Part shown: positions 1 through 35,512 of the stretch, piece by piece
Position numbering within the stretch: the first letter of the stretch is position 1
Layout of the letters: each line of letters opens with the position of its first letter
DNA from: an uncultured Planctomycetaceae bacterium
GTDB lineage: Bacteria; Planctomycetota; Planctomycetia; Pirellulales; Lacipirellulaceae
Direction: 5' to 3'
Assembly: GCA_964532675.1 (NCBI GenBank)
Contig: CAZHIV010000227.1
Span: 1 to 35,512 of the forward strand
DNA length: 35,512 nucleotides
Notes under the pieces: generated by a model
Databases searched by the model: none
What the model was told of the DNA's origin: nothing
What the model saw: the letters and a program-made list of their open reading frames with translations, nothing else
Program-made: the position numbers and the translations under genes

Positions 1-23
1 CTCGCCGACTCGACCCACCCTAC
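1..23. repeat. Partial copy (cut by the window edge) of the 30-nt REP-like element also present at 7981..8065
   Basis: ctcgcCgactcgacccaccctac matches 8043..8065 (ctcgcAgactcgacccaccctac) with one mismatch. It lies just upstream of recG. Confidence 0.6.
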
Positions 24-54
24 ATTGGGCCGCCGCCCGCCGTACAATGGCGGC

Positions 55-2214
55 ATGAGTGGCACTTCGCAGAACGCCGATCCGGCAGTTGCCTCGCGAC
101 GGCAGCCGACGCCGGCCGAGGTTTTGGCGACGCCCGTGGAATTCGTCGTCGGCGCGGGGCCGCAGCAGGCCCAGTTGCTGGCTCGGCTTGAGGTGCGCAC
201 GGCCGGCGATCTCATTTTTCTGTTCCCCCGCGATTACCAGGACCTTTCCGATCGGCGCGACATCGCCGATTTGGACGAAGAGCGGGTGCAGACCGTCCGC
301 GGCGAAGTGGTCGAGGTCGACGCCCGCAGCAGCGGATTCGGCAAGAGCACGGTAGGCGTTCTCGTTCGATCCCTCACCCCGGCCCTCTCCCAAGGGGAGA
401 GGGAGTACCAATACTTGCGGGCCATCTGGTTCAACCAGCCGTTCATGCGCGAAAAGTTTCGCGCCGGCCAGCACGTGCTGCTATCGGCCAAGCCACGGCT
501 GCGGGGCGGGCGCTGGGAAATGGCCCACCCGCGCGTTACCTGGCTGGATGGTCCGGATGATGAGCCCGAGATGGGCCTGTTGCCCCTCTATCCGCTCACC
601 GAGGGCCTCACGCAATTTCAGACGCGGCGGATCGTGGCCGCCGCGGTCGAAAAGTTCGGCCCGGTTCTCGAGGAGGTTTTTCCGGAGGACTTGTTGCGGC
701 AATACGACTTGATGCGGCTGGCCGAAGCGCTGCCGGCGATCCATTCGCCGCGGGATGCCGACCAGTTGGAGCGAGCCCGGCGGCGGTTCGTATTTCAGGA
801 ATTGTTCGTGCTGCAGCTGGCAGTGGTCGCCCGGCGGTGGCAGCAACAGGTCGGCTTTCGCGCGCCCTCGCTGGCGCCTGGCGCCGACGTGAACGCGCGG
901 ATCGAACGGTTGTTTCCGTTCGAATGGACTGACGGTCAACGGCAGGCCGTCGCGGAGGTGGCGGCCGACGTGGCTCGCGAAACGCCGATGAACCGGCTGT
1001 TGCAGGGCGACGTGGGAAGCGGCAAGACAGTGGTCGCCGTGTACGCGATGTTGCTATGCGTCGCACGCGGGTACCAGGCGGCGCTCATGGCGCCGACCGA
1101 GATCCTGGCGAGGCAGCACGCCGAGACGCTCGCCGGACTGCTTCGCGCCAGCCGCGTGCGATATGCGCTCTTGGTGGGCGGGCTGACTGCCAAGCAGCGC
1201 GAAACGGCTTTAGCCGAGATCGCGGCAGGCAATATCGATCTGGTGATCGGCACGCACGCGGTGGTGCAGCAAGACGTGCAGTTCGCTAAGCTCGGTCTCG
1301 TGGTGATCGATGAGCAGCATAAGTTCGGCGTGCGGCAAAGGGCGGCGTTGCGTCAGGGGAAGCTGTCTCCGCACTACCTCGTCATGACGGCCACGCCCAT
1401 CCCGCGCACGATCGGCATGACGCTCTTCGGCGACCTGGATGTCACGACGCTGCGCGAGATGCCGCCGGGCCGGCAGGAGGTGCGGACCTACGTCGTGGAA
1501 CCGGCCGAGCAGGCCCGCTGGTGGAGCTTCGTGCGCGACAAGCTGCGTGCCGGCCGGCAGGCGTACGTCGTCGCGCCGCTGGTCGACGAATCGCAAAATG
1601 TGGCGGCCGCCAGCGTGGCCGAGGCGTTCGAACGACTCACCAACGGCGAACTGGCGGCTTTTCGCGTCGGCATCCTCCACGGCCGTATGTCGCCGGCTGA
1701 GAAGGAACAGGCGATGGCCGACTTCCGCGCCGGCAAGTCGCACGTGCTGGTATCGACGAGCGTTATCGAAGTCGGAGTCGATGTGCCCAATGCGTGCGTG
1801 ATGGTGATCGATTCGCCCGAGCGATTCGGACTTGCTCAGCTCCATCAACTGCGTGGCCGCGTGGGCCGAGGCACATTCGCCGGGTTCTGCGGCATTCTGA
1901 TGAGCGAGGGGCTGTCGGAACCGGCCCGCGAGCGGCTCCAGCTGTTCGCGGCTCTGTCCGACGGCTTCGAGCTGGCTGAAAAGGACTTCCAGCTTCGCGG
2001 CCCAGGTGACCTGTTCGGCACGCAGCAGCACGGTCTTCCTCCGCTTCGAATCGCCGATCTCCGCCGCGATGGAGTCCTTTTGGAAGAGGCTCGCCGCGAG
2101 GCCCAGGCTCTATTTGCGGCCGATCCGGGCCTGAAAAGCCCGGAGCATGCCCGGCTGCGGCGGCAAATGCTGGTTCGGTACGGCGATGCCTTGGAGTTAG
2201 GAGATGTGGGGTAA
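55..2214 (+). CDS. recG: ATP-dependent DNA helicase RecG
   Basis: ORF 25..2214 begins at a TTG; the first ATG is at 55 (MSGTSQ). SF2 helicase motifs are present: GDVGSGKT (Walker A), VIDEQHKFG (DEQH box) and MTATPIPRT. The C-terminal helicase/TRG-like region (QLHQLRGRVGRG) and the length and architecture are typical of RecG. Confidence 0.9.
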   Translation: MSGTSQNADPAVASRRQPTPAEVLATPVEFVVGAGPQQAQLLARLEVRTAGDLIFLFPRDYQDLSDRRDIADLDEERVQTVRGEVVEVDARSSGFGKSTVGVLVRSLTPALSQGEREYQYLRAIWFNQPFMREKFRAGQHVLLSAKPRLRGGRWEMAHPRVTWLDGPDDEPEMGLLPLYPLTEGLTQFQTRRIVAAAVEKFGPVLEEVFPEDLLRQYDLMRLAEALPAIHSPRDADQLERARRRFVFQELFVLQLAVVARRWQQQVGFRAPSLAPGADVNARIERLFPFEWTDGQRQAVAEVAADVARETPMNRLLQGDVGSGKTVVAVYAMLLCVARGYQAALMAPTEILARQHAETLAGLLRASRVRYALLVGGLTAKQRETALAEIAAGNIDLVIGTHAVVQQDVQFAKLGLVVIDEQHKFGVRQRAALRQGKLSPHYLVMTATPIPRTIGMTLFGDLDVTTLREMPPGRQEVRTYVVEPAEQARWWSFVRDKLRAGRQAYVVAPLVDESQNVAAASVAEAFERLTNGELAAFRVGILHGRMSPAEKEQAMADFRAGKSHVLVSTSVIEVGVDVPNACVMVIDSPERFGLAQLHQLRGRVGRGTFAGFCGILMSEGLSEPARERLQLFAALSDGFELAEKDFQLRGPGDLFGTQQHGLPPLRIADLRRDGVLLEEARREAQALFAADPGLKSPEHARLRRQMLVRYGDALELGDVG
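371..405. repeat. GC-rich palindromic mini-element inserted in frame in recG
   Basis: The sequence is ccctcaccccggCCCTCTCCCaagGGGAGAGGGag. It has a perfect 9-bp stem (383..391 / 395..403) with a 3-nt loop, and is translated as LTPALSQGERE inside the N-terminal (wedge) region. Confidence 0.6.
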
Positions 2215-2436
2215 CATCCTGTGAACGCTCTGGTTGACCGAAAATTTCTGTAAGTCATTAAATAGAAAACACTTATGGAACGACATTGGCCTAGGCGAAG
2301 GGTCGGTTGCGGCAAAGTTTTCGAGCTTATTTTTGATTTTTTAGAAAAAGCATTGCCAAACGTCGTTTGGGGGGTACACTGAGGATTCGTAGGGGCTTTC
2401 GGGAGGTTGCCGTTTTAGCGGAGTAGGTAGGGTGTA

Positions 2437-3201
2437 ATGAATTTCACAACGAGATTGACCGCATTTCTGCGCTCGGATCGCGCTCTCTTCTGGACATATG
2501 GATTTGTTGCATCGATTGCCATCATGTTGGCCCTGAGCTGTGCCTCTTCCGGCGTAGCGGGCACCGTACAGCTCGGTAGCTCCGGCTGGCAAGCGAGTTG
2601 GGATTCCTCTCTCGACCCTTACGTCGACATCATCGTCGATGCCGTGGTGCCGTCTGAGGATGCGGTGATTATCCAGAAGGCCGCCGAATTCATTCAGGGT
2701 CCGGGCTTCGGTGGGCTGTTTCCGCCGATCGCCATCACGTTCACGCAAACCGATGCCAATGCCGTATCACGCATCGTGATCAACGACGAAATCATCACGA
2801 ATAACACGGGCCACGATTGGCTCGACTTCCACATGCAGCTGGTGGACAGCGGCGATGCGATGTTCAACGCGGCCGATACGAACGCCTCCGCCGGCGGCAA
2901 CGGTTTCAGCATTGCCCCCTTCACGGTGCAGAGTTTTGGTCCCGGGCCGAACCCGCCCTACACGACCTACAACCTTCGCGGCGGCGTGGTGCCGGACGGC
3001 ACCGTCTGGTTCCCTGGCAGCGGGGCTGCCGACGGCGAGCTTTTCATCGACACCATCACTGGCGCTGGCACCGTGAATGACCCGTTCACGGTCTTTACGC
3101 TGAAAGAGTGGCCGACCGTTCCGGAGCCGGCCAGCGGATTGCTAGTGTGCCTGGGGCTGCTAATCGTGTCGCCTTGGATTCGTCCGGCGCGGACAGCTTG
3201 A
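2437..3201 (+). CDS. Secreted PEP-CTERM-anchored protein, family unknown (paralogue of 3746..4459)
   Basis: ATG start with an N-terminal hydrophobic signal-like segment. The C-terminus is VPEPASGLLVCLGLLIV...RPARTA, that is PEP plus a TM helix plus a basic tail. The core is roughly 60% identical by eye to the next gene. Confidence 0.75.
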   Translation: MNFTTRLTAFLRSDRALFWTYGFVASIAIMLALSCASSGVAGTVQLGSSGWQASWDSSLDPYVDIIVDAVVPSEDAVIIQKAAEFIQGPGFGGLFPPIAITFTQTDANAVSRIVINDEIITNNTGHDWLDFHMQLVDSGDAMFNAADTNASAGGNGFSIAPFTVQSFGPGPNPPYTTYNLRGGVVPDGTVWFPGSGAADGELFIDTITGAGTVNDPFTVFTLKEWPTVPEPASGLLVCLGLLIVSPWIRPARTA

Positions 3202-3330
3202 CGGGGCGTTTACCGGGATCGTCTCTCCCGTCTGTCGGGCTGAAAAATCGCCCTGTTGCAGTGTTCCCGAACTTGGTGTTCTGCCGGCTGCTTTGGAAGG
3301 CGAAATCGCCCGATGCGCCTAAGAAACTAA

Positions 3331-3359
3331 TTGACACCCGCTCCCGCCGGGTGTATCAA
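3331..3359 (+). promoter_or_regulatory. Candidate sigma70-like promoter (TTGACA-N17-TATCAA) embedded in an imperfect palindrome
   Basis: The -35 ttgaca is at 3331..3336, followed by a 17-nt spacer and the -10 tatcaa at 3354..3359. The same stretch forms TTGACACCC-N8-GGGTGTaTCAA. It lies about 390 nt upstream of the 3746 start codon. Planctomycete promoter rules are poorly known. Confidence 0.3.
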
Positions 3360-3745
3360 CAAGGTTCGCGGCATGAAATTTTGCCGATTCGGAACCTCTT
3401 TCTGTTGGCGGTTTAAGTCGGAGTAAGCTCATGATTGTCAGCTCGGCCCGGGCGAAGCAACGTCGCCATGCCGAATGCCAGACATTCAAGAGCCGCTGTT
3501 GACTCCACTTCCGTCTGCCGCGTCTCTTTGCGTAGAACGATCCCCCGTCGATCGGCCCTTTTCCAGGGCACTTCGTCGTCGACCGGCCTGGAATCTTCTA
3601 CCGGTGCGTCGCTTCCCGCCGCTTATCGACTGACTTCGCGTTAACGCTTTCAGGGCGAGACGCGAATCTTCGTTGATGGCCCGCCGAGCTTGACAGTCTT
3701 GCACAGTTGAAGCGCAGAGTCGGCGCGCTGAAAGGATAAGACTTA

Positions 3746-4459
3746 ATGACACGACATACTCGTTATGTTTCGTTGCTGATCGCGCTATCGGCGCTTTCCC
3801 TGGGGCGGACGGCGCCCGCTCTTGCAGGCACGGTGACCTTGGGTACTTCCGGGTGGAAGGCGACCTGGGCCGCTTCTCTCGATCCCTACGTTAACATCCT
3901 CGTCGACTCCGAGTCGCCCGACGCCGTGTTCATCGAGAAGCACGCCGAATTCATTCAAGATCCTGGTTTCGGCAACATATTCCCGCCCATTCCGATCACC
4001 TTCATGCAAACGCAGGTAAATGCGGTGCCGCGCATTGTCATCGTCGAGGAAACCATCACCAACAGCACGGGAACGCGATGGACAGACTTCCATATGCAAT
4101 TGATGGAGGGCGACGACGCGGTCTTCAACGTGGCTGATACGGATGCCTCGGCCGGCGGAATGGGCTTCGATACGTCGCCCTTCTCGATTCAAAACTTTGG
4201 TGCGGACGGCACAACACTCGACTTGCGTGGCGGCGTCGTGCCCATCGGCGGCGTGTGGAACCCGGGCGGCGGCCCCAACGGCGGCGATTTGATCATCGAT
4301 GTGGCGGTCGGCAGCGGCACCACCGCCGATCCGCTCACGGTGTTCACGCTCAAAGAGCGGCCATCGATACCCGAGCCGACCGCAGTAGTAATGGCTGGTA
4401 TCGCGGCGCTGCTTGGGGTATTGCCGCGAGCTCGCAAGTCGCAGTACAAGTCGCAGTAA
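3746..4459 (+). CDS. Secreted PEP-CTERM-anchored protein, family unknown (paralogue of 2437..3201)
   Basis: Signal peptide MTRHTRYVSLLIALSALSLGRTAPALAG. The C-terminus is IPEPTAVVMAGIAALLGVLPRARK (PEP-CTERM). The shared core runs GT.V.LG.SGW.A.W..SLDPYV ... FHMQL ... ASAGG.GF. Confidence 0.75.
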   Translation: MTRHTRYVSLLIALSALSLGRTAPALAGTVTLGTSGWKATWAASLDPYVNILVDSESPDAVFIEKHAEFIQDPGFGNIFPPIPITFMQTQVNAVPRIVIVEETITNSTGTRWTDFHMQLMEGDDAVFNVADTDASAGGMGFDTSPFSIQNFGADGTTLDLRGGVVPIGGVWNPGGGPNGGDLIIDVAVGSGTTADPLTVFTLKERPSIPEPTAVVMAGIAALLGVLPRARKSQYKSQ

Positions 4460-4470
4460 CTGGCGCGGAA

Positions 4471-5607
4471 TCAAACGCCCGCCGTAATCTGCTCGCCCGC
4501 TTGCCACCGCGAGCCATCGCGATCGACGCGGCGATAAAGCGTGTCGCGTTCGACCGGCTGCCGGCCGGCCTCGACGATCAGCCGGCGAATCTCGTCCACC
4601 GAGAGGATTTCCGGGGTCGTGGCGCCGGCGTCGTGGTAGATCAGCTCGTGCCGCACCGTGCCGTCGATGTCGTCCGCGCCGTAGGAGAGGGCCACCTGGG
4701 CGGTGCCGATGCCGAGCATGATCCAATACGCTTTGATGTGAGGCACGTTGTCGAGCATCAGCCGGCTGATCGCCATCACTCGCAAGTCGACCAGGCTGGA
4801 GGGCTTCTTGATGTGCGCCAGGCCCGTGTGATCGGGGTGGAAGGCCAGCGGGATAAACGTCTGGAAGCCGCCGGTCTCGTCCTGCAATTCGCGCAGGCGA
4901 ATGAGGTGGTCGATGCGGTGGTACGGCTGCTCGATATGTCCGTAGAGCATCGTGCAGTTCGAGCGCAGGCCGAGCTCGTGGGCCGTGCGGTGAACCTCGA
5001 ACCAGCGCCGGGCGTCGGCCTTGTGCTCGCAGATCTGATTGCGTACCTCGGGGTGGAAGATCTCGGCCCCGCCGCCGGGCAGGCTGCCAAGGCCGGCCTC
5101 GATCATGTCTTCGAGCACGTCGCGCACCGGCTTATTGGCGAGGCGGCAGAACCAGTCGATTTCGACGGGCGTCCAGGCCTTCAAGTGCAGCTCGGGGTAC
5201 GCCTCGTGCAGGAGGCGGATGACGTTGACGTGCCAGTCGTATTTTTTCTGATGATGCAGGCCGCCGACGATGTGCATCTCCGTGCAGCCGTTGTCGACCG
5301 CTTCCGCGCCGCGCTCGAGTATCTGCGAGTCGCTCATCACGTAGCCCTTCGGGTCGCGCAGGTCGGAGCGAAACGCGCAGAACACGCAGCGGTACACGCA
5401 CACATTCGTCGGGTTGAGGTGCGTGTTGATGTTGTAGTAGGCGAAGTTGCCGTTCTTCCGCTCGCGCACGAGGTTGGCCAGCTCGCCCAATTCGGGCAAC
5501 GGCACGTCCGGCCGCTCGAGAATGAGGCCGTCGTCGAGCGAAAGCCGCTCGCCGGCTTCTACCTTTTCGCGGATCGGTTTCAGGATGGGCGACGATGAAA
5601 GCAACAT
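4471..5607 (-). CDS. mqnE: Radical SAM menaquinone (futalosine pathway) enzyme, aminodeoxyfutalosine synthase MqnE-like (MqnC not excluded)
   Basis: It carries a CxxxCxxC radical-SAM cluster motif (NVCVYRCVFCAF). The blocks CTMLYGHIE..RIDHLIRLRELQDETGGFQTFIPL and GADDIDGT are typical of the CofH/MqnC/MqnE family. It is clustered with UbiA-like, ubiX and ubiE genes. Confidence 0.7.
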   Translation of the reverse strand: MLLSSSPILKPIREKVEAGERLSLDDGLILERPDVPLPELGELANLVRERKNGNFAYYNINTHLNPTNVCVYRCVFCAFRSDLRDPKGYVMSDSQILERGAEAVDNGCTEMHIVGGLHHQKKYDWHVNVIRLLHEAYPELHLKAWTPVEIDWFCRLANKPVRDVLEDMIEAGLGSLPGGGAEIFHPEVRNQICEHKADARRWFEVHRTAHELGLRSNCTMLYGHIEQPYHRIDHLIRLRELQDETGGFQTFIPLAFHPDHTGLAHIKKPSSLVDLRVMAISRLMLDNVPHIKAYWIMLGIGTAQVALSYGADDIDGTVRHELIYHDAGATTPEILSVDEIRRLIVEAGRQPVERDTLYRRVDRDGSRWQAGEQITAGV

Positions 5608-5609
5608 TT

Positions 5610-5822
5610 CTACTCGGTACTTTCTACAAGCAGTGCGTTGGCTGGCGCATTTCGATGGAGTTGGTAGAGCGCTTCACCGAGCACCATCAATTCACGCTCG
5701 ACCGCCGATCGGACCGGACGATTTTGCTCCAGATCGGCGAGCGATTTGTCGGCCATAAATTCCGATACAAATCTCGCACGATCGACAATGTCGAGCAAGA
5801 ATTTTCTAGGGTCAGGCGGCAT
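5610..5822 (-). pseudogene. HepT/DUF86 (HEPN) toxin remnant, C-terminally truncated
   Basis: The 70-aa ORF (LLDIVDRARFVSEF...AVERELMVLGEA) matches the N-terminal two thirds of DUF86/HepT. It stops before the Rx4-6H catalytic motif expected about 25-40 aa later. Its stop codon lies 2 nt from the mqnE start codon, and it overlaps the upstream MNT gene by 11 nt. Confidence 0.6.
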
Positions 5823-6135
5823 AGAGCAGCTTGCGACTGCGATTGACGGATTCGATGAAATAGGGGTTGCGCATCGCCGTGGCGTCTACCAGATCTACCT
5901 TTCGCTCGAATAAGTCAGCCAATGCGATTTGAAACTCAAAGAACTGATGGAAGGAATTTGTTCCGGGGAGGCGATCGAATTCCACTAAAAAATCGAAATC
6001 GCTGCGCGCTGGATCAAACTCGCCGTCGGCGATCGAGCCGAACACTTCCAGGCGGGATACAGCAAACTGCCGGCACAGTTTCTCAAGGCTGTCCCGTTTG
6101 CATTCGATCATCGGAATCGTTTGAGAATCGCTCAT
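5812..6135 (-). CDS. MNT-type nucleotidyltransferase (antitoxin partner of HepT)
   Basis: It has the minimal nucleotidyltransferase motif VFGSIADGEFDPARSDFDFLVEF (GS..x..D.D) and the C-terminal block KVDLVD...NPYF typical of MntA-like proteins. The ATG at 6135 (MSDSQ) is preferred over the ORF-track start at 6222, which would overlap the upstream UbiA-like gene. Confidence 0.75.
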   Translation of the reverse strand: MSDSQTIPMIECKRDSLEKLCRQFAVSRLEVFGSIADGEFDPARSDFDFLVEFDRLPGTNSFHQFFEFQIALADLFERKVDLVDATAMRNPYFIESVNRSRKLLYAA

Positions 6136-6203
6136 CGCTTGGTGCGGCTCTTCGGATTGGGGCTGCAACATGGGAGCCTGACGGCATTTCCCTATTTTCA
6201 GTA

Positions 6204-7250
6204 TCACCGATGACCCACCCAAAGGTCCAGGCTGCCTGCGGCCAACAGTCCCAGGCTGATGATGGCGTTGACGTTAAAAAACGCGGCGTTCACGCGGGAC
6301 AGATCGTCTGACCGCACCAACAGGTGCTCATACACCAGCAGCAGCGCTACCGCGGCGACGCCGACCCAGTAAATCCAGCCAAAAAGCGGGTACACGACCG
6401 GCAAAAAGGTCAGGAAGCCGATGGTCAGCAGGTGGCAGAATGCCGCTAGCCGCAGCGCCCCGGGGATGCCAAACCGCACCGGCACGCTATGCAGCTTTGC
6501 TTGGATGTCGGCGTCGTAATCCTGGCAGGCATAGATCATGTCGAACCCTGCGACCCACGTGAGCACGGCGCCGCCCAGCACAACCGCGGGGAGCACGTCG
6601 GCCGGGTCGCGGAGCACGATTTCGCCTCGAATCGCAATCCACGCCGCAACCGGCGACAACGCCAGCGCCGTGCCTAGCCAGAAATGCGCCAGTGCCGAAA
6701 AGCGCTTCGCGTAGCTGTAACCGGCGAGAAAAGCCAGTACCGGGAGCGAGAGAACCAGCGGCAGCCGATTCGGTAGGAACAGCAGCGTGCTGGCGACGAA
6801 ACCGACGGCCGACAACGTCGCGAACAGCGACACTTGGCCGACGCTCAGAATCTCCGCCGGCAAGTGACGACTGGCCGTGCGTGGGTTTTCTGCATCCAAC
6901 CGCCGGTCGGCCAGCCGATTGAACGACATCGCAAAGCTCCGCGCCGCGACCATGCATAGCAGGATACCCAATACCTCCTGCCAGCGGGCGGCGAAGCCAT
7001 GCCACTTTGGGCCTGGATTACCACCGTAGAAGGCAACAGCCCGATCTACAATGGTTTCTAAGAGTGCGTCCAAAGATGCGTCATCGGCCGACTGTCCAGC
7101 GCGGATTCCATCACGCACGAGTTCACGCCCGACTTCGTCAATGTGCTGCACTCGCCACGCCATCACCGCCGCCAACAGCGCGAACGGCAGCGCAAACAGC
7201 GTGTGGCTGAAGCGGATCAGTTCCAGCAGGTGGCGGACAGTTTTGAACAT
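6204..7250 (-). CDS. UbiA-family aromatic prenyltransferase (MqnP/4-hydroxybenzoate polyprenyltransferase-like)
   Basis: Polytopic membrane protein with the first Asp-rich motif as NRLADRRLDAENPRTASRHLPAG and the second as DMIYACQDYDAD. The ATG at 7250 (MFKTVRHLL) is preferred to the TTG at 7277. Confidence 0.8.
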   Translation of the reverse strand: MFKTVRHLLELIRFSHTLFALPFALLAAVMAWRVQHIDEVGRELVRDGIRAGQSADDASLDALLETIVDRAVAFYGGNPGPKWHGFAARWQEVLGILLCMVAARSFAMSFNRLADRRLDAENPRTASRHLPAEILSVGQVSLFATLSAVGFVASTLLFLPNRLPLVLSLPVLAFLAGYSYAKRFSALAHFWLGTALALSPVAAWIAIRGEIVLRDPADVLPAVVLGGAVLTWVAGFDMIYACQDYDADIQAKLHSVPVRFGIPGALRLAAFCHLLTIGFLTFLPVVYPLFGWIYWVGVAAVALLLVYEHLLVRSDDLSRVNAAFFNVNAIISLGLLAAGSLDLWVGHR

Positions 7251-7335
7251 GATGCAGGTCTCACGCCAAGGCGCCAAGGCGCAGAGATGGCTGCCTTTTG
7301 TATGTTACTTCGCGCCTTCGCGCCTTTGCGTGAGA

Positions 7336-7968
7336 CTATTCTGCCCCCCAGCGCTTGGTGAGTGCGTGCTCGACGCCGAGCTGGTCGCAGATGCGGGCCA
7401 CGACGAAGTCCACGAGGTCGGCGGTCGAGCGGATGTCCTGGTACCAGCCAGGCGAGGCCGGCAGCACGACCGCGCCGGCCTCGGTGACGCGGCGCATGTT
7501 GTCGATGTGGGTGAGGGACAACGGCGTTTCACGCGGCACGAGCACCAGTTTCCGGCGCTCCTTCAGGTGAACTTCGGCCGCCCGCTGGATCAGATTGCTG
7601 GCCGCGCCCGTGGCGACGGCACTCAGCGTCGAGCCGCTGCACGGGCAGATGACCATGCCGGCGGTGAGGAACGAACCGCTGGCCATCGGGGCCATGAAAT
7701 CCTGGTGGTGGTAGTAGTGCAGCTTGCCGGCAGGGCCGGATGCGTACAGCGTGGTTGCGGCCGACTCGGCATTCGCGCTAAGCCGCAAGCGGCTGGCGTC
7801 GAACCGGTCTAAATCAACGTCGATTTTCAGTTCCTGGCGGATTACGTCGCGGCCTGAGGGGCTGATTGTCAGATGCACATCGCATCCGGCGGCGCGGAGC
7901 GAATCGAGCAGCCGGACGGCGTAGATTGCCCCGCTGGCGCCGGTGATGCCGAGGACGACAGGATGCAT
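7336..7968 (-). CDS. ubiX: Flavin prenyltransferase UbiX (MqnL-like in futalosine organisms)
   Basis: The N-terminus is VLGITGASGAIYAVRLL, with MVICPCSGSTLSAVA and LVLVPRETPLS blocks. The ~210 aa length is typical of UbiX/Pad1. Confidence 0.88.
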   Translation of the reverse strand: MHPVVLGITGASGAIYAVRLLDSLRAAGCDVHLTISPSGRDVIRQELKIDVDLDRFDASRLRLSANAESAATTLYASGPAGKLHYYHHQDFMAPMASGSFLTAGMVICPCSGSTLSAVATGAASNLIQRAAEVHLKERRKLVLVPRETPLSLTHIDNMRRVTEAGAVVLPASPGWYQDIRSTADLVDFVVARICDQLGVEHALTKRWGAE

Positions 7969-7980
7969 TTTGTGTTCATC

Positions 7981-8065
7981 GTAGGGTGGGTCGAGTCCGC
8001 GAGACCCACCGTTATTTGACCTTTTTGGGGTGGACGGTGGGTCTCGCAGACTCGACCCACCCTAC
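7981..8065. repeat. Inverted pair of a 30-nt REP-like palindromic element
   Basis: The copy at 7981..8010 (gtagggtgggtcgagtccgcgagacccacc) is the reverse complement of 8036..8065 with one mismatch. The spacer is 25 nt. Each copy can also fold on itself (ggtgggtc / gacccacc). The right copy overlaps the ubiE stop codon. Confidence 0.8.
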
Positions 8066-8808
8066 GCAACTGCGGACAGACTTTCTTTCGTGCCCACATA
8101 AAGTGTAGCGACGCCAAGTGTCAGCGGGTAGCGGCGCAGGTCGGTAAGCCCGGCGGCGCGCATGCGTTCGGCGAGCGTCTCGCCCTGGGGAAACTCGCCG
8201 ACGCTGGTGGGCAGATACTCGTACGCGCCGCCGGAGTTGCGAGCGAACAGCCCGCCGATTCGCGGCAGCACGTGGCGGAAATACCAGCCGTAGATCGACT
8301 TGAACGGCTGGCGCGTGGGCATGGAGAATTCCAGGATGGCCAGGCGGCCGCCTGGCGCACAGACGCGGGCCATTTCCGCCAGACCGCGATCCGTGTCGGC
8401 CACGTTGCGCAGGCCGAAGGCGACGCACACGATCTGAAACGCATCTGCCGGCAGCGGCAACGATTGGGCGTCGGCCTCGAGGAACGTGATTCGCGATTCG
8501 GCCCCGGCTTTGCGCGCCTTTTCGCGCCCGATGGCCAACATCTCGTGGCAGAAGTCGGCAGCGACGATCGTCGTGCCGCCCGCCGCGGCCCGGTCGTAGG
8601 CCAGCGCCAAGTCGCCCGTGCCGGTGCAGACGTCCAGAATGGGCAGCGGCGGCGTCTCCGATTGCAAATTCGGCGCCACGAGCCGCACCGTCCGGCGGCG
8701 CCAATGGCGGTCGATGCCCAGCGACAGCAGATGATTCAAAAAATCGTAGCGTCCGGCAATCTGGCCGAACATTCGGCGAACGCGATCGGACGACTTGTCA
8801 ACGGGCAT
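8062..8808 (-). CDS. ubiE: Demethylmenaquinone/ubiquinone C-methyltransferase UbiE/MenG
   Basis: VRRMFGQIAGRYDFLNHLLSLGIDRHWRR is the characteristic UbiE N-terminal block, and LDVCTGTGDLA is the SAM-binding motif I. The ATG at 8808 (MPVDKSS) is preferred to the GTG at 8844. Confidence 0.88.
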   Translation of the reverse strand: MPVDKSSDRVRRMFGQIAGRYDFLNHLLSLGIDRHWRRRTVRLVAPNLQSETPPLPILDVCTGTGDLALAYDRAAAGGTTIVAADFCHEMLAIGREKARKAGAESRITFLEADAQSLPLPADAFQIVCVAFGLRNVADTDRGLAEMARVCAPGGRLAILEFSMPTRQPFKSIYGWYFRHVLPRIGGLFARNSGGAYEYLPTSVGEFPQGETLAERMRAAGLTDLRRYPLTLGVATLYVGTKESLSAVA

Positions 8809-8877
8809 GAGGGAGATTCTAACCACGGGGTGCACGGAAGACACGGAGGGGCCAGCATTTTATTAACGAGCCGCTTC

Positions 8878-9651
8878 ATGGAACGTCAGCAATTACGCGT
8901 TCACCACTTGCCGAAAAATGTCGACGAGCGGGAGCTCGCCAGTAGCACCGTGGTTGTACTCGATATCCTGCGGGCAACCACGACGATCTGCCAGGCGCTG
9001 GCCGCTGGCGCGATCGATGTCGTGCCCCTTTTGGAAGTGGACGAAGCGCGGGCGGCGGCGAAGGTTGCTCGAGAGAGCGGCAATAACGTGATCCTGGGCG
9101 GCGAACGGAGCGGTGGCCGGATTGCAGGCTTCGATCTTGGAAATTCGCCGTGCGAGTACACGTCGGAGGCGGCAGGCGAACGTCGCGTAATTATCACGAC
9201 GACCAACGGCACGCGTGCCCTTCATCACGCACGGCTGGCTCGCCGCGTGCTGGTTGGGGCGTTTGTGAACCTTTCGGCCGTCGTGGCCTCTGTTCAAGGG
9301 GAGCCGCGCGTCGACATTCTGTGCGCCGGCACCGACGGCGGACCGACTCGCGAGGACATCTTGGCGGCCGGCGCCCTGGTGAGCCGCCTCGCGAGTTCGC
9401 GTGGCGAGTCGTGGGATGTCGACGACTCGGCAAATGCCGCCCGTCGAGAATGGGAAAACGTGTCGAATCGTGCCGCGGCCGCCGGCCGACCCATCGTCGA
9501 GCAGCTCGCGCTTGAGTTGCGCGATACGCCGGGCGGCCGCAATCTGTTGGGCATCGGCCTGGAGCGCGACCTGGTCGATTGCGCCCAAATCGACCGGCTC
9601 GACATCGTGCCGGAGCTCGACGTCCGCGAATGGCGAATCACCGTGCCGTAA
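8878..9651 (+). CDS. 2-phosphosulfolactate phosphatase (ComB) family protein
   Basis: The real start is taken as the in-frame ATG at 8878 (MERQQL); the upstream part of ORF 8272..9651 is antisense to ubiE. The family blocks VVVLDILRATTTI, ITTTNGTRAL and CAGTDG are present. Confidence 0.75.
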   Translation: MERQQLRVHHLPKNVDERELASSTVVVLDILRATTTICQALAAGAIDVVPLLEVDEARAAAKVARESGNNVILGGERSGGRIAGFDLGNSPCEYTSEAAGERRVIITTTNGTRALHHARLARRVLVGAFVNLSAVVASVQGEPRVDILCAGTDGGPTREDILAAGALVSRLASSRGESWDVDDSANAARREWENVSNRAAAAGRPIVEQLALELRDTPGGRNLLGIGLERDLVDCAQIDRLDIVPELDVREWRITVP

Positions 9652-9738
9652 GGCGAAATCGGTCGCGCTGGACTCTGCCCAACGCGCGGCGGTAAAATGA
9701 CCGGCTTCCAACTATCCAATTAGACCAAAAGACGGCTC

Positions 9739-9886
9739 ACCACAAAGGGCACGAAGTTCACAAAGCAGATTTTCGACAGGAGGTAGCAGAGCCAGCAGAG
9801 ACTTCAAGCGAAGCACTCTGCTACCTCTGCTTTCTCCTGTTCAAGACTCCGATCATCTTCTTCGTGTTCTTTGTGTCCTTCGTGGT
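9739..9886. repeat. Nested inverted-repeat element in the comB-like/glyQS spacer
   Basis: The outer arms 9739..9764 and 9861..9886 are complementary at 20/26 positions. Each arm is three CACRAAG heptamers at 9-nt period. An inner perfect 11-bp hairpin (aggtagcagag 9781..9791 / ctctgctacct 9816..9826) has a 24-nt loop. Confidence 0.7.
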
Positions 9887-9918
9887 AAATTGCCTTCAAC
9901 CAATATTGAGAGCGATTC

Positions 9919-11376
9919 ATGATGGACATGGACAAGCTAGTAGCGCTCTGCCGGCGCCGGGGGTTCTTGTTCCAGTCGAGCGAAATCTACGGCGGGCTCA
10001 ACGGCTTCTGGGACTACGGCCCATTAGGCGTGGAGCTGAAACGGAACATCAAGGAATCCGGGTGGCGCGACATGGTCACCAGCCACAACGAGCTGGCGAA
10101 GCCCGCCGGGGCGCCTTCGGCGTTCGAAATGGTGGGCCTCGACTGCTCGATTATCATGCACCCGCAGGTGTGGAAGTGCTCCGGCCACTACGACCTGTTC
10201 CACGACATGATGGTCGACTGCAAGGAGTGCAAGAGCCGTTGGCGAGCCGACCATTTGCAATCGGCTGAGTGCCCGCAGAAGCCGAGCAAGCGTCCGGGCG
10301 AGTTCGAAAAGTGCCGCCTCACCGAGCCGCGCGAATTCAACCTGATGTTCAAGACAATCGTCGGCGCGATGGGCGGCGAGGAGGACACGGCGTTCCTGCG
10401 CCCGGAGACGGCCCAGGGCATCTTTGTGAACTTCAAGAACGTGCTCGACAGCACGCGCGTGAAGATTCCGTTCGGCATCGCCCAGGTCGGGAAGAGTTTT
10501 CGCAACGAGATCACGCCCCGAAATTTCACGTTCCGCTCGCGGGAGTTCGAGCAGATGGAGATCGAGTTCTTCTGCAATCCGGCCACGTCGCGAAAGTGGT
10601 ACGAATACTGGCGCGACCGCCGGATGGCCTGGTACACGAGCCTGGGTCTGGCGGAGGGCTGCTTGCGTCTTCGCGAGCACCCGCCCGAAGAGCTGAGCCA
10701 CTACTCCGTCGGCACCGCGGATATCGAGTACGCCTTCCCGTTTTTGAGCGAGGGCGAGTTTGGCGAGCTGGAGGGAATCGCCCACCGCGGCGACTTCGAC
10801 CTCCGCAGCCACATGGAAGGCAAGCTCGTGAAGAACGCCGAGGGCTGCCTCGAGGTGGAACAAGACGCGGCCGGCAAGCCGAAATACAAGGGCAGCGGCC
10901 GAGACCTCACCTATCGCGACGACGTATCGGGCGAGCGGTTCACGCCGCACGTGATCGAGCCCTCCGCCGGTGCCGACCGGGCGACGCTGGCGTTCCTCTG
11001 CGAAGCGTACCACGAGGACCAGGCCCCCGACGATAAGGGCGACATGCAGACGCGCACCGTCATGCGCTTCAACCCGCGGATCGCGCCGGTGAAGGCGGCC
11101 GTCTTCCCGCTTGTAAAGAAAGACGGCATGCCGGAAGCTGCCAAGGAAATTTACACGGCGCTCAAGCGGCGGTTCGTCGTGTTCTACGACGAGAAGGGCG
11201 CGGTCGGCCGCCGCTACCGCCGCCAGGACGAAGCCGGCACGCCGTTCTGCATCACCGTCGATGGCCAGACGCTGCAAGACGGCACCGTCACGATCCGCGA
11301 CCGCGACACGCTCGAGCAGCGGCGCGTCAAAAGCGCCGACGTGGTGGAAGAGGTCGCCAAACGCGTCGAAAAATAA
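9919..11376 (+). CDS. glyQS: Glycine--tRNA ligase (class II, single-chain alpha2 type)
   Basis: The N-terminal block is LCRRRGFLFQSSEIYGGLNGFWDYGPLGVELKRNI. Class II motifs (FRNEITPRNFTFRSREFEQMEIEFF; EPSAGADR) and a C-terminal anticodon-binding-like domain are present. Confidence 0.92.
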   Translation: MMDMDKLVALCRRRGFLFQSSEIYGGLNGFWDYGPLGVELKRNIKESGWRDMVTSHNELAKPAGAPSAFEMVGLDCSIIMHPQVWKCSGHYDLFHDMMVDCKECKSRWRADHLQSAECPQKPSKRPGEFEKCRLTEPREFNLMFKTIVGAMGGEEDTAFLRPETAQGIFVNFKNVLDSTRVKIPFGIAQVGKSFRNEITPRNFTFRSREFEQMEIEFFCNPATSRKWYEYWRDRRMAWYTSLGLAEGCLRLREHPPEELSHYSVGTADIEYAFPFLSEGEFGELEGIAHRGDFDLRSHMEGKLVKNAEGCLEVEQDAAGKPKYKGSGRDLTYRDDVSGERFTPHVIEPSAGADRATLAFLCEAYHEDQAPDDKGDMQTRTVMRFNPRIAPVKAAVFPLVKKDGMPEAAKEIYTALKRRFVVFYDEKGAVGRRYRRQDEAGTPFCITVDGQTLQDGTVTIRDRDTLEQRRVKSADVVEEVAKRVEK

Positions 11377-11377
11377 A

Positions 11378-11590
11378 TCACGCTCGTTGAAATTCCTGCC
11401 AGTCGATATCCAATTGGCGAACCACTGCGCGGACCGTTCCGAGTCTTAGGTCGCGACTGCCCCAATCCGGTATTACGGTTGACCGTTGCGTGCTCGGGTT
11501 ATGCCATTTGCGGTGTGAGCCACCGCCCCTGCGCTGCAGCTCCTGACAGCCTAATGCCGATAGTTTTCGCGCGACTTCGCGATACTTCAT
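11378..11590 (-). CDS. hicA: HicA-family mRNA interferase toxin
   Basis: The 70-aa protein reads KYREVARKLSALGCQELQRRGGGSHRKWHN...IPDWGSRDLRLGTVRAVVRQLDI, the typical HicA/YcfA pattern with a conserved GSH. It overlaps hicB by 4 nt. Confidence 0.8.
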   Translation of the reverse strand: MKYREVARKLSALGCQELQRRGGGSHRKWHNPSTQRSTVIPDWGSRDLRLGTVRAVVRQLDIDWQEFQRA

Positions 11591-11832
11591 GGGGCGGTAA
11601 CGACCGTTTCAAATAACAGTGGTGCGCTCAAATCCAGAATCCGGCTGCTGCTTGGCAAGGGGCGGCCCAGGTCTTGATACGTCTCCACGACGGCAGCGAG
11701 CGCATCCTTCACGTTGTCGAGGGCTTCCTCGACCGTATCGCCCTCGGTTACTAGCTCGGGCAGCATTGGCGACGTGACGGTGTAACCGCCTTCCGGCTGC
11801 GGCGTCAGCACTAGCGGGATCTTGTATTGCAT
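11587..11832 (-). CDS. hicB: HicB-family antitoxin (short UPF0150 type, no obvious DNA-binding extension)
   Basis: The 81-aa protein reads YKIPLVLTPQPEGGYTVTSPMLPELVTEGDTVEEALDNVKDAL, the HicB N-terminal fold signature. A GAGG lies 7 nt upstream of the ATG. Confidence 0.75.
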   Translation of the reverse strand: MQYKIPLVLTPQPEGGYTVTSPMLPELVTEGDTVEEALDNVKDALAAVVETYQDLGRPLPSSSRILDLSAPLLFETVVTAP

Positions 11833-11912
11833 GGCTCAACCTCTACATCTCAAGATAGTCTTGGAGGGAGTCGTCGGGCAAGCAGAATGCTGAACGCCCC
11901 CCCCGCGACGTG

Positions 11913-12722
11913 CTACCAGCCGCTGGAGAGTCGCGTGGCGAGCTGGTCGACCTGGCCTTTGAGATTCGCCAGGAGCACCTGCGGGCTGGCGCCGCGCACG
12001 AGATCGGCGTAGAAGGCGGGCGCGCCGCCGGAGCGCGTGGCGGCGAGCGCATCGGCCGTGTGCTGTAGCTTGCCGAGCCGGGCGTTGACGTCTTGCAGTT
12101 TCTGGACAGCGTGACGGCTGCTCCGCCACAGCCGCGAGACGACGAGCACCAGGCCAAGGATCAGCGTGCCCTGGCCGCCGAGCGTGAGACCGAGCGCCAA
12201 GTTCCAATAAAGCATTTGCTCCACCGCAAGCGACCAGCCGATCAGGCCGATTCCCGCGATCAATCCGATAGCCCCGACGAACACCACGAGCCAGGAGAAT
12301 ACTTGGGTGCCCTGCGAGGCGCGCGAACGCGTGCGGCTAGCCGCGGAGTGCGGCGAGGCTGGAGCCACGATGGGTGAGGTCGCTTGCTCGATTCCATCGA
12401 ACAAGTTATGCGGCGGATCGAATCGGCGCGCGCGACTTTTGTCTCGGTTCGATGGATTGACCGCGGCGAGCGTCGGCCGTCGCAGCTCGCGGCCGAGGCT
12501 GCGTACGCGCTGCCTGCTCGACCAATCGTCGCGCTGAAGCGGCCGGGCGGCGGCAGCGACTGCCGCGGCCGGTTCGTCCAGCGCGATGCCGTCATCCGAA
12601 ACCCGCGCGGCATGATCCGCCTTCTTTGTCGGAACGGGCTGCTGGCAGCGCGAGCACACGGTGCGGCCGCTTACTGCATTCGTCACGCCCGGAACGTCTT
12701 GCTGGCAGTTGCTACACCACAT
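11913..12722 (-). CDS. Hypothetical membrane protein with N-terminal zinc ribbon
   Basis: ATG start at MWCSNCQ...CSRCQ, two CxxC pairs. Two predicted TM helices follow (VFSWLVVFVGAIGLIAGIGLIGW; LALGLTLGGQGTLILGLVLVV), then a C-terminal coiled-coil-like tail. I recognise no family. Confidence 0.5.
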   Translation of the reverse strand: MWCSNCQQDVPGVTNAVSGRTVCSRCQQPVPTKKADHAARVSDDGIALDEPAAAVAAAARPLQRDDWSSRQRVRSLGRELRRPTLAAVNPSNRDKSRARRFDPPHNLFDGIEQATSPIVAPASPHSAASRTRSRASQGTQVFSWLVVFVGAIGLIAGIGLIGWSLAVEQMLYWNLALGLTLGGQGTLILGLVLVVSRLWRSSRHAVQKLQDVNARLGKLQHTADALAATRSGGAPAFYADLVRGASPQVLLANLKGQVDQLATRLSSGW

Positions 12723-12877
12723 CGTCGTTGGCCCGGCATTCGGGGGCTGCTGTCAGGCGGCTCACTGTGTCGCTGCGCAGTTGTCGCGCACGAGAGCGCG
12801 CGCACAATGGTTTTGAAATCGGCAGCGCACGATGCGAACCTATAACGATTCGGCAAGATTGCACGATGCGGCGACCG

Positions 12878-14782
12878 CTAGTCTATTTTCGCGCTGCTAG
12901 CAGCCGGCGGCTCGTACCATTCGCCGCGGAGCCAGGAGACGAGCAGTTCAAGCTCGCTGGGGCTGAGGCGGTTTGTCGTCGGACTCTCCGCGTTCGGCGC
13001 GAAGGCCGGCATGCGGTCGTTCGTTTCGGGATAGAAGCTTTCGTGCTCCGGGTTGGCGATGAAATTCGCAAGCCAATCGCGAGATCCATACCCTGTGAGA
13101 TCGGGCGCCAGTCCCAGTTCGCCCTCGTCGTGGAACTTGTGGCAGTCGATGCAGGCGAATTCGTTGAGCATGGCGTCGCGGCCGGCGGCGATGCGATCCT
13201 TGTCGTCAGCCGCCGTCGTATCGGTCATGCCGGCTTCCGCCGCCAGCGCAATCGCGACATCGTCGACCTTGCGGCGATACTCGGATAGCTCCTCGCCTTC
13301 CAAGTCCTCGAGTTGTGAGCCAATCGTGTCTTTTACAAACGTGACCATATCGCCCTCGCTGTGGGCCGTGTTGCCAAAGTAATGCGGGCCGGCGATTTGT
13401 TTCGGATCGAGCATGCCACTTACCCACTCGCGGCTGGCGAAGCGCCACAAGTTCGGTGCGGTGGGATTCTCGACCGGGATGCTGTGCGGGGATTCCTGCT
13501 CGGGCTTCGACGGATCGATATGGCCATGGCAAGCCGCGCAGTGTTGCCGAAACAGCTTTGGCCCCTGCGTCTGCGGGTCGTTGCGCAAGAGCGTCAATGC
13601 CCCGCCGGGCGGAATGCCGTCGGGTGCGCCCGCCAACTCGACCGCTCGGAGGGCCTGGCGCTCCGCCTGCGCCACAGCCGCCAAATAGTGTTGCGACTCC
13701 GGAGTCCGGCCGTTGTGATCGTCGTGCCAGGCGATGGCAGTCAACAGGCCCGCACCCAAGAGCAGTGCGAACGTCCACGCGACGTTGAAGCGGTGTCCCA
13801 TTTCCCAGCGGCCGATGAACGGCATCAGGAACAACGATACGAGCACGAGCCCCGGCACCAGCACCGCGCCCACCACGGGCGGGAACGCCTCCAGGTACTT
13901 CATCGCCTGGAACAGGAACAAGAAGTAGCTTTCGGGCCGGGCAGCCGCGAAACTCTCGGCCGGGTTGGCCGGCGCTCCCAGGTCGATACCCAAATGCTGC
14001 CCAACCGGTTCGCCTGGCTCTAGGCCGGGATAGTTCTGCAGCACGAGCACTAGGACTACGATCATTACCGCCAGGCAGGCGATCGCATCGCGGAGAAATT
14101 GATCGGGCCAGAAATAGGCGTCCGGGCGGCGCTTGGGATCGGGGACCTTGAGGCCGTGCCGGCGGAACAAGGCCACGTGCAGCGCCAGGAAGATCACGAG
14201 CAGCGCGGGCAACACGCCGGCGTGCAGCGCGAAGAACCGCGTTAGCGTATGATGCCCGTACTCGCTGCCGCCGACGACCAGTCGCTGCAGCGGCTCGCCC
14301 ACGAGCGGCACCAGCGCGAGCATATTGGTGGCGACCTTCGTGGCCCAGTAGCCCTTCTGGTCCCACGGCAGGAGGTAGCCCGTCAGCGCCAGCGCGAGCA
14401 CGATCTGCATCAGCACCAGTCCGATCCAGAAATTAATTTCTCGCGGCGCGCGGTAGGCCCCGTCGACGACAACTTGCACGAAGTGGATCGCCAGCAGCAC
14501 GACCATCGAGTGGGCGGTGAAATGATGGACGCCCCGCAACAGCCAGCCCGCCGTCATTTCGTGCTGGATGTAATACACGCTTTCCCACGCCGTCTGGGCG
14601 CTCGGGCTGTACGCCGCCCAGAGCGCGAGCCCGGTTACGACTTGCACGAAGAAACAGAAAGAAAGCGTGCTGCCCCAGACGTAGCGCCATCGCGGCCCGC
14701 CGGGAATATGCTCGTAGAGCGCGCCGTGCACCAGCGCGCGATAACCCGTGCGGTGGTTCAGCCAATCGAAGAATCGGCTCAT
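12878..14782 (-). CDS. Cytochrome b (bc/b6f type) fused to a C-terminal diheme cytochrome c domain
   Basis: The N-terminus carries the cytochrome b signature (WLNHRTGY...YVWGSTLSFCFFVQVVTG...HHFTAHSMVVLLAIHF). The C-terminus has two CxxCH motifs (CAACH, CIDCH). The ATG at 14782 forms an ATGA overlap with the Rieske stop codon. Confidence 0.85.
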   Translation of the reverse strand: MSRFFDWLNHRTGYRALVHGALYEHIPGGPRWRYVWGSTLSFCFFVQVVTGLALWAAYSPSAQTAWESVYYIQHEMTAGWLLRGVHHFTAHSMVVLLAIHFVQVVVDGAYRAPREINFWIGLVLMQIVLALALTGYLLPWDQKGYWATKVATNMLALVPLVGEPLQRLVVGGSEYGHHTLTRFFALHAGVLPALLVIFLALHVALFRRHGLKVPDPKRRPDAYFWPDQFLRDAIACLAVMIVVLVLVLQNYPGLEPGEPVGQHLGIDLGAPANPAESFAAARPESYFLFLFQAMKYLEAFPPVVGAVLVPGLVLVSLFLMPFIGRWEMGHRFNVAWTFALLLGAGLLTAIAWHDDHNGRTPESQHYLAAVAQAERQALRAVELAGAPDGIPPGGALTLLRNDPQTQGPKLFRQHCAACHGHIDPSKPEQESPHSIPVENPTAPNLWRFASREWVSGMLDPKQIAGPHYFGNTAHSEGDMVTFVKDTIGSQLEDLEGEELSEYRRKVDDVAIALAAEAGMTDTTAADDKDRIAAGRDAMLNEFACIDCHKFHDEGELGLAPDLTGYGSRDWLANFIANPEHESFYPETNDRMPAFAPNAESPTTNRLSPSELELLVSWLRGEWYEPPAASSAKID

Positions 14783-15384
14783 GCGACGGGAATCCTTTCC
14801 GCGATTCCGGCGCGAAAACGCCGGAAATCCACCCAAATCTCCTGGGTTCCATTCTCGTCGACCAGCTTCACATCAATCGGATCGAGGCCGCGGAGGCTGG
14901 GGCCGAACAGCTTTTCGCCATCCTTGCCGAACGCGCTTTCGTGGCAGGGGCATTCGAATCGATCGTCGGCCGCGTCGAACTCGACCGCGCAGCCTAAGTG
15001 GGGACAGGTGGCCGTAAAGGCCCTCACCTGCGGCTTGTCCTCGGCCTCGGTTCGCAAGGCGAAGACCGAGCCGATCCGTTGTCCGGCCGTGCGTGTCCAG
15101 GCATCGGCGACGTCGGCCGTAACGACAAATTCGCGAGGCACACCGTCGGCCGGCAGCGAGTCGAGCGGGCAAATCCGCACGAAGCCGGACGTGTCGAGCG
15201 CGTCGTCGCCGCTCGGCACGGGCCGACGGCGCAACGGGTGAAGCAATACGCCCAACCCGGCGGCGAACGGAAAGAGCGCCAACATGCCGCCGAGGATTCC
15301 GGCGCCGACGCGGATTAAGAACGACCGGCGGCCCTTCGCGTCATTCACGTTGGGAGACGTCTCGACTTGATTCATGCGCATCAT
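14779..15384 (-). CDS. Rieske [2Fe-2S] subunit of a cytochrome bc-type complex
   Basis: Rieske boxes CPHLGC and CPCHESAF are present, and the N-terminus has a Tat-like motif (GRRSFLIRVGAG). The ATG at 15384 (MMRMNQ) is preferred because the longer ORF would overlap the upstream gene. Confidence 0.85.
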   Translation of the reverse strand: MMRMNQVETSPNVNDAKGRRSFLIRVGAGILGGMLALFPFAAGLGVLLHPLRRRPVPSGDDALDTSGFVRICPLDSLPADGVPREFVVTADVADAWTRTAGQRIGSVFALRTEAEDKPQVRAFTATCPHLGCAVEFDAADDRFECPCHESAFGKDGEKLFGPSLRGLDPIDVKLVDENGTQEIWVDFRRFRAGIAERIPVA

Positions 15385-15430
15385 TCTATTCGGGTGGCGT
15401 CGATCCCCAAACAGAGAATCGCGCCCGGTG

Positions 15431-16411
15431 TCAGGCCATGGCGGCGCGAACCGCTTCGAGCACCGCCGGCTCGGCTTCGGCGAGCGGGCCGGGATAGCGA
15501 ACGCCGGCGGCCGCCCGGTGCCCCCCGCCGCCAAATCGGCCCGCGACCGCATTCACATCCACCGGCGAGCGGCTCCGCAAGCTGACCTTCGTTTCTCGCG
15601 GTCCGAACTCCAGGAACAATACGGCCACCTCGACGCCCGCCACGCCGAGCAAGCGGTTGATCACGTCCTCGGTATCCGTCGGCTCGGCGCCTAGCTCTCG
15701 CAAGTCGGCTTGCGTGATGGCGGTCGACAGCAGCCGGCCGTCCAAGTGTGATTTCACGTTCGAAAGAATGCGTCCCTGCAGCCGCAGGCGGGCCAGGCTG
15801 TTCTGCTCGTACAATGCCGCAAACACGACGTGCGGCTGGGCGCCCGCCGCCGCCAATTGGGTCGCCGCCCGGAATGTGGCCTCCGTCACCGAGGCGAAGC
15901 GAAACCAGCCAGTGTCGGTGGCAATTGCCGCGAACAGCGGCGTGGCCATCGCCGCCGAGAGCTCAATTCCCAATGCGTCGATCGCTTCGAGCACCAATCG
16001 GCCGGTCGATTCGGACGTTGAGTCCTTGAACATCAGGGCCGCCAGATCGTCTTCGCTCACGTGATGGTCGATGACGACTTTTCGCGCCTTCGAGCGGCGG
16101 ATGACGTCGGCCATCGGCCCCAGCTGCACCCAGGCGCTTGTGTCGAGCACCACATGCACATCGCACTCGGCGTCGGCTTCGCTCGTATCGCGGCCGAGCA
16201 CTTCCACGTCGTGGTTCGGGTCGATGAACGCGATATGGGGAGGCACCTCGTCGCCGTTGATGATACGCACCGCCTTGCCGTGCGAGCGCAGCGCCAGTGC
16301 CAGCGCGATTTCGCTGCCCAGCGCGTCGCAGTCGGGCCGCATGTGGCTGGTGAGCACGAACGACTGCTTGTCGGCCACGAGCTTCGTCAATGGGCGCCAG
16401 TCGATAGGCAT
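15431..16411 (-). CDS. DHH/DHHA1 phosphoesterase (NrnA-like oligoribonuclease/pAp phosphatase)
   Basis: Motifs SHMRPDCDALGS, VVIDHH and a C-terminal GGGGHRAAAG (DHHA1) are present. The start is ambiguous. The ATG at 16411 (MPIDW) puts the heptamer tract in the spacer. The TTG at 16447 would translate the tract as PSPQPPAP and overlap ribF. Confidence 0.8.
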   Translation of the reverse strand: MPIDWRPLTKLVADKQSFVLTSHMRPDCDALGSEIALALALRSHGKAVRIINGDEVPPHIAFIDPNHDVEVLGRDTSEADAECDVHVVLDTSAWVQLGPMADVIRRSKARKVVIDHHVSEDDLAALMFKDSTSESTGRLVLEAIDALGIELSAAMATPLFAAIATDTGWFRFASVTEATFRAATQLAAAGAQPHVVFAALYEQNSLARLRLQGRILSNVKSHLDGRLLSTAITQADLRELGAEPTDTEDVINRLLGVAGVEVAVLFLEFGPRETKVSLRSRSPVDVNAVAGRFGGGGHRAAAGVRYPGPLAEAEPAVLEAVRAAMA

Positions 16412-16432
16412 GGGGGCTGGGGGCTGGGGGCT
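16412..16432. repeat. (GGGGGCT)x3 heptanucleotide tract at the ribF/nrnA junction
   Basis: Three perfect 7-nt units run from 16412 to 16432. The last unit contains part of the ribF stop codon (cta at 16431..16433). Confidence 0.9.
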
Positions 16433-17360
16433 AGGAACACGCGGCAATGCGTTTCACTTTGTTCACGTCGTCGGCCAATTGCCGAGCCAGGGCGTCGGGC
16501 GAGTCAAACGGCCGAATGTCTCGCAGGCGGCCCAGGAAGTCAACCTCCATCGGCTGGCCGTAAAGGGCCTCGTCGAAATCGACCAGGTGCACTTCCACGC
16601 GGACCGCCGCGTCGCCGAACGTGGGGCTGGGCCCCAAATTGATTGCCGCGGGCCGGCTCGCATCACCTAGCAACGCCCTGCCGGCGTACACGCCCTCGGC
16701 CGGGAGGAGCGTGTCGATGGCTTCCAGGTTGGCGGTCGGAAAGCCGATTTTTGCGCCGCGGCCGGCCCCATGCGTCACCATTCCGCGGATGCGGTATGGG
16801 ACCGATAGCAGCTTCTTCGCCTGCTCCACGTCGCCGGAGCGAATGAGGTCGCGGACTCGCGAACTGGATACGATCGAGCCATCGACGACGACTGGCGGCA
16901 CGACGTCGAGCAATACGTCGGCTGCGGCGGCAAGCTCGCGAAGGCGATCGATCGTGCCCTCGCGATTGTGGCCGAAGTAAAAGTTGGGCCCCTCTACCAA
17001 CGCGCGGGCGGCCAGCGCGCCGCGGACGATTTTGTCGAAGAACTCCGCGGCGGAAAGCGACAGCAGCGCCTCGTCGGTGGGATAGGCGACGATCCAATCG
17101 ACGCCCTGCGCGGCGAGCAACTCCGCTTTCCGCTCGGTCCACGTCAGCGGCGGCGGGCACTGCTCCGGACGCAGGATTCGCACGGGGTGCGGATCGAACG
17201 TGAACACGATCGCCGGTCCGCCGACCGCCGCGGCCTGCTCCAGCAGCCGGCGCACGATCGCGATGTGGCCCCGATGAACGCCGTCAAAATTTCCGATCGA
17301 CACGGCTCCGCCCCGCGCCGCCGCCGGAAGTCCATCGAGTTGCCGAAATATATGCATCAA
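16431..17360 (-). CDS. ribF: Bifunctional riboflavin kinase / FMN adenylyltransferase
   Basis: SIGNFDGVHRGHIAIV is the nucleotidyltransferase HxGH-type motif. The C-terminal riboflavin kinase blocks are GAGRGAKIGFPTANL and VEVHLVDFDEALYG. Confidence 0.9.
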   Translation of the reverse strand: MMHIFRQLDGLPAAARGGAVSIGNFDGVHRGHIAIVRRLLEQAAAVGGPAIVFTFDPHPVRILRPEQCPPPLTWTERKAELLAAQGVDWIVAYPTDEALLSLSAAEFFDKIVRGALAARALVEGPNFYFGHNREGTIDRLRELAAAADVLLDVVPPVVVDGSIVSSSRVRDLIRSGDVEQAKKLLSVPYRIRGMVTHGAGRGAKIGFPTANLEAIDTLLPAEGVYAGRALLGDASRPAAINLGPSPTFGDAAVRVEVHLVDFDEALYGQPMEVDFLGRLRDIRPFDSPDALARQLADDVNKVKRIAACS

Positions 17361-17380
17361 ACAAAAAGGCCGCTTGCGGC

Positions 17381-18253
17381 TTAGCGCACCGACCGAAATG
17401 CCTGGGGCAAGTAGTCGAGCAGGTCGCTCGCAATCATCGATACTTGCCCCAGCTCTTCGGCGGCCAGATCGCCGGCCTGCCCGTGAATGTGAACGCCCAG
17501 CCGCGCGGCGTCGAACGGGGCAAGTCCCTGACAGAGCAGGGCGGTGATGACGCCGGTCAGCACGTCCCCGGATCCACCAGTCGCCATGCCCGGATTGCCC
17601 GTTCGATTCACGCTCAATCGCACACCGTCGCTAACGATCGTGCCGTCGCCTTTGAGGACGACGACGGTGCTCTTCGTGGGGTCGCGACGCGCCAAGTCGG
17701 CCGCGGACTCGTTGCGCTTCTCGGCATCGTACGGCCGGGCCGAGAGGCGGGCGAACTCGCCAGGGTGCGGCGTGATGACCCGCGGTCCGCCGGGATTTGA
17801 TAGGGCGTCCGGTTGCTCGGCCAGTGCAAACAAAGCGTCGGCGTCGACGACCATTGTCCGATCGATGTCGCGGTAAAGGCGGGCGACGAATTTCGTGAGC
17901 GCGGCGGAGCGGCCGAGGCCCGGCCCCAGGCCGACGGCGGTTGCGTTTCGCGACAGCTCGATTACCTGGTCGACGGCCGACAGGGCGATTTGTCCCTCGT
18001 CGTCGTCCAGTCCGCGGGTCATATAGGACGGCTCGAACGCGGCGACGACATCTTGCACGGAGCGCGGCACAGCCAGCGTCGCCAGGCCGGCGCCGCTGCG
18101 CAGCGTCGCCTTGCCGGCCATCGCAATCGCCCCGCTCATGCCGCGCGAACCGCCGACCACAAGCGCTCGGCCGTAGTCGCCCTTGTGGCTGTCGGCCCGC
18201 CGGGCCGGCAGTTGGGGCAGGGCGCTCGCAGTGAGATCGTCGAATTCATTCAT
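17381..18253 (-). CDS. nnrD: ADP-dependent NAD(P)H-hydrate dehydratase (YjeF C-terminal domain only)
   Basis: Blocks HKGDYGRALVVGGSRGMSGAIAMAG and TGGSGDVLTGVITALL are present. At 290 aa it has no N-terminal epimerase domain. Confidence 0.85.
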   Translation of the reverse strand: MNEFDDLTASALPQLPARRADSHKGDYGRALVVGGSRGMSGAIAMAGKATLRSGAGLATLAVPRSVQDVVAAFEPSYMTRGLDDDEGQIALSAVDQVIELSRNATAVGLGPGLGRSAALTKFVARLYRDIDRTMVVDADALFALAEQPDALSNPGGPRVITPHPGEFARLSARPYDAEKRNESAADLARRDPTKSTVVVLKGDGTIVSDGVRLSVNRTGNPGMATGGSGDVLTGVITALLCQGLAPFDAARLGVHIHGQAGDLAAEELGQVSMIASDLLDYLPQAFRSVR

Positions 18254-19010
18254 CGCAATGCTTGGCTCTCGTGGCGATCAGGCCGGCGAGGTAGCCGGCT
18301 TTGAAGCCCGCGTCGATATTCACCACGGCGACGTTGGCCGCGCAACTGTTGAGCATGGAGAGCAGCGCGGAAACGCCGCCGAAATTCGCACCGTAGCCGA
18401 CGCTGGTGGGCACGGCGACGACCGGGCAAGCGACGTAGCCGCCGACCACGCTCGGCAGAGCCCCTTCCATGCCGGCCACCACGACGATCGCATCGGCATC
18501 CTGGAAGTCGGCCAGCCGGGCCGCGAGCCGCTGCGGGCCGGCCACGCCCACGTCGTGAATCATCGTTACCTGCACGCCCATCCATTCGAGCGTCTCGCGA
18601 GCTTCCTCGGCAACGGCCAGGTCGCCGGTGCCCGCCGAAATCACCGCGACATGCGCCGCGGTTCCCCTCCCTTTTAGGGAGGGGCTAGGGGAGGGTTCGA
18701 CCCGTACTGATGGAGCGCATGCCAGCCGAAACGTTCGTCCCACCGCATTGTAGCGCCCCTCGGGAAACGCCGCCGCCAGCCCGGCAGCCTGCTCGGGTGT
18801 GATCCGCGTCGCCAGCACCGGCTGGCCGTGCTCGACGAGCAGGGCGACGATCTCGCGCAGTTGCTCGACCGATTTACCGGGCCCGAACACGACCTCGGGA
18901 AAACCGCAGCGACGCTGGCGGTCGAGATCAAGCGTGACGGCAGACGACCCGGTGACGGCAGTCGGTTTCTCCCCTCCCTCGTAGGGAGGGGCTGGGGGAG
19001 GGTTCTTCAT
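18246..19010 (-). CDS. larB: LarB-like / PurE-related (AIR carboxylase family) protein
   Basis: The N-terminal block is LDLDRQRRCGFPEVVFGPGKS. The PurE-like domain reads VAVISAGTGDLAVAEEA...VAGMEGALPSVVGG...PVVAVPTSVGYG. The ATG at 19010 forms an ATGA overlap with the stop of the upstream PEP-CTERM gene. The gene contains two in-frame GC-rich elements. Confidence 0.75.
   Translation of the reverse strand: MKNPPPAPPYEGGEKPTAVTGSSAVTLDLDRQRRCGFPEVVFGPGKSVEQLREIVALLVEHGQPVLATRITPEQAAGLAAAFPEGRYNAVGRTFRLACAPSVRVEPSPSPSLKGRGTAAHVAVISAGTGDLAVAEEARETLEWMGVQVTMIHDVGVAGPQRLAARLADFQDADAIVVVAGMEGALPSVVGGYVACPVVAVPTSVGYGANFGGVSALLSMLNSCAANVAVVNIDAGFKAGYLAGLIATRAKHCDE
18664..18695. repeat. GC-rich palindrome plus G-tract element, copy 1 (in frame in larB)
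   Basis: The sequence is CCCCTCCCTtttAGGGAGGGGctaggggaggg, a 9-bp stem with a 3-nt loop followed by G-tracts. It is translated (minus strand) as PSPSPSLKGRG in the inter-domain linker. Confidence 0.8.
18971..19002. repeat. GC-rich palindrome plus G-tract element, copy 2 (in frame at the larB N-terminus)
   Basis: The sequence is CCCCTCCCTcgtAGGGAGGGGctgggggaggg. It is near-identical to copy 1 in the same orientation, 307 nt away, and is translated as NPPPAPPYEGG. Confidence 0.8.
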
Positions 19011-20638
19011 CCCCACAGTCTACCGCGCCCCGTTGCCCCCAGACAGAGACCGAGGATCAAGGGCAGCCCTGCGCCAGGCTCGGGCACGGCGGGGCCGAGA
19101 CCGGCGCCATTGCCGCCCGTCATGCCGAAGTTGTTCACCCAGTCGGTGTAACCTTGTGCCCCGTCGTACGAGTTGGGATCACTGCGCCACAAGGCGTAAT
19201 CGGCCGCGTCCACGGTTCCGTCGCCGTTATGATCGCCCGCAAATGCCGCCACGACTTCAAAGCCAATGGGGAATTGGAACAGCGCGTTCTGCACCGCCTG
19301 GCTCAAACTGCTCACGGTGATGGTCCCGGTCTTTAAGCCGACGGTTGATGTGTTGAGCGGGATATGGTGCGATTCGCCGCCGGCCAAAGCGAGCACCGAG
19401 TCCGAGACCGGAACGAACGCTCCATCGACGACGCTGCCGGAAACGGAAATTGTGTAGTCCAGCTCGTCGGCTCCGATCGCCGCCACGACGTCGGCGATGT
19501 TGCTCACCGTCACGTCGAGATCGAACGATTGCCCGAGGGTGAGCGTCGCGGGAACCGTGCCGGTGAACGCGTTCATGATGGCCGGAAGCTGATAGTCGGC
19601 CACTACAGGCAGGTGGTCGGTGACCGTGGCCAACGCGTTCAGAATCTCGTTCTTCGTGTGCGAGAGGACGCCCGGAAAGAAGATGCTGTTGCCGTCGTTG
19701 ATCGCACCGTTGAACGTCGAGCCGTTGTTGCCGAAAGCGCGGTACGAGCCGCTGATGTAGCTCAACCCCTCGCCGTCCAGGAACTCGCCCGTGACGAGCT
19801 GAAAATCGAAGCGGTCATCCATGCCGCCCCCGGAGCCGCAGCCCGAGACGCAGGGCGACTGGGTGTGGACATCGCGGAAATCGAAGTTGTCGTGCCACGG
19901 TCCCACGCGATTGATGGGATCATGGGCCTGCCCTGGGCCGGCCGCCGTTAAGGTGCCCCACGCCGGTTCATCCGAGTTGGAGTCGTAGAAGTTGTGATCG
20001 CCGGCGTAGATCACGTGCGCTCCTTCGCCGAGCGCATTATCAGAATTGTCGCGGATGGCCGTCGCCTCGACGTTTCGCCGCAAGGCGTTCGTTCCCGGTG
20101 CCGGCTGATCCTGGCTCGCCTTGTAATGGCTATTGTAAACGTAAAAGTCGGCGCTCGCGTCGTAGCCAACGGGCCGCAGTTGAAAGCGCAAAGCCTGACG
20201 TGGTTGACCGGAAACGCTCGTCGTTCCCACCGCCGTGTCGGCGATGAGCTGGACCGTTTCCGTCCGGTACACTAGCGTTTGGGTCCTATCGCCGAATCCG
20301 GTGCGGTCACTCATGTCGTAGTGGGCGCCCTGACCCGCATACATGCTGTTGAGCAACGAAACAAAGGCCTGCGTATTTGGCGAGGGACTGTTCGCCCCCG
20401 CGGAGGGATTGTTTTGTTCCTGCAGCAGGAGGATATCGATGGGCTTGGCAATTCCGTTGACAATGTGCTCGCCGATCGACCGCAGGACGATATCCATGTC
20501 CGTCGCCGGGGCGCCTCTCGTGTTGTAGCTGACGACCCGCAGTTGAGCCTGGGCGGCTTCCACGCACACCAGCAGGCCCAACAGCGGGAGCAGCCCGACC
20601 CGCGTTAGGTTGACCAAAAGGCAAGGCGAGTTCATCAT
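19007..20638 (-). CDS. Secreted endonuclease/exonuclease/phosphatase (EEP) family protein with dockerin-like motif and PEP-CTERM anchor
   Basis: The ATG at 20638 gives the signal peptide MMNSPCLLVNLTRVGLLPLLGLLVCVEAAQA. The EEP N-terminal blocks are LRVVSYNTRG and IDILLLQEQ. The C-terminus is GDHNGDGTVDAADYALWR...VPEPGAGLPLILGLCLGATGRGR. Confidence 0.75.
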   Translation of the reverse strand: MMNSPCLLVNLTRVGLLPLLGLLVCVEAAQAQLRVVSYNTRGAPATDMDIVLRSIGEHIVNGIAKPIDILLLQEQNNPSAGANSPSPNTQAFVSLLNSMYAGQGAHYDMSDRTGFGDRTQTLVYRTETVQLIADTAVGTTSVSGQPRQALRFQLRPVGYDASADFYVYNSHYKASQDQPAPGTNALRRNVEATAIRDNSDNALGEGAHVIYAGDHNFYDSNSDEPAWGTLTAAGPGQAHDPINRVGPWHDNFDFRDVHTQSPCVSGCGSGGGMDDRFDFQLVTGEFLDGEGLSYISGSYRAFGNNGSTFNGAINDGNSIFFPGVLSHTKNEILNALATVTDHLPVVADYQLPAIMNAFTGTVPATLTLGQSFDLDVTVSNIADVVAAIGADELDYTISVSGSVVDGAFVPVSDSVLALAGGESHHIPLNTSTVGLKTGTITVSSLSQAVQNALFQFPIGFEVVAAFAGDHNGDGTVDAADYALWRSDPNSYDGAQGYTDWVNNFGMTGGNGAGLGPAVPEPGAGLPLILGLCLGATGRGRLWG

Positions 20639-20803
20639 AGGTCGCAAGCTCCGCCCGTTATGGCGATGAATGCCTATTTTACCAGCCAGGTGCGCAAATG
20701 GGCCAATTAGGGGCGTCACCTCTCGAATCACGCTGATTGATGGCCGCACGGGCCCAATCCGCGGAAAATCGGAGGAATTCATGCGGTTTTCGCCAAGAAT
20801 TCA

Positions 20804-20831
20804 TTGACCAACGGTACACTACGAGTAAGAT
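20804..20831 (+). promoter_or_regulatory. Weak candidate promoter for the 20909 gene (TTGACC-N16-TAAGAT)
   Basis: The -35 ttgacc is at 20804..20809 and the -10 taagat at 20826..20831, in the 270-nt divergent spacer. A duplicated gaattcat motif lies just upstream (20775..20782 and 20797..20804). Confidence 0.2.
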
Positions 20832-20908
20832 CAGGATTGGATTAGTGTTGTCGCGATTCTCGAAGATGCAGGCGTCTAGGCATTTTGGCAAGCAGGAAGG
20901 AAGAGCGT

Positions 20909-22828
20909 ATGAGTATTCGCAATTGGTTAACGCAAACAGTCGCAGTTCTATCCGTCGTATCCCTTTATTCTCAGGTCGAGGCTCAAAACGACATTGTCGC
21001 CGAATGGACATTCGAGACGAGCGTTCCCGAGACCGCAGGGCCCCATGCACCCGAAACGGGGTCTGGTTCCGCCATCGGGTTCCATTCCAATGTGGCGGCC
21101 GTCTATAGCAATCCGGTCGGAAATGGAAGCGCGGAGTCGTTCAGCTCCAACAATTGGCTAGTCAACGACTATTATCAATTTCAAACTAGCACCCTCGGCC
21201 TGAGCGACATCGGGCTGATATTTGACCACACCGGCAGCAATACGGGGCCGCGAGACTTTCAATTCCAATACAGCACCAATGGCTCCACCTTTACGGATTT
21301 TGGTTCACCGTACATGCTGACGAACGATGGGTGGTCGTCGGGCGGCGCAACCACGGCAAGTACTCAAGTTTTTGACTTGACATCGATCGCAGCGCTCGAC
21401 AACCAGGCGGACGTTTACTTCCGGCTGCTGAATAACTCGACGACTGCGATTTCCAGTCCGAATCCCGTCGCACCGACCGGCTCGAGCCGAGTCGACAACG
21501 TGACGATCTACAGCGATTTCGTACCGCCCGATGAGCCGCCTCCTCCTCCCGATCCGCGCCTGCCGCAACCTGGTGATGTGGTCTTTGGGCTGAGCGTCGG
21601 CAGCGCGGCGAACACGCTTGAGTTAGTGAGTGGACCGGCTGCGATGGACGGCGGCAGCTTTGCCCCCGGCCCCTGGTCGAGCGACTCGTTTATCCAGTCC
21701 GTCGCGTTCGACAATTACGACGGGCAATCGCACAATGCCCGCGGCAACCTGCTGGGTGTCAATTTTTCCGTGGGCGGCGGCGGCAACAGTGGAGCGATTT
21801 ACAGCTTCGCCACCCAGGGATCGATCCCCGCGCCGGCCGCCCAGTTGATCGGCAATACGGGCGCCACCGACCCCGCCGGGCAGGACGGCAGCCTCACGCA
21901 ATCCGCGCTAGCTGGGCTCTCAGTCAGCCCGGCTAACTCCAAGGTCGCCGTGGTCGGCGTCGATACGGGCAGGGTGATCGTCTACGATTATACGCCCGGC
22001 GACACGATGGGTTCCGGCGCCGCGCTGGCTGACGGCCGAGAGTCGGCGGCGGTCCTCGATACGGGGTCCACGCAGGGAACCGCTTGGCTCGATGACGACA
22101 CCGTCCTGGCCTTTTCGGCCGGCGGAAATCTTTTTGAAGTCGATGCCGACACGATGGCAACTTCCAACGAGGCTACCGTCGAGACCACGATCGTCGGGAT
22201 TGGTACGTTCGCTGGCACACCCTCTGTCGGCAGCGATTTTGCGTCGCTTGCCTACAATCCGGACGTGTCGCAATATCTCTATGCCCTCTACAGCGGTTTT
22301 TCCGGAGAATTAGGGTCGATAACCCATTTGTACGTGTTGGATCCCAGCGATAGTTACAACCAACTGGCCGACATCGAATTGAGCGCGTCCTCGGAGACCG
22401 GCCGGGAAATCGCGCTGGACGCCGACGGCAACCTGTTTATCGGCGGTTTTGGCGGCACCATCGATTTTTTACCCGCCAGCGCGGTTCTGAACCCCGCCTC
22501 GCTGACCAATAACTCGTCGGTGGACTGGTACACGTCGTCGACATTCTCGGTCTTCAACGGCCTTGATATCGGCTTCGGCGAGGCGGGCCTGCCTGGCGAC
22601 CACAACCAGGACGGCACGGTGGATGCCGCCGATTATGCTTTGTGGCGCAGTGATCCAGGTGCGTACGATGGCGCCCAAGGGTACACCGATTGGGTCAACA
22701 ACTTCGGCGCGACGTCCGGTCCCGGAGCTGGAAGCGGCCCCGAGGCGGGCGCAGTGCCGGAGCCAACCAGCCTGGCGATGCTGCTGGTCGGCTTCATCGG
22801 CCTCTGGTCCGCACGCCGACGCGCCTAG
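20909..22828 (+). CDS. Large secreted protein of unknown family with dockerin-like motif and PEP-CTERM anchor
   Basis: The ATG at 20909 (MSIRNWL) is preceded by aggaaggaagag, and a signal peptide ends at VEAQ. The C-terminus is GDHNQDGTVDAADYALWR...VPEPTSLAMLLVGFIGLWSARRRA. A PPDEPPPPPDP linker is present, and the central region looks beta-propeller/repeat-like. Confidence 0.7.
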   Translation: MSIRNWLTQTVAVLSVVSLYSQVEAQNDIVAEWTFETSVPETAGPHAPETGSGSAIGFHSNVAAVYSNPVGNGSAESFSSNNWLVNDYYQFQTSTLGLSDIGLIFDHTGSNTGPRDFQFQYSTNGSTFTDFGSPYMLTNDGWSSGGATTASTQVFDLTSIAALDNQADVYFRLLNNSTTAISSPNPVAPTGSSRVDNVTIYSDFVPPDEPPPPPDPRLPQPGDVVFGLSVGSAANTLELVSGPAAMDGGSFAPGPWSSDSFIQSVAFDNYDGQSHNARGNLLGVNFSVGGGGNSGAIYSFATQGSIPAPAAQLIGNTGATDPAGQDGSLTQSALAGLSVSPANSKVAVVGVDTGRVIVYDYTPGDTMGSGAALADGRESAAVLDTGSTQGTAWLDDDTVLAFSAGGNLFEVDADTMATSNEATVETTIVGIGTFAGTPSVGSDFASLAYNPDVSQYLYALYSGFSGELGSITHLYVLDPSDSYNQLADIELSASSETGREIALDADGNLFIGGFGGTIDFLPASAVLNPASLTNNSSVDWYTSSTFSVFNGLDIGFGEAGLPGDHNQDGTVDAADYALWRSDPGAYDGAQGYTDWVNNFGATSGPGAGSGPEAGAVPEPTSLAMLLVGFIGLWSARRRA

Positions 22829-22863
22829 GATCGCTTCCGTTTGAGTCGCGAAATAAATCGAGA

Positions 22864-22894
22864 CCCATGGCTTCGCCAGAAGCCATGGGCTTTT
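22864..22894 (+). terminator. Rho-independent terminator after the 20909..22828 gene
   Basis: A perfect 11-bp stem (cccatggcttc / gaagccatggg) has a 4-nt loop (gcca) and is followed by cTTTTcgTT. It lies 36 nt after the stop codon. Confidence 0.6.
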
Positions 22895-23032
22895 CGTTCA
22901 CCCGTGTGAAAAATTCCTTGAGAAGGAAATAGACGATAACCGGTCGCCCACGCTATCATACGGGGGAGCCGGTGCCCATGGCCGTTCAGGTTGATCGTCC
23001 GAGGGGGACGGTTTGATGTGAGGACTTCCGGG

Positions 23033-24082
23033 ATGAAATCCAACCATTACCGCGGTTTCACGTTGGTGGAGCTGCTCGTGGTTATCGCGATTATCGGTAT
23101 TTTGGTGGCGCTGTTGCTGCCGGCCATCCAAGCCGCGCGGGAGGCGGCTCGTCGTACCCAGTGTGTCAACAACATCAAGCAGCTCGGCCTGGCGGTTCAC
23201 AACCACCTCACGGCCAAGAAAGACGAGCTCCCGGGCGGCGTCTTTCAGGAAAGTAAGATTCCGGGCGGTTTCCAGGGAGAGTCGTTGTTCGTCTTTCTCT
23301 TGCCGTATATGGAGGAACAGGCGCTGTTCGATAATTGGGATTTCAACTTGCGGGCAAATAACTCGAATACTCCCGACTCACCCGCCGCGGCCATCATCCA
23401 AACGCTGCTGTGCCCGTCGGACAATCCGGCCGATCGAGTATGCTATTTCGATACGAAAGCCGGCAACGCTGGGATGGCGTTTATCGGGTATTACGCGGTC
23501 ACCAGTTACGCCGGCAACCATGGAACGAAGAATTACTATCCGTTCGCGACTTCGGCGGGACCCGCATCAACGGATGATGGTATGTTTTGCGTTTGGGCTC
23601 GGCCCGGTTCGACGGCCGGTGTATGCTACGAGCGGCCGGGAGCGGCCCCTTGCGTGCGACACGATAGCGGCATCAGTTTCAGGTCGGTCACCGACGGCAC
23701 CAGCAAGACAATCTTGTTCGGCGAAAAATATAATGAGGACCCGGTGTTCGACAGTGGGCCATCGCAGGTCAGCGGGTTGGAAATCCACGAGTGGTCGCTG
23801 TGGGGATGGACCGGCGGCTTCAAAGGGACCGGGCACGCGACCCGCAGTGGCTGGCTTGAAATCAACCGGCAGTGCCCATACAGTTGTCAGGGTGCGACGT
23901 CGGGCACCCTTGCCACCCAATGCCAAGACGAGCGACTGACGACTTGGGGCAGCGGTCATCCGGGCGGCGCCAACTTCGTCATGGCCGACGGCTCGTCACG
24001 CTTTATTGCCGACTCCATTGCGATCATTACGCTCCAGGCGATGAGCACCCGCAACAAAGAGGAGGTCACTCCGGAGGAGTGA
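23033..24082 (+). CDS. DUF1559 / H-X9-DG prepilin-like protein (type IV pilin-like N-terminal methylation signal)
   Basis: The ATG at 23033 gives MKSNHYRGFTLVELLVVIAIIGILVALLLPAIQAAREAARR, a prepilin cleavage/methylation motif. The C-terminal block SGHPGGANFVMADGSSRFI is the H-X9-DG motif. This family is massively expanded in Planctomycetota. Confidence 0.85.
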   Translation: MKSNHYRGFTLVELLVVIAIIGILVALLLPAIQAAREAARRTQCVNNIKQLGLAVHNHLTAKKDELPGGVFQESKIPGGFQGESLFVFLLPYMEEQALFDNWDFNLRANNSNTPDSPAAAIIQTLLCPSDNPADRVCYFDTKAGNAGMAFIGYYAVTSYAGNHGTKNYYPFATSAGPASTDDGMFCVWARPGSTAGVCYERPGAAPCVRHDSGISFRSVTDGTSKTILFGEKYNEDPVFDSGPSQVSGLEIHEWSLWGWTGGFKGTGHATRSGWLEINRQCPYSCQGATSGTLATQCQDERLTTWGSGHPGGANFVMADGSSRFIADSIAIITLQAMSTRNKEEVTPEE

Positions 24083-24100
24083 CCTGGCTGTTGATTTCTC

Positions 24101-24541
24101 ATGCCCAAGCAGTTTGCCACCCTTCTTTGTCAGTTCCTTTGCCTGCTGGTTATCTCCGGCTGCCGGGAGGAGCCGGGGCCCGAGATCGCTTCCGTAGAGG
24201 GGGTCGTGCGCCTTAACGGGAAGCCCCAGCGCGGCTTAATGGTTCGTTTCTTGCCCGATCCCGAACAGGGAATTGCCGCGTCGATCGACGCCACAGGTAC
24301 GACCGACGAGCAAGGACAATACGTGTTGGAATACACGTACGAAGGCAACCAGGGTAAAGGAGCGCCGGTCGGATGGCATCGCGTCCTGGTGATCGATACC
24401 ACGCGGGGGCATACTCCGCAGGGGCAACAGCCGCGCCCCTCGTTGATTCCCATGGAATACGCAAGCCCGGCAACAACGCCCATCGCGAAGGAAGTAAAGC
24501 CCGACGGGCCGCAAACGATCGACATTGATATTCGCTTATAG
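24101..24541 (+). CDS. Small lipoprotein with carboxypeptidase-regulatory-like (transthyretin-like) fold, usual partner of DUF1559 genes
   Basis: A lipobox is present (LLVISGC). The beta-rich block VEGVVRLNGKPQRGLMVRFLP is typical of the small lipoproteins that follow DUF1559 genes. It lies 18 nt downstream of the previous gene. Confidence 0.6.
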   Translation: MPKQFATLLCQFLCLLVISGCREEPGPEIASVEGVVRLNGKPQRGLMVRFLPDPEQGIAASIDATGTTDEQGQYVLEYTYEGNQGKGAPVGWHRVLVIDTTRGHTPQGQQPRPSLIPMEYASPATTPIAKEVKPDGPQTIDIDIRL

Positions 24542-24718
24542 GGTCCGCGCTGCGAAGTGGTATGCGGGCCTAAAACCACAGTCGCAGTGATATTGCCCGG
24601 ATAGGGAGCTTTATTGAGGACTGCGCGGCGAATGAACCGATGCGGATCGCGGCTGTCAGCTGAACCAGTTTCAAAACCATCGATGCTTGCGGCACAGCGG
24701 CACAGTGGCAAAGTAGCA

Positions 24719-24803
24719 CAGTGGCACAGGCCGCTGGCCTGTGTCACAGTTTTGCAGTTTTCCGCACCGGCTAGCAGCCGGTGCCACTAATTTTTGAAAC
24801 GGG
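24719..24803. repeat. 85-nt double-hairpin repeat, copy A
   Basis: It is about 92% identical to 27674..27757 in direct orientation. Hairpin 1 is gtggCACAGGCCgctGGCCTGTGtcac followed by agTTTTg. Hairpin 2 is GCACCGGCTagcAGCCGGTGC followed by cactaaTTTTTg. It is preceded by degenerate GCACAG(C/T)GG mini-repeats at 24688..24730. Confidence 0.85.
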
Positions 24804-24863
24804 TCCCTATCAGCCGTCAGCTTTCAGCCAGAAAAGGTTCATTCACTGCGCAGGGTCAATAGG

Positions 24864-25685
24864 TTACTCAGCCGCGACGGCCACCAGTTCCTCGCTCACT
24901 GCTTCGATCTGCTGGGCGGTGAGCCGAGGCAGCTTGTCGGCGAATCCGACCAGTAGCGCGAGATCGCCCAGGCGATTGATTTGCCGCGGCGTGCCGTGGC
25001 CGAGGTAGTGCAGCGCTTCGACGGCGTCGGGCGTGAAGATTTCGCGTGCCGCCCCGGCCGCCTGCAAGCGGTGACGGACGTAGCCGGCGGTTTCTTGGGC
25101 GGTGAACGAGCGAACGAGGGCTTTCACCGCGGCCCTCTCCTCCAGGCTCGTCAGGCGGCCGACCGCCGAAACCAGGCCCATTTGTCCCACCAGGAGCAGC
25201 GTGAGCGTCGGTTGGCCGGCCACCTCGAAATTGAGCAATAGACGCAGCGTTTCCAGCGCGCCGCAGTCTTCGAGCAGGTGGGCCTCATCGATCGCCACCA
25301 CCGCGTGCCGGCCCCGTTGGGCGTTCTGCTGCAACAGGAACTCGAGCCGGCGGACGCTTTCCTCGATCGTGTGCCGGGGCGGGTCGGCCGGCGGCGCCCC
25401 AAGCTGCTCCGCCAGGTAAACCAGCAGGTCGCGGCTCGACATCTGGGGAAATACGAGGTGGACCTGGGGCCGAAACGTTTCGCCCAGCTCGCCGCGAAAG
25501 AGCTGCACGAGCATCGTCTTGCCGACGCCCGCCGGGCCCGCCAGCAGCGCCGCCGCACGGCGATTCTCCACCGCGTAGCGAAGCTTCAGCAGCGCCGCCT
25601 CGTGGGATTCGCAGGAGTAGAACGTCGCCCGATCCGTGCCGGGTTCGAACGGCTTATTCGCCAGTTGCCAATAGTCGAGATACAT
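24864..25685 (-). CDS. ExeA/GspA/MshM-like AAA ATPase (PEP-CTERM-locus type putative secretion ATPase-like)
   Basis: The N-terminus is YLDYWQLANKPFEPGTDRATFYSCESHEAALLKLRYAV, the family-typical y..fFgL...PF start. Walker A is GPAGVGKT and Walker B is the DEAH-like VAIDEAHLL. It has 273 aa, with no TM or peptidoglycan-binding domain. Confidence 0.7.
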   Translation of the reverse strand: MYLDYWQLANKPFEPGTDRATFYSCESHEAALLKLRYAVENRRAAALLAGPAGVGKTMLVQLFRGELGETFRPQVHLVFPQMSSRDLLVYLAEQLGAPPADPPRHTIEESVRRLEFLLQQNAQRGRHAVVAIDEAHLLEDCGALETLRLLLNFEVAGQPTLTLLLVGQMGLVSAVGRLTSLEERAAVKALVRSFTAQETAGYVRHRLQAAGAAREIFTPDAVEALHYLGHGTPRQINRLGDLALLVGFADKLPRLTAQQIEAVSEELVAVAAE

Positions 25686-25708
25686 GGGAAGAGGTCAGGG
25701 GTCGGAGG

Positions 25709-26707
25709 TCAGGCTTGTGAGGTCGCCCTTGGCGTAGCAACGCGGTTCTCAATCGTGCCCAACAGCTCGCAGCCACTGCGGCCGAGGTGCGCCGCCAAGG
25801 TTGCCAGTTCGCTGGTCGCGGCCGGCTTCGGACCGGTGACGGCGAGTATCGCGTCGAGCCCCATGTTGCGCGTGAGCTCGAGCACGATCGGCTGCGACGT
25901 GGCATCGAAAAAAGCGCCCGTATCGATCAACACCAGGTCGTAGGCATGCCGCAGCACGCCGGCCGTAACCACGGCCTGCAAACCGCCGACGAGGCGCAGG
26001 ACATTGTTCGGCTTCCGGTCACCGAGCGCCAACAGATCGAAACGGTTGTCCTTGGCGCGGACGACCGCATCGGCCAGCGGCCCGCCGTGCTGGAGCACTT
26101 CCTGCCAGCCGATCGTCGGGACCGCTTCGAGCCACGAAGCCAGCCGCGGACGGCAAAAATTGCCCTCCACCAGGATCACGCGGCGATCGCGGCACGCCAG
26201 TCGCGCCGCCAGGCACAAGGCGGTCGTCGTCGCTCCCAGGCCGGATTTCAGACCCATCACGCCGATCAGCGACCGGCCTCCTCCCGCTTCCGTCACGAGC
26301 CGGTCGGCGACGCCGTCGAGCTGTGTGCCGCACCGCTCGGCGAGCGCCCGGCAGATAGGGGGCCATTGAAACGCGGCGATCGTCGTTCCCGGCCGAAGGA
26401 ACTCGCCTTCTGCCAGCTGCGCGCCGGGCGCCGCGTGGAGCGGCCGGGCAATAAACGCCGAGAGCGGTTGCTTCTCGGCCCCGCCGCGGGCTGCATGGCT
26501 TTGGGTTTTCGCGCCGAGGGCGGCACCCTCTGGCAGTGGACCGTATAGGGCCGACCGCTCGCCCGTCGCGGAGGCGACGGAATTCATCGCCACGCCTGCG
26601 CCGGTCGGTGCCGGCCGGACGGAGCCGGTGATCGCCGGGGTCGCCGGCGCGGCCTGAGGGTCGTCGTGACGGTATGCCTTAATGAAGGCTTGGTCGGTTG
26701 TCGTCAT
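25709..26707 (-). CDS. ParA/MinD/BY-kinase-like P-loop protein with degenerate Walker A, plus a ~140-aa low-complexity N-terminal region
   Basis: The C-terminal half aligns by eye to the BY-kinase/ParA fold. It shows VMGLKSGLGATTT (Walker A position), VILVEGNFCRPRL (Walker A' position), YDLVLIDTG (Walker B) and LLGTIENRV. The P-loop Lys is replaced by Ala. ATG start at 26707. Confidence 0.6.
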   Translation of the reverse strand: MTTTDQAFIKAYRHDDPQAAPATPAITGSVRPAPTGAGVAMNSVASATGERSALYGPLPEGAALGAKTQSHAARGGAEKQPLSAFIARPLHAAPGAQLAEGEFLRPGTTIAAFQWPPICRALAERCGTQLDGVADRLVTEAGGGRSLIGVMGLKSGLGATTTALCLAARLACRDRRVILVEGNFCRPRLASWLEAVPTIGWQEVLQHGGPLADAVVRAKDNRFDLLALGDRKPNNVLRLVGGLQAVVTAGVLRHAYDLVLIDTGAFFDATSQPIVLELTRNMGLDAILAVTGPKPAATSELATLAAHLGRSGCELLGTIENRVATPRATSQA

Positions 26708-27656
26708 GTTGGACCTGTGGGGTAGGAGCCGCGATGGAACCGGTCAAGCGGGCCACGGCCGACGACGAGGGCGAGGTTGGCCTCGCGCCCGGCTGCCGCG
26801 CGGCGTTCGGTTGCGCCGAATCGCTTTGCGGTTCTGGCCGGCTTGCGAAGCGCGAGCCTTCGACGACTGTTGTTCCAGGCTTGCCGATTTGCGAAAGTTC
26901 TTCGCTCGCAGCTTCTTCCTGGTCAGATAAAACGCGTTCCTCGGAGTCGTCGGACGTCTGCACCTGCGGCACGAGTCGCCAATTCGATACGGCAGCTCGC
27001 GGCGCGGCCGGTACTACCGATGATTGCGGGTTGTCAATTGCCGAGCGGCGACGCTCCTTCGGCCGCAACCCGGTTCTGGGCGTCTTCGAGCCCAACGGTC
27101 CTGCCGCGGTTGGTGGCGAGTCTGGCGACTCAAAGGTATGAGTGGCCGCAGGAACGGCTTCCGGTTTCAGCGACTGTTGGGCGGTCGTAGTGACCGGTTC
27201 CAGGCCGTCGTCGGCCCGCTCAGATTGGCGTCGGATCGTCAGGATCGACGTCCCGATGGCCGTGAACAGCGCGAACAAGAACAGGAAACGGGCGACCGGC
27301 GCGAGCGTGTCGGCCAGGCTTGTGCGTGGGATTTCAAACGGGTTCGAGCGGGGCAGTATGGGCGAATCGCCGCGGAACTTGTGCCCAGCCTTGCCCGGCA
27401 GTATATGCGGCTGCCCCGGCTGAGACGCGGTCGACGCGCCCCCGCTCGCAGTTGCACGATCCAATTTGCGTCTGCTCCGCTCCGCACTTTCCGGCGGGTC
27501 GAACCGATAACTGACGAAGCCCGCTGCCGCCGCTCGGTTCGGCCGCGGAGTCGCGTGCGATACTTCACCGGTCAAGTCGGGCAGCCGCGCCAGGACGGGC
27601 CACTCGGAGCCGTCGACGCGCGAAGCCGAATCGGATGTCGTGGAAGTTGTTTTCAA
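26679..27656 (-). CDS. Hypothetical single-pass membrane protein, Pro/Ser/Ala-rich
   Basis: The ORF has high third-position GC. One TM helix is present (about aa 119..141, LAPVARFLFLFALFTAIGTSILTI). There is no internal Met, so the start must be non-ATG (TTG at 27656 in the ORF track). It overlaps the next gene by 29 nt. I recognise no family. Confidence 0.45.
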   Translation of the reverse strand: MKTTSTTSDSASRVDGSEWPVLARLPDLTGEVSHATPRPNRAAAAGFVSYRFDPPESAERSRRKLDRATASGGASTASQPGQPHILPGKAGHKFRGDSPILPRSNPFEIPRTSLADTLAPVARFLFLFALFTAIGTSILTIRRQSERADDGLEPVTTTAQQSLKPEAVPAATHTFESPDSPPTAAGPLGSKTPRTGLRPKERRRSAIDNPQSSVVPAAPRAAVSNWRLVPQVQTSDDSEERVLSDQEEAASEELSQIGKPGTTVVEGSRFASRPEPQSDSAQPNAARQPGARPTSPSSSAVARLTGSIAAPTPQVQHDDNRPSLH

Positions 27657-27673
27657 CGTGTTACCCGACGGCT

Positions 27674-27757
27674 CAGTGGCACAGGCCGCTGGCCTGTGTC
27701 ACAGTTTTGCAGTTGCCCGCACCGGCTGGCAGCCGGTGCCACTTGTTTTGAAACCGG
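27674..27757. repeat. 85-nt double-hairpin repeat, copy B
   Basis: A direct copy of 24719..24803. The first 41 nt are identical. It lies 18 nt upstream (in gene sense) of the 27656 start, inside the 340-nt spacer after the kinase gene. Confidence 0.85.
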
Positions 27758-27996
27758 TTCTCGTGCGAAAGTGAATACGCGCGCAGCATCAAACCTTTGG
27801 AGACGCTGCCAGCCCCAGTGAGTCTATCGGGTAGCGGTTGCGGGGCCCTTGAGGATTGGCGCAATCGCGGACGAGAACGTCCGCTAGCGCTAGCAATGCT
27901 GCTGCTCGAGCGACTCGCGCTCACCTGTGGCGGCCAAATCCACCGTTTTCGCGATCAAGCGGGCGAATTAACGGCTGCGGATTCTGCAGATTAGCT

Positions 27997-30900
27997 TTAA
28001 GGCGCCCGGCGGGCGGTGAGCGCGTCGCCGTTGCGCCAATCGTCCGCCAGCCAGATAATTGCCGTGCCGTCGCGGCTGGAGGTGAGCACGTTGCGGCCCC
28101 GCGGCGAGAAACTTACCGACGTGACTTCCTGCGTATGCCCAGGTAGCGAAAGGACTTCTTTGCCGGTCCGGGCGTCCCACAACTTGGCGGTGTAATCCTG
28201 GCTGCCGGTGAGGGCCCGCCTTCCGTCGGGCGAGATGGTGACGGAAGTGATCGCCGCCGTGTGGCCAGCCAGCGTGTGCAGCACTTCTCCGGATTCGCAG
28301 TTCCAAATTTTGGCCGTCTTGTCCTGGCTGCCTGTGATGACCTGCGTTCCGTCGGGCGAGAACCGGCCCGAAAGGACAGCCCACTGATGCCCCTCGAGCG
28401 GCTTCAGCGTTTCGCCACTGTCGCGGTCCCAGATGCGAGCCGTTTTGTCGCCGCTGACCGTGAGGATCCGCTTGCCGTCGGGCGAAAATGTGGCCGCCAA
28501 TATGCGGGCCGTGTGTCCGCGCAACACGGCGCCGCTCGGCCGGCCCGTTTCCACGTCCCATAGCCGGGCCGTTCCGTCATCGCTCGCTGTCAGCAGGTAT
28601 CGTCCATCGGGCGAGAATTCCACCGAGTTGATGTAGCCCGCGTGGCCGCTGTCCAGCTTGCGGATCGCCCGGCCTGTCGCCGCATCCCAAATCTTGGCGG
28701 AATGGTCCCAGCTTCCGGTTGCTACGAGCTTTCCGTCGGGCGAGATGGCGGCCGAGGCCACCGCGCCGTGCGGGCTGTACCGCACGGCAGAGCGGCGCGA
28801 TTCGGGTTTCTGCAATTTCACCGCTTCGACGTTCCACAACTGGGCATCGTTGCCGCCGATCGTCAGCAGGTGCCGGCCGCCGGGCGCAAATGTCGCCGCC
28901 CAAACTTCGCCGCCCAGCGCATTGAAATCCAGAATCGGCTCGGCGAGCCGCCCGGGTGCCTGGTTGGCGGAGCCGCGGGCCGCCGAAAGGTCCCACAGCC
29001 GCACGAGCTTGTCCGCCGACGAGGCCAGCACCGCCGTGCTGCCGTCCGGCGAAAAGCCCGATGAGTTGAACGGCGCTCCCGGCGACTGCACGGAAGCGAG
29101 CTGCGTGGCGTCGGCCAGTCGCCACAGCCGCGCCATGCCGTCGTCGCACGTCGTCAGCGCCATGGTGCCGTCGGCAGACATGTCGAGCGAGCTGACCCAA
29201 TCCGGGTGTGTCAGCACGAGCTGCCGCAATTCTTCGCCGCTGGCCACATCCCACTGGCCGCAGGTGCGATCGCCGCTGGCGGTGATCAGCCTTCGGCTGT
29301 CGAGCGTGAAACGCAGGGCCGTGATCGTGCCGTTGTGACCGGTCACCTCGCGCACAAAGTCCCATCGGGGCTCCGAATTCTGATTCGTCCGCCGCCAAAG
29401 TCGCACGCGGCCTCCCTCGCCGCCGCTGGCCAGCCACTCGCCCGATGGCGAGAACGCCAGCGCCGAGACCTCCCGGATATGTCCGCTCAGCGTGGCAGCC
29501 AGCTTGCCAGTTCGAGCGTTCCAAATTTGGATGTCGGTGCCGACGCTGCCCGTAGCGATCCACTTGCTGTCGGGCGAAACGGCCAGCGTGCCGATCCGGC
29601 CGGTGGGGGTGAGGACCGTCTCTTCGGTGCCGGCGGCCAGCTTCCAGATCCGCACCGAGTTATCGCCTGCGCCGGTAGCAAGGTGCTGGCCGTCGGGAAA
29701 GAAAACGGCGCCGGACACCAGGAATTCATGTCCCTCTTCAAAGCGTCGCAGCGGCTTGCCGTTGGCCGCGTCCCACAGGCTGGCCGTGCGATCGCGGCTG
29801 GCCGTCACGATCTGGCGGCCGTCGGGTGAAAACCGCGCCGAGAGGACCGCGTCCTCGTGGCCGGAGAAGGCGGTCGCATGCAGTACGCGCACTTCCTGAT
29901 AGCCTTGCACGTTCCAAACCCGCGCTTGCTGGTCGTCGCCACCGGAGAGGACCCATTGGCCGTCGGGCGCGAACGCGCAGGCCCGCACGGGACTGCCGTG
30001 CCCGCGCAGCGCCTTCACTCCCTCGCCGGTTGCCACGTCCCAGACGCGGATCGTATTGTCTTCGCTGCCGCTGATCACCAACTGGCCGTTGGGCGAGAAC
30101 GCGACCGCCCGCACCGGGCCGTCATGGCCGCTGAGAATCATATGGTCGGCCCGCGGATCGGCGGCGCCTTCCAGCCGACGGCCGATATCGACCGGCTGAA
30201 CTTCGTCCGGATTCCAAATCATCACGCGGTTGTCGTAGCCGCCCGTGCACACGAGTGTGCCGTCCGGCGAGAACCTGGCCGAATACACCGCGCCGCCGTG
30301 GCCGTTGAACTCGGTGAGTCGGGCGTAGTGGGGCTGGGGGCTGGGGGCTGGGGGCTGGGGGCTGGCAGAGGGCTGTTCAGTGACTTCTTGCTTCTGCCAT
30401 ACGACCGCGCGTCCGTCCTGGCCGGCGGTGACAATTCGCTTTGCGTCGGGCGAGAACTCGGCCGCCCAGACCCACCAATTGTGTCCTTTGAACTCCTGCA
30501 GCATGCGCCGGGTGGCCAGGTCCCAGAGTCGGGCCGTGTTGTCGTACGAACCGCTCAGAAGCTGCCGGCCGTCGGGCGAGAAACACACCGAAAGTACACC
30601 GTCTCTGTGGCCGGGCAGCGTCGCCAGCACTTTGCCGTCGGCCGCGCTGTGGATTTTGATCGTTTTGTTGCTGCTGCCGCTGGCAATGTACCGGCCGTCC
30701 GGCGAATACGCCACCGAGTGGACGTACTGGCCGTGCTGCACCGGCGGGAAACGCAGCGTGCCTGTTTGGGCATCGCGCACGGTGATCTTGCCGCCGAAGT
30801 CGCCCGTGACGAACGAGCGGCCGTCCGGCGAGTAGGCCACGGCGTCGATCGGGCCTTCGGCCGCGTAGGCCGCGGTGCCGAGCTGTGTCAGATGAACCAG

Positions 30901-33120
30901 CCGCCCCCACTCCCAATTGCGCAGCTCCGGATTGCTTTCCTGGAGCAGCTCGTAGGCATAATCGAACGCGTTGTCGTTGATCTTGGCGGCCGCCAGGCCG
31001 ATCTGCGCGACGTACGCTTCGTATTCCTCGCGCTCCTTGGCGAGCTCGGCCGCTTCGCGCTGCTTTTCTTCCTCTTGGCGGGCCAGTGCTTCATTCGCTC
31101 GGGCTTTCTCGGCATCGCGACGCCGCTGATCGGCCAGCTCGCGGGCCTTCTCCTCTTCCAGTTTGGCCAGCGTGGCGGCGTCGCGGTCTTTCTCGGCCTG
31201 CTGTCGGGCGGTCGCTTCGCCCTCCTGCGCGGCCACGGCCAGGTCTTTTTGATTGACCGCTTCGTCGCGCGCCCGGCTCACTTGGAAATAGGCCACCGTG
31301 ACCGTGACCACCACCACCGCCGCCAACCCGGCCACGGCCCGCTTGGCCAGGCGCAGCCGGCGCTGGCGGGCATCGCGTTCGGCGCGGGCCGCGTCGATTT
31401 GCTTCGTCAGCGCCTGGTGCTCGGCCTGGCTGCCGTCCAACAGCGACGCCGCCAGATCGAAGTCGCCCTTGTTGAGCGCGCACGTGGCATAGTCGCGCTG
31501 CGTCTCGGTCAAGAGGAGCCGCGCCCGCTGATTGCCGTTCCACAGCGTTAGCGATTCCTGGAAGCCGTACAGCGCGCGGGCGTACGGCTGGTAGTCGTTC
31601 GTCTCCCGTGCCTTTTGCAGATTCTGGTTTGCGTGCGCCGACAGGACCAGGCTTTCGGAGTGCGACTGATAGACCCGGATCGCTTCTTGAAACTCTTTGA
31701 CGGTCTGGTAGCGATCCTCCTGCCGCGTGGCCATGGCCTTGAGCGCCAAGGCCTTCAATTCGCCATCGTAGCGGATCGGGTCAATGCGGTTCTGCGACGC
31801 CGCCATCAGGCACTGCATCACGTCGCGGCCGGAGTGCGGCGGCTGGCCGCCGATAATCTCGTAGAGGATTGCCCCGAGGAGGTAGACGTCGCTAGTCTTA
31901 TTGATGTTCTCGACCGGGCCGCGGGCCATTTCCGGCGCCATGTAGGCCGGCGTGCCGCCCAGGCTGTCGGCCTGGTACACCGTATCCACGTGGGCGAACT
32001 CGGGCGTGATGCGCGCGAGCCCCCAGTCCATCACCAGCACTTCGCCGAAATCGCCCAGCATCACGTTTTCGGGCTTCAAGTCGCGGTGAATCACGCCGCC
32101 CGCGTGGGCAAACGCCACCGCGTCTGCCACGCGCAACAGGATGCTGAGGTTCTCGTCGAGCTGTTTCTGGTGGATGACCTTGTCCCACGGCGTGCCGCGA
32201 ACCCGCTTCATCGAGTAGAACAACGCTCCCTCGTCGTTCGCGCCCAGGTCGTAAATCGGCACGATGTTCGGATGATCCAGCTCGCCGGTGACGACCGCTT
32301 CGGAGATGAACTTGTCGCGTTGGTCCTCGCGCACTTTGGCAGAGGGCTTGAGCATTTTCACGGCGACGGTCCGCGCGATGGACGACTGGTGGGCCGCGTA
32401 CACCACCCCCATGCCGCCTTCGCCGATGATGTCCAGCAGCTCGTAATCGGGCACTTCCGCCAGGTTCATCGGCGGCGCGCCGCCGTTCGTGCGCTTTTCG
32501 CGAATGTAGCGCGACTTCACCGGCAGCGACGAGCGAAAGCCCGATACCGTCTCCCGCTGCCGGATGGTCTGCCCCTGCCGGGCGTCGCGGTCGAACGTGC
32601 CGCGCCACTGCGAGTCGAGCCGCCGCGCGTCGGCCGACGAGGCGTCCAGGTCGATCGTCCGGTCGCTTTCGTACGTGTGAGTCGAGCGGCGCGTTGCCTT
32701 CTTGCTCGGATCCTCGGCGGTCGGGCCTACCGGGGCATCGAACATGATCGTCATGTCCGACTGGTCGGGTACCGTGGGCGCCTTGCGCTCGGGGCCGCTG
32801 GCCTTCTCCGGCGAGGCGGCCGCATCCTTCTCACGATCCGCCTCCGATGTGTCCGCCTGGCTCGCTTGGATCGTCGCGCCGCCTTGGCCCGTGTCGGTCA
32901 GTTCGAAGTCCAGCGATTCGTCCGACGCGGCGGTATCCGAAACGACATGCTCCTGGGTAGCGCCCGATGGTGGGTTGCCGCCGTCTGGATCGCGCAACAA
33001 TCGCTTGTCCTCAATTGTGCGCTGGGCCAGCTTCCGCAGCACGGCACCGCAATGAGGGCATTTGCCGGACGACACGGCCGCCTGATCTAGTTCGCCTTGG
33101 CAAGCATGACACGTTCGCAT
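27997..33120 (-). CDS. Membrane-spanning Ser/Thr protein kinase with N-terminal zinc ribbon, coiled coil and about 22 WD40 repeats
   Basis: The ATG at 33120 gives MRTCHACQ...CPHCG. Hanks kinase motifs are GEGGMGVVY, VAVKML, HRDLKPEN, DWG and GTPAYMAPE (about nt 31670..32445). The TM helix is AVAGLAAVVVVTVTVAYF (about 31282..31344), preceded by RQRRLRLAKR. An E/K/R/A-rich coiled coil follows, then WD40 blades (GH...FSPDG...WD) from about 30870 to the stop codon. Confidence 0.88.
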   Translation of the reverse strand: MRTCHACQGELDQAAVSSGKCPHCGAVLRKLAQRTIEDKRLLRDPDGGNPPSGATQEHVVSDTAASDESLDFELTDTGQGGATIQASQADTSEADREKDAAASPEKASGPERKAPTVPDQSDMTIMFDAPVGPTAEDPSKKATRRSTHTYESDRTIDLDASSADARRLDSQWRGTFDRDARQGQTIRQRETVSGFRSSLPVKSRYIREKRTNGGAPPMNLAEVPDYELLDIIGEGGMGVVYAAHQSSIARTVAVKMLKPSAKVREDQRDKFISEAVVTGELDHPNIVPIYDLGANDEGALFYSMKRVRGTPWDKVIHQKQLDENLSILLRVADAVAFAHAGGVIHRDLKPENVMLGDFGEVLVMDWGLARITPEFAHVDTVYQADSLGGTPAYMAPEMARGPVENINKTSDVYLLGAILYEIIGGQPPHSGRDVMQCLMAASQNRIDPIRYDGELKALALKAMATRQEDRYQTVKEFQEAIRVYQSHSESLVLSAHANQNLQKARETNDYQPYARALYGFQESLTLWNGNQRARLLLTETQRDYATCALNKGDFDLAASLLDGSQAEHQALTKQIDAARAERDARQRRLRLAKRAVAGLAAVVVVTVTVAYFQVSRARDEAVNQKDLAVAAQEGEATARQQAEKDRDAATLAKLEEEKARELADQRRRDAEKARANEALARQEEEKQREAAELAKEREEYEAYVAQIGLAAAKINDNAFDYAYELLQESNPELRNWEWGRLVHLTQLGTAAYAAEGPIDAVAYSPDGRSFVTGDFGGKITVRDAQTGTLRFPPVQHGQYVHSVAYSPDGRYIASGSSNKTIKIHSAADGKVLATLPGHRDGVLSVCFSPDGRQLLSGSYDNTARLWDLATRRMLQEFKGHNWWVWAAEFSPDAKRIVTAGQDGRAVVWQKQEVTEQPSASPQPPAPSPQPHYARLTEFNGHGGAVYSARFSPDGTLVCTGGYDNRVMIWNPDEVQPVDIGRRLEGAADPRADHMILSGHDGPVRAVAFSPNGQLVISGSEDNTIRVWDVATGEGVKALRGHGSPVRACAFAPDGQWVLSGGDDQQARVWNVQGYQEVRVLHATAFSGHEDAVLSARFSPDGRQIVTASRDRTASLWDAANGKPLRRFEEGHEFLVSGAVFFPDGQHLATGAGDNSVRIWKLAAGTEETVLTPTGRIGTLAVSPDSKWIATGSVGTDIQIWNARTGKLAATLSGHIREVSALAFSPSGEWLASGGEGGRVRLWRRTNQNSEPRWDFVREVTGHNGTITALRFTLDSRRLITASGDRTCGQWDVASGEELRQLVLTHPDWVSSLDMSADGTMALTTCDDGMARLWRLADATQLASVQSPGAPFNSSGFSPDGSTAVLASSADKLVRLWDLSAARGSANQAPGRLAEPILDFNALGGEVWAATFAPGGRHLLTIGGNDAQLWNVEAVKLQKPESRRSAVRYSPHGAVASAAISPDGKLVATGSWDHSAKIWDAATGRAIRKLDSGHAGYINSVEFSPDGRYLLTASDDGTARLWDVETGRPSGAVLRGHTARILAATFSPDGKRILTVSGDKTARIWDRDSGETLKPLEGHQWAVLSGRFSPDGTQVITGSQDKTAKIWNCESGEVLHTLAGHTAAITSVTISPDGRRALTGSQDYTAKLWDARTGKEVLSLPGHTQEVTSVSFSPRGRNVLTSSRDGTAIIWLADDWRNGDALTARRAP
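30330..30363. repeat. (GGGGGCT)n heptanucleotide tract (about 5 units) inside the kinase-WD40 CDS
   Basis: A ggggct unit is followed by four perfect gggggct units. The tract is translated (minus strand) as SPQPPAPSPQP between two WD40 blades. Confidence 0.9.
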
Positions 33121-33167
33121 AGTTAATCTCGGCTTTCGCTCAGAGCCGCCGACAGACCCCACAGGTC

Positions 33168-35512
33168 CTATTGTACTCGCTCATAATCCACCGCCGTGTG
33201 AAAAGCCAGCGAGCCGGCGGGTTCACCCCGCCGGGATAAACCCGGCGGCTCGCCGCCGTATGCGTTCTTCGGCTCGCCAGCGCCTCGCCGCAGCCGGCCC
33301 AATCGCCGCAGCCGCTGCCAGCTTCGATCGTTGGCTTGCGCGAGAGCGGCGTCGAGCCGCTGCGACCATTTGCCAGCGCTCGCCGCCAATGCCAGCCCAG
33401 CCAGCGGCGCCGACCAACGCACCAAGCGAGGACCGGCCGGCATTTCGTCGGGCGCGTTGCTCGAGGCCTGTGGTCCGCCCTGCGTGTCCGTATCGTTCGG
33501 CAAGCGTTCCAGCAGCGGGTTCTCGTCGAGCGGCAGCACGTTGTCGGCCGGGATCGCCGCCTCGCTCGTCGGCTGCCGATCGCGCAGGCCTTCCGAGACG
33601 TCCGCCGGGTCGACGATCCGGCCGCGCCACGCCCGAAGCACCGGGTCGTAGTACCGGCGCACCGACACATCGATCACCATCCGCCACGATCCGTTTTCCA
33701 AGTGAATCCGAATCTGATAACGGTTTTCCGGCAGCGTCGCGAACAGCTCCGGCAGGTTCAGCAGGACTTCGTCGTTTAGCTTGTACGGCTCGAACTCCTC
33801 GCCGTCCGGAGAGATCACGACCAGCGCCAGGTAGCGTTCCGAGGTGGCCGCCGTATCGCTGCTCGATACGCGCACGTCGGTCGACTGCAGGCTCTGAACG
33901 GTGGACGACGGCTGATCCAGCACCACTTCCGGTGGCGCGGGCGGAGCGAACTCCAGCCGCGGCACAAGCGGCGTCGTATCGATGGCCACCATCGTCGTCT
34001 CGATGCCCGGATTGGTGATCGCGACGGACTGCAAATTGCTCACGCCGGCTTGAATTACTCCCGCAATCAGCGCGTCGTCGTCGAGAATCTTCACCGTGAT
34101 GACGATGTCGGCCGTTGGATTCGACGGGTCCGGCGGGCCAGTGAAAATGTGCTCGAGCGTGAAGCTCACCGGAGACCCCGGGGGCGTCGGCCCCGGGTGG
34201 ACGGCCGCGATCACGAACCGCTCATCCGCCGGCAGATTCAGCCTGTCGCCCCAGTCGACCAGAACCTGGAACGAATCCGCGCCCGGGTCGGAAAAGGTCA
34301 GGTTCAGCGTGGTGCGGCCCGTAGGCTCCACGTCGGTTGCCGAGATCGGCTGCAGCGTGGGGTTAACGTTTAGAACCCGCACGTCGATCGCCGACTCGAC
34401 AAAGTCGCCCGCCGCCGCGGAGCCCGTCAGGAATAGTTCGCTCGTCGCGAACGCCGCCATGTCGTCGTCCGCCACGCGCACCCGGATCGTGTATACGTTG
34501 TCCGCATCGTTGTCGACGTACGTATGCGTGATGCTGGCGAGCGTTCGCTGCAACCCGGCGGGCCCGCTCACCGTGAGCTCCTCGGAGTTGCCGTCTCCCC
34601 AAAGCACGAACGCCCGAAAGCTTTCCGTCGGAAAATTGATCAACCGATCCGTGAAGCTGCCGCTAATGCTCAGCGACTCGCCCTCGTTAATCTCCAGATC
34701 GCTGACATTGACAACCAGATTCTCCGGTGCGTGGTTTTGTACGACGACGTTGATCGTCGCGCTGCCGCTTCCGGTGTCGTCGTCGGTCACCACGAGCGAT
34801 ACGGGGAACACGTCGCTCGGCGTGCCGCTCGCCGGATGGTCGTCGTTGTAGTGATGGCTCAGCGTCAAACGGCGCGTTGTCGCGTTCCACGTGTAGGTGG
34901 TGCCGCCGACGGTCGTCGATGGAATGCTGCTCAGCCCGAGTCCGGTGATTTCATCCGTCACGCCGTCTTGCCAATTGACGACGATGGAAAACACGTCCAG
35001 CGTGCCAACGTCCGAGATAGTGGCCGAAATGGTGGCGACCGAATTCTCAAGGATCGTCGTTCCCACTGTGTTGATCAGCAGCGGCGCCACGTTCTTCACC
35101 AGCACCATGGCGCTGGCGGTGCCGGCCTCGGTGTCGTCATCCGTGACGGTGACGTCGATCGTGTAGGTATCCGCGTCGGTGGCGGTGGGGTTGTCGTCGA
35201 GGTACTGGTGGCTGACGGTGAACGTGCGGGCGACCGGGTCCCAGTCGATGCCGTCGGCCGCCTGGGTGAGGGCCACGTTGCCCAGCATGAAGCTCTGCAT
35301 GTCGTCGGGGCTCAAGGGGTCGCCCCAGTCGACGTCCAGCGTGAACGTATCGAGGCTGCCCGGGTCGCTGATCGAGCCGGAGAGCACGGCCGTGCCGTTC
35401 TCCTCGATCATGTCCACGGGATCGAGCGTCACGGTGGGCGCCACGTTCTTGACCAGCACCATGGCGCTGGCGGTGCCGACCTCGGTGTCGTCATCCGTGA
35501 CGGTGACGTCGA
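33168..35512 (-). CDS. Giant surface-type protein with tandem ~120-aa PKD/cadherin-like repeats (5'-partial, continues beyond the window)
   Basis: There are at least 4 repeats of the pattern V.V.NVAP...(D/N)WGD...TH.Y.DD....Y.I.V.V.DDD. The reading frame stays open upstream of the Met at 35462 and repeats the preceding unit. A non-repetitive ~270-aa C-terminal region follows. The stop codon lies 47 nt before the kinase start. Confidence 0.7.
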   Translation of the reverse strand, partial: DVTVTDDDTEVGTASAMVLVKNVAPTVTLDPVDMIEENGTAVLSGSISDPGSLDTFTLDVDWGDPLSPDDMQSFMLGNVALTQAADGIDWDPVARTFTVSHQYLDDNPTATDADTYTIDVTVTDDDTEAGTASAMVLVKNVAPLLINTVGTTILENSVATISATISDVGTLDVFSIVVNWQDGVTDEITGLGLSSIPSTTVGGTTYTWNATTRRLTLSHHYNDDHPASGTPSDVFPVSLVVTDDDTGSGSATINVVVQNHAPENLVVNVSDLEINEGESLSISGSFTDRLINFPTESFRAFVLWGDGNSEELTVSGPAGLQRTLASITHTYVDNDADNVYTIRVRVADDDMAAFATSELFLTGSAAAGDFVESAIDVRVLNVNPTLQPISATDVEPTGRTTLNLTFSDPGADSFQVLVDWGDRLNLPADERFVIAAVHPGPTPPGSPVSFTLEHIFTGPPDPSNPTADIVITVKILDDDALIAGVIQAGVSNLQSVAITNPGIETTMVAIDTTPLVPRLEFAPPAPPEVVLDQPSSTVQSLQSTDVRVSSSDTAATSERYLALVVISPDGEEFEPYKLNDEVLLNLPELFATLPENRYQIRIHLENGSWRMVIDVSVRRYYDPVLRAWRGRIVDPADVSEGLRDRQPTSEAAIPADNVLPLDENPLLERLPNDTDTQGGPQASSNAPDEMPAGPRLVRWSAPLAGLALAASAGKWSQRLDAALAQANDRSWQRLRRLGRLRRGAGEPKNAYGGEPPGLSRRGEPAGSLAFHTAVDYERVQ

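Follow-up and report, generated by a model that had tools for sequence, protein, structure and literature searches.

A conserved trio of membrane protein, pseudo-BY-kinase and ExeA-like ATPase in Pirellulales, and the PKD-like giant and Ser/Thr kinase-WD40 pair beside it

In XrtA loci, the exopolysaccharide (EPS) sub-module combines a TIGR03007 chain-length determinant, a TIGR03018 tyrosine autokinase and a TIGR03015 ATPase; in a Sphingomonas XrtA locus these follow the order TIGR03007, TIGR03018-like, a 576-aa protein and TIGR03015-like. Comparable compositions can be found in the ATPase-Wzz-CapB operons of XrtD-type loci on Jannaschia and Palleronia plasmids, and in the promonan cluster of Sphingomonas sp. 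LM7, where the AAA+ ATPase PrmE is encoded next to Wzz and CapB (prmE/F/G) and deletion of prmE leads to an EPS-negative strain (PMC11340318). Both the prmE/F/G and the XrtD operons have the ATPase gene in first place and lie inside complete Wzy/Wza EPS clusters; their kinases are intact catalytically and carry tyrosine clusters. The split BY-kinases of Firmicutes, CapA/CapB and TkmA/PtkA, have a membrane modulator gene directly followed by a translationally coupled gene for a cytoplasmic protein of BY-kinase fold; CapA has two transmembrane (TM) segments, a Wzz-like loop and a C-terminal tail that activates an active kinase. An AAA+ domain is also found in GspA-GspB (ExeA-ExeB), the factors that assemble the secretin in type II secretion, and in MshM, which belongs to MSHA pili; GspA is encoded alongside a small bitopic Pro-rich partner. 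Regarding Ser/Thr kinases, Hanks-type enzymes of the PkwA type associate a Pkinase domain with WD40 beta-propellers.

The locus analysed here lies in contig CAZHIV010000227.1 (assembly GCA_964532675.1) of an uncultured Planctomycetaceae bacterium, of which the 35,512 nt at positions 1 to 35,512 are referred to as the window. Five consecutive minus-strand genes encode a PKD-like giant, a Hanks-type Ser/Thr kinase with WD40 repeats, a TM protein, a ParA-like protein and an ExeA-like AAA+ ATPase. A first-pass annotation had proposed them as a single envelope/signalling system; their number, strand and spacing (47 nt, 340 nt, a 29-nt overlap and 23 nt) were reproduced from the ORF coordinates, the 47-nt gap between giant and kinase presupposing the internal ATG at 33120, not the GTG at 33162, as the kinase start. 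With somewhat better than even confidence, the array is read here as two adjacent units, namely a trio made of the last three genes, which would be a degenerate stand-alone EPS-type sub-module, and a neighbouring pair made of the giant and the kinase. A 90-nt unstranded repeat is found in two copies, 89% identical, where none is expected in the window by chance: copy A (24716..24805) follows the ATPase stop by 59 nt, and copy B (27671..27760) precedes the start of the TM gene by 15 nt. Each copy contains two hairpins, both of which are followed in copy A by T-runs on the plus strand, and an 8-nt tandem, GGCACAGY, present four times at 24691-24730, leads into copy A. The repeat was found in 0 of 84 related loci; it is genome-specific, private to this contig and outside the conserved module, and the bracketing of the trio by repeats is thus an accident of this genome. 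As had been observed, the window is rich in PEP-CTERM proteins (four), and no exosortase is detectable in it.

The ATPase gene (24864..25685, minus strand, 273 aa) encodes a soluble protein with intact Walker A (GPAGVGKT) and Walker B (IDEAH) motifs. It matches AAA_22 (4.5e-17) and, over its full length, TIGR03015 (4e-39), but with 134 bits against a cut-off of 324. At E < 1e-10, 2431 homologues were found, the top 120 being 75-90% identical, and the AF2 model (pLDDT 92) has the AAA+ initiator-clade fold. BLASTP places the protein at much the same distance from ATPases of the XrtD type (110 bits), GspA (101 bits) and the XrtA type (92 bits). Within the trio, catalytic motifs are kept by this ATPase alone. 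The ParA-like gene (25709..26707, minus strand, 332 aa) specifies a protein whose N-terminal ~100 aa are disordered and open with a conserved M-T-T-T-D-Q-A-F-I-K-A-Y. Its P-loop reads GLGATT, with alanine in place of the Walker A lysine; 76 of 77 aligned homologues have G-x-G-[C/A/R/S/T]-T-T, and when the protein is aligned pairwise with a genuine kinase from an exosortase locus, GKT stands opposite GAT. The C-terminal tyrosine cluster is also missing, whereas real BY-kinases end in YDYY or YYGKYGK. Judged from its sequence, the kinase-like protein is a pseudo-enzyme deprived of the lysine of Walker A as well as of the tyrosines, and its earlier "pseudo" designation holds with the replaced lysine. 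Regarding its fold, for which both ParA and BY-kinase had been named, profile searches give only weak matches to P-loop families, the best being TIGR03018 (2e-8, 34 bits against a cut-off of 231), but the core of the AF2 model (pLDDT > 90) retrieves only Wzc, VpsO, BceF, CapAB or Etk among the top 50 Foldseek matches, and a sequence profile of the protein matches exosortase-locus BY-kinases at 3e-19 and 2e-16. The BY-kinase assignment is thereby retained and the ParA/MinD one dropped.

The third member, the TM partner (26679..27656, minus strand, 325 aa), is bitopic, with one TM segment at residues 113-142, an N-terminal WPVLARLPD motif, a Pro/Ser-rich low-complexity stretch and a C-terminal ARLTGSI motif that is also found in more distant Planctomycetia. 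A profile search gave no family match, including no detectable Wzz/PCP similarity; the partner is thus of low complexity, crosses the membrane once and has no Wzz domain. Its stop overlaps the start of the pseudo-kinase gene by 29 nt. Conservation of the trio was counted over 83 Pirellulales loci and the window (84 in all). The pseudo-kinase gene lies immediately upstream of the ATPase gene in 77 of these, four of the seven exceptions having no upstream sequence, and one 749-aa gene call fuses the two proteins. A same-strand single-TM ORF precedes the pseudo-kinase gene in 56 of 62 loci, with overlaps of -29 in 13 loci and -4 in about 10. The trio is thus a real module, conserved in its order across Pirellulales. 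Cultured carriers include Lacipirellula limnantheis I41 and Adhaeretor mobilis HG15A2. A gene for a PMT_2-type membrane glycosyltransferase follows the ATPase gene on the same strand in nine loci, and PEP-CTERM proteins flank the trio at many; both neighbours hint at an envelope-glycan role.

With regards to described systems, the trio looks like a stripped-down homologue of the chain-length determinant/BY-kinase/AAA+ ATPase sub-module. Its composition is equivalent to that of the XrtA sub-module and its order is that of the Sphingomonas locus, although the trio lacks an OMP gene between those for kinase and ATPase. TIGR03015 and TIGR03018 are the best NCBIfam matches of the ATPase and the pseudo-kinase, which bears out the EPS-assembly link suspected earlier, but both matches fall far below their cut-offs. 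In contrast to the XrtA counterparts, the trio kinase lacks the Walker A lysine and tyrosine cluster, and its membrane partner, with a single TM, is devoid of a Wzz domain. The exosortase, Wza, glycosyltransferase and deacetylase genes of XrtA loci are not near the trio, which stands alone among housekeeping genes; richness in PEP-CTERM proteins is shared by the source genome with XrtA/PEP-CTERM systems. Along its entire length the window ATPase shares 31-32% identity with the XrtD plasmid ATPases; PrmE is likened to it by description, not by sequence. The trio differs from prmE/F/G and the XrtD operons in gene order, in its dead kinase and in lying outside any complete Wzy/Wza cluster. As in CapA/CapB and TkmA/PtkA, a membrane protein gene directly precedes a probably coupled BY-kinase-fold gene, and CapAB structures appear among the Foldseek matches, but the trio partner is single-pass and the kinase dead. 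Homologues of exosortase, Wzz-type chain-length determinant, Wza or OMP were not found within 1.47 Mb of planctomycete flanks, so that the link to polysaccharide/PEP-CTERM export rests on homology and not on context. The combination had been held unassignable: the trio is indeed uncharacterised, but a TM protein, BY-kinase and ExeA-like ATPase together are a sub-module of exosortase/Wzy EPS loci.

The neighbouring genes form a tight pair of their own. The giant (33168 to beyond 35512, minus strand, frame open to the window end) is represented by its C-terminal 780 aa, in which N-x-x-P, W-G-D and D-D-D motifs recur with a period of ~120 aa, marking four repeats of that length ahead of a non-repeat C-terminal region. 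Its PKD label is weakly supported in the window protein (PKD_4, E = 0.003, below cut-off), but orthologues of 1656-3665 aa do match PKD_4, and these precede the kinase gene in every case. The kinase (27997..33162, minus strand, 1721 aa from the GTG, with ATG 33120 as the other candidate start) has an N-terminal CxxC...CxxC zinc ribbon and a kinase domain at residues ~240-520 with intact GxGxxGxV, VAVK, HRDLKPEN, DWG and APE motifs. A single TM (residues 603-631), whose positively charged flank is on the N-terminal side, is followed by a coiled-coil and WD40 portion of ~1,100 aa (Pfam WD40, E = 3e-187), with ~21 blades predicted to be periplasmic. Profile and TM analyses thus uphold the initial domain calls (Hanks kinase, WD40, ExeA-type AAA) and the kinase topology. 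Full-length orthologues are present in 36 loci at 50-79% identity. Compared with the PkwA type, with which Pkinase and WD40 propellers are shared, this kinase is very large, its TM puts the WD40 domains outside the cytoplasm, and a PKD-like giant always lies upstream.

Whether pair and trio belong together depends on how their adjacency is kept. Of 42 informative Lacipirellulaceae-like loci, 35 have the pair upstream of the trio, as does L088; this order is kept down to identities of ~50% for the kinase and ~58% for the ATPase, and even at loci with another downstream flank. The five genes share one orientation, and the kinase is conserved at the level of housekeeping enzymes (median identity 64%). 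One could accordingly imagine a single envelope/signalling system in which the periplasmic WD40 part senses the surface, possibly the PKD giant, and the kinase phosphorylates the trio, replacing the lost BY-kinase autophosphorylation and controlling export; a dead BY-kinase next to a live Hanks kinase would be a suggestive pairing. Such a system is nevertheless improbable. The pair is beside the trio in 0 of 22 informative loci of other Pirellulales that retain the trio, which persists there beside MetH, ThiC and other housekeeping genes; the five-gene order is confined to one clade. The kinase/trio junction is broken (L013, L022, L026, L037, L055, L079, L084) or carries insertions (L010, L073) in at least nine Lacipirellulaceae-like lineages, and the 340-nt gap is large, variable and here occupied by a hairpin repeat missing from relatives. 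Moreover, AIRC and NnrD, unrelated housekeeping genes on the other side of the trio, are retained in 33 of 39 loci; the pair is retained no better, so that inherited synteny, with no obligate functional link, explains its adjacency to the trio most simply. In ~14 other-clade loci without the WD40 kinase, another mid-size Ser/Thr kinase occurs 2-9 kb from the trio, which, with the survival of the kinase-trio adjacency through several flank rearrangements, leaves room for some kinase link, but planctomycetes encode many Ser/Thr kinases and chance proximity is not rare.

The trio itself could be placed elsewhere, as a GspA/GspB (ExeAB)- or MshM-like accessory for secretin, type II or type IV pilus-like assembly, the ATPase and bitopic partner helping assembly through peptidoglycan for the benefit of the numerous DUF1559 pseudopilins. 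The ATPase shares 33% identity (101 bits) with the corresponding domain of an Ideonella GspA adjoining GspB, its homologues are named "ExeA family", "general secretion pathway protein A" or "MshM" in the sources, and in more distant, non-Pirellulales Planctomycetia it is preceded solely by a small N-in bitopic Pro-rich protein, as in GspA-GspB. The GspB N-terminus MSYILDALRRADA also resembles that of the pseudo-kinase, MSAIDQAFIRAY. This placement is unlikely in view of the absence from the window ATPase of the TM segment and peptidoglycan-binding domain of the 548-aa GspA, of a T2SSB/GspB family match for the TM partner, and of secretin or T2SS/T4P core genes in the trio flanks; in Pirellulales, an extra protein of BY-kinase fold, typical of polysaccharide systems and not of T2SS, is inserted between partner and ATPase. 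DUF1559 genes are frequent neighbours of the trio, but they are so numerous in planctomycetes that this carries little weight. The core-gene-like distribution of the pseudo-kinase and ATPase pair, throughout Pirellulales and among housekeeping genes, and weak MinD/ParA/Ssd matches of the pseudo-kinase would also suit a cytoplasmic positioning or division device of these FtsZ-less budding bacteria, unrelated to export. This is very improbable: the structure search groups the protein with BY-kinases and not MinD/ParA, the deviant Walker A lysines required for ParA/MinD dimer ATPase cycles are missing, and the long Pro-rich stretch of the partner, which is predicted to lie in the periplasm, speaks for the envelope.

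Taking the trio as a degenerate EPS-type sub-module, the bitopic protein would anchor the pseudo-kinase at the cytoplasmic membrane, the conserved overlap of 29 or 4 nt probably coupling translation of the two. The pseudo-kinase may serve as an oligomeric scaffold or adaptor, and its conserved N-terminal helix (…DQAFIKAY) may recruit the ATPase. ATP turnover by the latter would drive or license assembly or export, the product being a polymer or glycoconjugate of the envelope with synthesis genes located elsewhere in the genome; this process may be connected with the PEP-CTERM surface proteins, which are abundant.

Five co-oriented genes can be found on the minus strand of the window, encoding a PKD-like giant (33168 to beyond 35512), a Ser/Thr kinase with a WD40 array (27997..33162), a TM partner (26679..27656), a ParA-like protein (25709..26707) and an ExeA-like AAA+ ATPase (24864..25685). 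ORF listing and translation bore out the gene set described in the first-pass annotation, together with its spacings of 47 nt, 340 nt, a 29-nt overlap and 23 nt, the 47-nt gap between giant and kinase presupposing ATG 33120 as the kinase start. The reading of all five genes as a single envelope/signalling system survives in part only: the TM partner, the ParA-like protein and the ATPase (hereafter the trio) are a real conserved unit of the array, while giant and WD40 kinase make up a separate unit, and the supposed system is most likely two neighbouring units.

The conservation of the trio was assessed by ORF clustering on 83 distinct loci plus the window (84 in all), the window itself belonging to Pirellulales and the nearest related locus being that of a Pirellulales bacterium MAG whose ATPase is 89% identical to that of the window. 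The ParA-like gene lies immediately 5' of the ATPase gene in 77 of the 84 loci, and four of the seven exceptions are devoid of any upstream sequence. In 56 of 62 loci, a same-strand ORF with a single predicted TM comes to its stop no more than a few tens of nt from the start of the ParA-like gene. The overlap of 29 nt observed in the window is found again in 13 loci, distant ones included, and one of 4 nt in about 10 others. The TM proteins are of low complexity, yet share an N-terminal PVLARLPD and a C-terminal RLTGxI motif. For that of the window, a single TM is predicted and neither Pfam nor NCBIfam gives a match; a PCP (Wzz) partner with two TMs is not present. In distant Planctomycetia, where the ATPases are 35-45% identical to that of the window, the ParA-like gene is absent, and the gene directly 5' of the ATPase encodes a small bitopic protein, N-in, that shares this C-terminal RLTGxI motif.

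The kinase of the second unit displays the Hanks motifs GxGxxG, VAxK, HRDxKxxN and APE, with DWG replacing DFG, and matches PknB-type kinases at 1e-65 and Pfam WD40 at 3e-187 over 17 stretches. Its layout comprises an N-terminal zinc ribbon, a single TM (residues 603-631), a coiled coil and about 21 WD40 blades; the WD40 part is predicted to be periplasmic, in agreement with the positive charge on the N-terminal side of the TM. The final 780 aa of the giant lie inside the window, with four PKD-like repeats of ~120 aa; the fragment reaches 18 bits against Pfam PKD_4 (cut-off 27), the repeat motifs being there and the orthologues having PKD_4 matches, and Tandem Repeats Finder detected no DNA-level repeat in the giant gene. 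Giant and WD40 kinase invariably occur together, separated by gaps of ~46-130 nt. In the ATPase tree, this pair is found 5' of the trio in 35 of the 42 informative loci of one Lacipirellulaceae-like clade and in none of the 22 informative loci elsewhere. As a control, the unrelated downstream genes AIRC/NnrD are kept at the same rate in that clade (33 of 39 informative loci). Among the related loci, the junction between kinase and trio is broken in L013, L022, L026, L037, L055, L079 and L084, and genes are inserted in L010 and L073. For the adjacency, whose lack in related genomes the first-pass annotation had named as refuting its reading, the outcome is thus mixed: it is conserved, but no more than neutral synteny would give. 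Nor is adjacency to the giant/kinase pair inherent in the trio. More generally, family-wide adjacency proves no functional system unless it is set against the retention of unrelated flanking genes. Among cultured organisms, Lacipirellula limnantheis I41 has all five genes, and Adhaeretor mobilis HG15A2 and Botrimarina colliarenosi Pla108 have no adjacent kinase pair.

About 14 loci without the WD40 kinase harbor another Ser/Thr kinase, of medium size (~520-630 aa) and with a TM, at 2-9 kb from the trio (L033, L036, L045, L048, L051, L053, L055, L057, L058, L063, L069, L071, L078, and L079). In most of them it is encoded downstream, in Botrimarina upstream and on the other strand. These kinases, which may or may not be orthologous, are at most a residual hint of a link between some kinase and the trio. 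In the long-read assemblies L002 and L008, WD40 kinase, AIRC, NnrD, and DHH appear split into several ORFs, probably through assembly frameshift errors and not true gene decay.

The window ATPase corresponds to the soluble P-loop type of ~270 aa: it has 273 aa, no TM, a GPAGVGKT Walker A and an IDEAH Walker B motif, and its residues G53, G55, and K56 are invariant across alignments. It aligns with TIGR03015 over residues 1-267 of 273 at 134.5 bits (E = 4.4e-39), below the curated cut-off of 324.5 bits, the proteins from genuine XrtA and XrtD loci scoring 318 and 260 bits, respectively. Relatives at E < 1e-10 number 2431, the best 120 of which are 75-90% identical and nearly all 273 aa long; distant representatives retrieved by cluster-member look-up, from Thermogutta and Planctomycetaceae, are named only "ExeA family protein". 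A species-level genome scan returned 80 loci, every one from Pirellulales (Lacipirellulaceae, Thermoguttaceae, and Pirellulaceae), with Lacipirellula limnantheis, Adhaeretor mobilis, and Botrimarina colliarenosi among the cultured carriers. The idea that the protein is unusually conserved was rejected, its median identity to relatives being 63% against 59-73% for housekeeping neighbors. In its AlphaFold model (pLDDT 92), the fold is that of the AAA+ initiator clade; the fold search gave generic matches to that clade only (ORC/Cdc6, TnsC), with no pointer to function and no close solved relative, and the sequence search of the PDB gave no match. Two family members deviate in architecture: P0134 (749 aa, metagenomic) is a gene call fusing the ParA-like protein and the ATPase, and P0251 (593 aa) carries a fused HD-GYP-like C-terminal region. 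In locus L097 (6001-7948), the ATPase gene precedes genes for an HD_5 protein, a coiled-coil protein, Poly_export, and a GT2 glycosyltransferase.

Judged from its motifs and predicted model, the ParA-like protein is a pseudo-enzyme with the BY-kinase fold, and not a ParA/MinD protein, because the Walker A lysine and the tyrosine cluster are gone and the top 50 Foldseek matches are all BY-kinases. Residues 105-325 of its AF2 model form a BY-kinase P-loop fold at pLDDT > 90, the first 100 residues being disordered, and the top 50 PDB matches are BY-kinases throughout (Wzc, VpsO, BceF, CapAB, Etk; E down to 4e-11). Instead of the Walker A GxxxxGK[ST], the window protein has GLGATT; G-x-G-[C/A/R/S/T]-T-T is found in 76 of 77 homologues and a lysine in just one, and in a pairwise alignment with a genuine exosortase-locus kinase GAT stands opposite GKT. 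Most homologues have VDA(D/N)F as Walker A' and (L/I)D(L/T)G as Walker B, the Walker A' of the window being VEGNF. The C-terminal tail, ...GTIENRVATPRATSQA, contains no tyrosine, whereas exosortase-locus kinases end in ...GKYDYYS, ...AAYDYY or ...FGYYGKYGK. A ParA/MinD identity was rejected on two further grounds: the family conserves neither lysine of the deviant Walker A KGGxGK[ST], and MinD and Soj come after BY-kinases in sequence comparison and are missing from the Foldseek top 50. Of the earlier name "pseudo-ParA", the prefix therefore stands and the family assignment does not.

By sequence comparison the trio is homologous to modules of exosortase-associated EPS loci. Within NCBIfam, the ATPase and the ParA-like protein match best to TIGR03015 and TIGR03018, two paired families, with scores far under cut-off in both cases, and the profile of the pseudo-kinase family matches exosortase-locus kinases at 3e-19 and 2e-16. 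Annotated comparison loci were obtained by tblastn of plasmids: XrtD-type EPS loci of Palleronia and Jannaschia have operons of ATPase, Wzz, and CapB-kinase, and a Sphingomonas XrtA locus reads TIGR03007, TIGR03018-like, a 576-aa protein, TIGR03015-like, deacetylase, FemAB, glycosyltransferase, and xrtA, with TM protein, kinase, and ATPase in the same order as in the trio. Exopolysaccharide production by Sphingomonas LM7 depends on prmE (BXU08_RS00370), an AAA+ ATPase gene beside Wzz (prmF) and CapB (prmG); the authors call this requirement unexpected and remark that such an ATPase had not earlier been associated with polysaccharide assembly (PMC11340318). PrmE may belong to the family of the window ATPase. 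The exosortase, chain-length determinant, export protein, and glycosyltransferases typical of an EPS locus do not surround the trio, whose neighbors are housekeeping genes, in related loci MetH, ThiC, Fpg, LarB/LarE-like, and similar genes. Queries with xrtA, xrtD, CLD, Wza, and OMP (tblastn) found none in the window or in 89 planctomycete loci (1.47 Mb), which extends the initial remark that no exosortase is visible in the window. The trio is thus a degenerate, stand-alone, and new version of a known module type. Literature searches on TIGR03015, planctomycete ExeA, and AAA+/Wzz/GspA combinations turned up no description of it. The earlier statement that the combination could not be assigned to any pathway is too broad with regard to the homology of the trio.

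The main rival is a GspAB/MshM-like role of the trio in secretin or pilus assembly. The window ATPase is about equidistant from XrtD-type (110 bits), GspA (101 bits), and XrtA-type (92 bits) ATPases, it aligns with residues 1-249 of the 548-aa GspA, and the trio too has a bitopic Pro-rich partner, as GspA has in GspB, a resemblance only. The GspA/ExeA architecture, in which the AAA+ domain is fused to a TM and a C-terminal peptidoglycan-binding domain, is not that of the 273-aa window protein, which has no TM; the TM partner has no T2SSB match and the flanks showed no core genes of a T2SS, the canonical GspA-GspB pair being found in the Ideonella comparison locus. An N-terminal helix pattern is common to partners of ExeA-like ATPases: M-x-x-(I/T)-D-Q-A-F-I-K-A-Y in the Pirellulales pseudo-kinases, MSYILDALRRADA in GspB, and SLLERAANVY, RLRVAIDRARA or RLQAAIAKARA in exosortase-locus BY-kinases (window 25709-26707, N-terminus; comparison loci L091:10651-11262, L092:8523-9389, L090:11470-12318, and L093:3184-4254). 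It may, from these few sequences, represent a common docking motif.

For the EPS-related reading of the trio, two context hints point toward envelope glycans. In nine loci (L036, L045, L047, L048, L050, L051, L053, L058, and L071), the gene directly 3' of the ATPase, co-oriented with it, encodes a PMT_2/ArnT-like membrane glycosyltransferase (at ~10.9 kb in locus coordinates, with ORF-based gaps <= 132 nt). These loci, three of them labelled Thermoguttaceae, belong to one clade of the ATPase tree that is separate from the Lacipirellulaceae-like group, and the arrangement suggests a four-gene operon there. The second hint is that many loci have PEP-CTERM genes in convergent orientation to the ATPase; in 17 related loci, the convergent gene directly following it encodes a PEP-CTERM protein with a Lamin-tail domain. 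A defence function of the array is contradicted by PADLOC, where trio and giant were unmatched and the kinase matched generic kinase models alone.

The two 90-nt repeat copies described as bracketing the trio (A, 24716-24805; B, 27671-27760) are real, with 0 expected by chance, but do not belong to the conserved module. The repeat was rejected as a component of the system: it has no match among 84 related loci or in metagenome contigs, and its RNA folding on the coding strand is no better than that of shuffles (z = -1.3). On the plus strand it forms a hairpin with a T-run, terminator-like, and it resembles either a REP-like element specific to this genome or a terminator of the convergent plus-strand genes. 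Four tandem 8-nt units GGCACAGY (24691-24730) run into copy A, copy B being without such a lead-in. Elsewhere in the window can be found recG, a radical-SAM MqnC/CofH-like gene, UbiA, cytochrome b/Rieske, ribF, and nnrD, as well as one DUF1559 pseudopilin and four PEP-CTERM proteins, at 2437-3201 (+), 3746-4459 (+), 19007-20782 (-), and 20885-22828 (+), the first two being paralogues with nearly identical N-terminal regions. Between a tRNA-synthetase-like gene and the cytochrome b/c gene lies a 269-aa ORF (11913-12722, -) with an N-terminal double CxxC (MWCSNCQQ...CSRCQQ) and no Pfam match. An Rfam scan of the entire window gave zero matches.

Given a trio of demonstrated composition, order, and coupling, in which the kinase fold has lost its catalytic residues and the ATPase has intact motifs, it can be hypothesized that the bitopic protein tethers the pseudo-kinase scaffold to the membrane. 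The pseudo-kinase would recruit the ATPase through its conserved N-terminal helix, whose pattern resembles the N-termini of GspB and of exosortase-locus kinases, and ATP turnover would drive or gate the assembly or export of a polymer of the cell surface whose genes lie elsewhere. A far-reaching combination, which we consider improbable as a whole, would have the trio scaffold of Lacipirellulaceae controlled by the Ser/Thr kinase, whose periplasmic WD40 array of ~1,100 aa would read the state of the cell surface, possibly through the adjacent PKD giant, Hanks-type phosphorylation replacing the lost tyrosine autophosphorylation cycle; more generally, the ExeA-like ATPases of GspA-GspB, exosortase EPS loci, and the trio would all dock on one partner N-terminal helix motif, h-(D/E)-x-A-h-x-(K/R)-A.

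To our knowledge, no mechanism has been established for the ExeA-like ATPases of polysaccharide loci, and little is understood of how planctomycetes build their envelope. Such a module occurs in natural minimal form in the Pirellulales trio, with the kinase dead, the Wzz domain gone, and the ATPase conserved at housekeeping level. It offers planctomycete envelope work a defined target with cultured carriers. That the ATPase is conserved despite a dead kinase and a lost Wzz suggests that the essential activity of the sub-module is that of an AAA+ ATPase on a scaffold, and not tyrosine phosphorylation.

Follow-up and report, generated by a model that had tools for sequence, protein, structure and literature searches.

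EcpK, which acts in exopolysaccharide (EPS) production by Myxococcus xanthus, and HfsB of the Caulobacter holdfast system are BY pseudokinases that have been proposed to act as scaffolds for co-polymerases (PMC12004946). Their membrane partner, encoded in Wzx/Wzy clusters, is a PCP-2 co-polymerase, which spans the membrane with two TM helices and has a large periplasmic domain of helical structure. A unit of the form [ATPase][Wzz][CapB-type BY-kinase] is found in other EPS clusters, for example PrmE/F/G in Sphingomonas (PMC11340318), the Rhizobium pRPC locus and plasmids of the Roseobacter group. In the Prm set, the AAA+ ATPase PrmE, whose gene adjoins those of Wzz and the CapB-type kinase, is genetically required for EPS production (PMC11340318). 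XrtA/PEP-CTERM systems comprise a soluble ATPase (TIGR03015) and a tyrosine autokinase (TIGR03018). Finally, ExeA, which serves secretin assembly in type II secretion, adds to its ATPase domain a TM helix, a C39-like and a peptidoglycan-binding domain, and works with ExeB, which crosses the membrane once and has a Pro-rich periplasmic region (PMC4098917) and a T2SSB domain; there is no kinase-fold component in ExeAB.

The window analyzed here, a stretch of 35,512 nucleotides from an uncultured planctomycete, contains three minus-strand ORFs (24864-27656) that encode, in this order, a membrane protein, a BY pseudokinase and an ATPase. As the earlier note had stated, the first two genes overlap by 29 nt (26679-26707) and the last two are separated by a 23-nt gap (25686-25708), according to the ORF listing. 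The features of the locus are the following:

27997..33162, minus strand: bitopic Ser/Thr kinase of 1721 aa, the upstream neighbour (Pfam, hydropathy, orthologues)
26679..27656, minus strand: single-pass membrane protein of 325 aa, TTG start, disordered on both sides of its helix (hydropathy, AF2, 34 homologues)
27573..27599, minus strand: motif PVLARLPDL (family VLA[RQ]LP) in the N-terminal, presumably cytoplasmic segment of the membrane protein (conservation)
27489..27509, minus strand: motif YRFDPPE (family [YF]x[FV]D[PS]) of the membrane protein (conservation)
27234..27296, minus strand: TM helix of the membrane protein (hydropathy 1.99; AF2 helix, pLDDT 81-97)
25709..26707, minus strand: BY pseudokinase of 332 aa, ATG start, whose first 100 aa are disordered and whose core (aa ~105-325) has the BY-kinase fold (AF2, Foldseek, profiles)
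26669..26707, minus strand: N-terminal motif of the pseudokinase, MTTTDQAFIKAYR, family pattern Mxx[ILT]xxA[LIF]x[KR]A (conservation, co-occurrence)
26225..26254, minus strand: degenerate P-loop GLKSGLGATT, with Ala at the catalytic-Lys site (sequence, relatives, hhalign)
26147..26179, minus strand: degenerate Walker A' VILVEGNFCRP, in which DxD has become ExN (sequence, relatives)
24864..25685, minus strand: soluble ExeA/GspA-type AAA+ ATPase of 273 aa, ATG start (AAA_22, TIGR03015, family HMM)
25515..25538, minus strand: Walker A of the ATPase, GPAGVGKT (sequence, orthologue conservation)
25278..25298, minus strand: Walker B of the ATPase, VAIDEAH (sequence, orthologue conservation)

The same gene order recurs in about 50 loci belonging to three deep Pirellulales lineages, which we refer to as Lacipirellulaceae-like, Thermoguttaceae-like and the marine/sediment group (loci L001-L028, L030-L032 and L033-L053, which have sufficient flanking DNA); all relatives come from metagenomes. 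In the three lineages, the ATPase gene lies directly 3' of the pseudokinase gene in every locus extending far enough, and the gene for a single-pass protein lies directly upstream of it in every examined locus with upstream DNA. This linkage persists although the pseudokinase has diverged to 28-37 % identity across the lineages. Since the order is identical in every related locus with enough flank, the association of the three genes is more than chance. Could the trio nevertheless be an anti-phage defence system or a mobile cassette, AAA_22/STAND-like ATPases being common in defence islands? Weak Pfam matches of the ATPase to nSTAND6 and TniB, the IS481 transposases encoded next to some ATPase relatives on plasmids, and the exact flanking of the trio in the window by a direct repeat of 90 nt would fit such a reading. 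However, the repeat was found in none of the orthologous loci, many species have the trio in one and the same syntenic position, its GC content is that of its surroundings, and the PADLOC matches (E = 0.002-0.006) are noise, so that we regard this explanation as very improbable.

The ATPase matches Pfam AAA_22 (E = 4.5e-17) and aligns over its full length with TIGR03015, scoring 134.5 bits, below the cutoff of 324.5. Its identity across all related loci is 42-89 % and its length is nearly always 272-274 aa (the exceptions being L032, with 291 aa, and L005, read as 290 aa). The Walker A and DEAH-like Walker B motifs read by the earlier note are present and conserved: in 19 diverse orthologues, G50, G53, G55 and K56 are invariant, and among diverse orthologues E134, N152 and several Arg residues are also invariant, position 133 being D or E. 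Judged by these motifs, the ATPase is the only protein of the trio with intact nucleotide-hydrolysis motifs. The family HMM spans the ATPase domains of ExeA, GspA, EPS-cluster, XrtA and MshM-like proteins end to end (135-175 bits), and the likeness to ExeA/GspA includes the N-terminal MYxxY[WF]xLxxxPF. Pfam detects no PG_binding_1 domain and 273 aa is the length of the ATPase domain only, in agreement with the previous claim that the TM and peptidoglycan-binding parts of ExeA are lacking. The assignment to an MshM/PEP-CTERM subtype stands for the soluble architecture, which matches MshM and XrtA, but not for the sequence, which is no closer to these than to ExeA/GspA: the highest scores were obtained on GspA/ExeA ATPase domains (173-175 bits vs 135-156 bits for the other subtypes).

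The genomic contexts of annotated ATPase relatives bear out the reference module with which the locus had been compared. In Palleronia, Rhodobacter and Loktanella, relatives form part of [ATPase][Wzz][CapB kinase] clusters, and in Sphingomonas of an XrtA locus. The Rhizobium relative belongs to a [Wzz-like][BY-kinase][ATPase] array, the very order of the trio. A related soluble ATPase adjoins MshL in Legionella. Profile comparison identifies the EPS-cluster ATPases as full-length homologues of the trio ATPase (hhalign probability 99.9 %, 137-156 bits). In contrast to the trio, the EPS-cluster units include a true Wzz protein as membrane partner and have genes for sugar transferases, Wza-type exporters and CTERM-sorting proteins as neighbours.

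The middle protein is predicted by AF2 with a pLDDT of 82.8 (> 90 in the core), short conserved motifs being embedded in its disordered N-terminal region. The best 50 Foldseek matches in the PDB are all BY-kinases (Wzc, VpsO, CapB, BceF or Etk), and the family profile ranks VpsO (3.5e-11) and CapB (7e-10) ahead of MinD (4e-6). Of the two halves of the ParA/BY-kinase-like label given previously, the fold thus fits BY-kinases and not a generic ParA protein. These results also bear on the idea that the trio is a ParA/MinD-type positioning or division system of budding, FtsZ-less planctomycetes, with the middle protein as spatial regulator and the others as its partners. The pseudokinase and its relatives do give weak matches to MinD, Ssd/CpaE, BcsQ and ParA models, the ATPase is very strongly conserved, and the trio is maintained order-wide in a housekeeping neighbourhood. 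Yet BY-kinases outrank MinD, and the family conserves neither of the two Lys residues, signature and catalytic, that mark a deviant Walker A motif (KGGxxGK[ST]), so that the ATP-dependent dimerisation needed for ParA/MinD function is not expected. We thus consider a positioning role improbable.

The catalytic site of the pseudokinase, which had been described as seemingly dead from the single sequence, is degenerate throughout the family. The P-loop Lys occurs in 0/109 close and 0/80 diverse relatives: its site, in the degenerate P-loop that hhalign places opposite the GKST of a CapB-type kinase, is occupied by A (81), T (20), C (4) or S (4) in the former and by C (33), A (21), R (17), V (6), S (2) or T (1) in the latter. 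The second Asp of Walker A' is replaced by N in 102/109 close relatives, whereas among the 80 diverse ones D is found in 41 and N in 29. No C-terminal Tyr cluster exists in either set (0-1 Tyr in the last 25 aa). The loss of the P-loop Lys and of the Tyr cluster family-wide, and of the second Walker A' Asp in this clade, is incompatible with an autokinase function. With Arg at the Lys site in 17/80 diverse relatives, some residual nucleotide binding may persist. By sequence and predicted fold, the middle protein belongs with EcpK and HfsB among the BY pseudokinases. It shares with them a stand-alone cytoplasmic BY-kinase fold with Foldseek matches to Wzc, Etk, VpsO and CapAB, the lack of catalytic Walker residues and of a Tyr-rich tail, an unstructured N-terminus, and a proposed scaffolding function based on protein-protein contacts to a membrane partner. 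Unlike them, it keeps Walker B, the P-loop glycines and Thr-Thr, and its N-terminus carries an invariant motif followed by a long linker. It is also always followed by an ExeA-type ATPase, whereas none is reported for EcpK or HfsB (PMC12004946).

Is the trio, then, a canonical, active Wzz/Wzc/EpsA co-polymerase and kinase system that has diverged too far for HMMs? TIGR03015 and TIGR03018 are indeed the best NCBIfam matches of the two cytoplasmic proteins, and the gene order is that of Rhizobium. But no strong match to canonical Wzz, Wzc or EpsA was obtained with Pfam or NCBIfam models, an outcome that the earlier note had named as a refutation of its reading; all scores fall well short of the curated cutoffs (33.7 vs 230.65 for the pseudokinase with TIGR03018, a model matched by 75/80 diverse relatives, none of them near the cutoff), and the catalytic Lys and the Tyr cluster are missing from every relative examined. 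EPS-cluster kinases, for their part, retain GK[ST], DxD and a YxY tail. Nor does the membrane partner fit: it has a single TM helix and neither a folded domain in the periplasm nor similarity to Wzz. The missing Lys, the membrane-protein model and the lack of Wzz similarity largely refute the canonical reading, to which we assign a negligible probability.

The beginning of the pseudokinase is nearly invariant: among 80 diverse relatives, F8 is found in 80, A7 in 78 and A11 in 77. The same pattern is present in Aeromonas ExeB, in Ideonella GspB and in BY-kinases encoded beside ExeA-type ATPases, and a control search among 1615 mechanical ORFs returned 1 unrelated match. The active ATPase-linked BY-kinases have the same layout as the pseudokinase, i.e. 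the N-terminal motif (Mxx[IL]xxA[LI]x[KR]A in the EPS-cluster kinases), a disordered linker and a kinase core. Given that ExeB/GspB and these kinases have the motif in common, we infer from its co-occurrence with ExeA-type ATPases that a segment of about 11 residues docks the ATPase. Note that the earlier note had mentioned neither this GspB-like motif nor the conserved receptor Ser/Thr kinase described below.

A motif common to ExeB and GspB raises the question of whether the trio is an ExeAB/GspAB-like factor that helps a secretin-type channel of the outer membrane to be inserted or anchored through the wall, as ExeA and ExeB do for ExeD. Such a channel might be part of planctomycete fimbriae, of a type IV or MSHA-like pilus, or of a type II secretion system. 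The roles of ExeB would then be split, the ATPase-binding helix being carried by the pseudokinase and the TM helix and Pro-rich periplasmic tail by the membrane protein, which resembles ExeB in both respects (PMC4098917). The HMM scores of the ATPase and the MshL neighbour in Legionella are in line with this, as is a DUF1559 prepilin-like gene (22991-24082) located 0.8 kb from the trio. DUF1559 genes are very numerous in planctomycetes, however, and this one sits in a variable insert between conserved blocks. Moreover, the ATPase has neither a peptidoglycan-binding nor a GspA C39-like domain, no T2SSB domain is detected by Pfam in the trio, no secretin, GspE-type or pilus gene is present in any neighbourhood with listed genes, and partners with a BY-kinase fold are so far known solely from polysaccharide systems. 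An ExeAB-like function is thus unlikely, but it is the alternative that we take most seriously.

The membrane protein has a single hydrophobic segment (aa 121-141, Kyte-Doolittle 1.99), and its AlphaFold model consists of one helix (residues 114-150) with disorder elsewhere; its composition is rich in A, S and P (12.6, 12.3 and 11.4 %). Pfam and NCBIfam matched no family and profile comparisons did not detect Wzz/PCP homology, consistent with the previous description of a low-complexity single-pass protein in the position of a chain-length determinant. The database contains 34 homologues (E-values from 3e-71 to 4e-11). In the VLARLP motif, homologues never depart from L22, A23 and L25 and rarely from P26, distant lineages displaying IVLARIPHVG, VVLARVPHLD or AVLARLPDLD; variants of the second motif include FYVDPQH, HFVDPGH and YFVDRRH. 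The conserved motifs, the TM helix and the recurrence of homologues across loci argue that 26679..27656 is a real gene; the window's own protein is missing among the database matches, so the gene was possibly not called in the source. Charges on either side of the helix are balanced, and the presumed N-in orientation follows from the lack of a signal peptide and from a basic N-terminal and an acidic C-terminal segment.

The trio is surrounded by housekeeping genes, and the 35.5-kb window contains no Wza, Wzx, Wzy, glycosyltransferase, exosortase (or other XrtA-system) or secretin gene. One PEP-CTERM protein is encoded nearby (20885-22828), in a variable insert. In the absence of export genes in the window, the link with polysaccharide export rests on ancestry and not on context; the notion of a diverged or repurposed EPS/PEP-CTERM module is supported by the module contexts, the BY-kinase fold and the dead site, outside an EPS or exosortase locus. 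The upstream neighbour has a Cys4 segment and its kinase domain at the N-terminal end, followed by a TM helix (aa ~608-630, placed by hydropathy and sequence), a coiled coil and ~960 aa of WD40 propellers (17 WD40 stretches in Pfam), which we infer to be periplasmic. Its orthologues, which give Pkinase matches, lie immediately upstream of the trio in two lineages (33 loci, with 55-78 % identity across the C-terminal 450 aa; 92-94 % in the kinase domain in L001-L003), but not in the Thermoguttaceae-like lineage. Many such kinases exist in planctomycetes.

We propose, giving this reading an even chance, that the trio forms a membrane-tethered complex that works without tyrosine phosphorylation and derives from an EPS co-polymerase/BY-kinase/ATPase unit. 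The ancestor would be a unit [co-polymerase][BY-kinase][ExeA-like ATPase] as found in EPS loci of the Wzx/Wzy type, those of XrtA/PEP-CTERM systems among them, and the trio would have split off from sugar-synthesis genes in the Pirellulales; the lack of Wzz/PCP homology in the membrane protein and its single TM helix, where co-polymerases have two, speak against this reading. In the proposed complex, the pseudokinase would be an adaptor, as are EcpK and HfsB: its invariant N-terminal helix would recruit the ATPase, and its core would bind the VLARLP and YRFDPP motifs of the membrane protein, much as CapB, Wzc and HfsB hold the juxtamembrane peptide of their co-polymerase. With the membrane-protein tail extending into the periplasm, ATP turnover by the AAA+ protein would power the building and dismantling of an export or assembly structure that spans the envelope. 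Where the Ser/Thr kinase adjoins the trio, in two lineages out of three, its WD40 propellers may read motifs in this tail, and as a source of regulatory input the kinase may have taken the place of tyrosine autophosphorylation. Candidates for the cargo are a surface polysaccharide or a holdfast, PEP-CTERM proteins to be sorted, and a secretin or pilus. Altogether, the trio looks like an offshoot of polysaccharide-export and secretion-assembly machinery that has been conserved across the Pirellulales.

The module consists of three minus-strand genes, found at the positions and with the spacing claimed in the earlier note, namely a 29-nt overlap between the first and second ORFs and a 23-nt separation between the second and third:

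26679–27656, minus strand: membrane protein, 325 aa, TTG start
25709–26707, minus strand: pseudokinase, the bacterial tyrosine (BY) kinase look-alike in the middle, 332 aa
24864–25685, minus strand: ATPase, 273 aa

A database search with the middle protein returned 165 relatives from Pirellulales, Lacipirellulaceae and “Planctomycetota” metagenome bins, and a profile run against 1.84 billion cluster representatives retrieved 444 for the wider family (50% identity clustering, E <= 1e-30). A cluster look-up of ten diverse relatives yielded hardly any taxon names, so that the range of the family is documented here for Pirellulales, Lacipirellulaceae and Thermoguttaceae. In the Lacipirellulaceae-like lineage (25 loci, all from metagenome-assembled genomes, one genome per species being scanned), the ATPase is encoded directly downstream wherever the DNA suffices. 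There it is 72–89% identical to that of the window, the corresponding values being 40–66% for the pseudokinase and 28–43% for the membrane protein; where tblastn missed the latter, the upstream ORF, when read, proved to be a single-pass protein with the same motifs. The gene order in the Thermoguttaceae-like lineage is (i) a small single-pass protein, (ii) the pseudokinase and (iii) an ATPase of 273 aa (two of the three loci) or 291 aa, with ThiC upstream of the module. The marine/sediment lineage was sampled by a metagenome scan with a 12-member subgroup of the diverse alignment: a single-pass protein precedes the pseudokinase (28–38% identity), which is followed by the ATPase (42–74% identity) in all 22 loci extending far enough. 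Since the flanking genes vary among lineages, the three genes form a conserved unit. All relatives of the module come from uncultured organisms, and its proteins are annotated in the sources either as hypothetical or under the names “Mrp family chromosome partitioning ATPase” and “BcsQ”. No description of the module was found in the literature on TIGR03015, on Planctomycetes with ExeA or GspA, or on HfsB with Planctomycetes.

The middle protein resembles BY-kinases more than any other P-loop protein retrieved. Pfam gave weak ParA-superfamily matches only, and the profile search that the earlier note had named as a check returned BY-kinase models as best matches, all far below cutoff (TIGR03018, 33.7 bits versus 230.65; TIGR01007, 27.7 bits versus 108.05). 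These two models match 75 and 72, respectively, of 80 diverse relatives (representatives of clusters at 50% identity or less), none near the cutoff. Against the PDB, the family profile ranks VpsO first (3.5e-11), followed by CapB (about 1e-9), Wzc (3e-7) and then MinD (4e-6). The AlphaFold (AF2) model has an overall pLDDT of 82.8, with values above 90 at residues 105–325 and a disordered stretch formed by the N-terminal 100 residues; its top 50 Foldseek matches are exclusively BY-kinases (Wzc, VpsO, CapAB, BceF, Etk), with a TM-score of 0.80–0.84 for VpsO. A ParA/MinD-like role in positioning is contradicted, as BY-kinases outrank MinD in both profile and fold matches and as the deviant Walker A of ParA/MinD, KGGxxGK[ST], is missing: position 154 is F, H or K in 71, 10 and 7 of 109 close relatives, and the catalytic lysine is absent.

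The P-loop lysine and the tyrosine tail have been lost throughout the family, in agreement with the remark of the earlier note that the protein of the window looks catalytically dead. The P-loop of the window protein reads GLKSGLGATT in place of Walker A GxxGxGK[ST] with its catalytic lysine; the lysine position is occupied by A, T, C or S in the 109 close relatives and by C, A, R, V, S or T in the 80 diverse ones, lysine being found in 0/109 and 0/80. Walker A', VILVEGNFCRP, departs from hhhhDxDxR, with the second aspartate replaced by N in 102/109 close relatives and retained in only 41/80 diverse ones. The Walker B aspartate, D262, is present in 109/109 and 79/80 sequences, respectively, and the PP after it has become G[AP]. 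A C-terminal tyrosine cluster is lacking: of the 80 diverse relatives, 71 have no tyrosine among their last 25 residues and the other 9 have just one. Active kinases linked to ExeA-like ATPases have tyrosine tails (YDYY, YGYYG, YYGKYG).

BY pseudokinases are defined by a BY-kinase fold without the catalytic residues or the tyrosine tail; EcpK of Myxococcus and HfsB of Caulobacter are thought to scaffold their co-polymerases without phosphorylation (PMC12004946). Because the predicted fold is kept and the catalytic residues and tyrosine tail are lost, the middle protein, judged by its alignments and structural model, fits this published definition. Its setting is different, though. The partner of EcpK and HfsB is a PCP-2 co-polymerase without a kinase domain, acting in a Wzx/Wzy pathway, whereas the upstream protein of the module has a single TM helix, lacks a folded periplasmic domain and does not match Wzz, and the window contains no Wzx, Wzy or Wza genes.

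More specifically, the membrane protein belongs to no Pfam or NCBIfam family and has a single hydrophobic segment (residues 121–141), a Pro/Ala/Ser-rich tail and a composition of 12.6% Ala, 12.3% Ser and 11.4% Pro. In the AlphaFold model, built from an alignment of 25 sequences, a single helix (residues 114–150, pLDDT up to 97) interrupts an otherwise disordered chain, in agreement with the first description of the protein as a single-pass TM protein. Conserved short motifs punctuate the sequence:

aa 21–26: VLA[RQ]LP
aa 50–54: [YF]x[FV]D[PS]
between the aa 50–54 motif and the helix: SPILPRSNPF
helix start: LAP
after the helix, in this order: PTAAGPL, LPQVQT[ST][DE], ARLPG

The first three are kept in distant lineages (e.g. 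IVLARIPHVG, FYVDPQH, VVLARVPHLD). The charges flanking the helix are balanced with respect to the positive-inside rule and do not decide the orientation; an N-in, C-out topology is the likelier one on sequence features, since there is no signal peptide, the N-terminal part (100–160 aa) is basic and the C-terminal part is acidic. The attributes of a Wzz/PCP protein, i.e. a Wzz domain, two TM helices and a helical periplasmic domain, are lacking, and hhalign gave a probability of 0.2% against a Wzz co-polymerase. This value, together with the absence of both the P-loop lysine (0/109 and 0/80) and the tyrosine cluster from the pseudokinase, contradicts a canonical active Wzc system. No sequence similarity of the membrane protein to E. 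coli GspB was detected either: BLASTP was not significant, and the T2SSB domain (PF16537), which scores 3e-21 in ExeB, gave no match.

The third protein has kept its active site. Walker A (GPAGVGKT, 25515–25538) and Walker B (VAIDEAH, 25278–25298) are both intact, as previously noted, and these motifs, N152 and a set of arginines are invariant in 19 diverse orthologues. The length is almost always 272–274 aa (291 aa in L032, one of the related loci). Pfam matches are of the AAA type only (AAA_22, 4.5e-17) and reveal neither a TM helix nor C39-like or peptidoglycan-binding parts in the 273 residues, in line with the earlier statement that the TM and peptidoglycan-binding parts of ExeA are missing; Aeromonas ExeA matches PF21327 and PF01471. 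The best NCBIfam model, TIGR03015 (XrtA/PEP-CTERM-associated ATPase), aligns over the full length, but the protein falls outside this family, with 134.5 bits for a cutoff of 324.5 and no XrtA-system gene in the window. A Pirellulales ATPase HMM matches eight references end to end (135–175 bits; positions 1–257 to 1–267), namely GspA/ExeA (173–175 bits), EPS-cluster (137–156), XrtA (149) and MshM-like (135) proteins, and the homology with the ExeA, GspA, MshM and XrtA domains includes the N-terminal MYxxxFxLxxxPF segment. Identity with Aeromonas ExeA is 33% (tblastn, E = 2e-22), and hhalign gave a probability of 99.9% against the Palleronia protein. Since the end-to-end matches extend across the named types, the ATPase lies within the superfamily and in no named subfamily; as far as sequence goes, it is a true, intact ExeA-type ATPase with a subfamily of its own. 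Note that E. coli K-12 GspA and GspB were discarded as references (BLASTP not significant, no HMM match) and replaced by Aeromonas ExeA/ExeB and Ideonella GspA/GspB; because the eight other references matched and K-12 GspA did not, the latter is a poor reference. A single-sequence search of the PDB with the ATPase gave no match and a profile search gave weak AAA+ matches only (Cdc6, ORC, TnsC and midasin P-loops), so that neither search retrieved a solved ExeA-type ATPase domain.

Relatives of the ATPase occur in several contexts; a tblastn search of plasmid records brought up ones of about 30–33% identity with informative annotation. On three Roseobacter-group plasmids, the order is AAA ATPase, Wzz and CpsD/CapB kinase, with sugar transferases, a TPR protein, a polysaccharide exporter and VPLPA-CTERM proteins as neighbours; the Sphingomonas relative lies within a full XrtA locus, and the Rhizobium order (Wzz-like protein, BY-kinase, ATPase) is that of the module. 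Aeromonas has ExeA–ExeB, Ideonella GspA–GspB and Legionella an MshL-adjacent ATPase. PrmE, the equivalent ATPase of Sphingomonas LM7, is encoded beside Wzz and a CapB-type kinase and is required for EPS production (PMC11340318). The ancestry of the module points to a unit of co-polymerase, BY-kinase and ATPase such as that of Wzx/Wzy-type EPS systems. Among plasmid hits H10, H14 and H16–H20, relatives of ~30% identity on Geobacillus plasmids lie beside or overlap IS481-family transposase annotations, and thus one branch of the superfamily is transposon-associated; others of similar identity are found on Streptomyces, Rhodococcus and Pseudonocardia plasmids.

Outside the core, the most conserved part of the pseudokinase is its extreme N-terminus (MTTTDQAFIKAYR in the window), where F8 is present in 80/80 diverse relatives, A7 in 78/80, A11 in 77/80, I9 in 74/80 and K/R10 in 72/80. 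Pfam found nothing meaningful in the N-terminal 133 aa or in a doubled motif peptide. The 11-residue pattern Mxx[ILT]xxA[LIF]x[KRQ]A also begins several proteins encoded beside an ExeA-type ATPase:

Aeromonas ExeB: MSTLLKALRRAD
Ideonella GspB: MSYILDALRRAD
Rhodobacter active BY-kinase: MERIQSAIAKAR
Loktanella active BY-kinase: MDKIRAAISKAR
Rhizobium active BY-kinase: MEIIARALQRAR
Palleronia: motif shifted by two residues
Sphingomonas XrtA-locus kinase: annotated start just before SLLERAANVY

As a control, a regular expression of the motif was matched against 1615 mechanical ORFs (minimum length 100 aa) taken from the window and from every locus. The 28 ORFs retrieved were 22 pseudokinase orthologues, two ExeB/GspB proteins, three ATPase-linked kinases and one unrelated antisense ORF. 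The active ATPase-linked kinases share the layout of the pseudokinase, with the motif, a disordered linker and the kinase core; in the reference loci (L055, 3998–6327; L056, 6983–10318; L061, 3614–6864), BY-kinases beside ExeA-like ATPases carry Mxx[IL]xxA[LI]x[KR]A and the linker ahead of the core, and ExeB and GspB begin with this motif too. The papers searched do not describe such a connection of EPS kinases to type II secretion assembly factors. From the co-occurrence of the motif with the ATPases, we infer that ExeA-type ATPases may bind their partners through it. In the module, a segment of the GspB pattern, Mxx[IL]xxA[LIF]x[KR]A, which may be either homologous or convergent, sits on the pseudokinase, not on the membrane protein. 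The ExeB-like motif and the ATPase scores would both suit an ExeAB-like role in secretin or pilus assembly, which is the main rival to the adaptor function proposed below, but the peptidoglycan-binding, T2SSB and secretin components of such a system are absent.

The rest of the window encodes housekeeping functions: RecG, menaquinone genes, UbiA/UbiX, an aminoacyl-tRNA synthetase, cytochrome b/c, FAD synthetase and NAD(P)HX dehydratase. It contains no sugar-synthesis, Wza/Wzx/Wzy, exosortase or secretin genes, and no Rfam match over its whole length. Within 24400–28200, terminator-like sites occur at chance level and no sigma-70-like promoter was detected, a type of scan that is uninformative for planctomycetes. 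A 90-nt direct repeat (24716–24805 and 27671–27760) brackets the module almost exactly, one copy lying 59 nt beyond the ATPase stop and the other 15 nt ahead of the membrane-protein start. The copies are 89% identical overall (96% over a 70-nt core), and each contains two GC-rich hairpins, with a T-run after the second on the plus strand and fold z-scores of -2 to -4. The repeat has no Rfam match and no counterpart in any orthologous locus; it probably represents a genome-specific REP/MITE-like element or a terminator. The possibility that the module is a defence or mobile element is contradicted by the absence of the repeat from these loci and by a PADLOC search that gave noise only.

On the ATPase side, a variable insert (20885–24541, plus strand) separates the module from a conserved AIRC/NAD(P)HX-dehydratase/FAD-synthetase block. 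It encodes a PEP-CTERM protein of 647 aa, a DUF1559 prepilin-like protein that carries an N-terminal methylation motif, and a protein of 146 aa, possibly a lipoprotein, whose N-terminus is hydrophobic. The same spot holds different but similar cargo elsewhere: a PEP-CTERM protein in the related locus L002, and LTD, DUF1559 and 157-aa proteins in a JGI contig. Two copies of a 36-nt palindromic element (TCCCCTCCCT..AGGGAGGGG..), 92% identical, are located at 18663–18698 and 18970–19005, inside the N-terminal part of ORF 18246–19016. As the AIRC domain of this ORF begins only at residue 123, its annotated start may be too far upstream, and the palindromic elements may be intergenic.

Upstream of the module lies a large receptor kinase gene:

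27997–33162, minus strand: receptor Ser/Thr kinase, 1721 aa

The protein comprises a Cys4 segment, a Ser/Thr kinase domain, a TM helix (residues 608–630, preceded by RRLRLAKR), a charged coiled coil and a WD40 part of about 960 aa with about 17 repeats. With this layout it should be a receptor kinase whose WD40 propellers are probably periplasmic. An orthologue is the immediate upstream neighbour of the module in 33 loci of the Lacipirellulaceae-like and marine lineages, with 55–78% identity over the last 450 aa. Conservation of the kinase domain is unusually strong: it is 92–94% identical in loci L001–L003, where the pseudokinase is only 46–53% identical. The orthologue is absent from the upstream position in the Thermoguttaceae-like loci, although in one of them a different Ser/Thr kinase is encoded just downstream. 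Short linear motifs are common ligands of WD40 propellers and are present in the tail of the membrane protein, which suggests that the two proteins may be functionally linked. Further upstream, a 764-aa ORF (33168–35462, minus strand) has no Pfam match and carries DNA repeats within it, at spacings of 354 and 1074 nt. Its true start is uncertain, as no more than 50 nt separate the ORF from the edge of the window. The corresponding neighbour in L001–L003 (1–1319) is a 1788–3665-aa PKD/Big-domain protein, and the conserved block may hence extend to a giant surface protein.

The best-supported reading is that the pseudokinase acts as an adaptor. Its N-terminal helix would hold the AAA+ ATPase and its kinase-like core the cytoplasmic motifs of the membrane protein, so that ATP turnover by the AAA+ ATPase, in place of a tyrosine phosphorylation cycle, would power assembly cycles of an envelope structure, possibly under the control of the receptor Ser/Thr kinase. 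A more elaborate proposal, which we consider rather unlikely, is that the module and the upstream kinase constitute a previously unrecognised Pirellulales-specific machine spanning the cytoplasmic membrane. In such a machine, (i) the GspB-like N-terminal helix of the pseudokinase would load the ExeA-type AAA+ motor onto the disordered single-pass protein; (ii) the WD40 propellers, if periplasmic, would read the tail motifs PTAAGPL, LPQVQTSD and ARLPG; (iii) Ser/Thr phosphorylation would replace the classical tyrosine-autophosphorylation cycle of BY-kinases; and (iv) the whole would govern a lineage-specific envelope process, for example the export of a holdfast or of fimbriae, or polar budding.

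BY pseudokinases and EPS-linked ExeA-like ATPases are known already, the former having been recognised only recently with EcpK and HfsB. To our knowledge, the ExeA-like ATPases of EPS, XrtA and MSHA loci have no assigned role beyond that of ExeA itself. What is new is the obligate pairing of a BY pseudokinase and an ExeA-like ATPase with a disordered single-pass partner, the separation of the module from sugar genes, its linkage to a WD40 receptor kinase and, at the level of predicted proteins, the N-terminal motif tying it to ExeB/GspB. The module is conserved across the whole order; its kinase is dead in every case, its best-conserved component is the AAA+ ATPase, and a disordered single-pass protein takes the place of the co-polymerase. 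It thus presents the kinase-fold-plus-ATPase core apart from the sugar machinery. The shared motif provides a testable hypothesis for the recruitment of ExeA-type ATPases in three settings usually treated separately, i.e. type II secretion (ExeB/GspB), EPS export (ATPase-linked BY-kinases) and the present module. Finally, as a conserved three-to-four-gene block with 444 representatives, the module is a good candidate for knock-out in planctomycetes, bacteria whose envelope and division machinery are poorly understood.
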